A stretch of DNA of 64,000 nucleotides from Candidatus Omnitrophota bacterium (lineage in GTDB: Bacteria; Omnitrophota; Gorgyraeia; 2-01-FULL-45-10). This document shows positions 1 to 64,000 of the stretch, piece by piece. Location of the stretch: contig JAQVUX010000005.1 of NCBI GenBank assembly GCA_028699255.1, forward strand, positions 35,944-99,943, read 5' to 3'. The notes below the pieces were generated by a model. The model was not told where the DNA came from. It searched no databases and saw only the letters and a program-made list of their open reading frames with translations. The translations under genes and the position numbers were made by a program. Each line of letters begins with the position of its first letter. The first letter of the stretch is position 1.

Positions 1-257
1 GCGAGTATTATGATGATACCTCCCATAGTCGGTGTGCCCTGTTTATGTTTATGGAGATCGTATAACTGCTCGACATGTTCGCGCCTTATATTCTGTCCGA
101 AGTTTATTTCCTTGAGCCATCTGATTATCATCGGCCCGAATATAAGCGATATGAGAAATGCCGTCAAACTGGCCATCGCGGCCCTGAAGGTTATATACTT
201 GAATACGTTAAAACCGAACCAAAGATCGCGTAACGGATATAGTAAATAGTATAACAT
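1..257 (-). CDS. mraY: phospho-N-acetylmuramoyl-pentapeptide transferase MraY, N-terminal fragment (runs off window)
   Basis: Reverse-complement translation from the ATG at 257 gives MLYYLLYPLRDLWFGFNVFKYITFRAAMASLTAFLISLIFGPMIIRWLKE...GTPTMGGIIII. This matches the MraY N-terminus (FNVF.Y.TFRA...GTPTMGG). It lies directly downstream of murF, as in dcw clusters. Confidence 0.85.
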   Translation of the reverse strand, partial: MLYYLLYPLRDLWFGFNVFKYITFRAAMASLTAFLISLIFGPMIIRWLKEINFGQNIRREHVEQLYDLHKHKQGTPTMGGIIIIL

Positions 258-268
258 TTTTCTTCCCC

Positions 269-1648
269 TTAAATCTTTTGAAACTTCTCCAAAACCCGCT
301 CCATCTTCATACTGCGCGAGCCTTTAAATAATACTACGTCCCCTTTTTTTACCATCTTCTTCAGAAGCTTTGCTATCTCGTCATGCGATGAACAGTGCCA
401 CAACCTGTCGGGCGCCATCCCGCTCGACTTCGCCTGAGACAGCGTATATTTCGAGAGTTCCCCGAACGTCATAAGCCCGTCTGCGCCTGACTTCGCTATC
501 GCTTCACCTATCATTCTGTGAAACTTCTCGCTCTCCCGGCCCAATTCCAGCATATCGGCGCTCACGATCCATCTGGCGCGCGCCGGATAATGCTTAACTA
601 CTTCGATCGCGCGCATCATCGAAAGTGGATTAGAATTATATGAATCGTTTATTATGTCGACCCCGCGCGTCTTTACCGGCTCAAGCCGCATATTGGCCGG
701 CCTGTAATCCGACAGCGCCTCTCGCATAGCTTTATGCTCGATACCGAAATTGAGCGCGACCGCGATGGCCGCCAGCGCATTATAAACATTATGCTCACCT
801 AGGACGTTAAGGTCAAACTCCATCTTATTATTTACGATAAAACTTGTCTTCCAACTGCCGGAAGCAACCATCTTCGCCTTTAAAAAATTAGCGGCGGTAA
901 AACCGTATTTTACTATATCCAGGTTTTTATTTTTAATATTAGACAGAAATTTATCATCGCCGTTCAGGATAAGAAGGCCGCCTTTACGGATATACGGGAA
1001 TATCTCCGACTTCGCCTCGAATACGCCTCTAAGGCTCCCGAGAAATTCCAGATGCGACGGGCCTATGTTCGTCATCACCGCCGTAGTCGGCCGCGCGATC
1101 GCGGCGAGCAGGGCTATTTCGCCGTTGTGATTGGTGCCGAGCTCCAGCACGCATATCTGGTGGGTCTTATTAAGCCTCAAAAGCGTCAGAGGCACGCCTA
1201 TATGGTTATTCTGAGTGCCCTCGTTACGCAGTACATTATATTTCGTCGACAAAAGATGCCAGGCCATGTCCTTAACCGTCGTCTTGCCGTTCGAGCCGGT
1301 AACACACACAACCGGTATATTGAATTGCGCGCGATGATACGCGGCGATATCCTGTAAAGCCTTCGTCGTATCTGCGACCTGGATAATAACTTTGCCGTGC
1401 CGGGATCGAGCATAAAAATCTTTTACGCGACCCTGGTCTGACGATACGATAGCGCCGAGGGCGCCTTTCTTCAGGACCTCGGCGACGAAATCATTGCCAT
1501 CAAAGTTCGCGCCTTTAAGCGCGACGAATAGATCTTCCTTCGATATATTTCTGGAATCGGTAGATATGCGCGACGGGCCTATCGCCGATTCCGGATCGCC
1601 CGATAATAATTTCCCGCGTGTTATACTTACAATCTCTTTTACCGTCAT
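269..1648 (-). CDS. murF: UDP-MurNAc-pentapeptide synthetase (D-Ala-D-Ala adding enzyme)
   Basis: 459 aa ORF with a Mur ligase P-loop (GSNGKTT). It overlaps murE by 4 nt and sits in dcw-cluster order. Confidence 0.9.
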   Translation of the reverse strand: MTVKEIVSITRGKLLSGDPESAIGPSRISTDSRNISKEDLFVALKGANFDGNDFVAEVLKKGALGAIVSSDQGRVKDFYARSRHGKVIIQVADTTKALQDIAAYHRAQFNIPVVCVTGSNGKTTVKDMAWHLLSTKYNVLRNEGTQNNHIGVPLTLLRLNKTHQICVLELGTNHNGEIALLAAIARPTTAVMTNIGPSHLEFLGSLRGVFEAKSEIFPYIRKGGLLILNGDDKFLSNIKNKNLDIVKYGFTAANFLKAKMVASGSWKTSFIVNNKMEFDLNVLGEHNVYNALAAIAVALNFGIEHKAMREALSDYRPANMRLEPVKTRGVDIINDSYNSNPLSMMRAIEVVKHYPARARWIVSADMLELGRESEKFHRMIGEAIAKSGADGLMTFGELSKYTLSQAKSSGMAPDRLWHCSSHDEIAKLLKKMVKKGDVVLFKGSRSMKMERVLEKFQKI

Positions 1649-3114
1649 TTCCGCCTTGCGCTCCTCGATCCCAAATTTTCTTTTACAACTTCACGATCGT
1701 CGAAATGCAGTACCTTATCCTTCACGATCTGATAATTCTCGTGGCCTTTGCCGGCTATGACAACTATACTGCCGTCTCCGGCGATACTCAACGCCTTACC
1801 TATCGCCTTTCGCCTATCCGGTTCCGTTTCGTAATTTAAAAAACAACCCTTCACGCCGGCCAAAATATCGCCGATTATGGCATCGGGTTCTTCGAATCTC
1901 GGATTGTCGGAAGTTATTATAACACGATCTGACAATTTACAGGCGACTTTGCCCATGAGCGGCCGCTTTGTCTTGTCTCTATTGCCGCCACAGCCGAATA
2001 CGGTCACCACGGGAGCCTTCGAGACCTCTTTTATCATCGACAACATATTATACAGCGCGTCTTCCGTATGGGCAAAATCGACAAATACTTTAAACGGCCG
2101 ATCACATTCCACCGTCTCGAGCCTGCCCGGCACGTTCTTAAGCGCTTCTATGCCTCTTTTTATCGTTTCAAAATCCAGTCCGGCGTCGTAACATACAGCG
2201 GTCGCGGCAAGAATATTCGAGACGTTATACCTTCCCACCAACGGACTTGAAACATTAAAAACGCCTTTCGGCGTCACGACGCAAAAGCGCGAACCATCAA
2301 GCGACAATCTGATATCCCTGGCCATTATGTCAGGATTACCCGCCAATCCGTAAGTGATCGTACGCTTGAGCGTCGCGCCTTTCAGCGACGCGACTTTCGG
2401 GTCATCCGTATTCAGTATCGCAACCCCTCCACCCTTCAATCTTTCGAATATTCCGGCCTTCGCCTTAAAATAATCCTCGACCGTCTTATGATAATCAAGA
2501 TGTTCGGGCGTTATATTCGTGAACACAGCCGCGTCATACAGGATAGAATCAACGCGCCCCTGGTCCAGCGCGTGACTCGATACCTCCATAACTACGTGCG
2601 TAACCGCCTCCTGCGCCATGCCGGCGAGTATCGACTGCAGTTCGAGCGGGCCCGGCGTCGTATTTACCGCCGGCGTTACCTTGCCGAGCGCTCGATAGTT
2701 TATCGTGCCGATCACTCCCGGTTCTTTACGCGCCGCGCGCAATATGCTCTCGATCAGATACGTTATCGTCGTCTTGCCGTTTGTGCCGGTAATGCCCACC
2801 ATCTTCATCCTGCGTGATGGGTGGCCATAAAAATTATCCGCCATTACAGGCAGAGCCTTGCGCGTATCTTCAACCAGTATCTTTACTATATCGTCAGGCG
2901 CGTTAAAATCTTTTTCCGACACTACCGCGGCCGCGCCTTTCGCCAGAGCGTCGCCTATAAAAACATATCCGTCTGCGCCGTACCCACGAAACGCCACGAA
3001 AAGATCGCCGCTACGGACAGATCTAGAGTCGTTCGTCATCCGGCCAAAAGATGTTTCCGCGGGGCCGCCTGACAGCTTATATTCAATTCCCTTTAAAAGT
3101 TCTACCGGGAGCAT
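1645..3114 (-). CDS. murE: UDP-MurNAc-tripeptide synthetase (adds the diamino acid)
   Basis: 489 aa Mur ligase with GTNGKTT and a DNPR motif at the C-terminus. It lies between ftsI and murF. Confidence 0.9.
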   Translation of the reverse strand: MLPVELLKGIEYKLSGGPAETSFGRMTNDSRSVRSGDLFVAFRGYGADGYVFIGDALAKGAAAVVSEKDFNAPDDIVKILVEDTRKALPVMADNFYGHPSRRMKMVGITGTNGKTTITYLIESILRAARKEPGVIGTINYRALGKVTPAVNTTPGPLELQSILAGMAQEAVTHVVMEVSSHALDQGRVDSILYDAAVFTNITPEHLDYHKTVEDYFKAKAGIFERLKGGGVAILNTDDPKVASLKGATLKRTITYGLAGNPDIMARDIRLSLDGSRFCVVTPKGVFNVSSPLVGRYNVSNILAATAVCYDAGLDFETIKRGIEALKNVPGRLETVECDRPFKVFVDFAHTEDALYNMLSMIKEVSKAPVVTVFGCGGNRDKTKRPLMGKVACKLSDRVIITSDNPRFEEPDAIIGDILAGVKGCFLNYETEPDRRKAIGKALSIAGDGSIVVIAGKGHENYQIVKDKVLHFDDREVVKENLGSRSARRK

Positions 3115-4792
3115 ACACGCCCTTCGCGTTCAAATATTTGAGAGAATCATCCACAACTTTTTTAAATACCGGCGCCGCCACGTCTCCGCCGTAATACACC
3201 GGGCGCGGCTCATCCACACATACCGCCACAGCCAATACCGGGTTCTCGACCGGCGCAAACCCTATAAACGACGCCACAAACCGGTCGTGCGAATAAACGC
3301 CTCCCGGCTCCACCTTCTGCGCGGTCCCCGTTTTACCTCCGGTGGAATAATCTTCTATGCGCGCCTTCTTACCGGTGCCGCTGGTCACAACCCCCATCAA
3401 TATACTGCGCATCTTCATCACAGTCTGCGTCGACAGCACCCGCCTCCGTATAACCGGTTGAATATCCTTCACAATCTGACCCTTGGGATCAAGTATCCTT
3501 TTTACAACTCTGGGCCTGACCAGATAACCATTATCCGCGATTACCGCGATGGCACACGCAAGCTGGATCGCAGTAGTGGTAACCTCCTGCCCCATCGGTA
3601 TCGCGTACATGCTCGAACCGGACCATTTCGATATATTTCTGTTCATCCCGGAAACTTCACCCGGGAGATCTATACCCGTCTTTTCGCGAATGCCGAATGC
3701 CTCAATGTACTTGAACATACCTTTCGCGCCCAGAAGACTGGCCGCCTTTACCGTACCTATATTACTGGAAACTTCTATCACTTCTTTAAACGGCAGGACG
3801 CCATGCGGCGTATGGTCATGCAATATCCTTCTGCCGATCTTCCACTGTCCATTTTCACAATCGAACTTCGTCTGGAATGTAACCAACTTCTCCTCCAGAA
3901 GGCCGCTCGCCGCGACTATTTTGAAGACGCTTCCCGGTTCGAAGAAATCGTTGATGGCCCTGTTACGTACCGCGTCGGCGGCGCGCTTGCCCGGATTATT
4001 GAGGTCAAAATTCGGAAAGTTCGCGAGCGCCAGGATATCCCCGGTCCGCGGATCCATCACCACTATAGACGCGCCCTTGGCGTTGTATTTGTCGTACATC
4101 TTGTAGAGTTCGCGTTCAGCGATATTTTGTATCACCTCGTCGATGGTGAGCACCAGCCCAAAACCGTCTTTGGCGGGTATGAATTCATACTGGTAGGATT
4201 CGAGTAGTTTTCTTTTCGCATCCTGAGTGGATATAAGCCAACCGCTCTCACCCTTCAGATATTTATTGTATAAAAGCTCCAAACCTTCGAGGCCTACGTT
4301 ATCTATATTGACGGTCCCTATCGCATGGCAGGCCAGGGACTTGTCGGGATAAAACCTCTTCGACTCCTTTATTACCGCCACTCCGGGTATCTTAAGCTTT
4401 TTGATCTCGAGCTCTTCCTGCGGCGATATCTTCCTTTTTATCCACACGAAGGCCTTGTCCCTGGAAAGACGCTGGAGAATATACGAGTCGCTTAAATTTA
4501 ATATTCCGGCAAGTTTTTTTGCTACAGCTTTCTTATCTTTGACCTCGCGGGAATTGACAAAGACGGAATTGCTGTTGAGGTTCACGGCCAGAACGCGCAT
4601 CGAGGAATCGTATATGGTACCGCGCGTGGGAGGTATTTCGACTGAAACGGTATGTTGCTCGTTGGCCAGATTATAATAGAACTTGTGCTTTAATACCTGG
4701 AGATAGAAAAGACGTATGATAAGAACCGCGAGGGCTATGAAGAACAGGACAAATACGGCGATCTGCCGTGATCGGGACTTTCCGCTATGCAC
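3083..4792 (-). CDS. ftsI: class B penicillin-binding protein / peptidoglycan D,D-transpeptidase FtsI
   Basis: 569 aa with an N-terminal TM helix, an SVFK (SxxK) motif, an SSN-like (SxN) motif and KTG(T). It sits in the dcw position after ftsL. Confidence 0.9.
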   Translation of the reverse strand: MHSGKSRSRQIAVFVLFFIALAVLIIRLFYLQVLKHKFYYNLANEQHTVSVEIPPTRGTIYDSSMRVLAVNLNSNSVFVNSREVKDKKAVAKKLAGILNLSDSYILQRLSRDKAFVWIKRKISPQEELEIKKLKIPGVAVIKESKRFYPDKSLACHAIGTVNIDNVGLEGLELLYNKYLKGESGWLISTQDAKRKLLESYQYEFIPAKDGFGLVLTIDEVIQNIAERELYKMYDKYNAKGASIVVMDPRTGDILALANFPNFDLNNPGKRAADAVRNRAINDFFEPGSVFKIVAASGLLEEKLVTFQTKFDCENGQWKIGRRILHDHTPHGVLPFKEVIEVSSNIGTVKAASLLGAKGMFKYIEAFGIREKTGIDLPGEVSGMNRNISKWSGSSMYAIPMGQEVTTTAIQLACAIAVIADNGYLVRPRVVKRILDPKGQIVKDIQPVIRRRVLSTQTVMKMRSILMGVVTSGTGKKARIEDYSTGGKTGTAQKVEPGGVYSHDRFVASFIGFAPVENPVLAVAVCVDEPRPVYYGGDVAAPVFKKVVDDSLKYLNAKGVYAPGRTFKGN

Positions 4793-4805
4793 GAATTTTT
4801 ACCGC

Positions 4806-5189
4806 CTATCGCTCCCTGGCCTGAGCCTCAGCCCTTGGCCCTAGGAAGTCGACGATACCTGAAAAACTAAACCTTCTGTCGATTGAACTTGCGCGAACAC
4901 CTTCCGAAGCGCTCCCCGAAGTCAATCTTGCCACTTTAACGACGTTATGCCTGCCGGGAAGCCCTACATCTATATTCTTTGATAACAAAACTTTCTCCAA
5001 ACGGGAAGGCGCCTCAAGATTATTGATATTATAATCCAGGCGGCCCTTATGGTCAAGCATCTCCTTGAGTTTTTTCTCTTTGGTCTCGATAGAATAACTC
5101 AATTTTACGAGTTCCACCTGCTGGTGCACATATACCAGCGCGACAAGCGTCATGACCATTATGCCTGCTACCGATTTCAATAACCTCAT
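4806..5189 (-). CDS. ftsL: cell division protein FtsL-like (small bitopic membrane protein)
   Basis: 127 aa with one N-terminal TM helix and a coiled-coil segment, located between rsmH and ftsI. Confidence 0.6.
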   Translation of the reverse strand: MRLLKSVAGIMVMTLVALVYVHQQVELVKLSYSIETKEKKLKEMLDHKGRLDYNINNLEAPSRLEKVLLSKNIDVGLPGRHNVVKVARLTSGSASEGVRASSIDRRFSFSGIVDFLGPRAEAQARER

Positions 5190-5194
5190 TATCT

Positions 5195-6076
5195 CTATAT
5201 CCTTTCCGCGATCCTCAACCGGCCGCTTCGCGACCTGGGATTCCGGACTATCTCTTCGGGCGAAGCGCCAAGCGGCTTCTTCGTTATAATCCTGAGGACT
5301 CCGAGAGCCGCATAACCTTTAAACAGGTTTTTGACTATTCGATCTTCAAGAGAATGAAACGATATTACCGCTATTCTTGCGCCTATATCAAGCCAGGAAA
5401 CGGATTTTTTTATACCTTCTTCCAGCGCCGCAAGTTCATCGTTGACCGCTATCCTTATCGCCTGAAATGTCCTGGTGGCGGGATCTATCTTAAAATTCTT
5501 GCGGTTGCGCCCTATCGCCCGCCGCACTATCTCCGCCAATTCCGTTGTCGTCTCTATCGGCTTTTTCGAACGTTCTTCGATTATTCGTTTTGCGATCTTT
5601 CTCGAAAGCCGCTCTTCGCCATATTTATATATAATATCAGAAAGATCCTGCTCTTTGTACCTATTTATTATCTCAAACGCGCTTATTTCAAGATTCCGGT
5701 TCATCCTCATGTCCAGGCGCGCATCGTCTTTTATGCTGAACCCTCTGGCGCTGTCATCAAGCTGGAATGATGAAACGCCCACATCTAAAATCACCGCGTT
5801 GAGCATCTTTACATTTTCTTTAGAAAGAACCCTGTCGATATTTCTAAAATTTTCATTTATAAGCCGGAAACTACCGGTAAATTCTTTCAGGTTTTCGGAA
5901 GCCGTTTTTATGGCAACCTCATCTGCGTCCAATCCTATCAACAGACCGCCGGGCGTTATCCGCCTTAATATCTCTTTAGAGTGCCCGCCCCCGCCTACCG
6001 TGGCATCGAGCACAACATCCCCGCGTTTCAAGTTCAAAGAACTTATAACTTCCTCAAGCATCACCGGCTGGTGCAC
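5195..6076 (-). CDS. rsmH: 16S rRNA (cytosine1402-N4)-methyltransferase RsmH/MraW
   Basis: 293 aa with a DATVGGGGHS SAM-binding motif. It is the second gene of the dcw cluster. Confidence 0.9.
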   Translation of the reverse strand: MHQPVMLEEVISSLNLKRGDVVLDATVGGGGHSKEILRRITPGGLLIGLDADEVAIKTASENLKEFTGSFRLINENFRNIDRVLSKENVKMLNAVILDVGVSSFQLDDSARGFSIKDDARLDMRMNRNLEISAFEIINRYKEQDLSDIIYKYGEERLSRKIAKRIIEERSKKPIETTTELAEIVRRAIGRNRKNFKIDPATRTFQAIRIAVNDELAALEEGIKKSVSWLDIGARIAVISFHSLEDRIVKNLFKGYAALGVLRIITKKPLGASPEEIVRNPRSRSGRLRIAERI

Positions 6077-6111
6077 AACGCAAGACCCTTCATTATTATA
6101 GCTTCATTATC

Positions 6112-6291
6112 TTACTTCAGTAAAAGGCTCATCCGGTTCGAAACCGGCTTCCTGGACGCCTGACTGTCAATACCCAGATATGAAAGGTCACAGCCAAGAG
6201 CCCTCGCCTTCCGGATCCTCTCGATGCACGTCTCGTTGTCCGTGTTACAATAGCGTTCGGCTTTTTCGACCCTTGTTTGCCTGGGACTCAT
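6112..6291 (-). CDS. hypothetical small basic protein (59 aa) between mraZ and rsmH
   Basis: An internal ATG at 6291 is preceded by GGAGG (6298-6302) at a 6-nt spacing. It encodes MSPRQTRVEKAERYCNTDNETCIERIRKARALGC..., which fills an otherwise unexplained 260-nt gap inside the dcw operon. Confidence 0.35.
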   Translation of the reverse strand: MSPRQTRVEKAERYCNTDNETCIERIRKARALGCDLSYLGIDSQASRKPVSNRMSLLLK

Positions 6292-6336
6292 AACGCACCT
6301 CCACGGCTTAACCTGAAACATCGCTTCCGGTTAAGC

Positions 6337-6780
6337 TCAGCTTTCTTCGGTCATCAGCTTTTCTGCTATGTCTTCGAACGACTCTTTAGAGCTATTATAA
6401 TACTCACGCCACGCGTCTTGGGACCAGACCTCTATCCTGTTCGATACTCCGATTATCATCACGTCTCTTTTAATCGAGGCGTAATCTTTCAAATACTTCG
6501 GTATCAGTATCCTCCCCTGCTTGTCGCACTCGATCTCGCTCGCCCCGGAAAAATATAACCGGTTGAACTTTCTCGATTCGGACTTGGTAAAGGACACCGA
6601 CTTGAACTTCGACTCCTGAGTTTTCCATTCGTTCTCCGTAAATAGAAAAAGGCATTTATCCAATCCTCTGGTTATATAGAATTTCTCTATGTCATATTCC
6701 TTGAAGGATTCGCGGAATTTGGAAGGTATGATAAGCCTTCCCTTTTTATCTATGGTGTGTTCATATTCACCATAAAACAT
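6337..6780 (-). CDS. mraZ: transcriptional regulator MraZ
   Basis: 147 aa. It is the first gene of the dcw cluster, GGAGG lies 8 nt upstream of the ATG, and the protein shows a duplicated MraZ-fold arrangement. Confidence 0.85.
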   Translation of the reverse strand: MFYGEYEHTIDKKGRLIIPSKFRESFKEYDIEKFYITRGLDKCLFLFTENEWKTQESKFKSVSFTKSESRKFNRLYFSGASEIECDKQGRILIPKYLKDYASIKRDVMIIGVSNRIEVWSQDAWREYYNSSKESFEDIAEKLMTEES

Positions 6781-6828
6781 ATTTTGCGCTCCTCCATTTT
6801 AAACCACTTTCAACCACTATATGGTAGA

Positions 6829-6857
6829 AGTATACACTATATGCATTTTCTTGTCAA
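6829..6857 (-). promoter_or_regulatory. sigma-70 promoter of the mraZ/dcw operon (TTGACA-N17-TATACT)
   Basis: On the minus strand, TTGACA maps to 6852-6857 and TATACT to 6829-6834, with a 17-nt spacer. It lies 48 nt upstream of the mraZ RBS. Confidence 0.7.
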
Positions 6858-6868
6858 CAAAAGATACA

Positions 6869-6896
6869 AAAAAATGTAGGGCACCTTTAAAGATGC
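6869..6896 (-). terminator. rho-independent terminator of rnpB (hairpin TGTAGGGCA...TGCCCTACA plus a T7 run)
   Basis: A 9-bp stem with a 10-nt loop is followed on the minus strand by TTTTTTTGTATC. It lies immediately 3' of the rnpB P1 helix and overlaps the -35 region of the mraZ promoter. Confidence 0.6.
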
Positions 6897-6910
6897 CCTA
6901 CATTTAATTA

Positions 6911-7386
6911 TTTGAAGAAGTCGGCCTATAAGCCGGGTTCTGTCCGCCATATACCATTCGGCGCAATGCGCCTCAAATACATGACAGGATATTCATCTAT
7001 CTGGCCCCGCCATTACTGACGGGGTCTAGCGACCTTACCCGCCTCGACACCGACGTATTTTCGATAGGAGCGAGCAACTCCTGATTCGAGGCCTATTTGG
7101 TCTTGCTCCGCGCAGAGATTGCCTCGTTTCACCCTGTCCCGCTTTTGGCGAAACAGACTCGTCTCTGTGGCTCTTGCCGTCGTCAAAAACGACGGCACGC
7201 GCTATAACGCTTTGTCGACGTCAGAGACGTCGACATGCGCGGGCAATATCAGAGATATTGCCCAGCACAATCCTCACCTTTCGATGGGCGGTCGTTAACC
7301 GCTGCGCCGCTCTCCGGAGCCCGGACTTTCCTCCCTAACCCTTTACTTCCGTAAAGCGCAAGGCGAATATCCGGCCGGCTTCTTCA
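6911..7386 (-). ncRNA. rnpB: RNase P RNA, bacterial type A
   Basis: The minus strand carries GGGAGGAAAGTCCGGGCTCC (P4 5' half) near 7320-7340, AGGGTGAAACGAGG, and ACAGAACCCGGCTTATAGGCCGACTTCTTC near 6914-6945. The 3' P1 strand pairs with GAAGAAGCCGGCC at the 5' end. No ORF is required to explain this region. Confidence 0.9.
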
Positions 7387-7454
7387 AAATAAACTTGGCC
7401 TCGGTCAGAGACCTCGGCACTTAGCCATCACTGTGGCTTATAAACTTTGAAATT

Positions 7455-7871
7455 TTATATAAGAAATTTAAGATTGATGGCTTTGTTTACGAGCTTATCC
7501 GCTTCTTTATTCTGCGAGCGATCTATGTGCCGGATTTCAAAAGACCCGAAATGCTTAAGAGCGGTTACCGCTTTTTCAAACAACGGCTTTATGTCTACGC
7601 TCTTTACCTTATATTCACCGCTCAACTGCTTAACCACCAGTTCGCTGTCGAGATTAATGACAATTTTATCAGCTCCCAGCTTTCTGGCCTCTTCGAGACC
7701 GCATATCAACGCATTATATTCCGCGTTGTTATTAGTAGCCTCACCGATATATTTGTAAACCTCACCGACTCTCTTCTTTTTAGAATCGAATATTACGGCA
7801 CCTATGCCGGCTGGCCCGGGATTACCTCGCGCACCGCCATCGGCATATAGGAAAAATGTTTCATTCTTCAA
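7455..7871 (-). CDS. rnhA: ribonuclease HI
   Basis: 138 aa with LYADGGARGNPGPAGIGAVI and NNAEYNALICGLE motifs (DEDD catalytic core). Confidence 0.85.
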   Translation of the reverse strand: MKNETFFLYADGGARGNPGPAGIGAVIFDSKKKRVGEVYKYIGEATNNNAEYNALICGLEEARKLGADKIVINLDSELVVKQLSGEYKVKSVDIKPLFEKAVTALKHFGSFEIRHIDRSQNKEADKLVNKAINLKFLI

Positions 7872-8574
7872 GATACAATATCCTCGAGCAGTTGTCGCAT
7901 AGGACGAGCTCGCTATTCATCTTCACTTCATTAACCACCTGAGGCGGAAGCACCCTGAAACAGCCCTGACAGACTTCATCGGCAATAGTAACTACGGCCA
8001 GGCCGCCCTTATTTTTTACTATAATTTCATATTTTTTCAATATGTTTTTTTCGACCTTTGCGGCGAGACCTTCCCGCTGGGCCTTTAAAGCTCCCATTTC
8101 GGATTTTATGCGCGAGGATTCATCGGCGAGGCGCTTCTTCTCTTCGTTGAATTTTGCCTCTTCCGATTTTAAGAACTCTTTCTCTTTGGCTATCCGCTTA
8201 TTCTCCGCGTCCACCTGGTCGAATATATTCAGGATCGCTTCTTCTATAATCGAATTGTCGGATTTTATGCGCCCTATCTCTTCCTGTAGCGCCGTATATT
8301 CTTTGTTCGTCTTTACCTGGTTGAGTTGCTGTTGATATTTCTTTATGTTTCCTTCTTTCGCCTCAAGGTCGCCCTCTTTCTCTTTGCGCTTTAACTGGAG
8401 CGTTTTCAGCTCATCCTCAAATTTTTTTAATTCAACACTCTTATCTTTAAACTCCGCTTCCTTATTTTTGATAATCTCCGGGATAGAGTCAAACTCATCC
8501 TGAAGCCTGAATATATTGGTATCCAGCCCCTGCAGTTCAACGAGTAATTTTATTTGGTCTTTTAAGTTTTCCAT
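7861..8574 (-). CDS. COG1579-type zinc-ribbon coiled-coil protein
   Basis: 237 aa. It is almost entirely heptad-repeat coiled coil and has a C-terminal C4 zinc ribbon (CQGCFRV...CDNCSRIL). Confidence 0.7.
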   Translation of the reverse strand: MENLKDQIKLLVELQGLDTNIFRLQDEFDSIPEIIKNKEAEFKDKSVELKKFEDELKTLQLKRKEKEGDLEAKEGNIKKYQQQLNQVKTNKEYTALQEEIGRIKSDNSIIEEAILNIFDQVDAENKRIAKEKEFLKSEEAKFNEEKKRLADESSRIKSEMGALKAQREGLAAKVEKNILKKYEIIVKNKGGLAVVTIADEVCQGCFRVLPPQVVNEVKMNSELVLCDNCSRILYLEE

Positions 8575-8583
8575 AATTTTAGA

Positions 8584-8660
8584 TGGTGGACGCGAGGGGA
8601 CTTGAACCTCTGACCTCTGCGATGTGAGCGCAGCGCTCTAACCAGCTGAGCTACGCGTCC
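8584..8660 (-). tRNA. tRNA-Val (anticodon CAC)
   Basis: The reverse complement GGACGCGTAGCTCAGCTGGTTAGAGCGCTGCGCTCACATCGCAGAGGTCAGAGGTTCAAGTCCCCTCGCGTCCACCA folds as a cloverleaf with one A-C mismatch in the T stem. The CCA end is encoded. Confidence 0.85.
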
Positions 8661-8699
8661 CCAGGGTTTTTATTTTCTGAACCCTCGGTTTTCCTCAAA

Positions 8700-8932
8700 A
8701 TTTCCGGAGAAAATTTCATAGAAAATCGAAGTATCTTAGACTCCAGGACCCGAAAACTTTCTTCGAAAAGTTTTATCAATATACCGATTTTTCAGAGAAA
8801 AATCGGTATATCTTAGACTCCAGGACCTGAAAATCTTTTTCGAAAGATTTTCGTTAATCCTAATTTTTCGGAGAAAAATTAGGATATCTTAGACTCCAGG
8901 ACCCGAAAACTTTCTTCGAAAAGTTTTCGGAG
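8700..8932. repeat. array of 3 units of a tRNA-proximal structured repeat (hairpin - TATCTTAGACTCCAGGACC core - hairpin)
   Basis: Three about 80-bp units lie between tRNA-Met and tRNA-Val. The core is identical in all three. The hairpin stems differ but stay complementary: ccgatttttCAGAGaaaaatcgg versus cctaatttttCGGAGaaaaattagg, and gaaaactttCTTCGAaaagttttc versus gaaaatctttTTCGaaagattttc. Confidence 0.8.
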
Positions 8933-8934
8933 TA

Positions 8935-9011
8935 TGGTGGGCCCGCAAGGATTTGAACCTTGGACCAAGAGATTATGAGTCTCCTGCTCTGCCAGACTGA
9001 GCTACAGGCCC
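8935..9011 (-). tRNA. tRNA-Met (anticodon CAT; elongator type or possibly tRNA-Ile2, not initiator)
   Basis: The reverse complement GGGCCTGTAGCTCAGTCTGGCAGAGCAGGAGACTCATAATCTCTTGGTCCAAGGTTCAAATCCTTGCGGGCCCACCA is a perfect cloverleaf. G1-C72 rules out an initiator tRNA. Confidence 0.85.
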
Positions 9012-9050
9012 ACGAAACACTATCAATTAAAACAACAAACAACAGATAAA

Positions 9051-9140
9051 GCTACGGCTCTGCCAGACTGCCCCGCCATCGGTCTTACTCGAAGCGGGGT
9101 CCCGCCCCCTGTCAAACTCCTGGCGGGAAGCTACAGGCCC
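9051..9140 (-). pseudogene. tRNA-Met 5'-half pseudo-copy interrupted by a 57-nt GC-rich palindromic insert
   Basis: The minus strand reads GGGCCTGTAGCT[57 nt]CAGTCTGGCAGAGCcgtagc. This reproduces nt 1-12 and the D-loop of the adjacent tRNA-Met, but it lacks the anticodon and T arms. Confidence 0.5.
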
Positions 9141-9309
9141 TATAAATTTTCTATGAAATTAGAGGTTATTATACTCAAACCACAGCAGGATGTAAAGATG
9201 ATTTTAGAGGAGATACTACTTGCGTATCCTTCGGCGTTTAAGGCGGCGCGTTGCGAGGCGTCTCATCTTTCTGGTGTTTTTCTTTGGCATATGGTAGTCC
9301 TTTCTTTAA

Positions 9310-9630
9310 TTAGACGGCGAAATCGCCGCTATATTCAACATTTATTATCTTTGCCCTGAGATTGCCCGAGGCATCTATATAATACCTAACTCTTGCCGAA
9401 TCACCTTCATGTATCTCGCTAAAACTTACGGCGTCTTCACCTTTATATATCTTTGTATCGGACGTCACCGATATTCTCACATCATTTATGACTATAACAG
9501 ATCCTACCCAATCGATGGAAACGATTGTGCCTTCAATAACTTTAATAATCCCGGATCCTTCGCTATCCTGACATAAGCCGGGTGTGGCAAAAACGGTTAT
9601 CGCGATTAGAATGAAAAGTATTAATTTCAT
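9310..9630 (-). CDS. hypothetical small secreted protein (signal peptide)
   Basis: Start at MKLILFILIAITVFATPGLC, with a GGTGGA RBS 6 nt upstream. The longer track ORF start lacks an RBS. Confidence 0.5.
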   Translation of the reverse strand: MKLILFILIAITVFATPGLCQDSEGSGIIKVIEGTIVSIDWVGSVIVINDVRISVTSDTKIYKGEDAVSFSEIHEGDSARVRYYIDASGNLRAKIINVEYSGDFAV

Positions 9631-9722
9631 CTTCCACCTTTTGCGGCCGCTATAAAAAACCCCGCATCTTCTCGACATTCGTTTTGTGAATTTAAAGAAG
9701 ATGCGGGGTTATTGTGTCAATG

Positions 9723-9923
9723 TTACAACTTTACGACATTGGTGGCCTGCTCACCTTTGGGACCTTGTGTGATCTCAAACTGAACTTCCTGGCCTTCTTT
9801 CAACGTCTTGAAACCCTCACCCTGAATTGCGCTGTGGTGAACGAAGACATCCTTACCCTCTTCAGGAGTAATAAAGCCGTAGCCCTTTGCATCATTGAAC
9901 CATTTTACTTTTCCTTTTGGCAC
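9723..9923 (-). CDS. cspA: cold-shock protein CspA family (GTG start)
   Basis: 66 aa with [16 protein letters not shown] (RNP1) and VFVHHSAI (RNP2). GGAGG lies 7 nt before the GTG start. Confidence 0.9.
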
Positions 9924-9967
9924 TGTAAATACCTCCTTTCAGTGAAATTATAATGTCGATGGTCAGA

Positions 9968-10008
9968 AAAAAAACCGCAAGGCGAAAGCTTCTCTACCAT
10001 GCGGTTCA
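9968..10008 (-). terminator. hairpin plus U8 in the csp leader, also downstream of rpoD (attenuator/terminator)
   Basis: The minus strand reads AACCGCATGGTAGAGAAGCTTTCGCCTTGCGGTTTTTTTT. It lies about 25 nt after the predicted csp transcription start and about 135 nt after the rpoD stop. Confidence 0.55.
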
Positions 10009-10038
10009 AGATTTTCCTGCCTTCTTCACTATGGCGTA

Positions 10039-10067
10039 AGTATACACTATGAACTGAAAATTGTCAA
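10039..10067 (-). promoter_or_regulatory. sigma-70 promoter of csp (TTGACA-N17-TATACT)
   Basis: On the minus strand, TTGACA maps to 10062-10067 and TATACT to 10039-10044, with a 17-nt spacer. It is a near twin of the mraZ promoter (shared ATAGTGTATACTT...CCATAGTG). Confidence 0.65.
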
Positions 10068-10143
10068 CTATTATTTTATATTTCTAAAAACTTTTCAAAG
10101 AAAGTTTTTAGATACTGGAGTTTGAGGTATTTTCCGAGAAAAC

Positions 10144-11790
10144 CTACTCACCTATCCCCATCGCCAGAAAATTCTTAAGTTTCCTCGACCGGGTCGGGTG
10201 CCTGAGTTTTCGCAGGGCCTTCGCCTCTATCTGCCTGACGCGCTCGCGGGTAACTTTAAATACCGAACCTACCTCTTCCAGCGTTCTTGGATAACCATCG
10301 CCTATACCGAATCTAAGGCGCAAGACTTTTTTCTCGCGCTCGGTAAGAGTATCCAGAACATCGTCCATCTGCTCTCTAAGCATCGAATACGCCGTCGCGT
10401 TCGCCGGCGATATCGCGCGCTTATCTTCGATGAAATCACCGAAATGTGTATCGCCCTCGTCACCTATCGGTGTCTGCAGGCTTATCGGTTCCTGCGCTAT
10501 CTTGAGTATGCCCCTCACCTTCTCGACGGGCATCCGCATCTTATGCGCGATCTCTTCCGGGGTCGGCTCCTTGCCGTTCTGCTGGACAAGCGTCCTGGAG
10601 ACTTTTATCAGCTTATTGATCGTCTCCGTCATATGGACGGGTATCCTTATGGTGCGCGATTGGTCGGCTATCGAGCGCGTGATCGCCTGGCGTATCCACC
10701 AGGTGGCGTAAGTCGAAAATTTGTATCCGCGTTTATATTCGAATTTGTCTACAGCCTTCATGAGGCCTATGTTGCCTTCCTGTATAAGGTCGAGGAAAGA
10801 GAGGCCTCTATTGGTATACTTTTTCGCTATGCTTACGACGAGCCTTAAGTTCGCGGCGACAAGCTCTTTCTTCGCTTTATTGAATTTTACCTCGGCACTG
10901 CGGACAAGCTTGAAGTGTTCCCGGACAGCGCTTATCGACTCGCCAAATTCGTTCTCGATCTTTCTCTTGCGCTTCGAGTGCTCCTTAACCGCTTCCCTGT
11001 CCTTTTTCTTGCGCGCGCTCGCTATCTTCGCGAGAACCCTGGAATATTCTTCGAGATACTCTTCTATCTTCTTCACCATCTCCTCGACGACATTCATGCC
11101 GAGGTTCATCTCTTTTATAAGTGCGGCTATGCGTTCCTTACTGCGCGCCTGCTGTAGACCGCTTATGAGACGCTCAAGCTTCTTCTTGAACCGGCCGCCT
11201 TTGAACCGCGCGTCGATATTCATAAACTCTTCTTCGTTGAGTTCACTGCGGAGTATTTTTTCGGCCACTTCTATTGCTTTATATTTGGAGATCCTGACGG
11301 CAAGAACCGCGTCCCGGAATTTATATTCGGCTTCTTTTATTCGCTGGGCTATTTCGAGCTCTTCTTTTCGTGTCAAAAGCGCTATCTGCCCCATCTGCCG
11401 CAGATACATCTTAACCGGGTCATCGACATGGGCCAACTTAACAACCTCTTCTTTTTCCGGCTCTTCCTTCTTCTCTTCGGAGCGCTCTTCTTCGACAGCC
11501 TCTTTGGCCAGATCCTCTTCACTGTCCACGAGCCGTATATTCTCATCCCCGAGTATGCCCAGTATCTCATCGATCTCTTCGGATGATACAATATTCACCG
11601 GGAGTATGTTATTAACCTCCTCGAACGTAAGATGGCCCTTCTCTTTACCAAGGGCGATAAGCTCGGTTAAACCTTTTACGCGCTTCTTTTTACCCTGAAG
11701 ATCGGCGTTGTTTTCACCGGAAGCTTTATCGACAGCCTGAAAAACAGCCGGCTTACTTTTCATCTTTGCGGGTACTCTCTTTTTAAACAT
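10144..11790 (-). CDS. rpoD: RNA polymerase primary sigma factor sigma-70
   Basis: 548 aa with an acidic region 1.1, regions 2-4 and the C-terminal helix-turn-helix ([18 protein letters not shown]). It follows dnaG. Confidence 0.95.
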
Positions 11791-11794
11791 AACC

Positions 11795-13552
11795 TTACGC
11801 TTTCTTTGCTTTTACCAGTTCGTTGTATTCGGCGACCAGTTCCTTCACCTTGTTGTCATCCTTCTGGCTATGAGCTATCCTGATCGCATCCTGTATCATG
11901 GCCTTGCGCTCTTTTACACTATCGCTCTTCATCTTCGCGATACAATCAACCAGGGCTCTATCCTTATCCCCAATCGTTTCCGAGACGCTCACCGCTTCGG
12001 TTATAAGGGTAGCCGCATCCGGACTAAGTGAAAAGTGATTTATAAGCCGCGACGGCGTTACCTCTTTATTCTCTTCGTTAAATTTGAAGGCCGCGCTTAC
12101 GATATCCCGTATAGAAGAGTTCCTGAACTCATCCGGCGACAAGGCCTGTTTTATCTTTTCTATGAACGAGCCGCCCTCCATCAGCATGGCGAGTATCGTT
12201 ATCTCCGCGCTCTGCGCCGGAGCCTTCTGTCTGGCCTCCGGAAGAGCCGCTACGTGACGACGCTCGGAGTAATCTCCTTTAACCTTCTTTAGCTCCGTCT
12301 TTATCGACTCTTCATCAACCGCCAGACAATCCGCAAGCTTCTTTATGAGTGTCGCCTTGAGAACAGCGTTATTGATGCGCGCTATCGTCGGCAACATCTC
12401 GGCGGCTATACCCATCTTGCCGTGAGGCGTATTTATATTGTACCTATTGGAAAGCTTACTGAGCTTGTAATCGAAAAGATTCTTGCTCGATTTTTTAAGC
12501 TTTAAAAACTCGTCCACGCCGAATTTCCGGATGTAACTGTCCGGATCGAACCCCGCCGGAAGTTCGGCAATATACACGCTTACGTCTTCGCTTATGAAAA
12601 GATCCAGATTGCGAAGGCTCGCCGCTTCACCGGCCTCGTCAGGATCGTAAACCATCACCGCCGTGCCGGCAAAACGTTTTAACAATTTTATCTGATCCGC
12701 CGTTAACGCCGTACCCAGCGTCGCTATGATATTGGTAATACCCGCCTGATACGGAACGATGAAATCGAGATATCCTTCCACAACGAGAAAATGACCGCTC
12801 TTTTTTATATCGTCCTTCGAAAAATTAAGCCCGTACAGGTTACGCCCCTTCGAATATATCGGCGTCTCTGGGGAGTTTAAATATTTCGGCAGGCTGGAAT
12901 CGAGCACTCTCGCTCCGAAACCTACGACCCTTCCTTTAAGGTCGATTATAGGAAATATCAGCCTGTTCCTGAACCTGTCGTAGTGGCCCCCTTTGTCGTT
13001 GGCAACCACAAGACCGGCCTTTTCCAGCAGGGCCGGTTCGATCGAATTCTTTTTAAAAAATGTGATAAGCGCATCCCATGAATCCGGAGCGAAGCCGATC
13101 TTAAATTTCTTCAGCGCTTCAAAACTGACACCGCGCGATCTTATGTAGTCACCCGCGGTTTTATTTCCGCCAAGCCCTGCCTGAAAAAACCGGCAGGCAA
13201 GTTCATTTATATTATAGAGCTTGTCGGCCAGAACGCTATCGGCGCCGCGTGCGAATGAGCTTTTTGGAAGTACGACACCGCAATCCTTCGCAAGCATCTC
13301 TATAACTTCGGGAAACTGCAAGCTTTCGTGCTTCATCAGGAACGAGAATACGTTCCCGCCCGCGCCGCATCCGAAACAATGATATATCTGCTTATCCGGG
13401 CTTACAATGAACGACGGCGTCTTCTCGTTATGGAATGGGCATGGCGCCTTATAATTTCGGCCGAATTTTTTAAGCGGAAGATAGCGTGAAATCACTTCCA
13501 CTATATCGGTCTTTTCCTGTATCTGGTCTATCAGCGTATCCGGTATTGCCAT
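11795..13552 (-). CDS. dnaG: DNA primase
   Basis: 585 aa with an N-terminal [11 protein letters not shown] zinc finger, a TOPRIM domain (EGYLD) and a C-terminal helper domain. Confidence 0.95.
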
Positions 13553-13570
13553 GTATCCTAACTTACGGGA

Positions 13571-14539
13571 TTACCTTCTCACCCTGACGAAACCTGAACA
13601 CGGGATTATATTAAGCTTCTCGACCTTCTCAACCTCATCCAATAGAAGATTCAACCCCAGGTTATCGCTCGCGATGTGTCCGGCTATCACTATGTTTATA
13701 TGCTCATCCTTAACTTGTCTCAAATGCGCTTCGCTAAGATGCATGCACACTATGGTTCCCACTCCCGCCTGCGAAAGGCGCGGATATACTTTTTTGGACC
13801 CTTCAGTGCCTCCGGTCATATCGACAAATATTTTGCCGGCAGTCTTACCCGGGTCACCGGCAAATATCCTCGGGCCGGCGGCTTTTGCAAGACCATCGGC
13901 GTATTCGGGTATGCGTTTCAAGATTGCCAGTACGCCGGAAAGTTTCAACGGCTTTTCTTTATCAAAAATTTTCTGCAGATACGCGGTAACGTGATTATCG
14001 GCCGGCGTATGTACGCACATAAACGGTATATCCAAAAGTCTCGCTATATCCACCGGCCTGGAATGGTTCAGCGGCGCAAGCGACCTCGAAACCTCGTCGG
14101 AGCGCTCCTTGAGAAGCCCCTCGCCTATCTTCAGAGGAAGCCCGAGCCTGTCCATGAGATTCGCCTGAAGCCCCATAACATCGTTCAGCCTTGCCAGAGC
14201 AAGCCCTTCGGGATGATGCGCCATCACAAGATCGATCCCGTCAGCCCCGGTACGGCGCAACCTATCGGCTAACAAAAGTTCCGGCCCTTCCATGTCCACG
14301 CCCAACAGTATGGTCTTAACATCCGTGTTGGGATCGCCGTACAATATCCTGGTATCCGCGTAAGGATTAGTAAGCCGCCTCACATCGAACGCTTTTTTAT
14401 CAACGCCCTTCGATTTCCTGTATTCTTTTTTCGCTCCGTCGAGGACAGCTTTTATCTCGGATCTTTTACGCAGATCTTTCTCAATACCCTTTTTTACAGC
14501 CAATTCGTATAAGGCTTTTAATTTCATGAACCCCTCCAT
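13571..14539 (-). CDS. Nif3-family dinuclear metal center protein
   Basis: 322 aa with conserved His/Asp metal ligands (AHHPEG, HTPADNH and a C-terminal GHIASD). Confidence 0.7.
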   Translation of the reverse strand: MEGFMKLKALYELAVKKGIEKDLRKRSEIKAVLDGAKKEYRKSKGVDKKAFDVRRLTNPYADTRILYGDPNTDVKTILLGVDMEGPELLLADRLRRTGADGIDLVMAHHPEGLALARLNDVMGLQANLMDRLGLPLKIGEGLLKERSDEVSRSLAPLNHSRPVDIARLLDIPFMCVHTPADNHVTAYLQKIFDKEKPLKLSGVLAILKRIPEYADGLAKAAGPRIFAGDPGKTAGKIFVDMTGGTEGSKKVYPRLSQAGVGTIVCMHLSEAHLRQVKDEHINIVIAGHIASDNLGLNLLLDEVEKVEKLNIIPCSGFVRVRR

Positions 14540-14559
14540 CTAAATAATATTTATTAGAA

Positions 14560-15078
14560 CTATTTTTTCGCTTGGGCAGGCAGTATATTATACGTCTTCT
14601 CGTAAATCGAATGGCCGATATTCAGAAAATAAGGGCCTGTCAACGACCTGTCCACGACAGACCACTGAAGATAAGGTAATGGGATAAGCGTCAGCAATAT
14701 CAGGATCGTGCATGTAAGCACAATACCCCTGACAACGCCCGCAAGAAGCCCGCCGAATTTTTCCAATAGCGGGTGCCAACTCACTTTTACGATCTTATCC
14801 ACGACCGCTTTGATCAATCTGAACAAAACACCTACGCATACGGCGGTAAATATAAAACCGGCCAAATCCAGGATACTCATTGGCAGGATAAAACCGAGAT
14901 TATGTAAAAATACCGCTATTTTATTAAAAAAATGGAGGGAAAACACCAACATGCACACGGAACCGATAAGCGGAAATATCTCGTGGCTCAATCCATCCTG
15001 CAAAGATACATAACTTGTTCGTAGTATTAGAATTACGACTAAAATATCGACCCAGTTTATCTTTGACAGTATCTCCAT
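14560..15078 (-). CDS. cvpA: CvpA-family membrane protein (colicin V production protein homolog)
   Basis: 172 aa with four TM helices in the CvpA topology. Confidence 0.7.
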   Translation of the reverse strand: MEILSKINWVDILVVILILRTSYVSLQDGLSHEIFPLIGSVCMLVFSLHFFNKIAVFLHNLGFILPMSILDLAGFIFTAVCVGVLFRLIKAVVDKIVKVSWHPLLEKFGGLLAGVVRGIVLTCTILILLTLIPLPYLQWSVVDRSLTGPYFLNIGHSIYEKTYNILPAQAKK

Positions 15079-15130
15079 AATTCCCCTTGTTGAAAAGGAA
15101 TATGAAGTATATCATATATTATTTGGAAAG

Positions 15131-15823
15131 TCAAGGCAGGTTAATTTTGCCGTCTTTCATGCGTATGACCTCATCGGTCCTCTTAGAAAGCTTCTCATCG
15201 TGAGTAACTATTACAAGCGTAAGAGCGTAGCTCTCCTTAAGGCCAAATAAAAGCTCATAAACCGATTCGCTGGTCGCGGAATCGAGATTACCGGTAGGTT
15301 CATCACACAATAAAACCTCAGGCTTATTTATGATCGCCCTTGCGATAGCTACGCGCTGAGATTCTCCTCCGGATAATTCGCCCGGTCGATGCGTCATCCT
15401 GTTCGTAAGCCCCACAAGCTTCAGGGCCTCCCCAGCTCTTTCTTTTACATTTCGATCTTTACTTTTTAACTTTTGATTTTTTATTATCTCCGGCATCATA
15501 ACATTTTCGAGCGCCGTAAATTCAGGTAACAGGTGATAGAATTGAAATACGAACCCGACACGCCTATTCCGTATAGAAGCTCTCTCCCTGTCCGGCAGTT
15601 TGTAGATATCAACCCCGTCCAGCATCACATGCCCGGATGTGGGCCGGTCGAGACCGCCCAGAATATGAAGCAGAGTAGATTTGCCCGCGCCCGACGGGCC
15701 TATAAACGCCGTCGATCTTCCAGCGTTTAATTGAAGATCGATACCATCGACAGCCTTTACCCTTTTACCGTTATTGTCGTAAGATTTATGTATTCCTTTT
15801 GCGAGAAGAAGGCCGTTATTCAT
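15131..15823 (-). CDS. lolD: lipoprotein-releasing ABC transporter ATP-binding protein LolD-like
   Basis: Walker A GPSGAGKST, the signature LSGGESQRVAIARA, and Walker B LLCDEPTGNLD. The likely start is MNNGLLL at 15823. It overlaps the permease gene by 8 nt. Confidence 0.8.
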   Translation of the reverse strand: MNNGLLLAKGIHKSYDNNGKRVKAVDGIDLQLNAGRSTAFIGPSGAGKSTLLHILGGLDRPTSGHVMLDGVDIYKLPDRERASIRNRRVGFVFQFYHLLPEFTALENVMMPEIIKNQKLKSKDRNVKERAGEALKLVGLTNRMTHRPGELSGGESQRVAIARAIINKPEVLLCDEPTGNLDSATSESVYELLFGLKESYALTLVIVTHDEKLSKRTDEVIRMKDGKINLP

Positions 15824-17039
15824 ATCGGAGCGCCTCCACCGCTTCGAGGCGTGAAGCGCGATATGCCGGATAGATCGCGGCAATAAGGCTTAACAACATG
15901 CTCGCTATTATTATCAGTATTATCTCCGACGGATCCATCCTCACAGGAAGCTTGTCGAGATAATATACGTCCTTGGGCAGGTCAATGAATTTATACGTCT
16001 TGAGACACCAGCACGCCAAGAATCCGAAAATGGCGCCCAGGGCGGTGCCGAAAAAACCAATCAACGCGCCTTCGAGCGCGAATACCGCCATTATGTCGGA
16101 GTTGGCGGCGCCTATAGCCTTGAGTATGCCGATATCTTTCGTCTTCTCAAGAACGGTCATTATGAGGGTGCTGGCGATATTGAAACATGCGACCATTACT
16201 ATCAATATCAATATTATGAACATGACCGTCTTTTCGAGTTTGATGGCTTCGAGGAGATTACGATTGAGATCGGCCCATGTCCGCACATCATACGACGGGC
16301 CCATCTTCATGCGAAGAGCGCTCTTGACGCCGTCTATATTAAAAGCATCGTCGACCTTTATCGATAGCCCTGTCGCCATGTCTCCTACCGCCAATAGTTC
16401 CTGAGCGCCGGATAGCCCTATATACGCCAGATTGGAATCATATTCATACATGCCCGATTTAAACACACCCGCGACTCTGAAATCCTTACCTTCGACGGAA
16501 AATACTCCGGACGGTTTAAACTTTTTATCCCGTATAAGCGCCGGTGAAACGAGAGTTACCATGCCACCGACATCTACGTCCAGCTTGTCGGCAAGTTCGC
16601 TTCCCAGTACCACCTCATTATCTTTCAGGGGATTGAGGGTGCCTCGCGTCATATATTTACCCAGATTATTGACACGAACCTCTTTTGCGGCGTCTATACC
16701 TTTTACTATGACTCCGGCGACACTTTCATCTTTACGTATCAAAGCTTGTCCATTCAAAAAATATGCGCACGCCATAACATGAGGAGTGCTTAAAATCTTA
16801 TCCGTAAATTCCTGTGAAGGTTTGACGCCATAATCGGAGACGATCTCTATGTGGGAATAAGTACCTATTATTTTAGTTCTGAGATCCTGGTCGAAACCGC
16901 TCATTACCGAAATAACTATTATGAGAGCGGCAACGCCTACAGCGACACCGAAGACCGATATCAGGCTTATGATAGATATGAACTTCTCTTTACGTTTCGC
17001 TGTAAGATACCTGAGGCTTACGAATAGTTGCCAGATCAT
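15816..17039 (-). CDS. lolE: LolC/LolE-type ABC transporter permease (FtsX/MacB family)
   Basis: 407 aa with TM1, a periplasmic domain and a C-terminal FtsX four-TM bundle. Confidence 0.8.
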   Translation of the reverse strand: MIWQLFVSLRYLTAKRKEKFISIISLISVFGVAVGVAALIIVISVMSGFDQDLRTKIIGTYSHIEIVSDYGVKPSQEFTDKILSTPHVMACAYFLNGQALIRKDESVAGVIVKGIDAAKEVRVNNLGKYMTRGTLNPLKDNEVVLGSELADKLDVDVGGMVTLVSPALIRDKKFKPSGVFSVEGKDFRVAGVFKSGMYEYDSNLAYIGLSGAQELLAVGDMATGLSIKVDDAFNIDGVKSALRMKMGPSYDVRTWADLNRNLLEAIKLEKTVMFIILILIVMVACFNIASTLIMTVLEKTKDIGILKAIGAANSDIMAVFALEGALIGFFGTALGAIFGFLACWCLKTYKFIDLPKDVYYLDKLPVRMDPSEIILIIIASMLLSLIAAIYPAYRASRLEAVEALRYE

Positions 17040-18514
17040 GTTTGCGGCTTTAACTGCGGAAATAGTATCACATCTCGTATGGACGGAGAATTTGTCAGTA
17101 TCATAACGAGGCGGTCTATGCCTATCCCAAGGCCTCCTGCGGGGGGCATGCCATATTCCAGAGCGGTCACGAAGTCCTCATCGATATTCCTTTTACCGTC
17201 TTTGGCGCCCTGAAGTTCGTCCTCAAACCGCTTCTTCTGTTCTATCGGATCATTGAGCTCCGAATAAGCATTGGCTATCTCCATGCCGCCCATGTAGAGT
17301 TCGAACCTATCGGTCAGGTCCGGATTACCGGGCTTCGTTTTAGCGAGAGGGCAGAGTTCTTTGAACATATCCACGACAAAGACCGGATGGTTACCCGCTT
17401 TCGGCTCGACGAGATCGCCGACTATATTTATTATCTGCGTTCTCGAAACATCCTTACCCTCCATCTCGATCCCTTTTGTCTTCAATTTTTTAATCCACTG
17501 CTCGCGGCTGTCGGACGGAATGATACCGAACTGTTCTTTCATCAGATCTGCGAAGGATACCCTCTCCCACTTCGAGAGATCTATAGTTTTTCCCTGATAC
17601 TCTATTTCAATGCGCCCCAAAACTTTTTGCGCAAGCCCTCTTACGAGATCCTCGGTCAGCTTCATCATGCCTTCGCAGTCGGAGTAGTTTTCGTACACTT
17701 CAAGCATCGTAAACTCTGGATTATGCTTTATCGATATACCTTCGTTCCTGAAGCTTCTGTTTATCTCATAAACTTTCCCTAATCCTCCCACCAGAAGCCT
17801 CTTCAGGTATAACTCCGGCGCTATCCTCAGGAACAGGTCTATCCCGAGTGCCTCGTGGTGCGTCTTGAACGGCTTTCCGGCCGCACCCCCAGACATCGCC
17901 TGCATCATGGGCGTTTCGACTTCGATGAACCCTTTCTCGTCGAGGAATCGCCTTATCTCGCTCGTTATACGCGAGCGCGTTACGAATACCTCCCTCACAT
18001 CGTCATTAACGATAAGGTCTACATATCTCTGCCGGTATCTGGTTTCAACATCCTTCAACCCGTGCCATTTTTCCGGAAGCGGACGTAAGGATTTCGCCAG
18101 TATTGTAAATTCTTTTACGATTACGGTAGCTTCGCCGGTGCGCGTCTTGAATGTATCGCCTTTGACGCCTATGAAATCACCGATATCAAGATCCTTTAAC
18201 AGCGAGAACGCTTCGGGCCCGACGATATCTTCTTTTAGATATGCCTGCATCTTTCCGGTCGAATCTTTAATATCATAGAAAGAGCTTTTACCGTGCGAAC
18301 GCACTGCCATTATCCTGCCCGCCACAGACACGCTCCTGCCTTCGGTAAAATCATCCTTCAGGGCCTTTATCGTAGAAGTTGTGTCATATCTTCCGCCGTA
18401 TGCGTAAATACCTTTCCTTGTAATGTCATCGAGCTTCGCCCTACGCTGTTTTATAAGTTCGCTCTCTTCTACGTGTTCCTGGTGTTCTTGGTGTTCTTGT
18501 GAATGTGCGGACAT
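17036..18514 (-). CDS. lysS: lysyl-tRNA synthetase (class II)
   Basis: 492 aa with an OB anticodon-binding domain and class II motifs (FRNEG...). The N-terminus carries QEHQEHQEH, encoded by three 9-bp tandem units. Confidence 0.95.
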   Translation of the reverse strand: MSAHSQEHQEHQEHVEESELIKQRRAKLDDITRKGIYAYGGRYDTTSTIKALKDDFTEGRSVSVAGRIMAVRSHGKSSFYDIKDSTGKMQAYLKEDIVGPEAFSLLKDLDIGDFIGVKGDTFKTRTGEATVIVKEFTILAKSLRPLPEKWHGLKDVETRYRQRYVDLIVNDDVREVFVTRSRITSEIRRFLDEKGFIEVETPMMQAMSGGAAGKPFKTHHEALGIDLFLRIAPELYLKRLLVGGLGKVYEINRSFRNEGISIKHNPEFTMLEVYENYSDCEGMMKLTEDLVRGLAQKVLGRIEIEYQGKTIDLSKWERVSFADLMKEQFGIIPSDSREQWIKKLKTKGIEMEGKDVSRTQIINIVGDLVEPKAGNHPVFVVDMFKELCPLAKTKPGNPDLTDRFELYMGGMEIANAYSELNDPIEQKKRFEDELQGAKDGKRNIDEDFVTALEYGMPPAGGLGIGIDRLVMILTNSPSIRDVILFPQLKPQT

Positions 18515-21500
18515 CTATCTCTTCTCCTTGCCTATTAGTTTTAAGAACATATCTACGACCTTCGGATCAAAATGCGTCCCCGAATCTTTTCTTATCATAT
18601 CCATAGCCGCCTTTTTCGAGAACGCTTTTCGATACGGACGGTTTGATGTCAGCGCCTGGTAAACATCGGCCACAGCTATTATACGGGCGCCTAACGGTAT
18701 CTCTTCGCCTTTTAAACCGGCCGGATATCCCTTACCGTCCCATCTTTCATGGTGATACAATACCAGCGGAATTATGTCATGCATGAACTGTATCGGTCTT
18801 ATAATATCGGCCGCGATCTGCGGATGCCGCTTTATTGCGTCAAACTCTTTTTTGGTAAGTTTTGATTTCTTAAGCAGTATCTTATCGCTTATCCCTATCT
18901 TTCCAAGGTCGTGCAGTATAGACGCCTCTTTTATATTCTCTATATCGTCCTGCGGGAGATGAAGCTTGGAGGCCAGCTGAGTCGCGTAATGGACGGTGTC
19001 CTCTACATGTTCACCCGTATAATGATCTTTCAACTCTATCGTTTTGGCGAATGCGAATATGAACTCCACCAAACTCTGCTTACCGCTACGACTCAACTTA
19101 TCTATCTTCTCCTTAAGGAACCTGATATCGGTCGGCTCCACACCTTTCGGCATCATGTCCTTCTTGTTGGAGAGATCGTATGAGGAGAAAACCCTGTTGC
19201 CGCCGACTTCTTTAACCTTGGAAAGTATTTTATCGGCGGTATTTATAAGATCCAATCCGCGCGCCATACCGGTATCCGGATATGCCGCCACGGCAACGCT
19301 CAACTTTAATTTGACAACATGGCTCTTATTGCCGAAATTGTACAACCCGACCGCGTCCAGGATCCTCTGGGCCATTATCTGTCCTTTACCCTGATCCACA
19401 CCGGGAGATATTATAAGAAATTCTTCTCCTCCGTAACGTATCACGGTATCGTATTTGCGCACCATCTTCGTCAGGTAGGCGGCAAACTGTTTTAATACTA
19501 TATCACCGAACTCATGGCCGTATACATCATTTATAGATTTAAAATAATCTATATCGAGCATAACTACGGACAGCGATAGTCCATATCGTCTGGCACGGTA
19601 AAACTCGGCTTCTATAACTTCCTTCAGGTATTGATGGTTATATAAACCGGTCAGCGTATCTTTTAATGCGAGTTTCTCGAGACGCGCATTTGACTTTATA
19701 AGTTCTTTATTCAACTTGACGCGTTCCGATTCGGCCTTATTTCTTTCCGCGATCGTCTTGGCGTTCTCCAATGCGACGGCGGCGCTGGCGGCAAGACCCT
19801 GCAACATAAATACGTCTTCCGCATCAAACGGCAACCCCTGATTCTTATTATGTATCTCGAAACAACCCAAGAGCTCACCATTGCGATTAAGCACCGGTAC
19901 ATTGACGAGATTACGCAACGAGAATGTCTTCTGAAAATCCACGGCAACATGGCTGTCGTGTTCTGCATCATTAGCTATGTACGGTTTCGATGTATCTATA
20001 ACCCAGCCCGGCAAACTTGGCCCATGAGAAAAGGAATAGTCAACCGGCTCTATCTTCCCCTCTCTTACGTATTCCACAAATTTCATTTTGCTGTCTTCAA
20101 GCAACCCCGCCATGCCCCCCGAGGCATCAACAAGCTCCATGGCGGCGGTAACGAGCGTTCGCATAATAACCGGTATCTCCAAAATAGCATTTATGTGCTG
20201 ACTCGTGCGGGATAGTATCTCCAGCTGGTAATCGCGGCGCAATATCGCCTCTTCCTGCAACTTACGCTTGGTTATGTCTCTCGCGGTCGCGAAATTATAC
20301 TCACTGCCTTCGTATTCGAGATAATTCACGCACACCTCGACCGGCAGAAGTATACCGTCCTTTTTCCTATGGGCGGTCTCGAATGTAAAAGACCTGCGTT
20401 CCTTTAACTCCTTCCAATGCTCCGACCATCTTTCTTTTTGGAAATCCGGATCTATGTCGGCTATCTTCATGGAAAGCAACTCGTCCTGAGAATAGCCGAG
20501 CATCTTACAGGCCATTTCATTTACATACATGATCCGCGCGTCAACTCCTACCCAAAAGATAGCATCCGAAGCGTTATCTATGGAAAACCGCGCCAGATGC
20601 GATATATCTTCCGCGCTACGGCGCTCTTCCTCTACGCCGATTGCGGAAGCTATTATCTCCATTATCTTTTTATCATCATCGGCAGGCTCAAAATCATATT
20701 TATAAAGAGCGCAGAGAGAGCCTACATAAGTGCCGCCAAATTTTACCGCACAGCCAAGATACGTCCTTAATTCGTAGGCTGAAATGCTCTTATCTGTCCC
20801 GGCATACTCCGTATCCGGAAGGTTACCGACAACCAATACGCCGGCGGACTGACGTTTAATAACTTCATAGCATACATGGCCTTCGGCACTATCCTTCTGC
20901 GCAAAACCTTCCGGCACCCGCCACTGACCGCACGCGCGTAAAACCCCTTCCTCAAGCCGATTATACAATGCATAATCGGCACCGAGAAGATCGCCGCACA
21001 AGGCGGTAAGGCGATTTATGTTTTCGACGGGATTAGGACCAAAAGCAAGAAATGTTTCATTTATCTTCGCCAGACTCTCTTCGAGTTTTTTGCGCTCGCT
21101 TATGTCGCGGACTACCGAAAGAAGATGGTATTTACCGCCCACTACGGCGCGCCTCAAATTGACCTCGACCCAGAACTGCCTGCCAACCTTATCTTTGCAC
21201 ACCCATTCAAATAACTGCGGCTCACCGTTTACCGCCTTATTCATAAGACGTTTTGCCTCCTGGGCGGTGAAAGGCTCCTGGAGTATCCCGAGGTCGTAAA
21301 TGGTAAGTTTAAGTATCTCTTCCTTGGGGTAGCAATACATCTCGCAGGCCTTCTCGTTGGCATCTATTATCCTGGCCTGCTCGATCTCGCTTATGAATAT
21401 GGCGTCGCTGGCGGCATTGAATATGGCGCTATACGTGGATTCGCAAAAACGATTCAAAACATCATCTATGCGCTTACGGGCATCGTCGCCGGATTCCAGG

Positions 21501-21571
21501 CTCGCGATCTTGCGACGCAGGGCCTCCAGGTCCAACTCCAATTCTTCTACCGAACGCTTTTTTTCATCCAT
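18515..21571 (-). CDS. multidomain c-di-GMP turnover protein (PAS/GAF sensors, GGDEF with GGEEF motif, C-terminal HD-GYP)
   Basis: 1018 aa with RYGGEEF (an intact diguanylate cyclase site) and HD...HHERWDGKGYP (HD-GYP phosphodiesterase). Confidence 0.85.
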   Translation of the reverse strand: MDEKKRSVEELELDLEALRRKIASLESGDDARKRIDDVLNRFCESTYSAIFNAASDAIFISEIEQARIIDANEKACEMYCYPKEEILKLTIYDLGILQEPFTAQEAKRLMNKAVNGEPQLFEWVCKDKVGRQFWVEVNLRRAVVGGKYHLLSVVRDISERKKLEESLAKINETFLAFGPNPVENINRLTALCGDLLGADYALYNRLEEGVLRACGQWRVPEGFAQKDSAEGHVCYEVIKRQSAGVLVVGNLPDTEYAGTDKSISAYELRTYLGCAVKFGGTYVGSLCALYKYDFEPADDDKKIMEIIASAIGVEEERRSAEDISHLARFSIDNASDAIFWVGVDARIMYVNEMACKMLGYSQDELLSMKIADIDPDFQKERWSEHWKELKERRSFTFETAHRKKDGILLPVEVCVNYLEYEGSEYNFATARDITKRKLQEEAILRRDYQLEILSRTSQHINAILEIPVIMRTLVTAAMELVDASGGMAGLLEDSKMKFVEYVREGKIEPVDYSFSHGPSLPGWVIDTSKPYIANDAEHDSHVAVDFQKTFSLRNLVNVPVLNRNGELLGCFEIHNKNQGLPFDAEDVFMLQGLAASAAVALENAKTIAERNKAESERVKLNKELIKSNARLEKLALKDTLTGLYNHQYLKEVIEAEFYRARRYGLSLSVVMLDIDYFKSINDVYGHEFGDIVLKQFAAYLTKMVRKYDTVIRYGGEEFLIISPGVDQGKGQIMAQRILDAVGLYNFGNKSHVVKLKLSVAVAAYPDTGMARGLDLINTADKILSKVKEVGGNRVFSSYDLSNKKDMMPKGVEPTDIRFLKEKIDKLSRSGKQSLVEFIFAFAKTIELKDHYTGEHVEDTVHYATQLASKLHLPQDDIENIKEASILHDLGKIGISDKILLKKSKLTKKEFDAIKRHPQIAADIIRPIQFMHDIIPLVLYHHERWDGKGYPAGLKGEEIPLGARIIAVADVYQALTSNRPYRKAFSKKAAMDMIRKDSGTHFDPKVVDMFLKLIGKEKR

Positions 21572-21735
21572 TTACATGCCCTTTACGCTTAGGTTTGGTA
21601 GTGATTAGTATACTATCTTTTCCAATGCGTGTCAAATAAAGCGGCTATCATATGATAAATTAGGCAAATTTGCATATTTTATTTAAATTAAAATTGATTT
21701 GACTTTTTTGCATATTTTATGCTACCCTTTTATCT

Positions 21736-22338
21736 ATGAGAAATAGCATTAAAAACGATGATGCGCCGCTGGTTGAGGCTTGTATACAGAAGGATGCCGA
21801 GGCGTGGACCGCGCTGATAAGCAAATATTCCTCCCTGGTAAACACGTCCATATCCAACCGGCTCAGAAAATACGGCTTCAACCCGTCGTGTGAAGAGACT
21901 GAAGATATACGCCAGAACCTGTTCGTTTCCATCTGGACTTCCGGGAAGCTTGAAAAAGTACGGAATAGGCGCAATATTGCCTATTGGCTCGCGATCGTCG
22001 CCGGCAATGCCGCCATAGCGCACATGCGTCAAAAGATGGGCGCGGAAACAATTAAATTCGTACCGCTACTCGAAACCGAAGAGACTGAGGCTCTAATAAC
22101 CACCCCAGTAATCGACGATCTTGGCCCAGGTTTATTGGATCATGAAAATCTGGTCGAAACGATAGAGCGCTCTATAGAAAAACTGCCGCCGAAGGAACAA
22201 TTAGTCACAAAACTGAACCTTTTGCATAGCATGGGGTATCGCGAGATAGCTGAAATGTTAAAAATACCGACCGGGACAGTTTCAAGTTATATTAAGAGAG
22301 CAAAAGATAAGCTAAAAGAAGAATTAAAAAAAATATGA
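21736..22338 (+). CDS. ECF-family RNA polymerase sigma factor (sigma-70 regions 2 and 4 only)
   Basis: 200 aa with region 2 (DAEAWTALISKYSSLV) and a region 4 helix-turn-helix (YREIAEMLKIPTGTVSSYIKRAK). Confidence 0.85.
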   Translation: MRNSIKNDDAPLVEACIQKDAEAWTALISKYSSLVNTSISNRLRKYGFNPSCEETEDIRQNLFVSIWTSGKLEKVRNRRNIAYWLAIVAGNAAIAHMRQKMGAETIKFVPLLETEETEALITTPVIDDLGPGLLDHENLVETIERSIEKLPPKEQLVTKLNLLHSMGYREIAEMLKIPTGTVSSYIKRAKDKLKEELKKI

Positions 22339-22343
22339 ACTAT

Positions 22344-22384
22344 TTTTGCAACAAAATCCTGTTTTGACCGTCTATATAGTGAGG
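22344..22384 (+). promoter_or_regulatory. ECF-type promoter motif, copy 1 (GCAAC-N16-CGTC then TATATAGTGAGG)
   Basis: The sequence TTTTGCAACAAAATCCTGTTTTGACCGTCTATATAGTGAGG lies 27 nt upstream of the anti-sigma ATG. It is identical over 41 nt to copy 2 at 23137. Confidence 0.6.
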
Positions 22385-22410
22385 AGACATATTTTTAAGA
22401 AAGGCGCATT

Positions 22411-22857
22411 ATGAAAAATACAAAAGATACGATTGGTGATCATCCGGACGCAATAAAACTTGCGGACTATCTGGATAACCTATTATCCGGCAAGGAGATG
22501 CGCGATATTGAAAAACACGTAGCCTCTTGCAATGAATGTCGCGTTCGACTGATATCCTCATATGAATCGGTAAAGCAGTTCAAGGGATCGACTCGCAGTG
22601 ATAAAAGAAAGGCTAAAAACATGGGAAGGGTCAACTTCTATCTTATTTTGGCAATAATATCTTTCTCGCTATCCTTTATTCTCCCCCACCACTTCCTACA
22701 GTTACTGGTAGCTACTCTGCTTTTGGGCGCAAAGTGGGTTGCTGACTCAAAGTCTACAAAGATGCTCGTCATGATCCATGAGGCATGGAAGACGGGCGGA
22801 GAACGCGGCGCATCGGAAGTCATTAAAAGATTCGATCGCGTCGGCCATAAGGTATAA
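22411..22857 (+). CDS. membrane-anchored zinc-finger anti-sigma factor (zf-HC2)
   Basis: HVASCNEC (HxxxCxxC) at the N-terminus, one TM helix (VNFYLILAIISFSLSFIL), and a position directly downstream of the ECF sigma gene. Confidence 0.7.
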   Translation: MKNTKDTIGDHPDAIKLADYLDNLLSGKEMRDIEKHVASCNECRVRLISSYESVKQFKGSTRSDKRKAKNMGRVNFYLILAIISFSLSFILPHHFLQLLVATLLLGAKWVADSKSTKMLVMIHEAWKTGGERGASEVIKRFDRVGHKV

Positions 22858-22861
22858 AAAA

Positions 22862-22935
22862 AGAAGAAGCGGTTTAACCTTTCCGAAAGAAATCCTTCGC
22901 TGATCAATTCTTCTGGCTTTTTGCCACCCTCTTTC
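22862..22935 (+). terminator. candidate terminator of the sigma/anti-sigma operon
   Basis: The imperfect hairpin GAAGAAGCG...CGC..TTCTTC is followed by TGGCTTTTTGCC. Confidence 0.3.
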
Positions 22936-23136
22936 AAGGACCACCGATCAGCTTGGCGCTCTATCCAATTATCGGATATCGCATTCGGACCGTTTGTTTG
23001 GCCCGTACTTCCTTCGTAAGGCTAAGCCCCTCTTCTACTATTAATGATATCACATACCATAAACATTTGCAATACCTATGCTGTTAACTTTTTCATTATT
23101 AACATTTCCATCCTGTGGCGAAAAAAATATCACTTT

Positions 23137-23180
23137 TTTTTGCAACAAAATCCTGTTTTGACCGTCTATATAGTGAGGGG
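23137..23180 (+). promoter_or_regulatory. ECF-type promoter motif, copy 2, upstream of spoVG
   Basis: GCAAC at 23142-23146, a 16-nt spacer, then CGTC at 23163-23166 followed by TATATAGTGAGGGG. It lies 68 nt upstream of the spoVG ATG. Confidence 0.6.
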
Positions 23181-23230
23181 AGTTGTAAACTCGCAAGCGA
23201 TAGTTAACAGAAATAACTTATCGAAAGGAG

Positions 23231-23500
23231 GTGATCAGTATGATGGAAGACTTAAAACTCACAGTGACCCGGTTACACAAGCTGGACGGAACAGGCGCGA
23301 CGAAAGCATTTTGCGACCTATCCGTATTCGATAGCATCGTGATAAACGGACTGAGAGTCGTTGAAGGCAAGGACGGGCTGTTTGTAAGCATGCCCAGAGA
23401 GGAAGGAAAGGACGGCAAGTGGTACAACACCGTCTTCCCGCTAAAACGGGAGGTTAAAGACGAGATCGAGCGGATAGTGCTCGAAGCGTATGGAGGATAG
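23231..23500 (+). CDS. spoVG: SpoVG-family nucleic-acid-binding protein
   Basis: 89 aa (LKLTVTRLHKLDGTGATKAFCDLSVFDSIVINGLRVVEGKDGLFVSMP) with a GGAGG RBS. Confidence 0.85.
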   Translation: MISMMEDLKLTVTRLHKLDGTGATKAFCDLSVFDSIVINGLRVVEGKDGLFVSMPREEGKDGKWYNTVFPLKREVKDEIERIVLEAYGG

Positions 23501-23505
23501 TTGAA

Positions 23506-23880
23506 GTGGGCCGAGAGAACAAAATGATCGGGGCGATGGGCGAAGACGCGGCTTGCCGGTTTCTGGAAAAAAACGGCTACGAAATACTGGAGCGGAACTT
23601 CAGGACGGTCTTCGGTGAGATCGACATAATAGCCAGGCGGCGCGGAATAACCGTATTCGTTGAGGTTAAAACCCGAGCTTCATCCTCTCTCGGCCCGCCC
23701 TTCATTTCGATAACGAAGATAAAACAGTTGCACATGATACGAAACGCTCTGGCATATCTGAAGATACGCGGCAGAGTATATTCTGATTGGAGGATAGATG
23801 TGGCATCGGTGATATTCGACAGCATGCATAATCTTAAATCTGTAGAAATGATCGAGAACGCCGTAACGGAGGATAACTAA
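23506..23880 (+). CDS. yraN: YraN/UPF0102-family predicted endonuclease
   Basis: The motifs GEDAACRFLEKNGYEILERNFR..GEIDIIA and VEVK are present. It lies immediately upstream of comM/yifB, as in many genomes. Confidence 0.8.
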   Translation: MGRENKMIGAMGEDAACRFLEKNGYEILERNFRTVFGEIDIIARRRGITVFVEVKTRASSSLGPPFISITKIKQLHMIRNALAYLKIRGRVYSDWRIDVASVIFDSMHNLKSVEMIENAVTEDN

Positions 23881-25413
23881 ATGATAGCGAAGGTATTTTC
23901 CAGTTGTGTTATAGGTGTAGACGCTTACGAGGTAGCGGTAGAGACAGATACGGGCGGAGGGTTGCCTGGAATAAATATTGTGGGATTACCAGACGCTTCC
24001 GTAAAGGAATCGCGCGACAGGATAAAATCGGCGATAAAAAATTCGGGATTCTCCTTCCCCACCAGAAAAGTAACGATAAACTTAGCGCCCGCAGATGTGA
24101 AGAAAGAAGGCGCTTTATTTGACTTACCCATCGCGTTATCGGTGATCATGTCCGAAGGCCTGATAGAACGCGCGAACCTGGAAGATTTCGTATTTCTCGG
24201 AGAGCTTTCGCTCGACGGCCGGATAAAGCCGGTAAAAGGGGCTTTACCTATCGCCATGGCTTTAAAAAACATGAAGAAAAAAATACTCGTCCTCCCCGCC
24301 GATAATTCCCGGGAGGTTGCGATGGTAACGGATGCAAAGATATATCCGGTAACTGCATTAAAAGATGTGGTCGAATTTTTAAACGGCAAACTCGAAATCA
24401 AACCGCAGGAACAGAATGCCGGTTGCATAGTAAAACGCGTCCCGAAATACCGCGTGGATTTTAACGACGTCAAAGGGCAGGAACATGTAAAACGCGGACT
24501 GGAAGTCGCGGCCGCCGGATCTCACAACGTCCTGCTGATTGGGCCGCCGGGTTCTGGAAAGAGCATGTTGGCAAAGCGCCTTCCTACCATACTCTCCGAT
24601 ATGACGCTCGAGGAAAGCCTGGAAACCTCAAAGATACAGAGCGTGGCCGGATTATTGCCGCCAAATAAAGGCTTGAGCATAACGCGACCGTTTCGCTCTC
24701 CGCACCACACGATTTCGGATGCCGCGCTTGTCGGAGGCGGGACGAATCCAGCACCAGGAGAAATAAGCCTGGCTCATAACGGCGTATTGTTTTTAGATGA
24801 GCTTCCGGAATTCAAAAAAAGTGTCCTCGAAGTCATGAGACAACCGCTCGAGGACGGCACCATAACCATATCTCGTGTAGCCAACCGGCTAACTTTCCCT
24901 TCGAAATTCATGCTCGTCGCCGCCATGAACCCCTGCCCGTGCGGATATTTTACCGACCCGAAACGCGAATGCCACTGCTCCCCTTTCCAAATACAGTCCT
25001 ATCTTTCAAAGATATCCGGGCCGCTTCTGGACAGGATAGACATCCACCTCGATGTCCCTCGCCTGAAATTAGAGAATCTGACGGACAAGCGCCGGGGCGA
25101 ACCGTCCGAAGAGATACGCAAGCGGGTTGATATCGCAAGAGATATTCAAAAACAGCGGTACAAAAGCGAAGGCGTGCATTTCAACGCGCATCTCGAGTCG
25201 AAGGAACTGGAAAAATTCTGCGTTCTCGCTAAAGAAGGTGAGGAGCTTCTAAAGCTCGCGATATTGGAACTTGGCATCTCCGCCCGGGCTTACGACAAAA
25301 TACTTAAAGTCGCGCGCACGATCGCCGACCTCGACGGTAAAGAGATCATTGAATCTCATCACATATCGGAGGCGATATCATACAGGAGCCTGGACAGGAA
25401 TTTGTGGGGATAA
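23881..25413 (+). CDS. comM: Mg-chelatase-like AAA+ protein YifB/ComM
   Basis: 510 aa with an N-terminal Lon-like domain, Walker A GPPGSGKS, Walker B/sensor (FLDELPEF) and a C-terminal helix-hairpin-helix region. Confidence 0.9.
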
Positions 25414-25433
25414 ACAAAAAAAGGATAAATATA

Positions 25434-25973
25434 ATGGTAAAAGAAGAAATAAAGAATAGTATGCTTGTGCCTCAAGAAATCGTGGAAAGCAAAATATTTA
25501 TATTTCGAGATAAAAAAGTTATGTTTGATAAAGACTTGGCTACACTTTACGGAGTTAGCGTTAAATATTTAAAACGACAGGTGCGCAGAAATATGGTCCG
25601 TTTTCCCACGGATTTTATGTTTCAGCTGACACAAGAAGAGTTAAAAATTTGGAGGCGCCAATTTGGCACCTCCAATTCAGCTGATAAAATGGGGCTACGC
25701 TACCCACCGTTTGCATTCACCGAGCCTGGAGTAGCCATGCTTTCTTCAGCTCTTAATAGTAAAAGGGCCATTCAGGTAAATATTCAGATCATAAGGACAT
25801 TTATTAAATTGCGCGAGATGTTATTAACACATGCTGAATTAAAACGTAAAATAGAGGAAATGGAAGGAAAATATGACCAGCAGTTTCAAATTGTATTTGA
25901 CGCAATAAGAGAGCTTTTAACACCTCCGGAGAAACTAAAAAGGCGTATAGGATTTCATACATACGATGATTAA
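25434..25973 (+). CDS. ORF6N-domain protein (KilA-N-like, phage anti-repressor-associated fold)
   Basis: 179 aa with FRDKKVMFDKDLATLYGVSVKYLKRQVRRNMVRFPTDFMFQLTQEE. The coding sequence is markedly AT-rich (about 35% GC) against about 50% in its neighbours. Confidence 0.7.
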   Translation: MVKEEIKNSMLVPQEIVESKIFIFRDKKVMFDKDLATLYGVSVKYLKRQVRRNMVRFPTDFMFQLTQEELKIWRRQFGTSNSADKMGLRYPPFAFTEPGVAMLSSALNSKRAIQVNIQIIRTFIKLREMLLTHAELKRKIEEMEGKYDQQFQIVFDAIRELLTPPEKLKRRIGFHTYDD

Positions 25974-25983
25974 AATTTAAAAT

Positions 25984-26012
25984 TAGTAGGACGCCCTTAA
26001 GGGTGCTCCTAC
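25984..26012. terminator. bidirectional terminator hairpin between convergent ORF6N and SemiSWEET genes
   Basis: GTAGGACGCCCTTAAGGGTGCTCCTAC is an imperfect stem of about 11 bp with a bulge. It is flanked by A/T tracts on both sides. Confidence 0.45.
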
Positions 26013-26038
26013 ATTGGAAACTTAGAAGGGAATTGGGG

Positions 26039-26290
26039 TTAGCGGTATTTGAGTTTCATCGCGATGATGATGGAGCTGAGGATAAGGGTAATGCCATTGG
26101 CAAGGATAACGGGCCATTCCATGATCACGATACCGTAGATCAGCCAAAAAAATACGCCGCAGAAAAATATACAGAACGTCGCCAGAGATAAGTCTTTCGC
26201 GTCCTTTGTCTTGTATATTTTTATAACTTGCGGCACAAATGCAACCGTGGTTAAAGTTCCGGCTATGAGCCCCAATATTAAATGTGCCAT
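26039..26290 (-). CDS. SemiSWEET/PQ-loop small membrane transporter (three TM helices)
   Basis: The likely start is [11 protein letters not shown]. Three TM helices and a PQ-loop-like motif (VPQVIKIYKTK) are present. Confidence 0.6.
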   Translation of the reverse strand: MAHLILGLIAGTLTTVAFVPQVIKIYKTKDAKDLSLATFCIFFCGVFFWLIYGIVIMEWPVILANGITLILSSIIIAMKLKYR

Positions 26291-27852
26291 TTTTTCCTTT
26301 TCAATAGCAGAGTATAACCTATAGTTATCAATACACACATATACGCGAATACATCCCCATAAAGCGTATAGAACGTCTTCGTCCTTGTAAGGGTTATCTC
26401 GTGAACCGCAAATCCATCTACAAATACCGATTCTCCCCCAGATAATACACTATCTATAATTTCACCCTTTTGATTAATAAAACACGAAACCCCTGTATTC
26501 GCCGCTCGTATCACATTAACCCTGTTCTCCACCGCGCGAAAGATGGAACTTTCGGCGTGCTGATATGCCGCGCTTGTCTTCCAGAACCACGCGTCATTCG
26601 TCATGTTCACCAGAAAATTGGCTCCGCCGGCGACAAATTTTCGCGCAAGGCCGGGGAATATATCCTCAAAGCATATAAGCGTCGAGAACCTGGCCTTCTT
26701 CGCGCTATGCCATACCCCATCTTTGTCCCTGGCGCTCTTTTTTACAAAAATCTCAAATACCGTATACTCTTTTCCGGCGGAAAAATCCCCTATCGGCGAC
26801 GGCGCGAAGTTCTCGACGAACGCGAATAATTTCCTGAGCGGAACATACTCTCCGAACGGGACAAGATGCATCTTGTCGTAACGGCCTACCACACCTCCGA
26901 CGGAATCAATCAGCACGGCACTGTTATAATACGCCTCCATCCGGCCCGGGTCTTCACGCGGGGTACCCACAAGTATCGGCACACTGATATCCTTCGCGAG
27001 TTTCGTCACTCTCGTTAAAAGCTCCGGCTCCGACTCCATAAAACCGGGCACAGATGTCTCCGGCCATATTATAAGTTCGGGATCGCGGGCAACGGCCAGG
27101 CGCGTCAGGTGTTCATATTTATCCAGGATGTCTTTTTGAAAAGACGGATCCCACTTTTTTGCCTGAGGTATGTTGCCCTGAACCACGGCAACCTTAAGCG
27201 TATTGCCGGTAAAAACGTTGCGCGTCCTCATGACACCGTAATACAGAACCGCGAACAAGAGGATCGTCGCCAACATGAGTGAGGTAAGCTTGTAATCCTT
27301 CTTCCGGATCTCTTTTATAGTCAGGAATATAGCGGCATTGACAAAGACTACCAGAAAACTGACTCCGTATACGCCGGTATAATCGGCGATCTGTATTACC
27401 GGCAGGGTAAAACTCTGCGAGTATCCCAAAAGCGCCCATCCGAATCCCGTAATAAAATGCGACCTGACAAGTTCCAGCGCTACCCACACGGCGGGAATGG
27501 ATAAAAGCAGGTGCAGGCGTTTTATGGATCCTGAATCGTAGTTTACAGACCGGAAAAACCTATTGCAGGCAAGTCCAAAAAGGCCAAAGTATAACGCGAG
27601 GTATAGAACTATTATTATCATTCCGGGAAGAGTTACATGAATGAGCCAGTATATCGTACCGAGAAAAAACAGGATACCCGCTATGTATGATATGAGGAAG
27701 GCTTTGAACGGTCTTTTATTTTCAATAGCAAAAAATAATGGGACAAAACCGAACCACGCGAGGCCCTCGAAATTGAAATCGGGAAATGAGAGCGTTAATA
27801 ATACGGCGGATATTATCGGCAATACTATACGTTTCATCATTTGCCGCAACAC
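26278..27852 (-). CDS. lnt: apolipoprotein N-acyltransferase
   Basis: 524 aa with an N-terminal multi-TM domain and a C-terminal nitrilase-like CN hydrolase domain (catalytic triad context IWPETSVPG; C in LICFE). Confidence 0.85.
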
Positions 27853-30584
27853 TTCTTATATTTCTTGCCGCTACCGCATGGGCACGGATCGTTCCTGCCG
27901 ACCTTGGGTTCTTCCCTCTCATATTGCTGGACATGCTCTTCAGGGAGCTGTCCTTTGTATGAAGCGGTGGAGCTCTCCGCTCCCGCGGCCGGAACATCCT
28001 GGAACTGGCTCTTCTCTTCATGTAAAAGCTGTTGGCGGGCAGGATTAAAGACGGGCGGCTCCCTCTCTTCCTTTACGGCCTTTATCTTGAATAGATATTC
28101 CAAAGTCTCTTCTTTAATACGGTCGATCATATCCATAAACATCGCATACCCTTCGTGCTGGTATTCGACGAGCGGATCACGCTGGCCGTATGCGCGTAAA
28201 CCTATCCCCTCTTTGAGGCTGTCCATGGCATACAGGTGGTCTTTCCATTTCGAGTCGACAACCTGTAACAGTATCATCTTCTCCATATATCTTGCCATAC
28301 CTTCGCCCATCGATTTTTCTTTTTCCTCATAAGCCTTCTTCATGGCATCGAAGAATATATCCCTGATCTGAGGCTTACGCATCTCTTCGAGTTTCACATC
28401 ATCCGTTCGTATCATAAACTTCGACTCGAAATACTGACGCAAGCCGTCAAAATCCCATTGGTCCGCGCTCGCTTTATCGTTAATATATGTATCAAGCGCG
28501 TAATCAAGCACCTCTTCCGTTATTTCATAAATATAATCCTTAAGGTTCGCGCCCTGCAATATTTTACGGCGCTCGTCGTATATGACCTCGCGCTGTCTAT
28601 TCATGACATTATCATATTCGAGAAGATGTTTGCGCACTTCGAAATTATGCTGTTCCACACGCTTCTGCGCAGTCTCAATCGCTTTGGTAATAAAAGGATG
28701 CTGTATATCCTGCCCTTCTTCCATACCCAGATGATCCATAACCGTCTTTATCCGGTCTGAACCGAATATTCTCATAAGATCGTCTTCAAGGGAGAGATAG
28801 AACCTGCTCGACCCCGGATCGCCCTGGCGGCCGCTTCTACCGCGCAACTGATTGTCTATCCGCCTGGCCTCGTGCCGTTCCGTACCGAGGACATGCAATC
28901 CGCCCTTTTCGGCGACACCCTCGCCCAGCACTATATCCGTTCCGCGGCCCGCCATGTTTGTCGCGATAGTAATGGCGTATGGCGCTCCCGCCTTCGCGAT
29001 TATCTGGGCTTCCTCTGCGTGATATTTGGCGTTCAGCACATGATGCGGTATGGTCATTCTCTTCAGTAAATTGCTTAAATGCTCCGACTTTTCTATAGAG
29101 ATCGTTCCGACCAGCACAGGCCTTCCGCTTTTGTAAAGCTCCGCGATCTCCCGGCACACCGCATTAAACTTTTCCCGCTCGCTCTTATATATTACGTCAG
29201 GATAGTTGGCCCGCTTCATCGGCTTGTTCGTCGGTATCACGACGACATCGAGAGAGTATATCTTGCCGAATTCCACCGCCTCGGTCTCGGCCGTTCCCGT
29301 CATACCCGCGAGTTTTTTGTACATACGAAAATAGTTCTGGAAAGTTATGGTGGCGAGTGTCTGGTTCTCCCGCTCTATCTTCACGCCTTCCTTCGCCTCG
29401 ACCGCCTGGTGCAACCCGTCCGACCAGCGCCTGCCCGGCATAAGACGGCCGGTGAACTCATCGACTATCAGCACCTCTCCGTCCTTCACGACGTAATCAA
29501 CGTCTTTCTGATACAGCTGGTGCGCGCGTATCGCCTGGTTTATATGGTGCGCCCATTCGGATTGTATATCATCATAGAGATTGTCGACACCTATAAGCTC
29601 CTGGCAACGCTTAACACCTTCCTCGGTAAGATTCACGGTATGGTTCTTCTCATTCACCATGTAGTCAATACCTTTTTCGATATCAAAACCTTTATATTTC
29701 GCGTCAATCTCGTCCTTGTCCGTTATCTTTTTCCCTTTAAGTTTCGGTATTATCTTGTTAATAATGTAATATTTGTCGGTAGATTCTTCGGCGGGGCCGG
29801 AAATAATAAGCGGCGTCCTCGATTCGTCGATAAGTATGGAATCGACTTCGTCCACTATAGCGTAGTTGAGCGGCCTCTGCACCATATCCTCGGCGTTAAC
29901 CACCATGTTGTCGCGCAGATAATCGAAACCGAATTCATTATTTGTGCCGTATGTGATATCACAGGCATAAGCCGCTTTTCTCAATCTCTGATCCATGTCG
30001 TGCTGGATGGCCCCTATCGTAAGGCCCAGGAATTCATATACCGGCCCCATCCATTGCCTGTCCCTGTTGGCGAGATAATCGTTAACGGTAACTACGTGAA
30101 CGCCTTCGCCTGTAAGCGCGTTAAGATATACGGGCAGTGTCGCGACAAGCGTCTTGCCCTCTCCCGTCGCCATCTCCGATATCTTACCCTGATGCAGGAC
30201 AAGCCCGCCCAGGATCTGAGTATCAAAATGGCGCAGGCCGATCGTCCGCTTTGCGGCTTCCCTGACTACCGCAAACGCCTCGGGCAGGATGCCCTCGAAT
30301 ATCTTATTCTTCACATCGCGGGCTTTATGTTTTATTTTCTCTTTCTCCGCAGGAGACGTCGATTCTTTAAACGCTTTATCGAGGCTGTCCAGCTCTTCCT
30401 GATGCGTCTTGCGCGCTTCCGCTATCTTAAGCCTGAACTCATCCGTCTTCGCCTTCAGCTCCTGGTCGGACAGTTTGGATATCTGCGGCTCGAGAGAGTT
30501 TATCGCTTCAACGATCTCCCTCAAAGGATTGAGCGCGCGCTCATTCTGTGTTCCAATTATTTTTTTCAGTATGAAATTTATCAT
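27837..30584 (-). CDS. secA: preprotein translocase ATPase SecA
   Basis: 915 aa with a DEAD-like motor ([25 protein letters not shown]) and a C-terminal zinc finger ([14 protein letters not shown]). Confidence 0.95.
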
Positions 30585-30586
30585 TT

Positions 30587-31685
30587 TTACCGGCCTTTAG
30601 CCCATTTTAAATACGCTTCGATAAAACCGTCTATTTCTCCGTCCAGCACCGCCTGAGCCTTCCCCGTCTCGTGGTCGGTCCTGTGATCTTTTACCATTGA
30701 ATACGGATGCAGTACATAAGATCGTATCTGACTGCCCCACGCGATCTCTTTCTTCGCGTCATAAGCGCTCTCGATCGCCTTCGCTTTCTTCATGCGCTCA
30801 ACTTCGTACAGTTTCGCTTTAAGAATTTTGAGCGCCACAGATTTATTTTTGAATTGCGAACGCTCGTTCTGGCATTGCACCACTATACCCGTAGGTATAT
30901 GCGTAATGCGCACGGCAGAGTCGGTTTTATTGACATGCTGTCCGCCTTTGCCGCCGGCGCGATACGTATCTATCTTGAGATCCGGTTCTTTTATGTCCAG
31001 CTGTATATCATCCGAAACCTCGGGGATAACATCTATGGACGCAAAAGAGGTATGCCGTCTTTTATTTGAATCGAACGGCGATATCCTCACCAGGCGATGG
31101 ACGCCGGTTTCGGACTTGAGAAAACCGTACGCGTATTCACCTTTTATGATAACGGTCGCATTCTTTATCCCGGCTTCTTCACCGGGAAGCTGGTCTATAA
31201 CCGTTATCTGATTCCCCCTGGATTCGGCCCACTTCACGTACATCCTCAAAAGCATCGCGGCCCAATCGCATGACTCCGTACCGCCCGCCCCGGCATTGAC
31301 GCTCAATATAGCGCTCGATCTGTCGGCTTCACCGCTCATGAGCGTTCGAAACTCCAAAAGATCCAGCCTTCGCCGAACATCAACGAGGTCATTCTTAAAA
31401 TGTTCCAAAGACGCGGCATCTTCCGGGCCGGCTATAAAAATGACGTCCTTTATACCATTAAATTCATCTTCAAGTTTTATAAACGGTTCAATGTCTGACT
31501 TTAGCTCTTTTAATTCCTTAAAAAGATCTTTAGAACGCGTTTCGTCGTTCCAAAAACCCTCCGCCGCGCTCTCCGCCTCAAGGGCCGCCATCTTCCCGCG
31601 CTTCTTATCGACGTCAAAGATAACCTCTGAGGTTTCTGAACTTCTCCTCGAGTACGGTTATCTCTTCTTTAAGCTCTAAAAGCAT
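30587..31685 (-). CDS. prfB: peptide chain release factor 2, requiring a programmed +1 ribosomal frameshift
   Basis: Frame 0 starts at 31685 ([23 protein letters not shown]) and ends at an in-frame TGA inside CTT TGA C (complement of 31613-31619). An SD-like AGAGGT lies 3 nt upstream. The +1 frame continues [22 protein letters not shown]... into the 334-aa track ORF, which carries the GGQ motif. Confidence 0.85.
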
Positions 31686-31728
31686 ATTTTCATCCTTTTA
31701 AGGATTATAACAACGGTTCATCTTACAG

Positions 31729-33003
31729 TCAATCCTTTCGGCGCGCTTTACCAATCTCGTCGAAAGAAGCCTTCAATTTTTTTGAGCGTAATTTTTTGTG
31801 ATATGATATCGCGAATCGGTGCGCCTCATCCCTTATTCTTTCCAAAAGATGCAATGCCTTGGATTCTCCTGGTAATACTATAGGGGATTTTTTACCGCGT
31901 ACATATATATGTTCGAACTCCTTGGCTATCCCTATAGCCGGTATATTCGCAAGACCAAGTTGCTCAAGCTCACCTGAAGCCGCCGCCAGATGCCCCCTGC
32001 CACCGTCTATCAATATCAAGTCAGGCATGCGTCCGTGTTCTTCGGAAAGCCGGGAATATCTTCTGCGCACGATCTCGCGCATCATCGCGTAATCATCTAT
32101 CCCGGAAACCCCGGCAATCTTAAAGCGCCTGTATTCGTTTTTATTCGGCTTTCCTTTATGAAAACATACCATCGAACCGACCGCTTCACTTCCCATAATA
32201 TTCGACACATCGAACGCCTCTATCACGTCGAGAGAGCGGCCTATCTCTAATATCTTCCTCAGCTCGTCGAGCTCGCCCAAAGGTTTGTAGCTTATATGAT
32301 CCTCTTTTATAGCACTTAAAGATTCGATCCTACCCCTCAATTCCGCCGCCTTCTCAAAGTCCTCTTTAACGGACGCCGCGGCCATCTTCTTGGCCAGCGA
32401 TTTCAGAAGCTCCGCGCGCCTGCCCTCGAGGAATAATTTTAATTCCGCCACGATCCCGGCATATTCCGCATCGCTGACATATCCGGCGCATGGCCCGAGA
32501 CACTGCTTTATGTGATAATCGAGGCATACGCTCTTTGGCATCTTCCCGCAAGTTCTAAGCGGAAAGATCTGCCGCAATATTATGACGGCCTGCTTTAAAA
32601 GTTTAGCGTTGGAATAAGGGCCGTAATAGACAGCGCCGTCGTCCGATCTTTTTCTGGTTATGAACAGGCGAGGAAATGTCTCATTTGCGGTGAGCTTAAG
32701 CATCGGGTAGCTCTTGTCGTCCCGCAAAGCCACATTATATTTAGGATCCAGGCGCTTTATCAGGCTATTCTCGTATATCAGCGCCTCCGCTTCGGTAGAA
32801 GCCGGCAGGTACTCTATGTCCTTTACACTACGAACGAGGCGCTCCAACCGCTCGTTGAGTTTTTTGCCGAGCTGGAAATAACTCGACACCCTCTTCTTCA
32901 GGTTGCAGGCCTTGCCCACATACAGCACCTGCCCGTCATCGTCCTTCATTATATATACGCCCGGCGAACCCGGCAGGGCTCTTACTTTCGCTTTGAGATC
33001 CAT
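31729..33003 (-). CDS. uvrC: UvrC-family excinuclease subunit, compact form lacking the C-terminal (HhH)2 domain
   Basis: 424 aa with GIY-YIG (GVYIMKD...YVGKA), a UVR segment (FEKAAELRGRIESL) and an RNase H-like endonuclease domain (LILIDGGRGHL). Confidence 0.75.
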   Translation of the reverse strand: MDLKAKVRALPGSPGVYIMKDDDGQVLYVGKACNLKKRVSSYFQLGKKLNERLERLVRSVKDIEYLPASTEAEALIYENSLIKRLDPKYNVALRDDKSYPMLKLTANETFPRLFITRKRSDDGAVYYGPYSNAKLLKQAVIILRQIFPLRTCGKMPKSVCLDYHIKQCLGPCAGYVSDAEYAGIVAELKLFLEGRRAELLKSLAKKMAAASVKEDFEKAAELRGRIESLSAIKEDHISYKPLGELDELRKILEIGRSLDVIEAFDVSNIMGSEAVGSMVCFHKGKPNKNEYRRFKIAGVSGIDDYAMMREIVRRRYSRLSEEHGRMPDLILIDGGRGHLAAASGELEQLGLANIPAIGIAKEFEHIYVRGKKSPIVLPGESKALHLLERIRDEAHRFAISYHKKLRSKKLKASFDEIGKARRKD

Positions 33004-34514
33004 GTTATAAGGTCTTTCATCTCCCGGACTTCGAAGAGATAGCTTGCGGATAAAAATACGAATATGCCTGTGACTATCGCGAAGGCAAGTGAAACGAATG
33101 TGAAATTCGCCACACGGATCATCAGAAACATAAGAACGATACCCATAACCACCCCGGCGAGCGTAACCCTTACAAAAGAGTCGATCATCGCCCTGGTATC
33201 AAGCTGTCCTATGCGCCGGGCCAGCATAATATAAAGCGCGCAGAAATTGAAAACAGCCGATATCGAGGTGGCCAATGCGAGGCCGCCCAACTTCATCGGA
33301 AACATCAACGCCAGATTCAGTATAACGTTCAATACCAACGCCGCCAAGGCAGTCTTCACCGGCGTCATCGTGTCATGCATCGAATAGAAAGTGTTTACCA
33401 GTATCTTGACTCCGCCGCAGGCAACAAGCCCGATAGCGTAATAGAGAAGCGCTATAGAAGTTATCCCGGTGGAATAGGCCGTAAATGCGCCGCGTTCGAA
33501 CAGGACTTTTGTGATTGGCTCGCGCATCACGGCAAGCCCTATGCTCGAAGGTATCAGTATGAAAAACAATATATTAAGAGAAAACCGCAGAGTATCTTTG
33601 AGCTTGTCCTTTTCGTTCAACGCAACATGGCGTGACATCATAGGAAGCGCGGCCTGAGCCAGGGCAATGCCAAATATCGCCAGAGGCAACTGCCACACCC
33701 TGTTCGCGTAATACAGAGCGGCGACAGCGCCTTCACCGACTATGCCCGACAGCGACGCCAGTATAGTACTTACAAATACGTTGACCTGATAGACACACGC
33801 GCCCAGAGCGCGGGGAACGAGTAATATCCCTATCTTGTGCGCTTTCGGATGAGTAAAATCATTCGTCAGGCGCGCCTTCCACCCTGCGGCATACAGGGAC
33901 GGGAATTGTATGGCAAGCTGAAAAAACCCGCCTGCCAGAACGCCCGCCGCGAGGCCGAATATATTCTCCCCAAACCATACGGCGCACAATATCATCGATA
34001 AATTCATGATGCTCGGGCCAAAAGCCGGGGCGGCAAAATAGCCGAGAGAATTTAATACGCCCATGGCATACGCCCACAAGCCTACCAAAAACAGGAATGG
34101 AAAAAGGATCCTCGTAAGCTTTACGGTAATTTCGAATTTTTCGACATCGGCGGAAAATCCCGGCGCGATCAGACGAACTATAAGCGGCGAAAGAAGAACT
34201 CCCAGCACGGTCAATATCAAAAGGGCCCAGAACATTATATTAAGGATAACCTGGGCTAATTTAAAAAAATCCTGCTTTCCCTTCTTCGTAAGTTCATCGG
34301 TAAGGACGGGCACAAAGGCAGAGTTGGTGGCGCCCTCACCCACGAGGTCCCGTAATAGGTTGGGTATCCTGAAAGCGATAACGAATGCCTGAGCGAACAT
34401 CGCGGTCCCAAAAAACCCGGCTATGACAATATCGCGGATAAAACCAAGAACCCTGCTGGTCGCGGTCGCGAAACCTATTACGCCTGTCGATCTCAATAAA
34501 CTTTTTTTACTCAT
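32982..34514 (-). CDS. murJ: lipid II flippase MurJ
   Basis: 510 aa with 14 TM helices and the MurJ/MviN N-terminal signature (GFIRDIVIAGFFG). Confidence 0.85.
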   Translation of the reverse strand: MSKKSLLRSTGVIGFATATSRVLGFIRDIVIAGFFGTAMFAQAFVIAFRIPNLLRDLVGEGATNSAFVPVLTDELTKKGKQDFFKLAQVILNIMFWALLILTVLGVLLSPLIVRLIAPGFSADVEKFEITVKLTRILFPFLFLVGLWAYAMGVLNSLGYFAAPAFGPSIMNLSMILCAVWFGENIFGLAAGVLAGGFFQLAIQFPSLYAAGWKARLTNDFTHPKAHKIGILLVPRALGACVYQVNVFVSTILASLSGIVGEGAVAALYYANRVWQLPLAIFGIALAQAALPMMSRHVALNEKDKLKDTLRFSLNILFFILIPSSIGLAVMREPITKVLFERGAFTAYSTGITSIALLYYAIGLVACGGVKILVNTFYSMHDTMTPVKTALAALVLNVILNLALMFPMKLGGLALATSISAVFNFCALYIMLARRIGQLDTRAMIDSFVRVTLAGVVMGIVLMFLMIRVANFTFVSLAFAIVTGIFVFLSASYLFEVREMKDLITWISKRK

Positions 34515-34523
34515 ATAAAAATA

Positions 34524-34552
34524 TTGACCTCAAATTGCGGACGTGCTATAAT
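34524..34552 (+). promoter_or_regulatory. sigma-70 promoter of rpsT (TTGACC-N17-TATAAT)
   Basis: TTGACC at 34524-34529 and TATAAT at 34547-34552, with a 17-nt spacer. Confidence 0.7.
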
Positions 34553-34602
34553 TTTCCTTCGATTAACTACAATCAAATAACAGCAAATCGGAGGGTTTAA
34601 AA

Positions 34603-34878
34603 TTGCCAAGAGAACGGACTGCATACAAAGAACTCAGAAAAGCGAAAAAAAGGCACTTCAGGAATATCTCGACAAAATCAGACCTGAAAACACTGGCTAA
34701 AAATTTCGAACGGCTCGTTAAAGAGAAAAAGACCGCCGAAGCGAAGAAAGCTTTATCGACGCTGGTATCGAAATTAGACAAAGCCGTTTCAAAGGGTGTC
34801 ATCACCAAGAATACTGCGGCACGAAAAATATCCCGCCTTATGAAAAGGCTTTCATCTCAAGCCAACCCTTCAGTATAA
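34603..34878 (+). CDS. rpsT: 30S ribosomal protein S20 (TTG start)
   Basis: 91 aa (PRERTAYKELRKAKKRH...) with GGAGGG 7 nt before the TTG start. Confidence 0.9.
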   Translation: MPRERTAYKELRKAKKRHFRNISTKSDLKTLAKNFERLVKEKKTAEAKKALSTLVSKLDKAVSKGVITKNTAARKISRLMKRLSSQANPSV

Positions 34879-34879
34879 C

Positions 34880-35866
34880 TCAGGGGTGGTACCGAGCATT
34901 TGTTGAGGTACCAAGGCATAATTTAATAACCGCAAATTCCAGCGCAATCTCCGGATCATACCTGGATCTTTTGATATCCATGTCCGCATCCAAAAGCGCC
35001 TTCCTGCCTGTCTCTATCCGCGGCAGATCGAACGCTTTTACCTGGGCAAAAAATCTGTCATAATGATGCCTATTTATCTTGAGCTCGGAAGCTATACGGC
35101 TATCGGGCACCTTTTTCTCAAAAAGTATCCTGCCCTTGAAAAGCCTTTTTATCTGCCAGCATAGCAAACCAACTATCTCATAATGCTTCTTACCGCAAAG
35201 CACCAATTCCGCTATTATCGAAAGCGCCTTCGCGACATCGGCTATCTCAATCGCATCCGTAAGATCAAACACGGAAGAGGTAATATTGCCTCCCGATACC
35301 TCATCCACATCGCCACACTCTATGTTGGGACGGTCTCCTACAAAAGAGGCAAGTTTCTGCAATTCCTGAGATACCGACCCTATGTCATCTCCATAAAGCT
35401 CTTTGAGGGCCAGGGATGCTTCCGGGCTTATCTTCTTGCCGCCGCCCATCGATAACAATAACTCTGCTGTTCTTGCATGGAATTGCGGGCCGACCAATTC
35501 ACCAAACCTGCTAACCACGGCACAGCGCGAAAGCTCGGGATATTTCTTTATAACGGAATCGTCTTCGGCGTCCAGTACGATACAGGCGGATTTTGGCGGA
35601 TTTTTTAAATGGCTTACTATGCGCGCGCCGTCTTCTGCGGAAAGTTGAGCGAAATTCTTAATTACTATCAGACGTTTTGAGGCAAGGAGAGGCATTGTGG
35701 AAATATGATCAAGAATATCTCGGGGGTTTGCGTCGACGCCGTCAAATACCTTGCTATCAAGTTCCCGCGTCTTTGCGTCCAGGAATGCGGAGCTTATCTT
35801 TTTTATAGCCTGTTCTTTGGAATAAACGTCGGTGCCTATTAATAAAAAAACCGCCTGCGCCGCCAT
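34880..35866 (-). CDS. holA: DNA polymerase III delta subunit
   Basis: 328 aa with a delta-subunit AAA+-like fold (LLIGTDVYSKEQAI...). It converges on rpsT with a 1-nt gap. Confidence 0.7.
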   Translation of the reverse strand: MAAQAVFLLIGTDVYSKEQAIKKISSAFLDAKTRELDSKVFDGVDANPRDILDHISTMPLLASKRLIVIKNFAQLSAEDGARIVSHLKNPPKSACIVLDAEDDSVIKKYPELSRCAVVSRFGELVGPQFHARTAELLLSMGGGKKISPEASLALKELYGDDIGSVSQELQKLASFVGDRPNIECGDVDEVSGGNITSSVFDLTDAIEIADVAKALSIIAELVLCGKKHYEIVGLLCWQIKRLFKGRILFEKKVPDSRIASELKINRHHYDRFFAQVKAFDLPRIETGRKALLDADMDIKRSRYDPEIALEFAVIKLCLGTSTNARYHP

Positions 35867-36421
35867 TTACCATACCTCAACGGTTCTCTCCACTACCCTC
35901 CTGGCAAGGTCATCTATGGCCGCGGTCACAGCCGCCGTTTCGCTCTTAGCCTGGCTTCCGACCGAAAAGTATGTGGTCTCACCGGCAAACCCGCTCTCCG
36001 TCCACATAACAGCGCCCGTCTTCCGGTTCGTCATCTCCAGGTTGACTATCAATTTTATTCTATATTCTTCGACATTATCGTTTGCGTCATACCTCAAAGG
36101 TTCCCGCCTAAAGTCCACGAGTTCGCCTTTAAGTATTAAGTCGGCGGAAGACTCGCTGGCTATCTTAAGGGTTCCGTCCAGAAGGAACTTATTTATAACG
36201 GTAGTGGTAATATCTATTTCCATGCCGGGCCTGTACCCTCGGTACATTCGTATATTGCTCTGTTCCGCCGCGACATTAACGGAATTTTTGAAATTATCGA
36301 CCCTTATGGTTTTTATATCGGACGGTAGAAGCGAACGCGTAGTGTAGCCGCAACCTCCTAATATAACAGCAAGCAACAGAACCGGCAATAACAGATAATT
36401 TAGAACCGATCTATTTACCAT
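35867..36421 (-). CDS. lptE: LptE-like LPS-assembly lipoprotein
   Basis: 184 aa with a lipobox LGGCGYT, located next to holA (conserved leuS-lptE-holA neighbourhood). Confidence 0.65.
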   Translation of the reverse strand: MVNRSVLNYLLLPVLLLAVILGGCGYTTRSLLPSDIKTIRVDNFKNSVNVAAEQSNIRMYRGYRPGMEIDITTTVINKFLLDGTLKIASESSADLILKGELVDFRREPLRYDANDNVEEYRIKLIVNLEMTNRKTGAVMWTESGFAGETTYFSVGSQAKSETAAVTAAIDDLARRVVERTVEVW

Positions 36422-36432
36422 AACTATGCTCC

Positions 36433-38676
36433 TTAAAAATATTCCGATCGCTCTATCTCGTCTTCAGGATTATCGTCTTTAGCGACAGTTTCATCCTGTA
36501 CGGGCGGCGTGGCAGGCTTTACGTCATCTTCATTGGTAGTGAGCCGTATCTGGCTCGGCTCTTCGCCTGAACCTTGAGCAGGAATAACGATCTCTTCTTT
36601 GGTTTTTTTGATTTCCGGAGTTTCAGCCGCAACTTCAGTGGCGCCGGTTGTGGTATCTGCCACAACAACGGCTTCCTTCTCAGCAGGTTGAGCTTCAGGC
36701 GTAATCTGAGGCGCGGAGGCAGTTGAAGCTTCCGGGGTAACCGGAGTTTCGGAAACAGCCGGAGCTTCAGAAACGATCGGAGTTTCGGAAATTACCGGGG
36801 CCTCTTCCTTAATCAGCTCTTGCGTCTTCGCTTTTTTGGTAAAAGGATTCCATAATTTCATTCCAGAGCTTTTTGATTTTTTTGATTCTTCGGTAGAAAC
36901 AGCTTCCGCCTTAGCTTTCTTGGCAAACGGATTCCACATCTTCACAGGTTGCGATTTCGGTTTTTCCTGTTCCTGGGTAACTACCGGCTCGCCCGTCTTC
37001 TTAGGCTTATCGAAGCTGAAAGGTGCCCACGCCTTCTTGGCAGGCTTCGCGCCTTCCACATTCGCGCTTTCCGTTTCGGTGGAAACAGTTTCCACCCTGG
37101 CTTTCTTGGCAAAGGGATTCCACATCTTCACGGGTTGCGATTTCGGCTTCGGCTCTTTATATGCGGCCACCGACTCTTCCTGAGAAATTGGCGCCGCCTC
37201 TACCTTCTCGGACTTGTCAAAACTTAAAGGAGTCCATGGTTTTTTGGTTGGCTTCGCGCTTTCCGCTTCGGTAGAAACAGTTTCCGCCTTAGCTTTCTTG
37301 ACAAACGGGTTCCACATCTTCACAGGTTGCGATTTCGGTTTTTCCTGTTCCTGGGTAACTACCGGCTCGCCCGTCTTCTTAGGCTTATCGAAGCTGAAAG
37401 GTGCCCACGCCTTCTTGGCAGGGTTCGCGCCTTCCACATTCGCGCTTTCCGTTTCGGTGGAAACAGTTTCCGCCTTGGCTTTCTTGGCAAAGGGATTCCA
37501 CATCTTCACGGGTTGCGATTTCGGCTTAGCATCTTCCGCCGCATCAGCAGTTTTCGCCTGCTTTTTAAAACTAAACGGCGCCCACGCTTTCTTCTTGGTC
37601 ACTTCTTCACCGGTGGAATCTTTTTTAGCCGATTTTTGTGACTTTACAAATTTTAAAGAGAACGGGCTGGTCTTCCTCTCAAGCCTCTCCGTTAAAGCGC
37701 TTATCTTCGAATTCGCCAGGTCCACATACGAACTTTCCGGATATGTACTGAGAATATCTTTGTAATATATTATCGCGGCCTGGTAACGCCCCTGCTTCTC
37801 GTAAAACTGCGCTGTAAGAAGCGATTTTTCCGAAGCCTTGTCCTTCAGGCGCTGTATTGTTTTGTCCGCTTCCTTAGATAAGGACCTGTCCCTATTCTCC
37901 CGGCTAAAATCTTCGAAAGCCCTGATAGCCTTTTGCGTCGGCTCAACGTCATAAGCCGGCTTAAGAGACGCTTTGTATGCGCAATCGGCCACCTCAAACT
38001 TCGCCTTATCCACAAACGTCGATGTGGGATAATCGTCAAGTATCTTCTGGAAAGCCTGTATCGCTTCGTCGTAACGCTCGGCCTTCTTCGTCGCAAGACC
38101 CATCCTGAACTGCGCCTCATCGGCAAGTCTGCCATACGGGGCGTTCTCCACTACCTTCTTATATATCTCGATAGCTCGGTCGAGCGAAGTCAATATATCG
38201 GCTCCAAGAACCTTGGGACTTTCTTTGACCATAAACATATTCGCTATATTAAACTCCCGGGCCACTATCTCGTCCAGGTTCTCGATGTGCGGGAAATTAT
38301 CTATGGCTTTCTGGTAATTCTGGTAGGCAATAAAAAACTTGTTCATGCTTTCATAACAGAGGCCCACATAATACTGGGACTTGGAGGCATATTCGGAATA
38401 TTCGTATTGTTTTGTGAGTTTTTCGAATTCGGTAGCGGCGCGCTGAAAATCCTTGGAGTTATAAAATGTCATCGCCCACTCGAACTGTTCTTTCGGAGTG
38501 TCTTTAACGGCATTCTTGGGATTTATGAATTTTTTAGTTCCGGGCGTCCAGACCCAGTAGGCCAGGGCCGTATTGGAAAAGAGAAATAATAAAGCTACTG
38601 CGGCTATCGCTATACTTCTGCAAAAAAATTCTTTTTTCATCCGCAAATTATACCACAGGCTGGAGTGTTTAGTCAA
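36433..38676 (-). CDS. BamD/YfiO-like TPR protein with a roughly 450-aa lysine-rich repetitive C-terminal extension
   Basis: The N-terminal 300 aa are TPR repeats. The C-terminus carries KPKSQPVKMWNPFAKKAKAETVSTE five times and KKAWAPFSFDKPKKTGEPVVTQEQE three or four times. Confidence 0.7.
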   Translation of the reverse strand: MTKHSSLWYNLRMKKEFFCRSIAIAAVALLFLFSNTALAYWVWTPGTKKFINPKNAVKDTPKEQFEWAMTFYNSKDFQRAATEFEKLTKQYEYSEYASKSQYYVGLCYESMNKFFIAYQNYQKAIDNFPHIENLDEIVAREFNIANMFMVKESPKVLGADILTSLDRAIEIYKKVVENAPYGRLADEAQFRMGLATKKAERYDEAIQAFQKILDDYPTSTFVDKAKFEVADCAYKASLKPAYDVEPTQKAIRAFEDFSRENRDRSLSKEADKTIQRLKDKASEKSLLTAQFYEKQGRYQAAIIYYKDILSTYPESSYVDLANSKISALTERLERKTSPFSLKFVKSQKSAKKDSTGEEVTKKKAWAPFSFKKQAKTADAAEDAKPKSQPVKMWNPFAKKAKAETVSTETESANVEGANPAKKAWAPFSFDKPKKTGEPVVTQEQEKPKSQPVKMWNPFVKKAKAETVSTEAESAKPTKKPWTPLSFDKSEKVEAAPISQEESVAAYKEPKPKSQPVKMWNPFAKKARVETVSTETESANVEGAKPAKKAWAPFSFDKPKKTGEPVVTQEQEKPKSQPVKMWNPFAKKAKAEAVSTEESKKSKSSGMKLWNPFTKKAKTQELIKEEAPVISETPIVSEAPAVSETPVTPEASTASAPQITPEAQPAEKEAVVVADTTTGATEVAAETPEIKKTKEEIVIPAQGSGEEPSQIRLTTNEDDVKPATPPVQDETVAKDDNPEDEIERSEYF
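36843..37560. repeat. intragenic tandem DNA repeats (about 378-bp period with about 186-bp sub-period) inside the TPR gene
   Basis: 36890-37150 and 37268-37528 are about 97% identical over about 260 bp. A 60-nt motif TTTCTTGGCAAASGGATTCCACATCTTCACRGGTTGCGATTTCGG occurs at least four times. Confidence 0.85.
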
Positions 38677-38692
38677 AAAATAATACTTAAAT

Positions 38693-39058
38693 TTATACGG
38701 CCGCGCTTGGTAAGTTTTTTACGAAATCCATTATCTGCGTTTTGTCGGATTTCGTTATTTCCAAAAACTGATTGCCGAGCTCGTATTGGTCGGATTGCGG
38801 CAACCGACGTATCCACGCGACTTTCGATATCGCTTTTATTGGGGCGGAATTATTCGGAAGACTTATTGTAAGGACGAGACGACAAGCCAAAGACATGAAC
38901 TTGCTGGAGCTGAAGCACGCTCCGCCTTCGCTTATATTGCGAAGCGACGAGCCCTTCGGTAATTCTACCGAGTTCTTGAGATCGCGGTATTCTACAGGTA
39001 AACTTGCGTCTACTCTCTTATACCTTCTCTTCTCTATCGCCGGTATATTGTTTTCCAT
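38693..39058 (-). CDS. PilZ-domain c-di-GMP-binding protein
   Basis: 121 aa with RRYKR (RxxxR) and NISEGG (D/NxSxGG) motifs. Confidence 0.75.
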   Translation of the reverse strand: MENNIPAIEKRRYKRVDASLPVEYRDLKNSVELPKGSSLRNISEGGACFSSSKFMSLACRLVLTISLPNNSAPIKAISKVAWIRRLPQSDQYELGNQFLEITKSDKTQIMDFVKNLPSAAV

Positions 39059-39113
39059 TTTTATGTCGCTCTCCTTAAAATTTTTAGTATAAGGACATAT
39101 TTCATTTCACAAA

Positions 39114-39142
39114 ACTATATCATACAATTACACTTTTGTCAA
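39114..39142 (-). promoter_or_regulatory. sigma-70 promoter of the pilZ-domain gene (TTGACA-N17-TATAGT)
   Basis: On the minus strand, TTGACA maps to 39137-39142 and TATAGT to 39114-39119, with a 17-nt spacer. Confidence 0.6.
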
Positions 39143-39159
39143 GGTAAAGTATAAAAAAG

Positions 39160-41637
39160 TTAGTTTTTGTTAAGAGTTTTTATCAATTTTTTGTTCGACT
39201 TAGGATTAACATCGACCTCGATTGCGCCTGTGGATTTTGTAACGTAACACTTTGATTTTAAATAAGTTAACATATTAATCACATCCTCTGACGGCATCCT
39301 GTATTTACCGGTTGAGCCCACACTTACCACCGATATCTCCGGGGAGACGAGCGAATAAAAACTTTCAGCGACCTTTCGATTGCCCGGATTCCCGCCGTGA
39401 TGAGGAACCTTCACAATATCAGATCGCAGAAAATCTCCGACGGGAAGAAGACGCGACATCGCCCTGTCTTTTATGTCGCCGCAGAAAAGAAACGCGATAT
39501 TTTTGTATTCAATTTTCAACACGATGGAGTTGTCGTTAGAATCCATAAGCTCTTTTTCTCCGGTGGGATTCAGTATAAAAATACTTGTGTCCGCAAACGC
39601 CCGGAGCACATCTCCTTCACTGACGACAAGGCGCCTTATGCCCTTTCGCTCGACGAGCCGCGTATACTTCGAGTATTTTTTCCGGCTCTCCGCGGCCGGA
39701 GTCGCTCCGTTATCGACGACACATCCTACATTAAAATTTTCCAGCACATACAGAAGCCCGCCCATATGATCCTCATGGAAATGCGTCACTACCACGAGGT
39801 CAATCGTCTTTATTCCTTTATTCCACAGGAATGGAGCGATGACAGACTTCCCAACGTCGAACCTGTCCTCCTCTCCGCCGCTACCGCCGTCTATAAGCAT
39901 ATTGCCGCCGCCCGGGAATTCCACAAACGCGCAATCCCCCTGCCCCACATCGAGGAACGTCGCTTCGAGGCTTTTCCGTCCCGTATCCAGAGCCGAAGGC
40001 CAGATCGTAAGATTAAAAAGAATGAGAACGATTATGGTAATGCGCCGTTTTGTTATTTTCATCCTCCCTATTTCAATAATCGGCGGCATGATAAAAATAA
40101 TGGCGAGCGCATAGTAGGCTACCATAAATAACGCTGAGGGTTTGCCGATCCTGAAAAAAGCAAAAGGAATACCCGACAGGTATCCGTTTATAGCAAATAG
40201 AAGTTTTTCCGTAAATTGAAGGATCGACCCGAACCAGAAAGCTATGGATGCCGATAAAAGTGACGCCGCAAAGAAAAGAAAAAATCCGGCGGTAAGGAAA
40301 AATAGTATCGGTATGACTATAAGGTTCGCCACCACGGACACCGGCGATATTATATTAAAATAGGTAGCGACGATCGGAAAACTGCCAATCCACGCGGCGA
40401 TTGACACGGAGACGCCCGTGGTAATGTAAACGTAAATTATAGCGAACCAGTTTCGCTTCTTCCTCTTTCCCTGAATAACGGGAAAGAATGAATTTAATTT
40501 TGTCGTAAATAAAAGCGTGCTCGCTATCGACACGAATGAAAGCTGGAAGCTGGGATCGTAAAGTTCTTTCGGGTTCCATAGAAGTATCGCTATGGCGGCT
40601 ATCGCCAGAGAGTTTATAGCGTCGGCTTCCCTGTTTATGAAATAGCCCAGGACATACATCGCGAACATCACCACCGACCTTATTATAGGAGGGTTCGAAC
40701 CGGCAACGAACGCGTAGAATACCAGAAGTATGGTTGTGATGACAAGGTTGACGCGCTTAGGGATGCGCAGGACGCCGAACACCGCGAGAAATACGGCCGC
40801 GATAAGGCCGACCTGAAGGCCGCTTACGGCGATCACATGCACCGTGCCCGTCTGTATGAACGGGTCCTGTATGCTGTCTTTCAGATCCGTCCTGTCGCCC
40901 ACCAGTATCGCCTTTAAAAAACCGCTGTAAGGCATCGTAAGATATTCGTCTATGAGCGAGGACATCCTGTGGCGGATGCCGAACGATATAGTTTTTATCC
41001 TATCGAGCAAATGATAAGCCGGATTTGAACCTGACTTATCACCATCCCGGCTCAATACCTTAAACCCATCCTTATTTTTGACACGGATGCGGCAATATAT
41101 ATCTTTATTTTCGAGATATTCGGCATAGTCGAATAGGCCGGGGTTCTTCAGGCCTTGAGGTTTAGATATGGCCCCTTCCAATATTACATCGTCGCCAAAC
41201 GACACGCCAGCCATGCTATTTGAAAATATATCGGCCCTGGCTAAACCGCTCACATTCTGCCAGGACGCGTCCTCCTTCAGCATCTGAGCCTTCAGCAGGA
41301 AACTCGTCTTTACAGTATGATATATGGTAGGCGCCGCGACAGGGTCGTCGATAACGCGTCCTTTTAGAACTACGAAATTATTACCGCAGGACGCTACGGA
41401 ACGGGATACGTGATCGGAAGAAATGATCCTTGAATTAAGATGAACGGCCATCCCTGCAAACAGGATCGCCAGGAATAACGCTGTGTGAGCAAGCGCTCTA
41501 TTTTTGGAAAAGAAACCGGAGAGTACGCTGAAAAAAATGGCGGAGAGAATCGTTAAAATTATCGGGATGACGCATATCCCGGAAAGCGCTATGCCAAGGC
41601 AGAACGGTATGAGGGCGTATAGCGCAGGGCGCTTCAT
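39160..41637 (-). CDS. comEC: DNA internalization channel ComEC/Rec2 with a C-terminal metallo-beta-lactamase domain
   Basis: 825 aa with an N-terminal OB domain, a central competence multi-TM domain and a C-terminal MBL fold (HFHEDHMGG). Confidence 0.85.
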   Translation of the reverse strand: MKRPALYALIPFCLGIALSGICVIPIILTILSAIFFSVLSGFFSKNRALAHTALFLAILFAGMAVHLNSRIISSDHVSRSVASCGNNFVVLKGRVIDDPVAAPTIYHTVKTSFLLKAQMLKEDASWQNVSGLARADIFSNSMAGVSFGDDVILEGAISKPQGLKNPGLFDYAEYLENKDIYCRIRVKNKDGFKVLSRDGDKSGSNPAYHLLDRIKTISFGIRHRMSSLIDEYLTMPYSGFLKAILVGDRTDLKDSIQDPFIQTGTVHVIAVSGLQVGLIAAVFLAVFGVLRIPKRVNLVITTILLVFYAFVAGSNPPIIRSVVMFAMYVLGYFINREADAINSLAIAAIAILLWNPKELYDPSFQLSFVSIASTLLFTTKLNSFFPVIQGKRKKRNWFAIIYVYITTGVSVSIAAWIGSFPIVATYFNIISPVSVVANLIVIPILFFLTAGFFLFFAASLLSASIAFWFGSILQFTEKLLFAINGYLSGIPFAFFRIGKPSALFMVAYYALAIIFIMPPIIEIGRMKITKRRITIIVLILFNLTIWPSALDTGRKSLEATFLDVGQGDCAFVEFPGGGNMLIDGGSGGEEDRFDVGKSVIAPFLWNKGIKTIDLVVVTHFHEDHMGGLLYVLENFNVGCVVDNGATPAAESRKKYSKYTRLVERKGIRRLVVSEGDVLRAFADTSIFILNPTGEKELMDSNDNSIVLKIEYKNIAFLFCGDIKDRAMSRLLPVGDFLRSDIVKVPHHGGNPGNRKVAESFYSLVSPEISVVSVGSTGKYRMPSEDVINMLTYLKSKCYVTKSTGAIEVDVNPKSNKKLIKTLNKN

Positions 41638-41640
41638 TCT

Positions 41641-42012
41641 TTATTCCACCGTTATTTTATTGCGGATCTTCTCGAAGAGCGCCACGCCGACGCCTTTCAC
41701 ATTCTTGACATCGTCTATCGAGGCGAAACTCCCGTTCCTGTAACGATATTCCACTATGCGCGCGGCCCTCTTCGCCCCTATGCCTTTTATAGCCGCCAGC
41801 TCTTCGGCGCCGGCAGAGTTTATATTAACCCTCTCCCGCGCAGTCGTGTCGGCGCCTTCCGCAGTGTCGGCATATTTTAATGGATCGAATTTTTCTACAG
41901 GTACCTTGACGGGGGCACGTGATTTTCGCAACGCGGAGACGGCAACTCCTGCGATGAGCGCGGCCACGAGAAATATCAGTATGGCCCTCTCTATGCGCTC
42001 AAGATTTATCAT
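41641..42012 (-). CDS. comEA: ComEA-like DNA-binding protein (helix-hairpin-helix)
   Basis: 123 aa with a signal anchor and a C-terminal HhH (LAAIKGIGAKRAARIVEYR). It lies directly upstream of comEC. Confidence 0.8.
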   Translation of the reverse strand: MINLERIERAILIFLVAALIAGVAVSALRKSRAPVKVPVEKFDPLKYADTAEGADTTARERVNINSAGAEELAAIKGIGAKRAARIVEYRYRNGSFASIDDVKNVKGVGVALFEKIRNKITVE

Positions 42013-42015
42013 CCG

Positions 42016-44538
42016 TCACGTCACTATGTTGACGAGTTTCCTGGGGATTATTATGAAGTCTCTGGCCGGCTTACCGCCCAGCCACGTCTTTACCTTAGGA
42101 TCGGCTATAACCAGCGCCTTGAGCGCGTCGTTATCGATACCTGCGTCTACCTCTATCTTAGACCTGAGCTTTCCGTTTACCTGTATGGGTATGGTCAAAA
42201 CTTTCTCGATGATCGCACCCTTATCGTAAGAAGGCCACTCGTGCTTGAATATACTATTCTCTTTACCCATCATGCGCCACATCTCTTCGGCCATATGCGG
42301 AACGAACGGCGAAAGTAGTATAACAATAGCTTCTACCGCTTCGTTCAAACGTTTTACTAAAACATCATTTTTGGCGGTGATCTTGGTTTTAACATCGCCT
42401 GCTTCATTGGCAAGTTCCATAATCGCGCTTATGGCCGTGTTAAAATGAAATCCTCCCTCCAAATCATCGGTAACCTTCTTGATTGTTTGATGGATTTTAC
42501 GCTTAAGGCCTTCCGCTAATTTATTCTGGATTTCACTATCAGGGTTGTTGTCTACGCCCCGGGTACCGGTAACGTCTCCTACCCCCTTATTTAAAAGAAC
42601 CGCGCCTTCCACTAACCGCCAAACTTTTCCCAGGAATCTGTATGCGCCCTCAGCGCCTCGATCCGACCACTCTGCGTCCTTCTCAGGAGGCCCGATAAAG
42701 AGCGTGTATAGCCTGACGGTGTCGGCGCCATAGTCTTTTATCAACCCGTCGGGAGACACGACATTTCCCTTCGATTTCGACATCTTCGCGCCATCTTTTA
42801 TTATCATTCCCTGAGTAAAAAGATTTTTAAACGGTTCGTCGAAACTTATCGCGCCGATATCATGCAAAAACTTCGTTATAAAACGCGAATACAATAAGTG
42901 CAATATCGCGTGCTCTATCCCGCCTATGTACTGATCGACCGGAAGCCACTTATTCACAAGATCCGAATCGAACGGCCTGTCTTTAAGATGCGGGGAAACA
43001 TATCTAAGGAAATACCAGCTCGAATCGACGAACGTATCCATCGTATCGGTATCTCTGGTGGCCGGGGAATGGCACTTCGGGCATTTGGTGTCCACAAAGC
43101 CCTTAGCGAACTTCAAAGGCGATTCGCCCGTCGGTCTGAACTCCACGTTCTCGGGAAGAAGTACCGGCAGGTCTTTCTCGGGCACGGGAAGCACGCCACA
43201 CTTTGGACAATATATTATCGGAATCGGCGCGCCCCAATACCTCTGTCGCGATATCAGCCAATCCCTTAGCCTGTACTGCACCATCCGCTTACCAAACTTC
43301 TTCTCTTCGAAATATTCCGCTATCTTTTCTAACGCGTCCTGCGACCTTAAGCCGTTGAATTGGGCGGAGTTTATCATCACACCTTCTTCGGTATATGCCT
43401 CTTTCATCCTGTCGGGATCGAGATGGTTTTTCGGATCGTCTATCACTACTTCTATCGGAAGCTTGTACTGTTTCGCGAAATCAAAATCGCGCTCATCGTG
43501 GGCGGGAACCGCCATGATAGCGCCGGTGCCGTATTCCATCAGGATGTAGTTCGCGATCCATATCGGGATCTTGCGGCCGTTTACCGGGTTTATCACGTTC
43601 TTGCCGGTAAAAACGCCTTCCTTCGCGGCCTCGGACTGCGAGCGCGATATCTTCGACTCGTCGCGCATCTTCTGTATGGCCTTCAAGGATACGGCCTCGT
43701 CTGTCGAGCCTTTGATTAAGGCGCCGACAAGCGGATGCTCGGGCGCCAGAGCTATGAACGTAGCGCCGTATATCGTATCGACCCGCGTCGTGAAACATTT
43801 CAGGCTTTCATTCATGCCGTCTATTTTAAAATCTATCTCGACGCCGGAAGATTTGCCTATCCAATTGGACTGCATCGTCTTGACGCGCTCGGGCCATTCG
43901 GTAAGTTTTTCCAGGTCATTCAAAAGGCGGTCGGCGTAATGGGTTATCTTGAAAAACCACTGCTCGAGCTCCTTCTGGTTCACTTCTGTGGAGCACCGCT
44001 CACAGTTGCCGTTCACGACCTGCTCGTTCGCCAAAACGGTTTTGCACGACGGGCACCAGTTGACAAACGCCTTCTTCTTGTAAGCAAGGCCCTTCTCATA
44101 AAGTTTTGTGAATATCCACTGTGTCCACTTATAATATTCAGGCAGGCAGGAAATGACCTCGCGCTCCCAATCGTACTCGACGCCCCACTGGTTGAGCTGG
44201 CGCTTCATCGTGTTGATGTTATTGAGTGTGGATGTTTTTGGGTGGAGACCGCCTTTTATCGCGGCATTCTCGGCGGGTAACCCGAACGAATCGAAGCCCA
44301 TCGGCGCCAGGACGTTGAATCCGCGCATCATCTTGTAACGGGCGACGACATCGCCAATAATATAATTGCGGCCGTGGCCCACGTGAAGCGCGGCCGACGG
44401 ATACGGGAACATCATAAGGCAGTAATATTTATTCGCGGTGTTCTTCGTATCGACATTGAACAGTCGTTTATCGCGCCAGAACTTCTGCCATTTCGGCTCT
44501 ATCGTATCGAAGGGGAAAAGTTTTTCGTCTTGTGTCAT
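42016..44538 (-). CDS. leuS: leucyl-tRNA synthetase
   Basis: 840 aa with HVGH and KMSKS motifs and a CP1 editing domain. Confidence 0.95.
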   Translation of the reverse strand: MTQDEKLFPFDTIEPKWQKFWRDKRLFNVDTKNTANKYYCLMMFPYPSAALHVGHGRNYIIGDVVARYKMMRGFNVLAPMGFDSFGLPAENAAIKGGLHPKTSTLNNINTMKRQLNQWGVEYDWEREVISCLPEYYKWTQWIFTKLYEKGLAYKKKAFVNWCPSCKTVLANEQVVNGNCERCSTEVNQKELEQWFFKITHYADRLLNDLEKLTEWPERVKTMQSNWIGKSSGVEIDFKIDGMNESLKCFTTRVDTIYGATFIALAPEHPLVGALIKGSTDEAVSLKAIQKMRDESKISRSQSEAAKEGVFTGKNVINPVNGRKIPIWIANYILMEYGTGAIMAVPAHDERDFDFAKQYKLPIEVVIDDPKNHLDPDRMKEAYTEEGVMINSAQFNGLRSQDALEKIAEYFEEKKFGKRMVQYRLRDWLISRQRYWGAPIPIIYCPKCGVLPVPEKDLPVLLPENVEFRPTGESPLKFAKGFVDTKCPKCHSPATRDTDTMDTFVDSSWYFLRYVSPHLKDRPFDSDLVNKWLPVDQYIGGIEHAILHLLYSRFITKFLHDIGAISFDEPFKNLFTQGMIIKDGAKMSKSKGNVVSPDGLIKDYGADTVRLYTLFIGPPEKDAEWSDRGAEGAYRFLGKVWRLVEGAVLLNKGVGDVTGTRGVDNNPDSEIQNKLAEGLKRKIHQTIKKVTDDLEGGFHFNTAISAIMELANEAGDVKTKITAKNDVLVKRLNEAVEAIVILLSPFVPHMAEEMWRMMGKENSIFKHEWPSYDKGAIIEKVLTIPIQVNGKLRSKIEVDAGIDNDALKALVIADPKVKTWLGGKPARDFIIIPRKLVNIVT

Positions 44539-44563
44539 TTTCTTTCACCATACCAATCGCGGT

Positions 44564-44612
44564 CAACCGCGTAGGTTAACCATGCGTTGACCTCGAACAA
44601 CCTACGCGGTTG
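44564..44612. repeat. REP inverted pair (CAACCGCGTAGGTTA ... AACCTACGCGGTTG)
   Basis: Two 14-15 nt REP arms are separated by a 20-nt loop. The element lies between leuS and nfo and overlaps the nfo stop region. Confidence 0.8.
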
Positions 44613-45456
44613 TTTCGCGGTGCGCCAGTTTCCTCGCAACGGCCAAATTTCTTTTGTCGTCTTTTTCCGTTTCTTTCGGCGTTTCCATTATAAAGGCCGC
44701 GTGTTTTAATTTCGGATGGCGTATTATCCGGGATAGCGCCTGCTCACCTATATTGCCTTTGCCGATATGCTGATGCCTGTCGACATGTGAGCCGAAAGCG
44801 GACAGGCTGTCATTAAAATGTACAACTTTCACAGCGTCCAACCCTACTGCTTTATCAAGCTCCTTCAAAGTCCTATCCAAACCGGCCTTCGATCTTATAT
44901 CGTAACCGGCCTCAAACGTGTGGGCTGTGTCCAGACAAACGCCTAATTTATAATCGCCGCCCACATTATCTACTATACGCTTTATGTGCTCGAATTTGTA
45001 ACCGATCCATGAACCCGAGCCAGCGGTATTCTCTAAAAGTATCGTCGTCTTTGGTTTGGCGCGGCCTATTATCTCGCCCAGAGCATCGGAGAAGCGTCTT
45101 ATGCCGCTATCTTCCCCGCTCCCGACGTGGCTTCCGAGATGCGTAACAAAATATTCCGCGCCGAGCTGATCCGCGCGTTTAACATCTTCGATGTATGCCT
45201 CGATCGACATCTTGTACAATCGATCGTCGGGTGTAGCGAGATTTATGATATACGGTATATGAACTACTACCGGGCTTATATCGTATTTCGTTTTGAGCCG
45301 CGCGAACTCTTTTACATCCTCAGCGGCAAGCTTCGTTACCTGCCAGCCTCTCGGATTACGGCTGAATATCTGCATCGCGTCGCATCCTAACGCATGCGCC
45401 CTGTCGAGTGATTCGTAGATGTGTCCCGCGATGGATACGTGAACGCCGATACGCAT
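44602..45456 (-). CDS. nfo: endonuclease IV (AP endonuclease, TIM barrel)
   Basis: 284 aa with histidine-rich metal-binding motifs (VHIPYIINL, THLGSH, HFND). Confidence 0.9.
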   Translation of the reverse strand: MRIGVHVSIAGHIYESLDRAHALGCDAMQIFSRNPRGWQVTKLAAEDVKEFARLKTKYDISPVVVHIPYIINLATPDDRLYKMSIEAYIEDVKRADQLGAEYFVTHLGSHVGSGEDSGIRRFSDALGEIIGRAKPKTTILLENTAGSGSWIGYKFEHIKRIVDNVGGDYKLGVCLDTAHTFEAGYDIRSKAGLDRTLKELDKAVGLDAVKVVHFNDSLSAFGSHVDRHQHIGKGNIGEQALSRIIRHPKLKHAAFIMETPKETEKDDKRNLAVARKLAHRETTA

Positions 45457-45461
45457 AAAAT

Positions 45462-45730
45462 TTCTCCGAAATTTCCAAAACTTTCTTTGAAAAGTTTCGT
45501 GAGTGCTTCTATTTTTCAGAGAAAAATAGAAGTATCTGAAACTCCAGGACCTGAAAACTTTCTTCGAAAAGTTTACTCAGTATACCGATTTTTCAGAGAA
45601 AAATCGGTATATCTTAGACTCCAGGACCTGAAAACTTTCTTCGAAAAGTTTTCAGAGTACTTCGATTTTTTCTCCGAAAAAATCGAAACTTGTCAAACCC
45701 CAGGACCCCAAAATTTCCCGAAATTTTGGG
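45462..45730. repeat. array of 3 units of the tRNA-proximal structured repeat, 3' of tRNA-Leu
   Basis: The unit cores are TATCTGAAACTCCAGGACC, TATATCTTAGACTCCAGGACC and ACTTGTCAAACCCCAGGACC. Each core is flanked by hairpins with covarying stems, for example CCAAAATTTCCCGAAATTTTGG in place of GAAAACTTTCTTCGAAAAGTTTTC. Confidence 0.8.
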
Positions 45731-45733
45731 CTT

Positions 45734-45820
45734 GTGGTGCCGAGGGAGGGAGTTGAACCCTCATATCCGTGAGGAAATCGGTTTTTGAGACCGACGCGTA
45801 TGCCAGTTCCGCCACCTCGG
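45734..45820 (-). tRNA. tRNA-Leu (anticodon CAA)
   Basis: The reverse complement GCCGAGGTGGCGGAACTGGCATACGCGTCGGTCTCAAAACCGATTTCCTCACGGATATGAGGGTTCAACTCCCTCCCTCGGCACCA is a class II tRNA with a long variable arm and an encoded CCA. Confidence 0.85.
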
Positions 45821-45834
45821 CACGATTATGCATG

Positions 45835-45892
45835 TCAAAACAACCGCGTAGGTTATCTATGATTACCGCATGCAAACCTACGCGGTTGTTTT
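45835..45892. repeat. REP inverted pair forming a 19-bp stem hairpin
   Basis: CAAAACAACCGCGTAGGTT and its complement AACCTACGCGGTTGTTTTG are separated by a 20-nt loop, just 5' of tRNA-Leu. Confidence 0.8.
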
Positions 45893-46047
45893 GCAATACG
45901 GTTATTCCACAATATTCCTTGACGGAAAGTATAACACACCGCCGCCAATTCCTCAACTACAAACCGCCGCAATATTGCCACAACACCGCCACCTTGTCAA
46001 ACCGCCGCCTACACGCAACCGCGGAGGTTGGCCAGTTATTTCAGTCA

Positions 46048-46064
46048 GATAACCTACGCGGTTG
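46048..46064. repeat. solo REP copy (GATAACCTACGCGGTTG)
   Basis: An exact REP core lies 11 nt beyond the stop of the 1089-aa ORF. Confidence 0.7.
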
Positions 46065-46074
46065 TACCGACAGG

Positions 46075-49000
46075 TTACGCCGCGGACATCACGTTATCGC
46101 TTGCCATCTTATTAAACCGGCGTTTGTCATTATCCAATAATTTTGCGGTTGGCAGTTTGAATGGCACGCTTCGCACGAAATTATTGATATCGGCCTGGGA
46201 CTGCTCTTTCATGGATAACGGCCGGCGGGCAAGAAACTCAAATATTGCTTTTAGACGGCCAATATCATCCAGACGGCGAATTCTTAACGCAAGGATAATC
46301 CCCTCGGGTTGAACATCGTTTTGGCAAGGATCAAAGGCAAGCGCCCTTATACCAATGCCGCTATCCAGGACTTTGTTAACGATCTCCGTACTCGGACAAG
46401 CAACATCGAATTCCACCTCGTAACCCGGGTATTCTATCGCGTAATCAGCTCTCTTCCTATCGATCAATCTCTTCACCTCGTCCACAAAATCGGATGGGCC
46501 ACAAACCGGCAGTAAGGCAACCTTTTCGCCGCATTTCGCGTCCTTTTCCATCTCCTGCTGAAGCAGGGCCCTTAACATATCTCTTTGTATATAAGGAAAT
46601 ATTTCCTCCGCGGCTATATGGCACAGTATCGTTTTCGTTTTCCCGAGATCCTTTGGCCGATATTTTTTATTCTCTTCGTGTATCCGACCGGCCTCGGCAA
46701 CGGCAGAATCGGTTATAATAGCCGGTTGCCCGTTCGGCGTTCTGCGTACTGTGTTCTGGGTCATGCCCGCTTTGCCGCGCCCGGCCGCGGCTTCCGTTTC
46801 CCCTTGCCCCTGAACCTTTGACACTACCTGTCCCGCCTCCCTCTCCATGGGCAGGAGCCCATTTTCCGTCGGGGCGGCCTGTCTTACATGTACATGCGCC
46901 GGTGCATGCACATGTAGAAGAGCGTCATTATCATACGTCAATGGCTGATCCGACGGTTTTAAAGCGCCCGGCTTCTTCGGCTGTTTATAATAACGATTGC
47001 CATCTAAGGGCCCGCCATTCCCGAGCGGCCCGGGATCGGCGCCGGGGCCGTGGGGAAGATTAATATAACGGACACCGTCGAATTTACCGGAGGCGCGATC
47101 ATACATGGATATCGCGAAAGGGCGCTCGGAAAGTCGTATCATTCCCCCACTCCCTTCTTCATAAAATTGAACTACGAGATGCGCTTTTTCGGTCGTCAGA
47201 CACGCCCTGACACTGCCCGCCGGTCTTGCGGCACAAAAATTATCTCTTAACTCGATGGCCGCGAAAAGGATATGCGCCACCCCCGATAGTCCGACATCAT
47301 CGCCGGTATCTATAAACTGAATAGCGTCCGCACCGTCCATATACAGGGTGGCACTGCCGCATGGATATTCTATTTGGCGAAAATTTTTCTCAATCATCTC
47401 TGAAAGAATTTTCGCCAGTACTTCCCGCTCCCCGGGATTTCTGACCAAAGAATACGGTATATTTTCAAGTAAAGGCTGATTTCTTTCTTCCTCATTACTA
47501 TTATCAAGATAAAGGCTGAAAGTATACCCACCGGACTGATTCGTTTGTACAAAATGGGGATGCATTTTTTTAAATGTAACCCCGCCGGACAAGAGTAAAG
47601 GCGTTATGGTATCGATAAACTCATGGGTAGGCGCTCGCATATCTTCATCCAGAAGCGGCATATACATCAGAAATTTATACTGCGACTCTGCGCCGACGGC
47701 GTTGATATACGCAACCTGATAATCATAAGTTCCTCGCGCCACTACGTCCTGCCATCTCTCAGCCTTCTCTATCTTGTAGTCCAGATACTTTTCCTGTTCT
47801 AATACATCCAACACCATCATCTTGGCTAATACATACCTAAACTCATAGCTGTTCTTCTCCGAAAGTATAAATAAGTGCCTTATGCGCTGATGCAGATATT
47901 TGGCATTTAAAAAAGCTATTAGTTGCTCTAAGGCAATTTTAGTCTCATATTTCTGCCCAGGATCCATATCATAATTATATAAGTTGTCATGAGATTCTTT
48001 TAATAAACGATAAAAATCCGGTTCATATACTTGATCATTAATATCCGGATGAGAGACCTTCCGAAAGTGCTCATAGTTTTCCTCAAAAACTCCAACCATC
48101 CCGTCTTGATCATTTACAGGGATCGGCCTGATGAAATCCTCAAACTTTTTAAAGCAATCCGGAGGAAGCGCTTTCCTGAGAAAAGTAGTTTCTATCTTTC
48201 TTGGTTGAATAGGTATGTTGGAAGGGACGGATACGGCCGATGATAACGAATCTGTTAATCGAAGTATTATTTTAACAGCCCATCGGGAGTAGCTGGCAGG
48301 AAAAAATCGGCCCTGGAAAATTGTATCCGATATCCGGTAAGCCCGGGGATGATTATCGATCAACATCCGGCAGAATTTTTCACTTTCCAGTAAGCCTGAC
48401 ATGACGTCGTTTATTAGTACAAAAAATGCCATCGATACCACACTTAAAACGCCTCCTGCGGCGAAATCTAAAACCGGCGCTAACGCAAAAACCCCTGCCC
48501 TGCGTTCAAAATCGGACGGCCCCGTCCGCTCGCCGTATATTGCTTTCATCCTAACCGCGTAAGTATTACCGGAGGGATATTTGGGGTCAACTTCCTGACG
48601 AGAGGTTTCGTCCGCACGCCCGAACACTGACCGATCCGGCGACATTGAGTCGCCCTCAACCTCCGGCGGTCGTAAATATCGCCTGACGCCAGAGTTGCTC
48701 CCGGGGTCCGTCGGGCCGGGCAGGCCTTTAGGCATGTTGGCATAGGAAACCATTCGTGTATCGTCTGCCGAGTCACGCCTTTTGCGGAACCACAGCCCTT
48801 TGAGGCCGGGGAGATCCGTGGACTCGAGATTACGCCGGTCATCCGGAGTTTTAATTCCAAATTTTACCAACTCTTCGTGGGCAATATTTTCATAATCCTT
48901 TATAAAAAATAGATCAATCATCTTTCCGTCGTTCGCAAATTTAAAGGTAACGTATTTATAATCCTTCCCTGCCACCTTGCGGGATCGCCACGTTTCATCA

Positions 49001-49344
49001 ATAAACACGGATTGGTCGGGAAATAATTCGCTATTGAGGCGATTGATCGTTCTTCGAATAATCACATCGTCCGGAAGGTTCGGGGCCATAAATAATTTGC
49101 CCAGCGTATCGGCCGCCAAATTCAACTTCGCCCTGTATTTAAAATCTATTTCGTTTTTAATATCGAAAAGGGTGAAGCGGGATTGCGGGGCAAGTGTTGC
49201 CTGTTGCGGCGTTTGGACTTGCGGCGCCGCCCAGGATAGGTCGTTGAGCAGGAATAGGCAGACCAGGATTAGTGAGATTATTTTATATAGATTGCTTCGC
49301 CGCCACGCCTTAGGCGTATCGTCTCGCAATGACTTTTTATACAT
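46075..49344 (-). CDS. large orphan secreted or membrane-anchored protein (1089 aa) with no recognisable domain
   Basis: It has an N-terminal signal or anchor (IISLILVCLFLLNDLSWAAP) and a His-rich segment HVHAPAHVHV. No catalytic motif is identifiable by eye. Confidence 0.6.
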   Translation of the reverse strand: MYKKSLRDDTPKAWRRSNLYKIISLILVCLFLLNDLSWAAPQVQTPQQATLAPQSRFTLFDIKNEIDFKYRAKLNLAADTLGKLFMAPNLPDDVIIRRTINRLNSELFPDQSVFIDETWRSRKVAGKDYKYVTFKFANDGKMIDLFFIKDYENIAHEELVKFGIKTPDDRRNLESTDLPGLKGLWFRKRRDSADDTRMVSYANMPKGLPGPTDPGSNSGVRRYLRPPEVEGDSMSPDRSVFGRADETSRQEVDPKYPSGNTYAVRMKAIYGERTGPSDFERRAGVFALAPVLDFAAGGVLSVVSMAFFVLINDVMSGLLESEKFCRMLIDNHPRAYRISDTIFQGRFFPASYSRWAVKIILRLTDSLSSAVSVPSNIPIQPRKIETTFLRKALPPDCFKKFEDFIRPIPVNDQDGMVGVFEENYEHFRKVSHPDINDQVYEPDFYRLLKESHDNLYNYDMDPGQKYETKIALEQLIAFLNAKYLHQRIRHLFILSEKNSYEFRYVLAKMMVLDVLEQEKYLDYKIEKAERWQDVVARGTYDYQVAYINAVGAESQYKFLMYMPLLDEDMRAPTHEFIDTITPLLLSGGVTFKKMHPHFVQTNQSGGYTFSLYLDNSNEEERNQPLLENIPYSLVRNPGEREVLAKILSEMIEKNFRQIEYPCGSATLYMDGADAIQFIDTGDDVGLSGVAHILFAAIELRDNFCAARPAGSVRACLTTEKAHLVVQFYEEGSGGMIRLSERPFAISMYDRASGKFDGVRYINLPHGPGADPGPLGNGGPLDGNRYYKQPKKPGALKPSDQPLTYDNDALLHVHAPAHVHVRQAAPTENGLLPMEREAGQVVSKVQGQGETEAAAGRGKAGMTQNTVRRTPNGQPAIITDSAVAEAGRIHEENKKYRPKDLGKTKTILCHIAAEEIFPYIQRDMLRALLQQEMEKDAKCGEKVALLPVCGPSDFVDEVKRLIDRKRADYAIEYPGYEVEFDVACPSTEIVNKVLDSGIGIRALAFDPCQNDVQPEGIILALRIRRLDDIGRLKAIFEFLARRPLSMKEQSQADINNFVRSVPFKLPTAKLLDNDKRRFNKMASDNVMSAA

Positions 49345-49423
49345 AGCGAGAAGATTATAACATAGAATTATGTTAAAACAATATAAAGATAGCCATCTTT
49401 TTTCTACCTAACACTTTAACCCA

Positions 49424-49456
49424 TTCGACCTCCGAGGTGCGACCTCGGAGGTCGAA
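49424..49456. repeat. perfect 15-bp palindrome TTCGACCTCCGAGGT-gcg-ACCTCGGAGGTCGAA
   Basis: Seen directly in the sequence. A half-site copy (AGCGACCTCCGAGGTC) is also present at 52449-52466. Confidence 0.8.
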
Positions 49457-49467
49457 AATAACCATGT

Positions 49468-49506
49468 CAACCGCGTAGGTTACCGCGTAGGTTACCTACG
49501 CGGTTG
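49468..49506. repeat. REP cluster (two direct copies and one inverted copy) followed by a T7 run
   Basis: CAACCGCGTAGGTTA CCGCGTAGGTTA CCTACGCGGTTG ATTTTTTT, lying upstream of tRNA-Ala and the 1089-aa ORF. Confidence 0.8.
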
Positions 49507-49559
49507 ATTTTTTTAGTAGCTTGCTGGAGGAAGGTTGTGCTATACTATTTTTCCAAATT

Positions 49560-49633
49560 GGGGCTGTAGTGAAGAGGGATCACGACACAATGGCATTGTG
49601 TAGTCACGAGTTCGATTCTCGTCAGCTCCACCA
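49560..49633 (+). tRNA. tRNA-Ala (anticodon GGC) with the G3:U70 identity pair
   Basis: GGGGCTGTAGTGAAGAGGGATCACGACACAATGGCATTGTGTAGTCACGAGTTCGATTCTCGTCAGCTCCACCA folds as a cloverleaf. It has a 7-bp acceptor stem with G3:U70, a 4-nt variable loop and an encoded CCA. Confidence 0.75.
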
Positions 49634-49635
49634 TA

Positions 49636-49850
49636 CTCTGAAAACTTTTCGAAGAAAGTTTTCAGGTCCTGCAGTTTCAGATACTTCTATTTTTCCTGAA
49701 ATTTTCGGAGAAAATTTCGAGAAAAATAGAAGGACTCAGGAAACAATACGAAGGAAATTTTAGGGGCCTGGGGTTTGACAAGTTTCTATTTTGCTCCGCA
49801 AAATAGAAGAACTCGAGAAACTTTTCGAAGAAAATCCTCATTCCGCAAGA
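49636..49850. repeat. array of 2-3 units of the tRNA-proximal structured repeat, 3' of tRNA-Ala (opposite orientation on +)
   Basis: GAAAACTTTTCGAAGAAAGTTTTC-AGGTCCTGCAGTTTCAGATA-hairpin, then GGGGCCTGGGGTTTGACAAG-hairpin. These units mirror units 1 and 3 of the array next to tRNA-Leu. Confidence 0.75.
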
Positions 49851-50404
49851 TGCAAGTCTACGTATGACGCCAATAACTCCCTTATCTTTTCCGGAGGTAT
49901 AACATTGAAATAGTGGTCGACTATCGCGTGGGCCATCTCATGCGCTATGATCGAATCGGATATGTCCTCTTCTGAAATATATATAGTGTTGAACTTGTGC
50001 ACATAAAATGATTTTATACCGCTTTTATATTCTTCGACCGGCGCGGGGGTTCCGAATATCTTAACGTATTCGGCCTCCACATCCGCTCGGGCGGTAAATA
50101 TCATTATCTTCACATGAACATTGGCGGGATACATATCGAGAAGCTCTTCGGCGCGCCTGAATAGAGCGTCAAGCTGATAGCGCACCTTCTCTTCGACGGG
50201 AGCATCCTCGCCGGGCATCTCGCTCGTAAAATATGTCGCGCGTTTCCGCAGATTGGATTCGACCGCGTCCAGGTCTGCCCCCGGCATATAGCAAATGGTG
50301 AGATAGCCGGTCTCGAGAATGATCCATTCCTGCCCGGCCGCAAAAACGGGAGCGGCTATTGTGAGGATTATGAGTAATGCCGATATCGCGGCGCGGCGGA
50401 TCAT
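49838..50404 (-). CDS. secreted protein with an HExxH (HEMAH) putative zinc-metallopeptidase motif
   Basis: 188 aa with a signal peptide (ALLIILTIAAPVFAAGQ) and HEMAHAIVDH. It overlaps the upstream HAMP gene. Confidence 0.55.
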   Translation of the reverse strand: MIRRAAISALLIILTIAAPVFAAGQEWIILETGYLTICYMPGADLDAVESNLRKRATYFTSEMPGEDAPVEEKVRYQLDALFRRAEELLDMYPANVHVKIMIFTARADVEAEYVKIFGTPAPVEEYKSGIKSFYVHKFNTIYISEEDISDSIIAHEMAHAIVDHYFNVIPPEKIRELLASYVDLHLAE

Positions 50405-50405
50405 C

Positions 50406-50948
50406 CTATGTCCTGAACTTATCCAAGCCGGACTTCAGCGCCTTTATCTTCTGCTTAACTTCGCCCGGCAGATCGTTCGCCGCCGGTAATGCTTCAAGTT
50501 CCGCGGCTGTTTTTTTAAGCGCGCTTATTTCGTTCTTCAAAAACCGCACCATTGCGTTCAAGCCTTCCGCGATAGGCCTTATTTCGTCCCCTTCCCGGAG
50601 ATTGAACTCTCTGCGAAGGTTGCCGGAAGCGACGTCTTCGATGTCTTTCTCGATCCTGTAAAGCGGCCCGGCTATCTTGTGTGAAGTGAATAGCGTGATG
50701 AATATCGTGGCTATGCCCGTCGCTATTATCACCACCGCGCTCGATAATAATACAGCGGGAAGTATGTAATCGGCGGTGCTTTTAATGCCGAGGCGCAGGT
50801 TCTCGAATGATGTTGTTACTGTAGCCCTGGATAAAAGATAGATCGTAACACCCGATATGGCCGACCCGGCCAACACGATAGCACAGAATTTCAATATAAA
50901 ATTCCGCTGGAACTCTTTCTTTATATAATAATTTTTTCGCCTGTTCAT
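50406..50948 (-). CDS. two-TM membrane protein with a cytoplasmic HAMP domain and no output domain
   Basis: The start at MNRRKNYY lies immediately after the stop of the upstream lipoprotein gene. Two TM helices are followed by a HAMP-like amphipathic segment (AGPLYRIEKDIEDVASGNL...). Confidence 0.55.
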   Translation of the reverse strand: MNRRKNYYIKKEFQRNFILKFCAIVLAGSAISGVTIYLLSRATVTTSFENLRLGIKSTADYILPAVLLSSAVVIIATGIATIFITLFTSHKIAGPLYRIEKDIEDVASGNLRREFNLREGDEIRPIAEGLNAMVRFLKNEISALKKTAAELEALPAANDLPGEVKQKIKALKSGLDKFRT

Positions 50949-51430
50949 TTCAGGTTCTCCCTGTATATCCGGACCTTTGCCGAAGCGCGCAAGCCCGATA
51001 CCCATTTCGTAAGCTCGTCCTGAAGCATCTTTTGCCTGTCTTCAACGCTCAGATCGGCTGGAAGTTTTTTCGAGAAGTCGTCGATCTTTTTATTTATCAA
51101 AAGTTTCAAAAGCGCCTGCTCCCAATACCGCTCGATCTCCTTCATGAACTTTTGGTCTTTGTCGAAAGATTCTCTCTGCGCTTCCTGAAGCAGTATCTTC
51201 TTGGTTATGAGTTTGTCGAGCGCGTCCTCCTTCGCCTTAACGGCATCCGATGCGGCAAGCTTATCCGGTAGCATAAACCGCGCCTCTTCCTGAAAATCAT
51301 TTAAAGTCAGATCGTAATCATTTATCCTGACGATAACCCGGCTCTTATCGGCGTCGCATTTCTCTGTCCTGCCGCAACAGCCGGACATAAATAAAGCCGC
51401 GATAATCACGGCCAAAATAAAATGCTTCAT
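50945..51430 (-). CDS. lipoprotein with a SurA-N-like chaperone domain
   Basis: 161 aa with a lipobox FMSGCC and a helical PpiC/SurA N-terminal-like region. Confidence 0.5.
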   Translation of the reverse strand: MKHFILAVIIAALFMSGCCGRTEKCDADKSRVIVRINDYDLTLNDFQEEARFMLPDKLAASDAVKAKEDALDKLITKKILLQEAQRESFDKDQKFMKEIERYWEQALLKLLINKKIDDFSKKLPADLSVEDRQKMLQDELTKWVSGLRASAKVRIYRENLK

Positions 51431-51445
51431 GAAAGCCCCCTTTTG

Positions 51446-52414
51446 CTATTCCTTATACACACCGATCGCGCGGATCTTGTTATAGCGCATCTCTATAAGT
51501 TTATTCTTATCTATCGCTTTGAGCGCGGCGATATCTTTTTTGATTATCTTTTTGATATTATCGGCCACTTCCTGCGGATTCCTGTGCGCCCCGCCCAGCG
51601 GCTCTTTGACTATACCGTCGATTATCTTCATCTCGAGGAGGTCTTTACCCGTCAACTTGAGCGCCGCGGCCGCATCCGGAGACTTCGAGCGCTCTTTCCA
51701 CAATATCGCGGCGCACCCTTCCGGTGATATGACGGAATAATACGCGTTCTCGAGCACATACACCCTGTCTCCAATGCCGATACCGAGCGCGCCGCCCGAG
51801 CCGCCCTCACCTATCACGAATACGAGTATCGCGGTCTTGAGGTCGGCCATCTCGCGCAAATTATACGCGATCGCCTCGGCCTGCCCTCTCTCCTCAGCGC
51901 CTATCCCGGGGTATGCGCCGGGCGTATCTATGAGCGCTATTACCGGCAGATTGAACTTCTCCGCCATCTTCATGACCCTCATCGCCTTGCGATAGCCTTC
52001 CGGATGGGCGCTACCGAAACTTCTCTCGAGGTTCTCTTTGGTGTCTCTGCCCTTCTGGTGGCCGATAACTACCACCCGCTCGCCGTTCAGTTTCGCGAAG
52101 CCGCATATGAGAGCCTTGTCGTCGGCAAAATGACGGTCACCGTGTATCTCGATAAAATCGGTCATCATCATCTCAATGTAATCGAGCGTGTACGGGCGCT
52201 TCGGATGACGCGCAAGCTGGACCCTCTGCCAGGGCGTCAGGTTGTCGTAAACGTCCTTCTTTATATGGGCGAGCTTCTCTTCGAGCCGCACGATCTCCCC
52301 GGATATGTCGATATCCCTGCCGGATGTGAAGCTCTTCAGCTCCTCGATCTTGCGCTCCAGCTCCATTATGGGACGTTCGAAATCAAGGCCGGATATATGT
52401 GTATGTGTAGCCAT
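51446..52414 (-). CDS. accA: acetyl-CoA carboxylase carboxyltransferase alpha subunit
   Basis: 322 aa with characteristic AccA motifs ([11 protein letters not shown]..., [13 protein letters not shown]). Confidence 0.9.
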
Positions 52415-52484
52415 ATTTTACGACTTGCCTCTCCTCCGCAGTCGCTAAAAAGCGACCTCCGAGGTCAATTTTACGGTCGCTCCT

Positions 52485-53342
52485 CTAATCTATTATAACG
52501 ATTTCCGTGCCGATAGGCACTATCGAGTACAACTCCTCAACTTCGGAGTTCTTCATCCTCACACAGCCCTCGGTAACGCTCTTGCCGATGGATTCCGGCT
52601 CGATGGTACCGTGTATGCCGTAACCTTGTTTGGATATGCCCAACCAGCGGGAGCCGAGCACATTTTTCGGATCTTTGGCAGGTATCATGCCTCCTGCGGA
52701 AGGATACCATGGCGGGTCTATAAGCTTGTTGGTGATCTTAAATGTTCCGACGGGGGTGCAGGAGTTTTTACCGGTCGATACGCGGTAGGTCTTCACGATC
52801 TCCTGGTCGTTTTTCAATGTAAGGATATTCTGGGACTTGTCCACGGCGATACTGAATTTCGCTTTGGTTACTTTCAGCTTCTTGCCGGATCTTACCGCCG
52901 CGTCTTTCAGGTTATTCGCCTTCATTATAAGTTCGGACGTGGTGTTGAACTTCTTCGCTATCTTGTTAAGGGTGTCACCTGGCTGAACTTCATAAAGCAT
53001 CGAATCGGGGGTTATTACTGAAGAAAATAGTATTTTAATATTCAGATTATCGAGGGATTCCTGTACCTTTGCGGCATTTCCCGAGGCTGGATACTTTTCT
53101 GTAAGTTTTTGATATGCGTCTTTAGCTTTTACGAGGTCACCCTTCTTCTCGGATTCTACGGCCGTGGATAAATAATCCTGCTCGCTTTCTCCGGGCGCGA
53201 CAACCGCTTTGGGCTCGATGGTCTTGGCCTCCTCGTTAGGGACGCCTGAATTTCTGATGATCCCCAGGATAAGAAGCCCCGCGCATATAAGCATCACGGC
53301 AATAACCGCTATCAAAAGAATGTTTTTATTCACTTTAAGCAC
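52485..53342 (-). CDS. L,D-transpeptidase (YkuD domain) with a LysM domain
   Basis: LysM (YEVQPGDTLNKIAKKF), and YkuD catalytic motifs HGT and GCVRM. Confidence 0.8.
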   Translation of the reverse strand: MLKVNKNILLIAVIAVMLICAGLLILGIIRNSGVPNEEAKTIEPKAVVAPGESEQDYLSTAVESEKKGDLVKAKDAYQKLTEKYPASGNAAKVQESLDNLNIKILFSSVITPDSMLYEVQPGDTLNKIAKKFNTTSELIMKANNLKDAAVRSGKKLKVTKAKFSIAVDKSQNILTLKNDQEIVKTYRVSTGKNSCTPVGTFKITNKLIDPPWYPSAGGMIPAKDPKNVLGSRWLGISKQGYGIHGTIEPESIGKSVTEGCVRMKNSEVEELYSIVPIGTEIVIID

Positions 53343-53348
53343 CCTTCG

Positions 53349-53798
53349 CTATTTGTAGAGCAGTAACGAAACTATTATACCAAGAAACGCGCCGGCGAAT
53401 ACCTCTACCGGTGTGTGACCTATAAGTTCCTTTAATTCCTCTTCGTCCATCTTCTTCTTCCAATAAATGTCATCGAGCATCTTATTCAATATCTCGGCCT
53501 GCCTGCCGGTAGCCAGCCGGACGCCCTGGGCGTCAAACATGACTATAAGCGTAAATGTGAGCGCTATCGCAAAGACTGCCGAATCAAATCCGTAGGTAAC
53601 GCCTATCGAGGTCGCGAGCGCCGAGACCCCGGCCGCGTGGGAGCTGGGCATGCCGCCGGTTCCTAAGAACCAGCGAAAATCAAACCGCTTCTCCCTGAAA
53701 ACGCCAAGAGCCACCTTTATCGATTGCGCTATGATCCAGGCGGCGGCTGATGTCCAGAATATGTAATTTTTGCTGAATTCTATAAAATAGTTCATTGT
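53349..53798 (-). CDS. DUF212/divergent PAP2-family membrane protein
   Basis: The segment GGMPSSHAAGVSALATSIG is present. The start is ambiguous: MTMNYF at 53798 or an upstream ATG at 53873. Confidence 0.55.
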   Translation of the reverse strand, partial: TMNYFIEFSKNYIFWTSAAAWIIAQSIKVALGVFREKRFDFRWFLGTGGMPSSHAAGVSALATSIGVTYGFDSAVFAIALTFTLIVMFDAQGVRLATGRQAEILNKMLDDIYWKKKMDEEELKELIGHTPVEVFAGAFLGIIVSLLLYK

Positions 53799-53871
53799 CA
53801 TTGCTTTTATTTGTTTAGGTATTATAATATATCCATCGGTTACTTTCAATATAAATAAAGGAGGGGCGGAC

Positions 53872-54420
53872 ATGGTGAAGAAGCTTTTTGTGTCGCTGAT
53901 TACAGCAGTACTGCTTTTCGCTTATGGCACGGCATCGGCTGAGGAGGGCCAACTCTGGCGCCTGGCGGATGATAAAGGCTGTATAAAAGTATTCATCGCT
54001 CAACCTGTAAACGAATCCGATCAGGCGCAGATCCTGCCCGATAACCTGAAGAAAGCCATAGAAACAACTCTATTGAACAGAAAATCCACGAAGTTCGTTA
54101 TAACGACCGATCCAAAAGATAGCGACATACAGGTCTCTTCTATAATAAAGCAATTCAAATATCTGGATAAAGGCCCGTTCAAACCGACGCCCGGGATAGG
54201 CACTACGCTCCTTGACGCCGCCGCATCGATGACCGCGAATTATGTCGAAATGACGACGCTCTTTACGGTAACCAGGACGAGCAACGGTGAAATACTATGG
54301 CAGGACACGTTGAATCCTTACATAAAACAGCGCATGACGCCGCAGGAGAGCATATCGGTCATTGCCGAAAAGATGGCAAGGCATTTTCTGTGGAAGTGTT
54401 TCGGTAAGCCGACTAAATAA
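53872..54420 (+). CDS. hypothetical secreted protein (signal peptide)
   Basis: 182 aa with LITAVLLFAYGTASA-EEG. No domain is recognisable. It is the only plus-strand gene in this stretch. Confidence 0.5.
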   Translation: MVKKLFVSLITAVLLFAYGTASAEEGQLWRLADDKGCIKVFIAQPVNESDQAQILPDNLKKAIETTLLNRKSTKFVITTDPKDSDIQVSSIIKQFKYLDKGPFKPTPGIGTTLLDAAASMTANYVEMTTLFTVTRTSNGEILWQDTLNPYIKQRMTPQESISVIAEKMARHFLWKCFGKPTK

Positions 54421-54435
54421 AAAGACGGGGGTTTT

Positions 54436-54996
54436 TTACCAACCTTTAATAAGCGCCATCGCCTCAGCGCGCGTCTTCTCATTTTTACGGAATATGCCCC
54501 TTACGGCGCTTGTCACGGTCATAACACCCGGCTTCTTTACTCCCCGCATCGACATACAAAGGTGCTCCGCCTCTATTATGACCATTACCCCCCTCGGTGA
54601 TAATTTACGCATTATAATATCGGCTATATCCGTCGTAAGCCTTTCCTGAACCTGCAATCTCTTGGATAGCGTATCCACCACCCGCGCAAGTTTGCTTAAA
54701 CCGGTAACTTTATTATTACTGGGAATGTAAGCGACGTGCGCCCTGCCTATGAAAGGCAATAGATGATGTTCGCAGATAGAATATAATGGTATGCCTTTAA
54801 GAAGCACTATCTCGTCGTGCTCCTTCTCGAATACAACCTCCAGCTCCTTCTCGGGATTTACTTTAATGCCGCCCAATATCTCTTCATACATCTCGGCTAC
54901 GCGTCTGGGCGTATCCTTTATATCAGGCCTGGAGGGATCTTCTCCTACCGCGAAAAGTATCTCCTTTACCGCTTTCTCTATACGTTTCTTGTCCAC
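54436..54996 (-). CDS. folE: GTP cyclohydrolase I
   Basis: 186 aa with [10 protein letters not shown] and a zinc-binding Cys/His context. Confidence 0.9.
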
Positions 54997-55013
54997 CGCG
55001 CACCCTTCCCTCT

Positions 55014-56453
55014 CTATTTACCTATACAGAACTGACCGAATATACGGTCGAGCATGTCGTCCGATACGGATTTACCTATTACCAGCCCAAGATTGAATAT
55101 AGCCTCTTTCAGGTCGATCGCCACAAGTTCAGGCGAGAGTTCCTCCCCTATCGCTCTTTTTACAGATAACATGGCGGACACCGCGTTGTCAAGCGCCTCC
55201 TTATGGCGCGCATTGCTTACAACCGCGCTCTCGCCCTGAACGTAACCGCCGCCTAAGACCGCGTCGCGTATCGCGCCCTCGAGCGCGTCAATATTGCGCC
55301 TGTCTTTCACGGATATTTCCACTACCGCATTATCGCCGAGAGCATTTTTTATACCGCTTAAAACGCGGCTTTCGGCCAAGTCGATCTTATTTAACACTAC
55401 TATCTTCTTTTTACCACCAACAAGATTAAGCATATCGCGATCCGCCCCGTCGAGCGGTGTCGAAGCATCGAACATTAGAATGGCGATATCCGACATATTA
55501 AGATACGACTTACTTTTCCTGACCCCTTCTTTCTCAAGCGCATCCCCGGCAGACGATATACCTGCAGTATCGACCAATCGTATCGGTACGCCATTCAAAT
55601 TTATGGTCTCCTCGACCGCGTCGCGCGTGGTCCCGGGTATCGGCGAGACGATAACCCTGTCTCTCTTTAGCAAGAGATTCATCAGGCTGGACTTCCCGAC
55701 ATTAGGCTTACCGCATATTATAGCGAGGACGCCCTCTCTGAACACCACACCGTTCTTGTAGCTTTTTGCCAGAAGCTCAAGTTCTTTTACTACGCTATCG
55801 GCCTTTTCCGCAAGCTCCTGCCGGCGGGGCAGTTCCAGCCCCTCTTCAGGGAAATCGATCGATGCCTCCACCTCGGCAGTTATATTCATAACCTTTTCCA
55901 GTATGGCGTTCACGTTCCTGGAGAGTTCACCCTCAAGCTGGCCCATCGCGACCTTTAAAGATCCTTCGGTCTTGGAGCGTATGACATCGAGGACGGCTTC
56001 GGCCTGCGACAGATCTATCCGGCCGTTGAGAAACGCCCGCCTGGTAAACTCGCCGGGCGCGGCGAGCCGGGCGCCGTGCTTTAAGACGAGCTCCATGACG
56101 CGCTCGAGGGCGCGTATGCCGGCGTGGCAATTTATCTCAACCACGTCTTCTTTTGTGTAGCTTCCGGGTGCGCGCATCACGGTAAGGATGACTTCGTCGA
56201 CAACCGCGCAGGTTGGCCGCGCGTTGCCCCGCCGATAAGGCGCGCGGTTATCTTTCGATTCACCATCGACTATGTGCCCATAATGCATCGTGTACGTTTT
56301 AAGCTTTAACGGCGCCTGGCCGTTTTTCGTCCGAAATAGCTCCGAGGCTATTTTTACCGCATCAGGCCCGCTTAAACGCACTATCCCTATCCCGCCCTCG
56401 CCGGGCGGAGTAGCTATAGCGACTATTGTTTCGGATTGGTCGTATCTACTCAT
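55014..56453 (-). CDS. mnmE: tRNA modification GTPase MnmE
   Basis: 479 aa with a G domain ([14 protein letters not shown]) and the C-terminal CIGK motif. Confidence 0.9.
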
Positions 56454-57753
56454 ATCTTAATTGTTTCGCTTCCCCTACCACAAAAAGTGAACCGGTAATT
56501 AACACAAGGTCTTCGGGCCCGGCGAATGATCTGGCGCTATCCACGGCTTCCGCTACCGTACCGGTAATATGGATATTTTTATAATCGGGCGGGATAAAAG
56601 ACCTTATCCTCTCCGGCTCCGCGGCCCTTTCCTTTATCGTTGCCTTTGTCAAAAACACTTCGTCCGCCAAAGGAAGAAGCTCGTCGAGAATGCCTTTTAT
56701 ATCCTTGTCGCCCGACACGCCGAGAACCAGAAAAAGTCGCTCATATTGAAACGCTCTTCTAACGGCTATCGCGAGCGCGTTCGCGCTGGCGCGGTTCTGG
56801 GCGCCGTCCAAAACAATCAGCGGACGCCGCGCCGCTACTTCCATCCGTCCCGGCCACTTTGCGCAGGCGATCCCGCGCTCCACCACATCTTTCCCTACTC
56901 TGATGCCGCGCATCGATAGCGCTTCGACAATCCCGACGGCAGTAGCCGCGTTAACAATCTGGTGTGCGCCCAAAAGAGACATCGTAAGCGCCGGATATTC
57001 GTTAACCAACCCATGCACTTTGAACACCTCCGATGAATCGTCGTGCTTAAGCTCTTCGAACTTCACGTCGCGCCCTATAAGGATAGCCTTTGCGCGCTTC
57101 TGGCCGCATATTTTCACAATAGCGTCGAGCGCCTCTTTCTCTTGCGGGGCTATTACACAAATCGAATCATCTTTTATTATCCCCGCCTTTTCGGAGGCAA
57201 TGCTCGTAAGTGTATTCCCGAGTTTATCGGTATGCTCGTAACTTATCGGCGTTATGCACGCGACGAGCGGTGCGAGTATATTGGTCGCGTCGAGGCGTCC
57301 CCCCAGGCCCGTCTCGAAGACGGCAAAGTCGACAGCTTTCTCTTTAAAATACAGGTACGCTAAAACGGTGCACACTTCAAATAGCGTCGGCGCTTCACCG
57401 CCCATCTTTTCCACGGCAGGACGTATTTGTGAAATGTGCCGCGCCACATCGCCTTCAGTAATAAGTTCACCGTTTATCATTATCCGCTCGCGGAATGAGA
57501 TCAGGTGGGGCGATGTGTATAGCCCGGTCTTAAAACCTGCTTCTTTTAAAATGGAATATGTGATAGCGCAGGTGGAACCTTTTCCTTTAGTCCCCGCTAT
57601 ATGGATGGATTTAAAACTTTTTTGCGGGTCGCCTATCTCCGAGGCAAGGCGCCGCATCCGGTCGAGCCGGAAGGAGCGCTCGTAATCATAACCATCGCGC
57701 TTTTCATAATTGACAAATGTATCGAGATATCGAAGAGCTTCTTCGTAAGTCAT
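56446..57753 (-). CDS. folC: bifunctional folylpolyglutamate synthase / dihydrofolate synthase
   Basis: 435 aa Mur-ligase-like protein with IHIAGTKGKGS. Confidence 0.85.
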   Translation of the reverse strand: MTYEEALRYLDTFVNYEKRDGYDYERSFRLDRMRRLASEIGDPQKSFKSIHIAGTKGKGSTCAITYSILKEAGFKTGLYTSPHLISFRERIMINGELITEGDVARHISQIRPAVEKMGGEAPTLFEVCTVLAYLYFKEKAVDFAVFETGLGGRLDATNILAPLVACITPISYEHTDKLGNTLTSIASEKAGIIKDDSICVIAPQEKEALDAIVKICGQKRAKAILIGRDVKFEELKHDDSSEVFKVHGLVNEYPALTMSLLGAHQIVNAATAVGIVEALSMRGIRVGKDVVERGIACAKWPGRMEVAARRPLIVLDGAQNRASANALAIAVRRAFQYERLFLVLGVSGDKDIKGILDELLPLADEVFLTKATIKERAAEPERIRSFIPPDYKNIHITGTVAEAVDSARSFAGPEDLVLITGSLFVVGEAKQLRYE

Positions 57754-57754
57754 C

Positions 57755-59332
57755 CTAGTGCTTAAAATGCCTGACCCCCGTAAAGACCATCGCTATGCCT
57801 AAACGGTCGGCCGCCTTTATCACTTCCGCGTCGCGGATCGATCCGCCCGGTTGTATTATAGCCGTGATGCCGCCCTGATGAGCCTGCTCGATCCCGTCTT
57901 CCTTCGGGAAGAACGCGTCGGACGCCAATGTCGAGCCGGAAGCTCTCTGGCCCGCTTTTTTGCACGCTATCATTACCGAATCGACCCGGGACATCTGGCC
58001 GGCGCCGACACCGACGGTCTTAGTGCCGCGGCAGAGCACGATAGCATTGGATTTTACATGTTTAGCCACCACCCAGCCGAATAGTAAGGACGCAAGCTCT
58101 TCCTTGGTCGGCTTAATTTTTGTAACGAATTTCAGATCCGACTCTTTAAGCGTTACAACGTCCCTATCCTGAATAAGCAGGCCTCCGACGACCTTTTTTA
58201 TATCCTTATCAAAATTGGCAGGCTTCGCGCCGAAATTCTTAACCTCGACCAGGCGCAGGTTCTTCTTTACTTTAAGCGATTCGAGCGCCTGCGCGTCATA
58301 GGATGGGGCGATTATGCACTCGACGAAATCCGCTTCTTCCAATATCGTTTTTGCTACCTCCGTATCGATGGGCCTGTTAAACCCTACGATACTGCCGAAG
58401 GCGCTCAGCCGGTCGCAATCGAGCGCGTCGATATATGCCTGCTTCAGGCTCGTAGACGTAGCCGTACCGCACGGATTGGTATGTTTTATTATGGTCGCGG
58501 CGGGTTCTTTGAACTCTTTGACTATCTCGAGCGCGGCATTAAGATCAATGATATTATTGAATGAAAGCTCTTTTCCGTGCAACTGCACGGCTCCGGAGAC
58601 GCTCGGCTCGGCAGACGCTTCATCTTTATAAAATGCCGCCTTCTGGTGCGGATTTTCGCCGTATCGCAGATCCTGTAGCTTCTTATACTTCAAATTCAAA
58701 ACTTGCGGGAACTCACCGGCAGGCTCCTGGCTCGACGCTGTCGCCCCTTGCCTTTGAAGATATTCGTATATCGCCGCGTCATACGTCGATGTCTTCTGGA
58801 ATACTTTGACACCAAGCTCGACCAGAAGAGCCTCCGCCACGCTACCGCCGGATTTTTCCATTTCGGCTATCACTCTGCCATAATCGGCAACGTCGCAGAT
58901 GACGCATACCGACCTGTGGTTCTTCGCCGCGCTCCTCAACATCGACGGCCCGCCTATGTCTATATTTTCTATCGCCTCTTCCAATTTGACGCCCGCTTTC
59001 GCGACCGTCTTCTCGAATGGATACAGGTTTACGACCACCATGTCTATGAGGCCGATGGCGTGTTTCTTTACGATATCCATGTGCTCTTTATTCTCACGCA
59101 GGGCGAGAAGCCCGCCATGTATCATCGGATGCAGGGTCTTGACCCTGCCGTCGAGCATCTCGGGAAAACCCGTATGCTCCGACACGTCTTTCACCGGTAT
59201 GCCGAGCGCCCTTATCGCTTTGGCGGTGCCGCCCGTCGACAATATTTCCACCCCGAATTTATTTAATGTCTTCGCGAGTATATCGAGACCCGTCTTATCG
59301 GATACGCTTATGAGCGCGCGTTTTATCTTCAT
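57755..59332 (-). CDS. purH: bifunctional AICAR transformylase / IMP cyclohydrolase
   Basis: 525 aa with an MGS-like N-terminus (RALISVSDKTGL) and a C-terminal AICARFT domain. Confidence 0.95.
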   Translation of the reverse strand: MKIKRALISVSDKTGLDILAKTLNKFGVEILSTGGTAKAIRALGIPVKDVSEHTGFPEMLDGRVKTLHPMIHGGLLALRENKEHMDIVKKHAIGLIDMVVVNLYPFEKTVAKAGVKLEEAIENIDIGGPSMLRSAAKNHRSVCVICDVADYGRVIAEMEKSGGSVAEALLVELGVKVFQKTSTYDAAIYEYLQRQGATASSQEPAGEFPQVLNLKYKKLQDLRYGENPHQKAAFYKDEASAEPSVSGAVQLHGKELSFNNIIDLNAALEIVKEFKEPAATIIKHTNPCGTATSTSLKQAYIDALDCDRLSAFGSIVGFNRPIDTEVAKTILEEADFVECIIAPSYDAQALESLKVKKNLRLVEVKNFGAKPANFDKDIKKVVGGLLIQDRDVVTLKESDLKFVTKIKPTKEELASLLFGWVVAKHVKSNAIVLCRGTKTVGVGAGQMSRVDSVMIACKKAGQRASGSTLASDAFFPKEDGIEQAHQGGITAIIQPGGSIRDAEVIKAADRLGIAMVFTGVRHFKH

Positions 59333-60081
59333 TATCGCTGTGCCTTTCCCTGATTAGCTACAGCTTCCATTGCTTTTTTCACCTCTTCCGGATCGCCCAT
59401 GTAGTAACTCTTTATCGGCTTAAGGTCGTCGGTCAATTCATACACGAGCGGCAGTCCGGTCGGTATGTTCAGACTGACTATGTCTTTGTCGGAAACGTTG
59501 TCGAGATATTTCACGAGTGCCCTCAAGCTATTCCCGTGGGCCGCGATTATCACGCGCTTGCCGCCCTTCACCGCGGGCGCGATAGTCTCGTGCCAATACG
59601 GCAGGAACCGCGCGACGGTATCTTTCAGGCATTCAGTAAGTGGAAGCTCTTTGGGTGTCAGGTTTTTGTAACGGAGATCGTTGCCCGGATAGCGCGGGTC
59701 TTTCTTTTCCAGCACCGGCGGGGGTACGTCGTAACTACGCCTCCACACAAGCACCTGTTCTTCGCCGAACTTGGCCGCCGTTTCGGATTTGTTCAGCCCC
59801 TGCAAAGCGCCGTAGTGGCGTTCGTTCAGCCGCCATGAATTGTAGACGGGTATCCACATGAGATCCATCCCGTCGAGCGTCATCCATAAAGTCCGTATAG
59901 CTCTCTTCAGCACCGATGTGTAAGCAACGTCGAAAACAAACCCTTCCTTCTTCAATACCTCTCCGGCCTTCTTCGCCTCGCCCATGCCTTTTTCGGAAAG
60001 ATCTACGTCGGTCCATCCCGTAAACCTGTTCTCCTTGTTCCAGACACTCTCGCCGTGACGCAGTAAAACAAGCTTCTTCAT
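59332..60081 (-). CDS. gpmA: 2,3-bisphosphoglycerate-dependent phosphoglycerate mutase
   Basis: 249 aa with [18 protein letters not shown] (RHG phosphohistidine motif). Confidence 0.95.
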
Positions 60082-60152
60082 ATTATTCGTCTCCCTTAAT
60101 ATTATTTTTTACGAGATTCGATTATAACACAAAACCAATTTTTTTTAAAATA

Positions 60153-60195
60153 TTTTGCAACAAAACCACGTTTTAAGCGTCTATATAGTGAGGGG
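60153..60195 (+). promoter_or_regulatory. ECF-type promoter motif, copy 3, upstream of the RAYT gene
   Basis: GCAAC at 60157-60161, a 16-nt spacer, then CGTC at 60178-60181 followed by TATATAGTGAGGGG. The spacer sequence differs from copies 1 and 2 while the -35 and -10 elements are conserved. Confidence 0.55.
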
Positions 60196-60216
60196 ACAGT
60201 TAACAATTAAACCATT

Positions 60217-60267
60217 CAACCGCGTAGGTTACCGCGTAGGTTACCGCGTAGGTTACCTACGCGGTTG
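60217..60267. repeat. REP cluster 5' of the RAYT gene (three direct copies and one inverted copy)
   Basis: CAACCGCGTAGGTTA CCGCGTAGGTTA CCGCGTAGGTTA CCTACGCGGTTG, lying 14 nt before the RAYT ATG and inside its predicted 5' UTR. Confidence 0.85.
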
Positions 60268-60281
60268 ACAAGGAGGGCATT

Positions 60282-60896
60282 ATGATTTATCATATTTTTA
60301 ACAAAAGTATATCGAATTTTACAATATACAACGATGCTTTTGAGTACTTGCGGATGCTCACAGCTATTCAGTATTACCAATCAAATCCGGGGAAAACCAG
60401 TTTTTCGCGATTTATTAGTTTATTAGAAAAAGAAAAAACGCAAATTCCAACAGAAAATAAGATTGTTGATGTAATCGCGTATTGTCTTATGCCTACCCAC
60501 TTCCATTTCATCTTAAATGAACAAAAAGAAGGCGGAATAGCTTCTTTTACTAACAACCTGCTTAATAGCTATACTCGTTATTTCAATATAAAACATAATA
60601 GAAAAGGGCCTTTATGGCAGGGAAGATCCCGAAGGGTATTAGTAAAGACCGATGAACAACTGCTACACCTCACAAGATACATACATTTGAATCCTGTTAC
60701 GTCATATTTGGTTGACAACCCGGGGAAATGGCCATATTCCTCTTATGATGAGTATTTAAAAATACCAAAAGATCTACAGATATGTAAATATGCTGATTTA
60801 ATAGATATGCAACCAACAATATATATGAATTTCGTAACCGATAGAATTAATTATCAGCGAGAATTAGCAAAAATAAAGGACTTACTCCTTGAGTGA
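60282..60896 (+). mobile_element. REP-associated tyrosine transposase (RAYT; IS200/IS605 TnpA Y1 family)
   Basis: 204 aa with the HuH motif CLMPTHFHFIL and a catalytic Tyr in LTRYIHLNPV. An AGGAGGG RBS is present. The gene is flanked by inverted REP clusters and its coding sequence is AT-rich (about 33% GC). Confidence 0.85.
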
Positions 60897-60902
60897 CCTG
60901 TC

Positions 60903-60941
60903 AACCTACGCGGTAACCTACGCGGTTACCGCGTAGGTTGA
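60903..60941. repeat. REP cluster 3' of the RAYT gene (mirror image of the upstream cluster)
   Basis: CAACCTACGCGG TAACCTACGCGG TTACCGCGTAGGTTG. Confidence 0.85.
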
Positions 60942-60960
60942 TATAGGTTTTTATGGTTGA

Positions 60961-62139
60961 CTACAGTAACGCGGTGGAGACGGTGTCGCAGAAGAGGAAA
61001 CCTTTGCGCTTGAGGCATATTCCGGTTATGGCGTCGCCAGCCCTCTTGTATTTGATTAAATCGTCAGCCAGTAACGCGGGTAGCGCTTTCTTCTCGAGCT
61101 CGCAAAAGTCAAATCCCGTCTTATCCTTAAACCAGGCGAAGTCGATACCCGGCTTCGTCCTTATCTTGACGGCGGCCGTCTCCATAGCCCGCTCAATCGG
61201 CGAGAGCTTCTCGCTGAACCCCGTAACACTCTTGCGCGAACTCACCCTCCCGACATACTCTTTCACATCAGACACATTCCTCGACCTGACGCCGTCCAGA
61301 TACGAAGCGGCCGATGGGCCCAGCCCTATATAAGGATTATTCTCCCAGTAGTTCGTATTGTGCTTCGATTCGAACCCTGCGCGGGCAAAATTTGACACCT
61401 CGTATTGCTTGAAACCGCGCAGGCTTAAAATATCTATCGCGTCTTCATACATCACCGAGGTTATGTCGTCGCATAGAGGCTCGACGCTCCTATTTGCCAC
61501 AGCCACAGCCAACGGCGTACCCTTCTCATAAGTAAGGTCGTAACACGATACGTGCGTTATCGGCAAGCGCGTTATTCCATCAAGCTCTTTCTTCCACGAA
61601 TCGATCGTCTCATCCCACACGCCGAAGATAAGATCGGCGCTTATATTCTTGAACCCCATCCTATGGGCGAGCGCGACACACTCTTCCCCCCTTTTCGCGG
61701 AATGTATCCGGCCCAACTTCTTTAATTTGCGGTCATCCAGCGACTGAACACCCACGCTCAGGCGTCCGACTCCCCGATCGAGGAGAAACTTCATCTTATC
61801 GCCATCCATGCTTTCGGGATTCGCTTCAAATGTAAACTCGCCGGATGTTATGGAAAAGTTTTTTAACGCGTCCAGAAGTTTTCCCAGAAGTTTTGTAGAC
61901 AAGGCGCTGGGTGTCCCACCGCCTATGTATATCGAATAAACTTTCGGATCTATGTCTTTAAGCTGGAGAATAACGGTATCTACCAAAGCGCCCGCCGCAT
62001 CCTCATCGTATATGCGGCTGTAAAAATTGCAATAGATGCACTTTCTTTTGCAGAATGGGATGTGTATATACAGGGAAGGTTCCATGAATGACATTATAAA
62101 GGAAGTCGCGCCATAAAACAAGTAGGGCACCTCTTCCAC
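60961..62139 (-). CDS. hemW: radical SAM heme chaperone HemW (HemN-like, oxygen-independent coproporphyrinogen oxidase family)
   Basis: CxxxCxxC in HIPFCKRKCIYCNF and a HemN C-terminal domain. The true start may be the internal MEPSLYIHIPFC. Confidence 0.8.
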   Translation of the reverse strand: MEEVPYLFYGATSFIMSFMEPSLYIHIPFCKRKCIYCNFYSRIYDEDAAGALVDTVILQLKDIDPKVYSIYIGGGTPSALSTKLLGKLLDALKNFSITSGEFTFEANPESMDGDKMKFLLDRGVGRLSVGVQSLDDRKLKKLGRIHSAKRGEECVALAHRMGFKNISADLIFGVWDETIDSWKKELDGITRLPITHVSCYDLTYEKGTPLAVAVANRSVEPLCDDITSVMYEDAIDILSLRGFKQYEVSNFARAGFESKHNTNYWENNPYIGLGPSAASYLDGVRSRNVSDVKEYVGRVSSRKSVTGFSEKLSPIERAMETAAVKIRTKPGIDFAWFKDKTGFDFCELEKKALPALLADDLIKYKRAGDAITGICLKRKGFLFCDTVSTALL

Positions 62140-62227
62140 GCCGTCGCTATCGCTTTGGCGGAATCCCGCCCGTGCGAAACCGATGGCGGGAAAAGGTGCC
62201 CTACCGTTATTTATATATCCGAACTTA

Positions 62228-62902
62228 CTATTTCTTCATGTCGTTGATAACGTCCTGAACGAACTTGCCGGCTATGTCCTTGCATCCAAGGCCGAATGCC
62301 AACGCTATGCCTATGCCTACGGATATGAGAACTATATTGACGGCCAGAACTATCAGCGTCGAGGCGATCTTAAGCTGTTCTATCGCTATGACCACTGCAA
62401 AGATAACAAGTACCGTCTTCGTAAGCTTGGCAAGCATGCTCGCCTTTTTCAATCCGGCGTTGCCAGCGGTCGTCCGCACTATCGTACTGACAAAATCGGC
62501 CACGAACGATCCGACTATAAGGATGAATATCGCGCCCAGTATGTTAGGCACATATTCAATGAGCCTCTGCACCATGTCTGCCGCTACCGTAAGGCTTAGC
62601 GTACCTAATGCGGTCGCTATAACTACAAGTATAATTATCCAATATACCACTGCGCCTATAAGTTCCGATACGGTCAACCGTATCTCGCCCTGCGCCAGGA
62701 CATTCGATACACCCGCTTTGTCACTTGCCGCATCTAAGCGGATGGCCTTCAAAACCCTTACTATTACCGTTTCTATAAGCTTGGCTACAAGCCAGCCTAT
62801 TACCAGGATGACAATCGCGCCTGCTATGGCGGGAATATAACCCCATACTCTTATAAACATAGCCTTAACAGGGTCAACTACAACGAACGTCAGCCAATCC
62901 AT
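62228..62902 (-). CDS. membrane protein with conserved TM-helix repeats (MscS-N-terminal-like)
   Basis: 224 aa with repeated amphipathic TM helices (AIAGAIVILVIGWLVAKLIE..). Confidence 0.5.
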   Translation of the reverse strand: MDWLTFVVVDPVKAMFIRVWGYIPAIAGAIVILVIGWLVAKLIETVIVRVLKAIRLDAASDKAGVSNVLAQGEIRLTVSELIGAVVYWIIILVVIATALGTLSLTVAADMVQRLIEYVPNILGAIFILIVGSFVADFVSTIVRTTAGNAGLKKASMLAKLTKTVLVIFAVVIAIEQLKIASTLIVLAVNIVLISVGIGIALAFGLGCKDIAGKFVQDVINDMKK

Positions 62903-63055
62903 ACAGCACCTCCGATTTGTTGTAATTCAACTCCGGCAAATCGTCCCGCCTCTAATCTTAGTCCGGGCGGAACTATCGCCATTGAATAAAGTTTACCACA
63001 ATTTTACATTTTGGCAAGTTAAAATCTGACTTTTTTTGACTTTTTTACTCTGTTT

Positions 63056-64000
63056 CTAACCGCACTTAGAGTAACCGCAGGAGTTGCATACCATGCAACC
63101 CTCAACGTGCCGCAGTGAACTGCCGCAATCGGGGCAGACGCCTACTATGTTGCCCGTCTTCGCTTTAACCGCCTTCTGAGTATTGACTGCCGAAGATTCG
63201 GATTGAGACAGGCCCGACTCCTGAGCCGGCGAGGACGAGGCCTGAGAGACGGCATCGGCGGCCGTCCCGGATTTCGGCTTGGCCGCGCCCTTCTTCGCTT
63301 CGACTATCCTGCGCTCCAAAACGCGCGCGATAGCGTCACTGCATGAGAATATCCTGCCGCCCTTCTCCCAGCTTGGCGAGGGGCATCTGATACCGCGCAA
63401 CTGCTCGATTATGGAGTTGGTATCTATTCCGCTTCGTAGCGCAAGAGACAAAAGCCGCCCCATCGCTTCGAGCTGGCTCATCGCGCATCCGCCCGCCTTA
63501 CCCATCGACATGAAAACCTCGAACGGCTGACCCTTCTCGTCTTCGTTTATCGTTACGTACAGATTGCCGCAACCGGTCGCTATCTTTGTGGTAGTGCCGA
63601 CTGTAACGTTTGGCCTGGGCCGCGGGCTTATCTTAGCGCCCACCAACTGCTGTTTCGGCTCTGTGGCCGCAGGTATGCTCAAAACCTGCTCGTCTCTGGA
63701 ATGATCACGATAGATGGTAACACCTTTACAACCGCCCTCATAAGCAAGCTTATATATCCTACCCACATCCTCGACGGTGGCGGACTGCGGGAGATTGACC
63801 GTTTTGGAAACGGCATTATTCGTATATTTCTGGAACGCGGATTGCATCGTTATATGAGAAACCGCGTCGATATCGTGCGCCGTAACAAAAACCTTCTGTA
63901 TTCTCTCCGGCACCTCGCTAAGCGACTTGAGCGACCCCTTTTGGGCGATGATATTCATAAGTTCAGGCGTAAAGAACCCGCCCTTTACCGCGACTTCCTT
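63056..64000 (-). CDS. nrdJ: class II (adenosylcobalamin-dependent) ribonucleotide reductase, C-terminal part (gene continues past the window end)
   Basis: The C-terminal zinc ribbon CPDCGSSLRHVEGCMVCNSCGYSKC and RNR barrel-end motifs (AYEGGCKGVTIYRD) are present. The reading frame stays open to position 64000. Confidence 0.75.
   Translation of the reverse strand, partial: KEVAVKGGFFTPELMNIIAQKGSLKSLSEVPERIQKVFVTAHDIDAVSHITMQSAFQKYTNNAVSKTVNLPQSATVEDVGRIYKLAYEGGCKGVTIYRDHSRDEQVLSIPAATEPKQQLVGAKISPRPRPNVTVGTTTKIATGCGNLYVTINEDEKGQPFEVFMSMGKAGGCAMSQLEAMGRLLSLALRSGIDTNSIIEQLRGIRCPSPSWEKGGRIFSCSDAIARVLERRIVEAKKGAAKPKSGTAADAVSQASSSPAQESGLSQSESSAVNTQKAVKAKTGNIVGVCPDCGSSLRHVEGCMVCNSCGYSKCG

Follow-up and report, generated by a model that had tools for sequence, protein, structure and literature searches.

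The window, by which we mean the whole 64-kb stretch of DNA that was analysed, belongs to an uncultured Omnitrophota bacterium (MAG) and contains a 77-base, two-hairpin repeat in short tandem arrays directly 3′ of three tRNA genes. There are 8 full units, 2 terminal partial copies and 1 degenerate solo copy. A full unit measures 75–79 bp, which is shorter than the 85 bp or so given in an earlier, sequence-only reading of this DNA. The tRNA genes and repeat features are as follows:

8584–8660, minus strand: tRNA-Val(CAC), downstream of array A
8693–8779, minus strand: array A unit A2 (HMM match)
8780–8856, minus strand: array A unit A1 (HMM match)
8857–8934, minus strand: array A unit A0 (HMM E = 1.1e−21)
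8935–9011, minus strand: tRNA-Met(CAT), with array A directly 3′ of its CCA
9070–9128, minus strand: module X, a 59-nt G+C-rich double hairpin (weak HMM match at 9128–9157, E = 0.19)
10079–10147, plus strand: degenerate solo unit (HMM E = 2e−7)
45457–45505, minus strand: array B terminal partial unit B3 (HMM match)
45506–45580, minus strand: array B unit B2 (HMM match)
45581–45659, minus strand: array B unit B1, canonical (HMM E = 5.5e−23)
45660–45734, minus strand: array B unit B0, type II (HMM E = 3.4e−14)
45735–45821, minus strand: tRNA-Leu(CAA), with array B directly 3′ of its CCA
49560–49633, plus strand: tRNA-Ala(GGC), with array C directly 3′ of its CCA
49634–49732, plus strand: array C unit C0 (HMM E = 3e−20)
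49733–49809, plus strand: array C unit C1 (HMM E = 1.1e−18)
49810–49840, plus strand: array C terminal partial unit (linker and half of hairpin B)

An HMM built from the 8 units and run across the 64 kb matched the full units at E values of 1e−14 to 1e−23, the solo copy (10084–10134) at E = 2e−7 and the two terminal partial units, and found no unit beyond these. The 19-nt core, searched for with up to 3 mismatches, occurred 6 times in the window against 0.03 expected, and TRF reported arrays of period 76–77 at 8714–8927 and 45477–45670. By core count, TRF and HMM the family which had been proposed at these places is far beyond chance. The three copies proposed for array A were all matched (A0, A1 and A2); array B contains the proposed three as full units and a further partial one, and the two to three copies proposed for array C are two full units and one partial unit. 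The arrays are no assembly artefact, since two independent SRA assemblies (L031 and L032) end in or contain the same units.

The three arrays fill exactly the 3 of the 27 intergenic gaps of at least 20 bp which are located 3′ of a tRNA, bearing out the proposed tRNA linkage. All three begin in the same phase, at the first base after the CCA (CCA+1), and have a single fixed orientation (3/3 array loci). It should be noted that the linkage holds for the 3′ sides of tRNA-Met, tRNA-Leu and tRNA-Ala but not for all four tRNA genes, as had been claimed: tRNA-Val has an array at its 5′ side only, and its 3′ flank consists of 9 nt followed by a gene for a CT398-like (zinc-ribbon) protein. A position 3′ of a tRNA, described as constant, is kept by the arrays but not by the solo copy, which lies after rpoD and away from tRNA genes; 3 of the 4 sites with the repeat in the window are tRNA 3′ flanks. 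As the window is 64 kb of the genome, the tRNA restriction seen within it may not hold genome-wide.

Unit architecture and composition of the arrays

Read in the orientation of the tRNA, the unit consists of a linker, hairpin B, a 19-nt core (GGTCCTGGAGTCTAAGATA) and hairpin A. The core had been described as nearly invariant; 5 of the 8 units do share one sequence, but three have variant cores (GGTCCTGSAGTTTCAGATA and GGKCCTGGGGTTTGACAAG), and the type II core includes a perfect TTGACA. This conserved 19-mer is asymmetric, and the variable blocks between its copies are conserved hairpins of 58 nt which are common to several loci. Loop flips occur and nested insertions are tolerated in the hairpins. 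GGA or GGAG is found in most cores, or else in flipped loops or the loops of nested hairpins when the core has none; unit C1 has no GGA motif. The unit contains no GTAG on either strand and no tRNA sequence, and it is common to different tRNAs.

Unit A0 begins at CCA+1 of tRNA-Met with the linker TACTCCG, followed by hairpin B, the core GGTCCTGGAGTCTAAGATA and a hairpin A with the stem TCCTAATTTTT/AAAAATTAGGA and the loop CTCCG. Unit A1 has a compensated change in hairpin B (GAAAATCTTT/AAAGATTTTC). Unit A2 has a normal hairpin B and core, with a nested hairpin (GAAATTTTCTCCGGAAATTTT) in place of hairpin A, and a 32-nt spacer lies between it and tRNA-Val.

Array B lies in a transcription unit with the order tRNA-Leu, array B, nfo (AP endonuclease 2), leuS. 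Unit B0 begins at CCA+1 of tRNA-Leu and has a variant hairpin B (CCCAAAATTT/AAATTTTGGG), the core GGTCCTGGGGTTTGACAAG and a hairpin A with the flipped loop CGGAG, in agreement with the flipped loop noticed earlier. Unit B2 has the core GGTCCTGGAGTTTCAGATA and the hairpin A stem CTTCTATTTTT/AAAAATAGAAG. The terminal partial unit comprises the linker and hairpin B, then a small hairpin (GGAAATTTCGGAGAAATTTT) with the nfo Shine-Dalgarno sequence, GGAG, in its loop (nfo ATG at 45456), and the end of the array (TCGGAGAAATTTTATG) keeps the ancestral spacer which is present in the relative L035.

In array C, unit C0 begins at CCA+1 of tRNA-Ala and has the core GGTCCTGCAGTTTCAGATA and a hairpin A loop with an inserted 25-nt nested hairpin; unit C1 has the type II core GGGCCTGGGGTTTGACAAG and a degenerate hairpin B. 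The terminal partial unit adjoins the stop codon of a convergent 188-aa gene.

The solo unit comprises hairpin B, a core-like sequence (ACTGGAGTTTGAGGTA) and a short hairpin. It comes after the rpoD stop codon (10144) and before the csp promoter, runs opposite to the direction in which both genes are transcribed, and between strains diverges 4–5 times faster than its flanks (12 vs approximately 2.5 differences per 100 nt). Module X is inserted within a partial 5′ duplicate of tRNA-Met (fragments at 9057–9069 and 9129–9141). Its loop (CCAGGAGTTTGACAGG) resembles the type II core, and the module is possibly related to the 77-nt unit. A block of approximately 118 nt with module X is missing from strain L015.

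The sole transposase-like gene in the window is a RAYT ORF (60282–60896; PF01797 Y1_Tnp match of 23.8 bits), which is flanked by clusters of a G+C-rich REP. This REP (ACCGCGTAGGTT) is the GTAG-bearing palindrome of this genome. Because the 77-nt unit and the REP around the RAYT gene are unrelated, RAYT was rejected as the mobiliser of the arrays, and no other mobilising enzyme for the repeat was identified in the window.

Stem pairing, mosaicism and variation among relatives

Two-sided compensatory changes, which had been proposed for the stems, were found in 6 of the 13 pairs of hairpin A and 5 of the 11 pairs of hairpin B, and 93.6% of cells in hairpin A were paired. For both hairpins the covariation score and the number of cells changed on both sides were above the shuffled and slid controls (0/500 shuffles); the observed number of pairs with two-sided change was reached by 29/500 and 11/500 shuffles for hairpins A and B, respectively. 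The array fold had a z-score of −6.1 and the sense strand folded better than the antisense strand (−93 vs −81, −97 vs −86 and −64 vs −61 kcal/mol). Trailers in relatives covary too (10/49 and 7/48 pairs). Neither a random distribution of units nor stems free of compensatory changes, the outcomes which the sequence-only reading had said would tell against it, was seen in the sequence available. A pseudoknot in which the hairpin A loop (CUCCG/CUCUG) pairs with the GGAG of the core could be drawn in most units and is broken in B0 and C0; it was rejected as sterically implausible because zero loop nucleotides would be left over.

The units are mosaics across loci. Between A1 and B1 the core plus hairpin A are 100% identical and hairpin B is 86% identical, and subtypes are common to B2 and C0 and to B0 and C1. 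Copy number differs between strains, as the earlier reading had raised: a 97.5%-identical strain (L032) has one unit fewer in array B, with a novel junction, and the missing one-unit equivalent is the core and hairpin A of B2 plus the linker and part of hairpin B of B3. In L035 tRNA-Leu is followed by 9 nt and then the nfo ATG, and the repeat is absent from its tRNA-Ala/tRNA-Leu/nfo operon. Because of this 9-nt junction we regard array B as an insertion into the operon junction, and the element appears to be dispensable since the L035 junction does without it.

In relatives, different multi-hairpin modules start right after the tRNA CCA in a fixed orientation. These are common to the tRNAs inside one genome and differ between genomes. 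Orthologous trailers are unrelated or rearranged hairpin modules, with full replacement at orthologous sites between genomes whose RpoD is 85–91% identical. The Met and Val trailers are 99% identical in L010 and 84% identical in L016, the Met trailer of L018 is homologous to the Ala trailer of L033, and the arrays of the window have weak module-order homology to trailers of L012, L013 and L016. The element is missing from the tRNA-Val 3′ flank in the window, L012 and L018, and a related small hairpin (AATTTCGGAGAAATT) is also found within the 5′ leader of tRNA-Met in L012. The tRNA loci of this clade are hot spots of rearrangement; incomplete tRNA copies and insertions occur in the window, L021, L023 and L027. 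The orientation of tRNA-Leu and tRNA-Ala varies among relatives.

Small GIY-YIG ORFs adjoin trailers in L010, L018 and L021; a link to them was rejected, as there are none in the window, and L033 and L016 have trailers without such ORFs. A covariance-model match (22.7 bits) at the rpoD 3′ end of L023, L026, L027 and L028 was also rejected, being coding sequence (…RSRKLKNF…) which we judged to be a chance resemblance to the core. An exact-core scan of GTDB representative genomes, JGI metagenomes and IMG/VR gave single chance matches without hairpin context, and blastn against plasmids and phages gave no match to the repeat. At the gathering threshold Rfam (4227 models) identified only RNase P RNA and the 4 tRNAs, in line with the earlier failure to match the unit to any named element, and a permissive Rfam scan of array A and the L016 trailers gave sub-threshold chance matches only.

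Possible origin and function of the arrays

We tentatively favour the explanation that this is an invasive mosaic hairpin repeat which recombines and behaves like BIMEs, NIMEs and BOX elements, and that it has colonised transcribed tRNA 3′ spacers. With the same reserve, we take the family to be lineage-specific, not a member of BIME, NIME or BOX, and expanded in this Omnitrophota population. It seems to be a dispensable repeat that varies between strains, and not a proven functional RNA. Its modules (hairpin B, the 19-nt core, hairpin A and the small AAATTTCGGAGAAATTT hairpin) would have been copied between tRNA loci and multiplied in tandem, with unequal or ectopic recombination, slippage and possibly single-strand transposition as candidate DNA-level processes. 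Array junctions have no terminal inverted repeats or target-site duplications.

The arrays are placed inside tRNA-led units (tRNA-Met, array A, tRNA-Val, genes; and tRNA-Leu, array B, nfo, leuS), in which they would be transcribed, read through and excised during pre-tRNA processing. Arrays A and B have no sigma-70 promoter and no canonical terminator inside, and they must be read through because a same-strand gene follows the tRNA with no promoter between. Each unit is predicted to fold into two perfect A/U-rich hairpins with the core single-stranded. Stem pairing may be kept so that tRNA-adjacent inserts avoid mispairing with the tRNA or a downstream ribosome-binding site, or the palindromes may be corrected by intrastrand templating; perfect palindromes can also be maintained by such templated (quasipalindrome) correction at the DNA level. 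The core would be kept as the recognised or recombining part. Should the arrays bring any advantage, for instance by stopping exonucleases, or as a spacer or point of endonuclease entry that separates the tRNA from the RNA downstream, it would be secondary.

Several observations count against a mosaic repeat, among them the lack of an identified mobilising enzyme and of terminal inverted repeats or target-site duplications. The fixed orientation and exact CCA+1 start are equally expected of a function at the RNA level, and folding is more stable for the sense than for the antisense strand. The same core in 5 of 8 units, beside stems that vary, points to sequence-specific recognition by some partner, which the mosaic model does not name.

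These features would suit a dedicated cis-acting RNA module of tRNA precursors, which we consider possible, although on the whole unlikely. Its hairpins would bracket the single-stranded A/U-rich core as a site for an RNase E/G/Y-type endonuclease or a protein; cleavage at the core would part the tRNA from downstream RNA, after which the hairpins would cap the ends against exonucleases and the tandem copies would be redundant. Co-evolution of such a module with a trans-acting factor would account for its uniformity within genomes and its divergence between them. The CCA+1 start and fixed orientation at all three array loci and in every trailer of the relatives are consistent with this, as are the invariant core beside covarying stems, the covariation of the relatives' trailers, the sense-strand bias in folding, the location of arrays inside operons, from which they must be processed out, and the related hairpin in the tRNA-Met leader of L012. 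However, the element is missing from the L035 operon and from tRNA-Val 3′ flanks, is fully replaced at orthologous sites, tolerates loop flips and nested insertions and varies in copy number between strains, and its solo copy is inverted relative to transcription. The earlier step from selection for structure to a functional RNA does not follow, because absence in L035, replacement in other relatives and mosaicism fit repeats of the REP/BIME/NIME/BOX type.

Less credible still, in our opinion, is a previously undescribed system of one Omnitrophota clade which places genome-specific multi-hairpin modules exactly at the base that follows the tRNA CCA. It could take either of two forms: a site-specific, non-autonomous element which targets tRNA 3′ ends, or co-evolving trailer RNAs with a trans-acting factor which reads the 19-nt core. 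In either form, the 77-nt arrays of the window would be its tandemly amplified form.

The arrays might also be released from pre-tRNA as stable structured RNAs which present repeated single-stranded cores and titrate an sRNA or RNA-binding protein, as a 3′ETS-leuZ sponge or CsrB-type decoy would. Functional tRNA 3′ external transcribed spacers offer a precedent, one being reportedly described by Lalaouna and colleagues in 2015 (Lalaouna et al. 2015), and a single-stranded motif does occur 2–3 times per array between stable hairpins, with GGA/GGAG in most cores or, otherwise, in flipped or nested loops. We nevertheless find such a regulatory RNA distinctly improbable: the 64 kb contain no complementary partner (chance 9–10-mers only), GGA is not in all units (C1 lacks it), the subtype cores differ at the would-be pairing positions and the element is absent from close relatives.

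A termination module had been among the functions suggested earlier, and tandem terminators or attenuators for strong tRNA promoters, acting in both directions at convergent junctions, might be expected where array C lies between convergent genes, or directly after the rpoD stop, where the solo copy in that direction reads hairpin B and then UUUUUAGAAAUAU. We hold this to be very improbable. No array has a canonical terminator, with a G+C-rich stem and U-tract, whereas the genome does use canonical ones (that of csp; a terminator-like REP hairpin at 49482–49504), and the A/U-rich stems are not followed by a U-tract in the direction of the tRNA. Same-strand genes without their own promoter follow arrays A (tRNA-Val) and B (nfo-leuS), and read-through is the ancestral state because the L035 tRNA-Leu/nfo junction is only 9 nt.

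Least probable of all is a role at the DNA level, as promoter, iteron, recombinase or att sites to which proteins bind at the core or inverted-repeat arms: the type II core has its TTGACA, C1 has one weak promoter-like site (TTGACA-18 nt-CAAAAT) and the hairpins have an arm-spacer-arm layout with flippable spacers, but the canonical core has no −35/−10 match or sigma-54 pattern, one protein could not read all arms because they differ between copies, the 77-bp period is out of phase with the DNA helix, and no integrase or recombinase gene lies beside the arrays.

We also rejected some narrower candidates: an antisense role for the core as a seed (the window has no complement to it of 11 nt or more); a CsrA-type GGA decoy (motif unconserved and lacking in C1); an intrinsic, Rho-independent terminator (no site in any array, the A/U-rich stems being followed by GGUCC or ACUC); and a promoter with TAAGAT as −10, TTGACA in type II cores or a sigma-54 pattern (spacing and partner hexamers fail).

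Comparison with known systems

Like BIMEs and REPs, the unit is extragenic, hairpin-forming, modular, single or clustered and species-specific, with complementary stems, and it would be co-transcribed at 3′ ends as they are. It differs in having no GTAG palindrome and no alternating orientation, in being restricted to tRNA 3′ flanks in the sequence examined, and in having no cognate RAYT flanked by the repeat, as the RAYT of this genome is flanked by the other, G+C-rich REP (ACCGCGTAGGTT). In NIMEs, dRS3 repeats of approximately 20 bp separate variable RS blocks of 50–150 bp. Here too a short conserved repeat alternates with variable blocks which are shuffled between loci and differ by strain; however, dRS3 is an inverted repeat and a phage/IS target, whereas our asymmetric 19-mer separates hairpin blocks, is tRNA-linked and has no sequence similarity to it. 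BOX elements have the structure boxA-boxB(n)-boxC and are dispersed genome-wide, with no transposase known. They share with our unit a modular build, a tandem module of variable number, predicted stable RNA structures and an intergenic position within transcription units; their modules are different, and the arrays at tRNA 3′ ends have no A and C end modules. Inter-locus recombined modules, strain-variable tandem number and transcribed spacers, which mark NIME/BOX-type behaviour, were all found here, the likeness being one of behaviour only with no sequence relationship.

The E. coli tyrT distal repeats measure 178 bp, are present in approximately 3 copies, include the tRNA 3′ end and arose from unequal crossing-over of the gene; 3′ETS-leuZ is one spacer, for which an sRNA partner is known. 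Like the arrays, both are repeated or functional sequence that immediately follows a tRNA gene, and both are transcribed together with it, as is predicted for the arrays, but our units are without tRNA sequence and are common to different tRNAs. In an archaeon, a lineage-specific 19-bp palindrome lies at a fixed distance after approximately half of that genome's tRNA genes and has been proposed as a 3′-maturation signal (PMC5217627). It is a single palindrome, whereas our unit has two hairpins and an invariant core and is repeated in tandem; mosaicism or copy-number variation is not evident for the archaeal motif. ToxI likewise consists of tandem short RNA repeats, and in both cases cleavage at a conserved site would yield structured RNAs one unit long; the ToxI units are 34–40 nt and directly precede the gene for an endoribonuclease toxin, whereas downstream of our arrays there is no ToxN-family toxin gene but tRNA-Val and the CT398-like gene, nfo, or a convergent gene.

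A MITE was rejected (no terminal inverted repeats or direct duplication; the array ends are CCA|TACTC... and hairpin B), as were a sigma-70 promoter array of the NsiR1 type (no −35/−10 in canonical units; one weak site in C1) and a CRISPR (conserved part of 19 nt vs 23–55, 58-nt 'spacers' which are conserved hairpins, and no cas gene beside the arrays).

If the tRNA restriction is true of the genome as a whole, the repeat would be a clear example from bacteria of a structured family linked to the precise tRNA 3′ end, a position at which sister families replace one another in relatives. It would then offer a handle on the processing of tRNA-led operons in an uncultured, host-dependent phylum, or on a new insertion specificity; if it is false, the repeat is one more species-specific intergenic repeat. 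Arrays B and C are inverted repeats of approximately 200–280 bp which flank a 4.1-kb segment (tRNA-Leu, a 1089-aa ORF and tRNA-Ala) and could drive inversions. It should also be noted that the arrays interrupt short-read assemblies at tRNA loci, with contigs L015, L031 and L032 ending in or near them.

The repeat unit and its folding

The window contains four tRNA genes, all called by both ARAGORN and Rfam, and three arrays (A, B and C) of a hairpin repeat unit, together with one degenerate solo copy:

8584-8660, minus strand: tRNA-Val
8693-8934: array A, three units, from the first base after the CCA (CCA+1) of tRNA-Met to 32 nt short of tRNA-Val
8935-9011, minus strand: tRNA-Met
10079-10147: degenerate solo copy, between the rpoD stop codon and the csp promoter and inverted relative to rpoD and csp
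45457-45734: array B, three full units and a terminal partial, between the tRNA-Leu CCA and the ATG of same-strand nfo (45456)
45735-45821, minus strand: tRNA-Leu
49560-49633, plus strand: tRNA-Ala
49634-49840: array C, two full units and a partial, between the tRNA-Ala CCA and the stop codon of a convergent gene

Read in tRNA orientation, the 75-79-nt unit runs from a linker, (T)ACTCYG, through hairpin B (GAAAACTTT-TCGAAG-AAAGTTTTC) and a 19-nt core (GGTCCTGGAGTCTAAGATA) to hairpin A (in one example TACCGATTTTT-CTCTG-AAAAATCGGTA). The core occurs 6 times in the window vs 0.03 expected, and TRF called arrays of period 76-77. An HMM built from 8 units gave no further matches in the 64 kb, as did a covariance model. 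Of the window's 27 intergenic gaps of ≥ 20 bp, three are 3′ of a tRNA, and the arrays fill these three and no others (chance probability 1 in 2925). Independent SRA assemblies contain, or end in, the same units, which rules out an assembly artefact. Arrays B and C face each other as inverted repeats on either side of a 4.1-kb segment comprising tRNA-Leu, a 1089-aa ORF and tRNA-Ala.

Array A had a folding z-score of −6.1, with a centroid structure consisting of the unit hairpins and single-stranded cores. Hairpin A has five distinct stem sequences, with 93.6% of cells paired and two-sided changes in 6 of 13 pairs; its covariation score was 0.528 vs 0.239 for shuffles (0 of 500 reached 0.528) and ≤ 0.128 in slid controls. 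For hairpin B, two-sided changes were found in 5 of 11 pairs, including a swapped C-G/U-A column pair in A1 (units are numbered outward from the CCA), and in hairpin B of the solo copy a one-base difference between two strains makes or breaks a pair. Unit loops can flip (CTCCG vs CGGAG), and those of C0 and A2 carry nested hairpins. The sequence-only reading was therefore correct in describing hairpins with compensatory stem changes. The sense strand folded better than the antisense in 3 of 3 arrays, an edge which is due in part to the G+U-rich core.

Trailers in relatives and mosaicism of the units

By its RpoD, the source of the window is a Candidatus Omnitrophota MAG. We compared the syntenic loci of relatives with 85-91% identical RpoD and of two near-identical strains. 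Among these loci the 77-nt family was only seen in the window's population and one 97.5%-identical strain. Relatives carry other multi-hairpin modules, starting at CCA+1 of their tRNAs. At relative locus L016 a module of ~150 nt follows both tRNA-Met and tRNA-Val (mutually 84% identical), and members of its family are also found 3′ of tRNA-Met in L012 and L013; at L010 a different 105-nt module follows both Met and Val (99% identical). Homology also links the L018 Met trailer (the sequence 3′ of the CCA) to the L033 Ala trailer, which comes from the same sample, and the L018 modules are shuffled in L021. Relatives' trailers covary, with two-sided changes in 10/49 and 7/48 predicted pairs.

By eye, the L012, L013 and L016 trailers contain modules of the window unit in the same order, with a weak covariance model match (E 0.03-0.2): a core-like loop (GCCGCTGGAGTTAAG), the hairpin A 3′ arm AAAATCG, a TGAG linker and hairpin B AAAACYTTTT…AAAARGTTTT. 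This points to modules which predate this species but were rearranged. One relative (L035, GCA_028715345.1) has no trailer whatever, its order being tRNA-Ala, 17 nt, tRNA-Leu, 9 nt (TCGGATAAT) and the nfo ATG. Comparison of this 9-nt spacer with the end of array B (TCGGAGAAATTTTATG) indicates that array B was inserted 3′ of the CCA, ahead of the ancestral spacer.

The units are mosaics common to several loci: between A1 at the Met locus and B1 at the Leu locus, identity is 100% over the core and hairpin A yet just 86% over hairpin B, and subtypes are common to B2 and C0, and to B0 and C1 (type II). In strain L032 array B is one unit shorter, with a novel junction there. In the strain comparison, the solo copy carries 12 differences per 100 nt, its flanks ~2.5 and the adjacent csp leader none. 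A ~118-nt block upstream of tRNA-Met (9012-9141, minus strand) is absent from L015, a 97.5%-identical strain. It is a partial 5′ tRNA-Met duplicate (GGGCCTGTAGCT…CAGTCTGGCAGAGC) located after the promoter and ahead of the intact gene, and is split by a 59-nt G+C-rich double hairpin (9070-9128) with a loop (CCAGGAGTTTGACAGG) resembling the type II core. Partial tRNA duplicates and insertions were also found in L021, L023 and L027, and the orientation of tRNA-Ala and tRNA-Leu varies among the window, L033 and L035.

Nature of the repeat

No Rfam family was found for the unit, at gathering thresholds or in permissive scans. Arrays A and B contain no canonical sigma-70 promoter and no intrinsic terminator; the same genome uses textbook terminators, for example 3′ of csp. 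The units and arrays have no GTAG motif, terminal inverted repeat or target-site duplication, and in the window no cas, toxN, integrase or GIY-YIG gene adjoins the arrays. When 185,579 species-representative genomes, JGI metagenomes and IMG/VR were scanned for the exact core, only single chance matches came up, and blastn against plasmids and phages returned none. No described element matches the repeat, the nearest analogies being of behaviour and not family membership. It is apparently a mosaic palindromic repeat specific to this species, in an unusual, seemingly strict position at tRNA 3′ ends, strictness being judged from 64 kb of host genome and ~20-kb stretches of relatives.

BIMEs, NIMEs and BOX elements behave as mosaic intergenic repeats. 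Like these, the window family is the same among the tRNAs of one genome and replaced between genomes, is absent from some orthologous sites, has mosaic modules and variable copy number, and is located inside transcription units. For these reasons we tentatively favour an invasive, expanding hairpin repeat that may have colonised tRNA 3′ spacers. Modules would be copied between loci, and arrays would be transcribed and then excised. The stems may be maintained by selection for self-contained folding beside the tRNA and ribosome-binding site or, alternatively, by DNA-level templated correction of quasipalindromes.

The main rival reading gives the repeat a dedicated role as RNA: it would serve in processing or insulation, and its core would be the recognition site. 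This is favoured by arrays that begin at CCA+1 in one fixed orientation, by a core that does not vary and by the better folding of the sense strand. However, the repeat is dispensable and subject to turnover and the solo copy is inverted, and we consider this role rather unlikely. That the arrays are a sponge or decoy RNA is improbable, a terminator slightly more so, and a DNA-binding array the least probable of all.

Other features of the tRNA loci and the window

The window also contains a classical REP/RAYT system and REP palindrome doublets:

44565-44611: GTAG-containing REP palindrome doublet, across the nfo stop codon and a short way upstream of leuS
45842-45887, 46017-46063 and 49469-49505: other REP palindrome doublets
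46075-49344, minus strand: 1089-aa ORF between tRNA-Leu and tRNA-Ala, flanked by REP doublets
60218-60938: REP/RAYT system
60282-60896, plus strand: RAYT ORF, 204 aa, matching PF01797 Y1_Tnp (IS200-like), with HUH motif THFHF and YIHLNPV

Inverted clusters of the 12-mer ACCGCGTAGGTT flank the RAYT ORF on both sides, and the doublets are made of the same palindromes; there are 18 matches vs 0.2 expected. REP doublet locations also include upstream of tRNA-Leu, upstream of tRNA-Ala and after the 1089-aa ORF. This ORF has no Pfam match and is an insertion, as tRNA-Leu and tRNA-Ala are just 17-28 nt apart in L033 and L035.

Just upstream of the tRNA-Met promoter, every relative examined has a conserved 24-codon ORF for an Arg/Lys-rich micro-protein (MPKKNTRKMRRLATRRLKRRRIRK; window ~9219-9293, minus strand; L012 6411-6485; L010 12485-12559; L018 12077-12151; L021 10748-10822). 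In three relatives, small GIY-YIG ORFs (86-94 aa) occupy the gap from the tRNA-Met trailer to tRNA-Val (L010 14611-14871; L018 12708-12977; L021 11096-11380); the window has no such ORF. In L010 and L018 the stop codon falls within the tRNA-Val 5′ end, and the L021 ORF reaches a truncated tRNA-Val copy, with a second, complete tRNA-Val 170 nt beyond. The csp 5′ leader has a strictly conserved terminator-like hairpin and T8 (ACCGCATGGTAGAGAAGCTTTCGCCTTGCGGTTTTTTTT) between the promoter and ribosome-binding site (window 9930-10000, minus strand; L012 5680-5730; L018 11680-11730), which may be an attenuator or cold-shock leader element.

A tandem repeat at 36889-37524, presumably part of a coding region, has 3.4 copies of a 186-nt period (68% matches, TRF score 724) and is adjoined by an 18-nt repeat at 36739-36791. 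RNase P RNA (bacterial class A, 6913-7382, minus strand, 183 bits) lies in a same-strand string downstream of tRNA-Met, array A, tRNA-Val, a CT398-like gene and an RNase H-like gene.

What the first reader, a model, noticed from the sequence alone, without database searches (positions are those of the whole stretch)
36433..38676. BamD-like TPR protein fused to a long lysine-rich tail built from near-identical DNA tandem repeats carrying W-x-P-F motifs
The gene encodes about 300 aa of TPR (BamD/YfiO-like) followed by about 450 aa of repeats. MWNPFAKKAKAETVSTE occurs five times and KAWAPFSFDKPKKTGEPVVTQEQE three or four times. At the DNA level, two 260-bp blocks (36890-37150 and 37268-37528) are about 97% identical, with a 186-bp sub-period. 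Such repeats are substrates for slipped-strand or recombinational expansion and contraction, so the tail length is probably variable between strains. The repeated aromatic WNPF/WAPF motifs look like short linear binding motifs, perhaps for peptidoglycan or a partner protein. A BamD homolog with this extension is not something I recognise.
Basis: seen in the sequence. Interest (0 to 1): 0.55.

Follow-up and report, generated by a model that had tools for sequence, protein, structure and literature searches.

The report
BamD with disordered Trp-motif tail
This is the outer-membrane assembly factor BamD of an uncultured Omnitrophota bacterium, carrying a long floppy tail studded with nine copies of a lysine-flanked Trp-x-Pro-Phe motif; the motif is conserved across a whole subgroup of the phylum, has not been described, and what it binds is unknown.

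Summary
Gene 36433-38640 (-) encodes a 735-aa protein, already annotated in NCBI as Omnitrophota BamD. It has a signal peptide, a BamD-type TPR domain (aa 49-323; TIGR03302 scores 112 bits against a cutoff of 81) and a 412-aa tail that AlphaFold2 predicts to be entirely disordered. The tail carries 9 W-x-P-[FL] motifs. Two 262-nt DNA blocks are 97.7% identical, 378 nt apart and in frame.

New here: the motif is not a local oddity. In 120 homologues there are 389 such motifs, all in the tails, against 15±4 in shuffled tails. The consensus is KKK-[GASP]-W-x-P-[LF]-[SN]-F-x-x-KKK. The tail is limited to one Omnitrophota subclade. Close relatives (61-68% identical) lack it, and copy number runs from 0 to 9. 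Several species show their own recent in-frame duplications.

All homologues lack a lipobox. They have an AxA cleavage site followed by an invariant YWxWTPxTKKFxNPK.

No conspecific sequences were found, so strain-level length variation could not be tested. The ligand is unknown. I favour weak multivalent binding to anionic membrane surfaces (about 0.4) over a protein partner (about 0.3). I class it as a new variant of a known kind, of moderate interest.

The parts
36433..38640 (-). bamD-family gene, 735 codons plus stop. The mechanical ORF extends to a TTG at 38676.
38560..38640 (-). Signal peptide, aa 1-27 (MKKEFFCRSIAIAAVALLFLFSNTALA). It has an AxA signal-peptidase-I type site and no lipobox.
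   Evidence: Read from the sequence. Among 173 homologues, position -1 is Ala in 157 and position -3 is Ala or Ser in 156.
38497..38559 (-). Conserved mature N-terminus YWVWTPGTKKFINPKNAVKDT. The family-wide form is [YF]W.WTP.TKKF.NPK.
   Evidence: Invariant columns W29 W31 T32 K36 K37 F38 N40 P41 K42. AF2 predicts a low-confidence beta-hairpin.
37672..38496 (-). BamD-type TPR domain, aa 49-323.
   Evidence: AF2 pLDDT is above 93, with 13 helices. The top Foldseek hit is R. marinus BamD 3qky, and E. coli BamD 5ayw_D gives TMt 0.74. phmmer against the PDB gives 3qky at 9e-13.
36436..37671 (-). Intrinsically disordered C-terminal tail, aa 324-735.
   Evidence: AF2 predicts all coil, with pLDDT 38-55 in 10-aa blocks. 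Composition is rich in K, A, E, P, S and T.
36811..37596 (-). Basic motif array, aa 349-610, net charge +21. It holds nine W-x-P-[FL] motifs of two kinds: four KK[AP]W[AT]P[FL]SF and five [KL]WNPFxKKA[KR].
   Evidence: The motif cores lie at 37567-37593, 37483-37509, 37390-37416, 37297-37323, 37219-37245, 37105-37131, 37012-37038, 36919-36945 and 36835-36861.
37266..37535 (-). Copy 1 of the recent in-frame duplication. The duplicated unit is 378 nt (126 codons).
36888..37157 (-). Copy 2 of the recent in-frame duplication, 97-97.7% identical to copy 1.
36436..36810 (-). Acidic Pro/Thr/Glu-rich distal tail, aa 611-735, net charge -19. It includes an 18-nt repeat x 2.9 at 36739-36791.
36436..36477 (-). 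C-terminal box DDNPEDEIERSEYF, conserved within the subclade as ..DDQIEKSEY.
35867..36421 (-). lptE, which has the lipobox LGGC. It starts 11 nt downstream of the bamD stop codon and is probably in the same operon (context).

Best explanation
Shown. The gene encodes the Omnitrophota orthologue of the outer-membrane-protein assembly factor BamD. It sits in a conserved pilZ-bamD-lptE-holA cluster. Unlike textbook BamD, it is exported with a cleavable AxA signal peptide and has no lipid-anchor cysteine. Its mature N-terminus is an invariant aromatic/basic segment, YWxWTPxTKKFxNPK. In one subclade of the phylum the TPR domain is followed by an intrinsically disordered tail. In this genome the tail is 412 aa. 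It consists of a basic array of nine copies of a conserved motif (consensus KKK-small-W-x-P-[LF]-[SN]-F-x-x-KKK; Pro can be replaced by an aliphatic residue) and an acidic distal segment ending in a clade-conserved C-terminal box. The array grows and shrinks by in-frame duplication and deletion of 60-380-nt units. Here the most recent event is a 378-nt duplication whose copies are still 97.7% identical. In several lineages the tail has been lost altogether.

Inferred mechanism, my best guess at about 0.4. Each motif is a weak interfacial membrane anchor. The flanking lysines are attracted to anionic phospholipid head groups, and Trp, Leu/Phe and Phe insert into the interface of a periplasm-facing leaflet. 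Many copies on a flexible chain would give avidity. That would hold or concentrate the non-lipidated BamD, and with it the BAM machine, at the membrane. Copy number would tune the strength and reach of this attachment.
For: - BamD identity.
- Disorder.
- Motif conservation and enrichment: 389 motifs against 15±4 in shuffles, none in TPR domains. In the logo, K is 78% at -2 and 64% at -3, F is 83% at +5, and K is ~40% at +8 to +10.
- Variants without proline keep the hydrophobic pattern W-x-[LIMA]-F-x-[FL]. This suggests that hydrophobicity plus charge is selected, rather than one exact shape.
- The Wimley-White interfacial free energy of the WAPFSF/WTPLSF cores is -2.8 to -3.4 kcal/mol. Each motif sits in a window of +3 to +6 net charge.
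- No lipobox was found in 173 homologues, although lptE next door has one and the window encodes Lnt and a LolC/E-like protein.
- AF2 gives no sign that the motifs dock on the protein's own TPR domain.
- Turnover by duplication. Patchy tail presence.
- From my own knowledge, not tested: the motif resembles the MARCKS effector domain (KKRFSFKKSFKL) and the Trp/Pro-rich cationic peptides indolicidin and tritrpticin. Both classes are unstructured and bind at membrane interfaces.
Against: - No experiment or structure supports membrane binding.
- The positional conservation (small residue at -1, Pro at +2, Ser/Asn at +4, Phe at +5) is tighter than generic basic-aromatic membrane clusters need. It fits a protein-recognised motif equally well.
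- Tail-less homologues also lack a lipid anchor, so the tail cannot be the primary means of membrane or BAM association. Close relatives manage without it.
- The five WNPF-type copies in this genome lack the +5 Phe and have only about -1 kcal/mol of core hydrophobicity.
- BamD function itself is inferred from homology only.
Confidence: 0.4

Rival explanations
1. The motifs are protein-binding short linear motifs. On this reading the tail is a multivalent 'fishing line' that recruits a periplasmic or outer-membrane partner to BAM. Candidates are BamA POTRA domains, a SurA/Skp-type chaperone carrying client proteins, a protease, or the TPR groove of neighbouring BamD molecules (which would cluster BAM).
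For: - Core positions are fixed across orthologues whose spacers are unalignable.
- The first motif is positionally conserved just after the TPR domain: W353 is present in at least 90% of aligned sequences.
- Each subclade also conserves a distinct C-terminal box, which is typical of disordered regions that carry docking motifs.
- There is precedent in BAM: BamC and BamF bind BamD through a disordered region with a conserved motif (PMC3359395).
- From my own knowledge: SurA prefers aromatic-x-aromatic peptides containing Pro.
Against: - No partner has been identified.
- AF2 gives no confident docking of the motif on the protein's own TPR domain, in either the full-length or the truncated construct. 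pLDDT at the motifs is ~44-53.
- Pro at +2 can be replaced by Leu, Ile, Met or Ala.
- The motif array was found on no other protein in the window or in 64 related loci. The wider database searches were too insensitive to settle this.
Confidence: 0.3
2. The tail is a peptidoglycan-binding or periplasm-spanning spacer. It would tie BAM to the cell wall, or set the distance to it, as RmpM/Pal-type subunits or long Lpo-type linkers do in other bacteria.
For: - A disordered chain of about 400 aa can reach the wall or beyond (inference from its length).
- The positive charge of the array (+21) would be attracted to anionic peptidoglycan.
- BAM-peptidoglycan contacts are documented in E. coli (PMC9242858, PMC7918090; titles and abstracts seen).
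Against: - No known peptidoglycan-binding domain or motif matched (Pfam and NCBIfam).
- A pure spacer would not need conserved Trp/Pro/Phe cores.
- The tail has been lost repeatedly in close relatives.
Confidence: 0.1
3. The repeat block in this contig is an assembly artefact, or the tail is functionally neutral low-complexity sequence.
For: - The source is a short-read metagenome-assembled genome.
- The copies share exact runs of up to 113 nt, so the copy number could be mis-assembled.
- Five of the 6 differences between copies are nonsynonymous, which indicates relaxed spacers.
- Tail-less relatives exist.
Against: - The duplication is in frame, and the copies differ at 6 sites rather than being identical.
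- Comparable tails and independent duplications occur in many MAGs from different studies and assemblers.
- The motif cores are conserved across 40-75%-identity orthologues, 26-fold above shuffled expectation.
Confidence: 0.07
4. The protein is not the functional BamD. It would instead be another envelope TPR factor (CpoB/YbgF-like, or an LPS-transport helper, given lptE next door) that merely scores as BamD.
For: - There is no lipid anchor.
- The second-best HMM is YbgF/CpoB at 60 bits.
- The gene is immediately upstream of lptE in every locus.
- One database ORF (P0120) fuses BamD and LptE domains.
Against: - The BamD HMM scores above its curated cutoff, while YbgF is below its own (60.4 against 90.1).
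- The best solved-structure matches by both sequence and fold are BamDs.
Confidence: 0.1

Closest known systems
BamD/YfiO (E. coli, Rhodothermus marinus, Neisseria, Flavobacterium johnsoniae BAM subunit)
   Same: It has the same five-TPR all-alpha domain. It scores above the curated cutoffs of TIGR03302 and PF13525. The best PDB matches by sequence and by fold are BamDs. It lies in an envelope-biogenesis gene neighbourhood.
   Different: It has no lipobox and no lipid anchor. It has a conserved aromatic/basic mature N-terminus. It carries a 412-aa disordered tail with a repeated motif.
Alpha-proteobacterial BamD with a ~60-residue C-terminal extension (Anwari et al. 2012, PMC3359395)
   Same: It is a BamD carrying extra C-terminal sequence beyond the TPR domain.
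   Different: That extension is short, was not analysed, and is not reported to hold repeated motifs. The tail here is up to ~490 aa, repetitive, and built around a conserved W-x-P-[LF]-x-F unit.
BamC/BamF disordered N-terminal regions with a conserved motif that dock onto BamD (PMC3359395)
   Same: In both cases a disordered segment with a conserved motif forms part of BAM accessory architecture.
   Different: Those segments are separate lipoproteins with a single motif that binds the BamD TPR. Here the disordered region is fused to BamD itself, is multivalent, and AF2 shows no docking on the TPR.
MARCKS effector domain and Trp/Pro-rich cationic peptides such as indolicidin and tritrpticin (own knowledge; analogy only)
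   Same: These are unstructured, Lys-flanked aromatic clusters (FSFKK; W-P-rich). They bind anionic membrane interfaces by charge plus aromatic insertion.
   Different: They are unrelated in sequence ancestry and cellular context. Membrane binding of the BamD motif is untested.
Repeat-driven length-variable bacterial envelope proteins (contingency-type repeats)
   Same: They also have in-frame tandem repeats whose number differs between lineages.
   Different: The units here are long (about 60-380 nt) and diverge quickly. No on/off frameshifting is possible, and no within-species data exist.

Membership tests
BamD (TIGR03302 / PF13525 YfiO) | Profile-HMM score above the curated cutoff | tested here: met
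   TIGR03302 scores 112.2 bits against 81.4. PF13525 scores 56.2 against 25.
BamD (TIGR03302 / PF13525 YfiO) | Five-TPR all-alpha fold resembling solved BamD | tested here: met
   AF2 pLDDT is above 93 for aa 49-323. The top Foldseek hit is 3qky (R. marinus BamD). Other hits are 5ayw_D (TMt 0.74, rmsd 2.9) and 5waq (TMt 0.67). The top hits have low TM-scores because the disordered tail was included in the query.
BamD (TIGR03302 / PF13525 YfiO) | Outer-membrane lipoprotein: lipobox with Cys at +1 of the mature protein | tested here: not met
   The signal peptide ends ..TALA|YWVW. The only N-terminal Cys precedes the hydrophobic core. The same holds for 173 homologues. No SignalP or LipoP was available, so this was judged from the sequence pattern.
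BamD (TIGR03302 / PF13525 YfiO) | Binds BamA POTRA5 and is needed for OMP assembly | not testable with these tools
   This needs co-purification or complex modelling with the organism's BamA, which is not in the window.
CpoB/YbgF (TIGR02795) | HMM score above the curated cutoff | tested here: not met
   The score is 60.4 bits against a cutoff of 90.1.
Intrinsically disordered region carrying short linear motifs | No predicted stable structure; conserved short cores within unalignable, fast-evolving flanks | tested here: met
   AF2 predicts coil at pLDDT 38-55. Mean alignment column identity is 18-30%, with the tail consensus mostly undefined.
Basic-aromatic peripheral membrane-binding cluster (MARCKS-ED type) | Aromatic residues flanked by Lys/Arg in an unstructured segment | tested here: met
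   See the logo and the charge and Wimley-White values.
Basic-aromatic peripheral membrane-binding cluster (MARCKS-ED type) | Measured binding to acidic lipid bilayers | not testable with these tools
   This needs liposome assays.
Slipped-strand (simple-sequence) contingency locus | Short repeat units (1-9 nt) whose number changes at high frequency within a species | tested here: not met
   The units are 186/378 nt. The only short repeat is an 18-nt unit x 2.9 at 77% match. No conspecific sequences were found for comparison.

The most novel reading that the evidence does not exclude
In one Omnitrophota lineage BamD has replaced lipid anchoring and accessory lipoproteins with a self-contained, tunable multivalent tether. 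The conserved N-terminal aromatic hairpin, together with an expandable array of KKxWxPΦxF anchors, would organise BAM into membrane-bound clusters or bridge envelope layers. That would be a previously unknown way of positioning the OMP-assembly machine. The motif would be a new class of bacterial periplasmic short linear motif.
Probability: 0.15. Interest if true: 0.65.

Novelty: new variant of a known kind. Interest (0 to 1): 0.45.

Why it matters
BamD is the one BAM accessory subunit considered universal and essential, and it is always described as a lipoprotein. Here a whole phylum appears to run a non-lipidated BamD. One subclade adds a rapidly evolving disordered tail built around a conserved Trp-Pro-aromatic motif.

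If the motif proves to be a membrane anchor or a docking site, it would show how BAM is positioned or supplied with substrates in a deep-branching, uncultured, often ultra-small group of bacteria. It would also add a rare example of a multivalent short linear motif working in the bacterial periplasm.

For genome annotation, the long repeat-rich tail should not be treated as an error or as a separate gene.

Tried and rejected
1. A tail-only phmmer search of the 5.8-billion-protein set found nothing, not even the query itself. The cause is probably composition filtering.
2. A 32-column motif profile searched against 1.84 billion representatives gave only 7 hits. Six were BamD tail fragments and one was a junk repeat protein. 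This is too insensitive to say whether the motif occurs on other proteins.
3. The same idea with a 44-column profile through the word-indexed search gave 78 candidates, none scoring.
4. A degenerate DNA scan of JGI metagenome contigs for the peptide KSQPVKMWNPF gave 0 hits. No conspecific strains were found, so length polymorphism could not be tested.
5. I asked whether the motif docks on the protein's own TPR domain. AF2 on the full-length protein and on a construct ending just after the first motif left the motifs at pLDDT ~44-53. There is no support, though this is weak negative evidence.
6. I asked whether tail-less relatives encode the tail as a separate downstream gene. They do not: their bamD stops 0-20 nt before lptE, and no other ORF in 64 loci carries 2 or more motifs, apart from chance pairs in ComEC.
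7. A link to the neighbouring comEC (a DNA-binding lysine-rich tail) was rejected. The comEC-pilZ-bamD order is also found in tail-less genomes.
8. The opposite-strand ORFs across the repeats (36836-37765, +) are mirror-image by-products of the repeats and have no support.
9. P0126, a 170-aa 'stand-alone tail', lies on a 1.5-kb contig behind a cut 256-aa ORF. It is probably a split gene call.
10. Literature searches found no description of an Omnitrophota BamD tail or of a non-lipoprotein BamD.
Full report
**1. What is at the coordinates**

The minus-strand ORF 36433..38676 exists. Its mechanical TTG start adds 12 residues. The ATG at 38640 gives a 735-aa product identical to NCBI MDD3905926.1, 'outer membrane protein assembly factor BamD [Candidatus Omnitrophota bacterium]', from a 166-kb MAG contig. 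So the organism is an uncultured Omnitrophota bacterium, and the gene is already auto-annotated as BamD.

The window is ordinary chromosome. It holds the dcw genes, rpoD/dnaG, a lolC/E-like gene, lysS, secA, lnt, prfB, uvrC, murJ, rpsT, holA, lptE, bamD, pilZ, comEC and leuS.

**2. Checking the observation**

The N-terminal part scores as BamD above curated cutoffs: TIGR03302 112.2 against 81.4, and PF13525 56.2 against 25. YbgF/CpoB stays below its cutoff.

The DNA repeats are as described:
- The repeat finder gives two 270-nt copies at 36888-37157 and 37266-37535, 97% identical and 378 nt apart.
- TRF gives period 186 x 3.4 copies.
- Base by base, 262 nt differ at 6 sites. Five are nonsynonymous and one synonymous, and none touches a W-x-P-F core.
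- The longest exact run is 113 nt, and the 378-nt period is 126 codons, so the duplication is in frame.

The tail contains nine W-x-P-[FL] motifs, which account for every Trp in the tail. Four are of the type KK[AP]W[AT]P[FL]SF and five of the type [KL]WNPFxKKA[KR].

**3. Anatomy of the protein**

AlphaFold2 with a 118-sequence alignment gives a confident TPR domain (aa 49-323, pLDDT above 93). From aa ~330 to the end there is coil only, at pLDDT 38-55.

By fold, the best solved match is R. marinus BamD (3qky). E. coli BamD within the BAM complex aligns at TMt 0.74 and rmsd 2.9 Å. By sequence, 3qky is also the top match, at 9e-13.

The tail has two parts:
- A basic motif array, aa 349-610, net charge +21.
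- An acidic Pro/Thr/Glu-rich distal part, aa 611-735, net charge -19. It contains a small 18-nt repeat and ends ..DDNPEDEIERSEYF.

**4. The motif is conserved across a clade**

The 120 best homologues are all Omnitrophota where a source names them. They are 41-75% identical over the matched part and 412-739 aa long.

Counting W-x-P-[FLIMVWY] gives 389 motifs, all beyond residue ~320. Composition-preserving shuffles of the same tails give 15.1 ± 4.0 (maximum 27), and the TPR domains have none.

Aligning 380 instances gives this logo:
- K at -4, -3 and -2 (44%, 64% and 78%).
- A small residue at -1.
- W at 0.
- K, N, T, S or A at +1.
- P at +2.
- L or F at +3.
- S or N at +4.
- F at +5 (83%).
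- K at +8 to +10 (~40%).
- P at +11.

Most tail Trp residues outside this pattern sit in W-x-[LIMA]-F-x-[FL], for example KKPWNLFGFG. So Pro can be replaced by an aliphatic residue. Motifs are typically 20-34 residues apart, with a median of 30.

Tail C-termini are conserved within subclades..DDQIEKSEY (ours)..WKPLYFGTNDEPMATTNRRW..TDDPNVE.QDDDRI and ..IESSVEK...

**5. Distribution and turnover**

A scan of one genome per species gave 64 loci. All were Omnitrophota or Ratteibacteria, though some carry other automatic labels.

Most of the phylum has a tail-less protein of 305-340 aa. Tails of ~57 aa or more (up to ~490 aa; 1-8 motifs in these loci, 9 in the window) occur in one subclade of a neighbour-joining tree of the TPR domains. 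Tail-less members at 61-68% identity to ours (L011, L051, L019, L034, L041, L018, L025) are interspersed among the tailed ones. One protein (L027) has a 257-aa tail without the motif.

The tree has no support values, so 'one gain, several losses' is the parsimonious reading and is not demonstrated.

In tail-less genomes bamD stops 0-20 nt before lptE, and no separate ORF carries the array.

Other species show their own recent in-frame duplications, with different unit lengths:
- L003: 177 nt at 98.9%.
- L001: 139 nt at 95%.
- L016: 144 nt at 93.8%.
- L006: 163 nt at 92%.
- L007: 61 nt at 100%.

In the window, L001, L003 and L061, motif units resemble each other more within a protein than between species (0.78 against 0.46 for the window). 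In other species the units are older. So the tail expands, contracts and disappears over evolutionary time.

Within-species variation could not be examined. The protein cluster has a single member. The listed homologues are at most 75% identical over the matched part. A degenerate DNA scan of JGI metagenomes for KSQPVKMWNPF found nothing.

**6. The protein is not a lipoprotein**

In 173 homologues with intact N-termini, the residue before the invariant [YF]W.WTP.TKKF.NPK is Ala in 157, and position -3 is Ala or Ser in 156. This is a signal-peptidase-I pattern.

Only 9 sequences have a lipobox-like tetrapeptide. In all of them it lies inside the hydrophobic core, well before the AxA site.

The lipoprotein pathway is nevertheless present. 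lptE next door has LGGC/AGCGYT in every locus. The window also encodes Lnt and a LolC/E-type permease.

AF2 tentatively folds the conserved N-terminal segment as a small beta-hairpin (pLDDT ~60). This segment is present whether or not there is a tail.

**7. How it most likely works**

Firmly supported: this is a BamD-family TPR protein with a disordered, clade-specific, repeat-evolving tail that displays a conserved basic-aromatic motif many times over.

The ligand is inferred. I favour interfacial binding to anionic membrane surfaces, at about 0.4, for these reasons:
- The lysine flanks.
- The invariant Trp.
- Tolerance of Pro-to-aliphatic substitutions.
- Favourable interfacial hydrophobicity of the WxPΦxF cores (-2.8 to -3.4 kcal/mol).
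- The absence of a lipid anchor.
- The resemblance, recalled from my own knowledge and untested, to the MARCKS effector domain and to Trp/Pro-rich cationic peptides.

Three points count against it:
- The register of the motif is more precise than such clusters need.
- The WNPF-type copies are only weakly hydrophobic.
- Tail-less relatives also lack a lipid anchor, so the tail is an accessory, not the anchor.

The main rival, at about 0.3, is a protein-docking motif array that recruits a chaperone, BamA POTRA domains or another BamD. It is supported by the positional conservation, the conserved first motif (W353 in at least 90% of sequences), the clade-specific C-terminal boxes, and the BamC/BamF precedent (PMC3359395). 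AF2 gave no confident docking of the motif on the protein's own TPR domain, in either the full-length or the truncated construct.

Peptidoglycan tethering or a spacer role (about 0.1) and artefact or neutral sequence (about 0.07) are less likely. The reasons are given under the rival explanations.

**8. Comparison with what is known**

By sequence and fold, the TPR domain belongs to the BamD family. It fails the 'lipoprotein' feature, so I file it as a BamD-family homologue with an atypical, non-lipidated N-terminus. Its function in BAM is inferred.

A ~60-residue C-terminal extension on alpha-proteobacterial BamD is mentioned but not analysed in PMC3359395.

Full-text searches found no paper describing an Omnitrophota BamD tail, the W-x-P-Φ-x-F motif, or a non-lipoprotein BamD.

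**9. Verdict**

This is a new variant of a known kind.

It would interest envelope-biogenesis specialists for two reasons: a non-lipidated BamD, and a periplasmic multivalent motif. It does not, however, open a long-standing question, and the mechanism is unproven. Interest is 0.45.

Noticed in passing
window 38497-38640; all loci L001-L062: Every Omnitrophota/Ratteibacteria BamD homologue has an AxA signal-peptidase-I site followed by an invariant mature N-terminus [YF]W.WTP.TKKF.NPK, and no lipobox. This is a phylum-wide non-lipidated BamD. AF2 tentatively predicts a beta-hairpin for the segment.
   Followed up: partly
window 34880-44538: bamD, with pilZ and comEC, sits inside the classical leuS...lptE-holA cluster. 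The order PilZ-BamD-LptE-HolA-MurJ-UvrC is conserved across the phylum.
   Followed up: partly
protein P0120: A 588-aa database ORF carries BamD and LptE Pfam domains and ends like LptE (..ARRIVERTIENW). It is either a real BamD-LptE fusion or a frameshift/stop-loss error.
   Followed up: no
protein P0121: The N-terminus looks like nucleoside-diphosphate kinase joined to the last BamD TPR plus tail. This is probably a chimeric assembly or gene call.
   Followed up: no
tails of P0002-P0119: Tail C-termini are conserved by subclade..DDQIEKSEY..WKPLYFGTNDEPMATTNRRW..TDDPNVE.QDDDRI..IESSVEK... This suggests a second, terminal docking element.
   Followed up: partly
L027 6001-7746: This BamD homologue has a 257-aa tail that contains no W-x-P motif at all.
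   Followed up: no
window 46075-49344 (-), 13571-14539 (-), 60282-60896 (+): ORFs of 1089, 322 and 204 aa have no Pfam match at E<=1e-5.
   Followed up: no
window 36739-36791: An 18-nt repeat x 2.9 (77% match) encodes (V/I)SE(T/A)P units in the acidic distal tail.
   Followed up: no
window 52485-53342 (-): This ORF is a LysM plus YkuD L,D-transpeptidase, so the genome can make 3-3 cross-links or attach proteins to peptidoglycan. This could matter if the lysine-rich tail were a substrate.
   Followed up: no
loci L009, L010, L012, L020, L023, L024, L027, L033, L038-L040: Genome records titled 'uncultured Planctomycetia/Planctomycetales' carry the Omnitrophota-type BamD and its synteny. The automatic taxonomic labels are probably wrong.
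   Followed up: no
window 36836-37765 (+): Several 83-183-aa ORFs on the opposite strand of the repeats are mirror-image by-products of the repeat structure, not genes.
   Followed up: partly

Follow-up and report, generated by a model that had tools for sequence, protein, structure and literature searches.

Background

HAMP domains are, to our knowledge, described almost entirely as relays from a sensor outside the cell to an enzyme inside it, and the reverse direction has been studied mainly in LapD. The transducer of sensory rhodopsin II, HtrII, exchanges signals laterally through contacts between its transmembrane (TM) helices and those of a partner membrane protein. In Pseudomonas fluorescens LapD controls, via its HAMP domain, the periplasmic protease LapG, which trims the giant adhesin LapA; LapD combines a PAS-like periplasmic output domain with a cytoplasmic GGDEF-EAL part, and LapG is a cysteine protease of the transglutaminase fold (PMC4359373). 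A TM protein carrying a HAMP domain with neither input nor output domain is Af1503 of Archaeoglobus fulgidus (PMC3585426).

We analyzed a 64-kb stretch of DNA from an Omnitrophota genome, called the window hereafter, in which a gene for a two-TM HAMP protein stands between genes for a lipoprotein and an exported protein with an HExxH motif. These three genes are probably one undescribed cell-envelope unit, present in many uncultured bacteria and likely to trim or check exported proteins.

Results

Gene layout of the window locus

The triad and its immediate neighbours are arranged as follows:

51446..52414, minus strand: accA, upstream neighbour (Pfam ACCA, E 4e-148)
50945-51430, minus strand: g1, lipoprotein gene (161 aa)
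50406-50948, minus strand: g2, TM-HAMP gene (180 aa plus stop)
49838-50404, minus strand: g3, HExxH gene (188 aa plus stop)
49560-49633, plus strand: convergent tRNA-Ala gene (ARAGORN)

All three ORFs of the initial annotation are present on the minus strand at the coordinates that it gave, as is the distance of 15 nt between the accA stop codon (51446-51448) and the g1 ATG. The stop codon of g1 and the start codon of g2 overlap as ATGA (50948-50945), and the stop codon of g2 (TAG, 50408-50406) is followed after one base by the g3 ATG at 50404; for these junctions the initial annotation had the right coordinates but exchanged the two in its text. Read mechanically, the g2 ORF reaches an ATG at 51005 (199 aa), a start used by one gene caller (P0001); the family alignment supports a start at 50948. 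The convergent tRNA-Ala gene downstream shows that the transcription unit ends at g3. At the other end, accA is probably co-transcribed with the triad in the window, yet lies outside the conserved module.

The window triad sits alone between accA and leuS. A scan of positions 49000-52000 against Rfam gave only a tRNA-like signal, resolved by ARAGORN as the tRNA-Ala gene, and terminator and promoter scans gave counts not above those of shuffled controls. No paralogs of the triad, exopolysaccharide (EPS) genes or two-partner-secretion (TPS) genes were found elsewhere in the 64-kb window. A role in anti-phage defence was also considered and rejected, PADLOC giving no match for g1, g2, g3 or a 1089-aa neighbour.

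Conservation of the triad across genomes

The distribution of the three genes was analyzed in 80 species-representative genomes, mostly Omnitrophota. In 75 of them the lipoprotein, HAMP and HExxH genes follow one another in a single order and on a single strand; contig ends truncate two of the five exceptions. HAMP relatives lacking the HExxH gene occur in three loci (L067, L070 and L079), and the chaperone-like lipoprotein gene is present in 76 of the 80. The adjacency of the triad is far beyond chance. The HAMP-to-HExxH junction measures at most 37 nt in 67 of the 72 unfused loci, 23 of these 67 being overlaps, with lengths that rest on heuristic start calls. A reciprocal check was made from the HExxH side on metagenome loci: a HAMP gene lies directly upstream in 24 cases and not in 5, 4 more loci show part of a HAMP gene at the contig edge, and in one locus the order is permuted. 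HExxH members without an adjoining HAMP gene comprise the 5 cases with adequate upstream sequence and 3 distant members on short contigs, where no HAMP fragment was found in the 100-296 nt present upstream. Of the two outcomes that the initial annotation took as refuting its proposal, the first, a lack of co-occurrence in other genomes, is contradicted from both sides. Our search of the literature on the triad, on CHASE2/FecR/TPS links and on output-less HAMP proteins retrieved no paper describing the module, and no database family describing a chaperone-HAMP-HExxH module was found.

In five genomes (L018, L020, L021, L023 and L026) the HAMP and HExxH parts form one polypeptide. The five fused ORFs are intact, 388-389 aa long and 55-80% identical to each other. 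They contain three hydrophobic segments, the third of which is a TM segment joining the HAMP and HExxH parts; the C-terminal helix-loop-helix of g2 is replaced by a longer helical linker into this segment. A sixth fusion is the metagenome protein P0378 (395 aa), ahead of which the lipoprotein gene lies with a 4-nt overlap, and in all fused loci the lipoprotein gene still opens the module. These natural fusions are independent evidence of a functional link. Together with the conservation of the triad, they support the view, already put forward in the initial annotation, of an uncharacterised envelope signalling or proteolysis unit.

Domain and fold assignments

To g1 we assigned one feature by reading the sequence:

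51377..51388, minus strand: lipobox M15-S16-G17-C18 of g1, end of the signal peptide

Across the family (alignment A3) G17 and C18 hardly vary, and the signal peptide with its lipobox Cys places g1 among bacterial lipoproteins, with lipidation predicted. In Pfam, g1 scores 25.9 bits with SurA_N_3 (cut-off 27.2) and 22.9 bits with SurA_N_2, both slightly below the gathering cut-offs. Many of its 199 homologs have precomputed PF13624 and PF13623 assignments, and the PF13145 parvulin domain is carried only by longer homologs (254-281 aa). The family profile A3 matches HP0175 of H. pylori (E 1.8e-7) over the N-terminal arm (residues 34-177) and the C-terminal helix (259-299), jumping over the parvulin domain (178-258), and it matches Cbf2/PEB4 at E 6e-4. 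The N-terminal helical chaperone domain of the SurA/PpiD/PrsA/PEB4 superfamily is recognizable in g1, and a parvulin-type PPIase domain was not found in the 161 aa of the window protein; g1 is thus predicted to be a chaperone domain of this type that does without its PPIase. Membership of the EpsD family of PPIases (TIGR02925) was rejected: g1 reaches 25.2 bits, and a long homolog from L008 26.9 bits, against a curated cut-off of 108.9.

The features of g2 are, from the N-terminus:

50832..50900, minus strand: TM1, about residues 17-39 (hydropathy; AF2 helix 11-41; conservation 0.77-0.79)
50766..50831, minus strand: short periplasmic loop, about residues 40-61, predicted beta-hairpin (AF2 strands 44-49 and 52-57)
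50688..50765, minus strand: TM2, about residues 62-87 (hydropathy; AF2 continuous helix 59-107)
50547..50687, minus strand: HAMP domain, residues 88-134 (Pfam PF00672)
50409..50546, minus strand: C-terminal helix-loop-helix, residues 135-180, least conserved region

A conserved basic N-tail, NRRKNYYIKKEFQRNF, precedes TM1. The HAMP domain passes PF00672 with 26.8 bits (gathering cut-off 25) directly after TM2, and its helices AS1 and AS2 are both helical in the AF2 monomer prediction. Within the family alignment S89, H90, I92-Y97 (IAGPLY), D121 and E122 are invariant; the HAMP signature calls for a Pro at the beginning of AS1, a Gly in the connector and an acidic DE pair at the beginning of AS2, and in 27 sequences G94, P95, D121 and E122 are invariant and G109 is nearly so. 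Conservation ranges from 0.76 to 0.87 over the N-tail, the TM helices, the periplasmic hairpin and AS1, and from 0.48 to 0.56 over AS2 and the C-terminus. The most conserved segment is AS1 (0.87), and the periplasmic loop, with T45, T46, F48 and L53 invariant, has a mean of 0.82. Such a pattern fits specific contacts in the membrane and the periplasm. With the g2 profile (A1), matches were obtained to the HAMP regions of PcaY, Tsr, HtrII and Af1503.

Pfam and NCBIfam scans of g2 revealed no output domain, be it a kinase, MCP, GGDEF or another. The protein has no recognizable cytoplasmic sensor, its post-HAMP part being of about 45 residues. An MCP was rejected (no PF00015 match, and the protein ends 46 residues past the HAMP domain), NCBIfam MCP models aligning only to the TM2-HAMP stretch and far below their cut-offs. 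A sensor histidine kinase was rejected likewise, in view of the lack of HisKA/DHp and HATPase_c matches in Pfam; NCBIfam kinase models align only to the HAMP region. A remnant of a longer sensor, the second outcome named as refuting in the initial annotation, is ruled out by the length of the family: among 363 homologs, the 120 matches listed all measure 169-199 aa, and the 116 of these with at least 95% query coverage span 177-199 aa. The initial annotation had held that a HAMP protein without output is unusual; the absence of an output domain stands, but Af1503 is a precedent for it (PMC3585426). In public records, homologs of g2 are found under the name 'methyl-accepting chemotaxis protein'.

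For g3 the following features were considered:

50339..50404, minus strand: signal peptide, residues 1-22, counterpart of TM3 in the fused proteins (sequence, hydropathy, fusion sequences)
49928..49942, minus strand: HEMAH zinc-binding/catalytic motif, residues 155-159 (H155, E156, H159), invariant in alignment A2
49877..49879, minus strand: E176, candidate third zinc ligand, invariant in alignment A2

The N-terminal signal peptide, MIRRAAISALLIILTIAAPVFA, is followed by AGQ, with probable cleavage after VFA. A Pro and small residues ahead of the predicted site make it cleavable-looking, so release of g3 from the membrane, instead of tethering to it, is possible. The HExxH motif lies inside a predicted helix (150-165), and E176 lies 17 residues past H159, within a second one (172-184); D183 and H185 are also invariant in A2. 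The zincin fold of gluzincins (clan MA(E)), i.e. an N-terminal mixed sheet, helices and an active-site helix, is found in the g3 model. Among its ten best fold matches, eight are bona fide gluzincin peptidases and two belong to the YbeY family; because of the gluzincin matches, E176 is a putative zinc ligand. No significant match to a curated peptidase family was obtained by sequence in Pfam, NCBIfam or PDB: Pfam came closest with SprT-like (E 0.024) and NCBIfam with flagellinolysin (E 0.0026, motif only), and the family profile gave nothing meaningful against PDB sequences. We infer that g3 is a Sec-exported minimal gluzincin-like metallopeptidase, its activity being putative. It represents a new zincin family of 761 clusters at 50% identity that has no Pfam or NCBIfam model. 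The labels first given to the three proteins (SurA-N-like lipoprotein, TM-HAMP protein without output, exported HExxH protein) have thus held, a zincin fold being added to the third.

Genomic contexts of the triad

We examined the genes adjoining the triad in the 80 loci. The possible operon partner put forward in the initial annotation, accA, is not a conserved one: it adjoins the triad only in L001 and L002, the two closest relatives. As accA and an L,D-transpeptidase gene are found beside the triad only in these two loci, accA was rejected as a member of the unit. The informative neighbours in relatives are EPS-export and two-partner-secretion genes. In 16-20 of the 80 loci the triad lies within Wzy/Wza/Wzc-type EPS loci, whose priming transferase scores above the TIGR03025 cut-off and whose export protein does so for TIGR03027. 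In about 21 of the 80 it comes directly after giant TPS-domain proteins (TpsA), and some of these loci also contain a ShlB-type TpsB gene. Most loci, that of the window included, have no obvious client locus adjoining, which makes the assignment of a client weak.

In L081 the triad is inside an EPS locus, with AP_endonuc_2 and leuS after it; the triad with AP_endonuc_2-leuS is retained in L001, in L002 and in the window, all three without EPS genes. The copy in the window is a member of the EPS-associated clade but no longer has EPS neighbours. Two further types of neighbours were observed in a minority of loci. FecR-domain proteins come directly after the triad in several EPS-context loci (cluster 13), and CHASE2 genes flank it as CHASE2-SpoIIE genes in L046 and L058 and as a CHASE2-cyclase gene in L057. 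Neither a sigma factor nor a response regulator nor a site-2 protease is a conserved neighbour of the triad.

Discussion

The reading that we favour, tentatively and a little short of calling it probable, is an autonomous chaperone and protease unit facing the periplasm, with a HAMP adaptor as its anchor and possibly its gate. The lipoprotein g1 would be a periplasmic holdase with a lipid anchor, of the PrsA/PpiD/PEB4 type but after loss of the parvulin domain, and would hand unfolded exported clients to g3. The HAMP protein g2 would be built in the inner membrane from its basic N-tail, TM1, periplasmic beta-hairpin, TM2, canonical HAMP domain and short helix-loop-helix. The third protein, g3, would act as a Sec-exported minimal HExxH...E zinc peptidase on the periplasmic face of the inner membrane, physically bound to g2; in one clade the two form a single chain through the third TM helix. 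In this way g2 would anchor g3, and may gate it across the membrane according to the state of the membrane or the cytoplasm. Likely clients in relatives would be giant TpsA exoproteins or components of Wzy/Wza/Wzc EPS export.

A bolder form of this proposal is somewhat unlikely in our judgement: the HAMP domain would send a conformational signal outward, its output being an extracytoplasmic zinc peptidase, and together with the parvulin-less g1 it would form a dedicated, gated station that processes or checks giant TPS exoproteins and polysaccharide-export components, i.e. an undescribed type of system. In the fused proteins this outward coupling would run along the third TM helix; in the split ones it would depend on contacts of the TM segments or of the periplasmic hairpin.

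The HAMP domain of g2 may on the other hand be only a dimerising scaffold. Chaperone and protease would then be held by a constitutive anchor, a dimeric tether that does no signalling, and the peptidase would be ungated. The lack of input and output domains, the short and poorly conserved post-HAMP region and the fusion proteins all agree with simple tethering, and the TM-HAMP protein Af1503 has been described as non-signalling (PMC3585426). A plain tether has no need for a switchable four-helix bundle, whereas the signature residues of the HAMP domain show no or almost no variation in the family, conservation peaks in AS1 (0.87), and in LapD it is the HAMP domain that dominates control of the periplasmic protease (PMC4359373). 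We consider an ungated anchor unlikely.

The FecR-domain and CHASE2 neighbours suggest another role for the protease. As a site-1-type protease acting on g2 or on a neighbouring FecR-domain or CHASE2 sensor, g3 would switch the expression of a surface polymer or adhesin, and the triad would belong to a signalling cascade, not to quality control; pairs of FecR and CHASE2 proteins have been tied to biofilm regulation (PMC5192318). These neighbours are present in a minority of loci and absent from the window, a conserved sigma factor, response regulator or site-2 protease is missing beside the triad, and the chaperone-like lipoprotein, though present in 76 of the 80 loci, would have no obvious role. 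Regulated proteolysis of this kind appears distinctly improbable.

It is more doubtful still that g3 is not a protease at all and that its zincin-like site serves another purpose, for instance hydrolysis related to glycans or peptidoglycan, or binding that depends on the metal, the triad being accessory to EPS export and g1 standing in the place that EpsD has. The gluzincin peptidases among the fold matches (8 of the best 10) and the invariant HExxH...E argue against it; the triad is equally common beside TPS genes and in EPS-free contexts such as the window, and the score of g1 with the EpsD model (25 bits) is far from the cut-off of 108.9. Finally, the small size of the genes and the chemoreceptor names of g2 homologs could evoke three unrelated genes or a sensor remnant, which we regard as hardly credible given the triad in 75 of 80 genomes over several contexts, the natural fusions, the lack of MCP signalling or kinase domains in g2 and that of any longer form among the 120 listed HAMP homologs (169-199 aa).

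If the favoured chaperone and protease unit is real, a compact module in which a TM-HAMP protein with nothing further is paired with, and in one clade fused to, an exported zinc peptidase would be a second, much simpler case of HAMP-linked control of periplasmic proteolysis, and output-less HAMP proteins mislabelled as chemoreceptors in public records would gain a testable role. It would also mark a conserved envelope function in Omnitrophota, a phylum for which we know of no cultured representatives, where it goes together with giant proteins resembling adhesins and with EPS export, traits relevant to attachment and a host-associated lifestyle. Should the HAMP domain indeed signal outward, a new type of system would be widespread in this uncultured phylum.

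Comparison with known systems

Several described proteins resemble single members of the triad. PrsA of Bacillus, PEB4 of Campylobacter and HP0175 of Helicobacter have N- and C-terminal helical chaperone arms like those of g1, PpiD-like proteins have the same SurA_N_2 and SurA_N_3 signatures, and PrsA is lipid-anchored, as predicted for g1. Compared with these proteins and SurA, g1 is far shorter (161 aa), has no PPIase domain and is paired with HAMP and HExxH genes. EpsD (TIGR02925) of XrtA/PEP-CTERM loci is a likeness of position: epsD lies upstream of the polysaccharide export gene in canonical loci, and in EPS-context relatives g1 lies upstream of the export gene that passes TIGR03027. Unlike EpsD, the window g1 has no PPIase domain and the g1 matches to the model are weak (25-27 bits, cut-off 108.9); we know of no description of EpsD loci that includes HAMP and HExxH partners. 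On the side of the protease, quality control in the envelope by chaperone and protease is exemplified by DegP and by BepA, an M48 zinc protease working with SurA and BAM. Unlike BepA, g3 is neither an M48 protein nor a carrier of a TPR domain; BepA is without a coupled HAMP protein, and the genes of the BepA and DegP systems are dispersed, with no fixed three-gene cassette.

Closer to g2 stand Af1503 and HtrII. Af1503 consists, like g2, of TM helices and a canonical HAMP domain with little more, and profile A1 matches its HAMP domain, weakly (E 0.002-0.05) and in that domain only; we know of no conserved protease or chaperone partners of Af1503. HtrII has two TM helices, a HAMP domain and a negligible periplasmic domain, and A1 matches its TM2-HAMP part at E 3.5e-5. 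By analogy, HtrII might be a model for the coupling of g2 to the TM or signal segment of g3. HtrII differs by its long MCP signalling domain that controls CheA, whereas g2 ends about 45 residues past the HAMP domain.

LapD and LapG resemble the triad as a system. In both cases the gene of a periplasmic protease, predicted in the case of g3, is coupled to that of an inner-membrane protein with two TM helices and a juxtamembrane HAMP domain, there is a tie to giant secreted surface proteins (TpsA ahead of about 21 of the 80 triads), and the small conserved periplasmic element of g2 could be a docking site. The differences lie in the parts: the periplasmic hairpin and the tail of g2 comprise only about 20 and about 45 residues, and g2 has none of the c-di-GMP receptor domain of LapD; LapG is a calcium-dependent cysteine protease and g3 a zincin; LapA is a substrate of type I secretion, not of TPS; and the Lap system has no chaperone lipoprotein. 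Neither g2 nor g3 belongs to the LapD or LapG families, and what the resemblance suggests, by analogy, is a possible mode of working.

Gene layout in the window

The triad is composed of three minus-strand genes, which encode a SurA-N-like lipoprotein (g1), a TM-HAMP protein (g2) and an exported HExxH zincin-like protein (g3). The ORFs found match exactly the coordinates proposed for all three in the initial annotation. The features of the region are the following:

46075-49344, minus strand: 1089-aa ORF with an N-terminal TM segment
49424-49456: palindrome with perfect 15-nt arms
49467-49507: palindrome with 18-nt arms, including the tandem 12-mer ACCGCGTAGGTT
49560-49633, plus strand: tRNA-Ala(GGC) gene (ARAGORN), convergent with g3
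49838-50404, minus strand: g3, 188 aa (start at 50404, end at 49838)
50406-50948, minus strand: g2, 180 aa (ATG at 50948, end at 50406)
50945-51430, minus strand: g1, 161 aa

The accA stop and the g1 start are separated by 15 nt. The g1 stop and the g2 ATG overlap as ATGA, and g3 starts one base past the g2 TAG: the initial annotation had the junction coordinates right and swapped the overlapping junction in its text, g1 and g2 being the pair that overlaps. An alternative g2 frame from an ATG at 51005 (50406-51005, minus strand, 199 aa, 61 nt overlap with g1) is used by at least one public gene call (database protein P0001); homolog N-termini support ATG 50948 as the probable start. The transcription unit ends after g3, at the convergent tRNA-Ala(GGC) gene. 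Rfam gave a partial tmRNA-like match to this tRNA region, below the gathering score; this identity was rejected, ARAGORN calling a tRNA instead. The spacer from the tRNA to g3 (49634-49837) contains a pair of ~59-nt direct repeats that lie 99 nt apart and share 71% identity, with hairpins in each (23-nt arms at 49684-49732; 11-nt arms at 49784-49808 and 49638-49665). Bidirectional terminators are one possible explanation, a repeat element another. The two palindromes listed are strong, and the stretch that holds them (49417-49507) is upstream of both the tRNA and the 1089-aa gene.

Conservation of the triad and HAMP-HExxH fusions

Scanning one genome per species (GTDB representatives) for the HAMP family gave at least 455 loci with relatives; the best 80 were kept, and the three family HMMs were run on every ORF of these. 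In 75 of the 80, the three genes lie on one strand in the order lipoprotein, HAMP, HExxH; of the five that deviate, two are cut by contig ends. According to heuristic start calls, unfused HAMP-to-HExxH junctions are at most 37 nt long in 67/72 cases, 23 of the 67 being overlaps. HAMP and HExxH form a single ORF of 388-389 aa in five genomes (loci L018, L020, L021, L023 and L026); these ORFs are intact and share 55-80% identity. An independent metagenome supplied a sixth fusion, P0378, likewise with the lipoprotein gene in front of it. The fusion ORFs present a third hydrophobic segment at the position of the g3 signal peptide, a topology that points to a periplasmic zincin domain and argues that the HAMP and HExxH proteins act together. 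The reciprocal test took HExxH family members on metagenome contigs as its starting point: HAMP was directly upstream of HExxH in 24 loci and not in 5, four further loci retain part of a HAMP gene at the edge of the contig, and one is permuted. The coupling is strong, not absolute.

Triad carriers are mostly labelled Omnitrophota, and some MAGs are recorded as Desulfobacterota, Nitrospinota or 'Deltaproteobacteria'. Several variants were observed: two complete triads in tandem (L011:2819-6648); a complete triad, then a second lipoprotein-HAMP pair with which no HExxH gene was detected (L055:3319-6400); two unlinked triads in MAG STD1_87 (L001, which has accA upstream, and L050, which follows the gene of a giant protein); a smpB-like gene after the HAMP gene, a triad exception (L067:7938-9010); and the permuted order lipoprotein, HExxH, HAMP (L114:3-1425). 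L070 (1376-3487, Nitrospirae by its label) has a 301-aa ORF with a CxxCH motif between two HAMP paralogs, and neither lipoprotein nor HExxH gene.

Proteins and proposed function

The g1 signal peptide terminates in the lipobox M-S-G-C, and its SurA_N_3 and SurA_N_2 scores are just below the Pfam cut-offs. Many of its 199 homologs carry these domains in precomputed annotation, and a few longer ones (254-281 aa) also the parvulin domain PF13145. In H. pylori HP0175 the g1 family profile aligned with the chaperone arm at the N-terminus and with the C-terminal helix (E 1.8e-7); C. jejuni Cbf2/PEB4 was matched as well, and in both the parvulin domain was skipped. On this evidence, g1 is probably a lipid-anchored holdase of PrsA/PpiD/PEB4 type which has lost its PPIase domain.

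HAMP is the only domain found in g2 by Pfam (26.8, cut-off 25) and other curated-model searches. Hydropathy and an AF2 model (pLDDT 76) give, from N to C: a basic N-tail, TM1, a periplasmic beta-hairpin (~20 residues), TM2 continuous into HAMP AS1, AS2 and a short helix-loop-helix. The most conserved parts (0.76-0.87) are the N-tail, TM1, hairpin, TM2 and AS1; AS2 and the C-terminal tail score lowest (0.48-0.56). Matches to the family profile were obtained in the TM2-HAMP stretch of chemoreceptors, HtrII and Af1503. The name of the family in public records, 'methyl-accepting chemotaxis protein', is unjustified since the MCP signalling domain is absent. Among 363 homologs, all 120 listed measure 169-199 aa, so a truncated sensor is ruled out. 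No curated family covers g3 or the g2 architecture.

The best-supported reading, which we hold tentatively and at slightly less than even chances, is that the triad is a periplasm-facing chaperone-plus-peptidase unit. Exported unfolded clients would be held by g1 and cut by g3, a putative peptidase, which would be anchored at the inner membrane by g2 and may be gated by its HAMP domain. A g2-g3 association is suggested by the strongly conserved membrane and hairpin parts of g2 and by the fusions, in which a third TM helix joins the two. That g2 is a scaffold without signalling role is unlikely, being about half as probable.

Genomic context in relatives

The triad lies within an exopolysaccharide (EPS) locus in 16-20 of the 80 loci, in the order: Wzy_C-like gene, priming transferase (passes TIGR03025), triad, FecR-domain or small unknown protein, BBP2_2 beta-barrel, Poly_export/SLBB exporter (passes TIGR03027, XrtA/PEP-CTERM type) and Wzz-GNVR tyrosine kinase. 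In ~21/80 loci it directly follows, on the same strand, a giant TPS-domain TpsA gene of two-partner secretion (TPS), several of these loci also having a ShlB/FhaC-type TpsB gene. CHASE2 sensors adjoin a few triads, and many have unrelated housekeeping neighbours. CHASE2-SpoIIE phosphatase genes are directly upstream in L046 (2181-4301) and L058 (5316-7382), and a CHASE2-guanylate cyclase gene directly downstream in L057 (7050-9293). A Burkholderia biofilm operon provides a known case of FecR-CHASE2 pairing (PMC5192318). A regulated-proteolysis signalling cascade with the FecR or CHASE2 neighbours appears improbable, and a non-protease EPS accessory role a little more so.

The accA gene, initially considered a possible member of the operon, is not part of the unit: no relatives other than the two closest, L001 and L002, have accA and an L,D-transpeptidase gene upstream of the triad. 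As a further correction to the initial annotation, it is the EPS and TPS loci that are informative about context. In L081 an EPS locus including the triad is followed by AP_endonuc_2 and leuS; L001 and L002 have the order purH...accA, triad, AP_endonuc_2, leuS, comEC, and the window has the same synteny except for the inserted tRNA-Ala and 1089-aa gene. By this synteny, the window triad belongs to the EPS-linked clade. It stayed in place when its EPS neighbours disappeared or were relocated, and this marks it as an autonomous cassette. The rest of the 64-kb window contains neither a second triad nor any EPS or TPS gene. The 1089-aa ORF has no Pfam or PADLOC match. This ORF and the tRNA-Ala look like a lineage-specific insertion because they are absent from the otherwise syntenic L001 and L002, where AP_endonuc_2 and leuS directly follow the HExxH gene.

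Comparison with known systems

The proposal of an envelope signalling or proteolysis unit is supported by the 75/80 triads, the HAMP-HExxH fusions and the g2 family length; coincidence or truncation is refuted and keeps a negligible probability. Literature searches found no paper describing the triad. Known superfamilies supply all its parts (SurA/PrsA chaperones, HAMP, zincins); the fixed three-gene combination and the HAMP-TM-zincin fusion are undescribed. We tentatively class the triad as HAMP-linked periplasmic proteolysis combined with quality control by an envelope chaperone and protease. Af1503 is a precedent for a TM-HAMP protein lacking both input and output domains (PMC3585426). None of the LapD/LapG defining domains is present in the triad, which is therefore not a member of that family. 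LapD/LapG, in which a membrane receptor with a HAMP domain regulates the periplasmic protease that trims a giant adhesin (PMC4359373), is nevertheless its closest working analogue.
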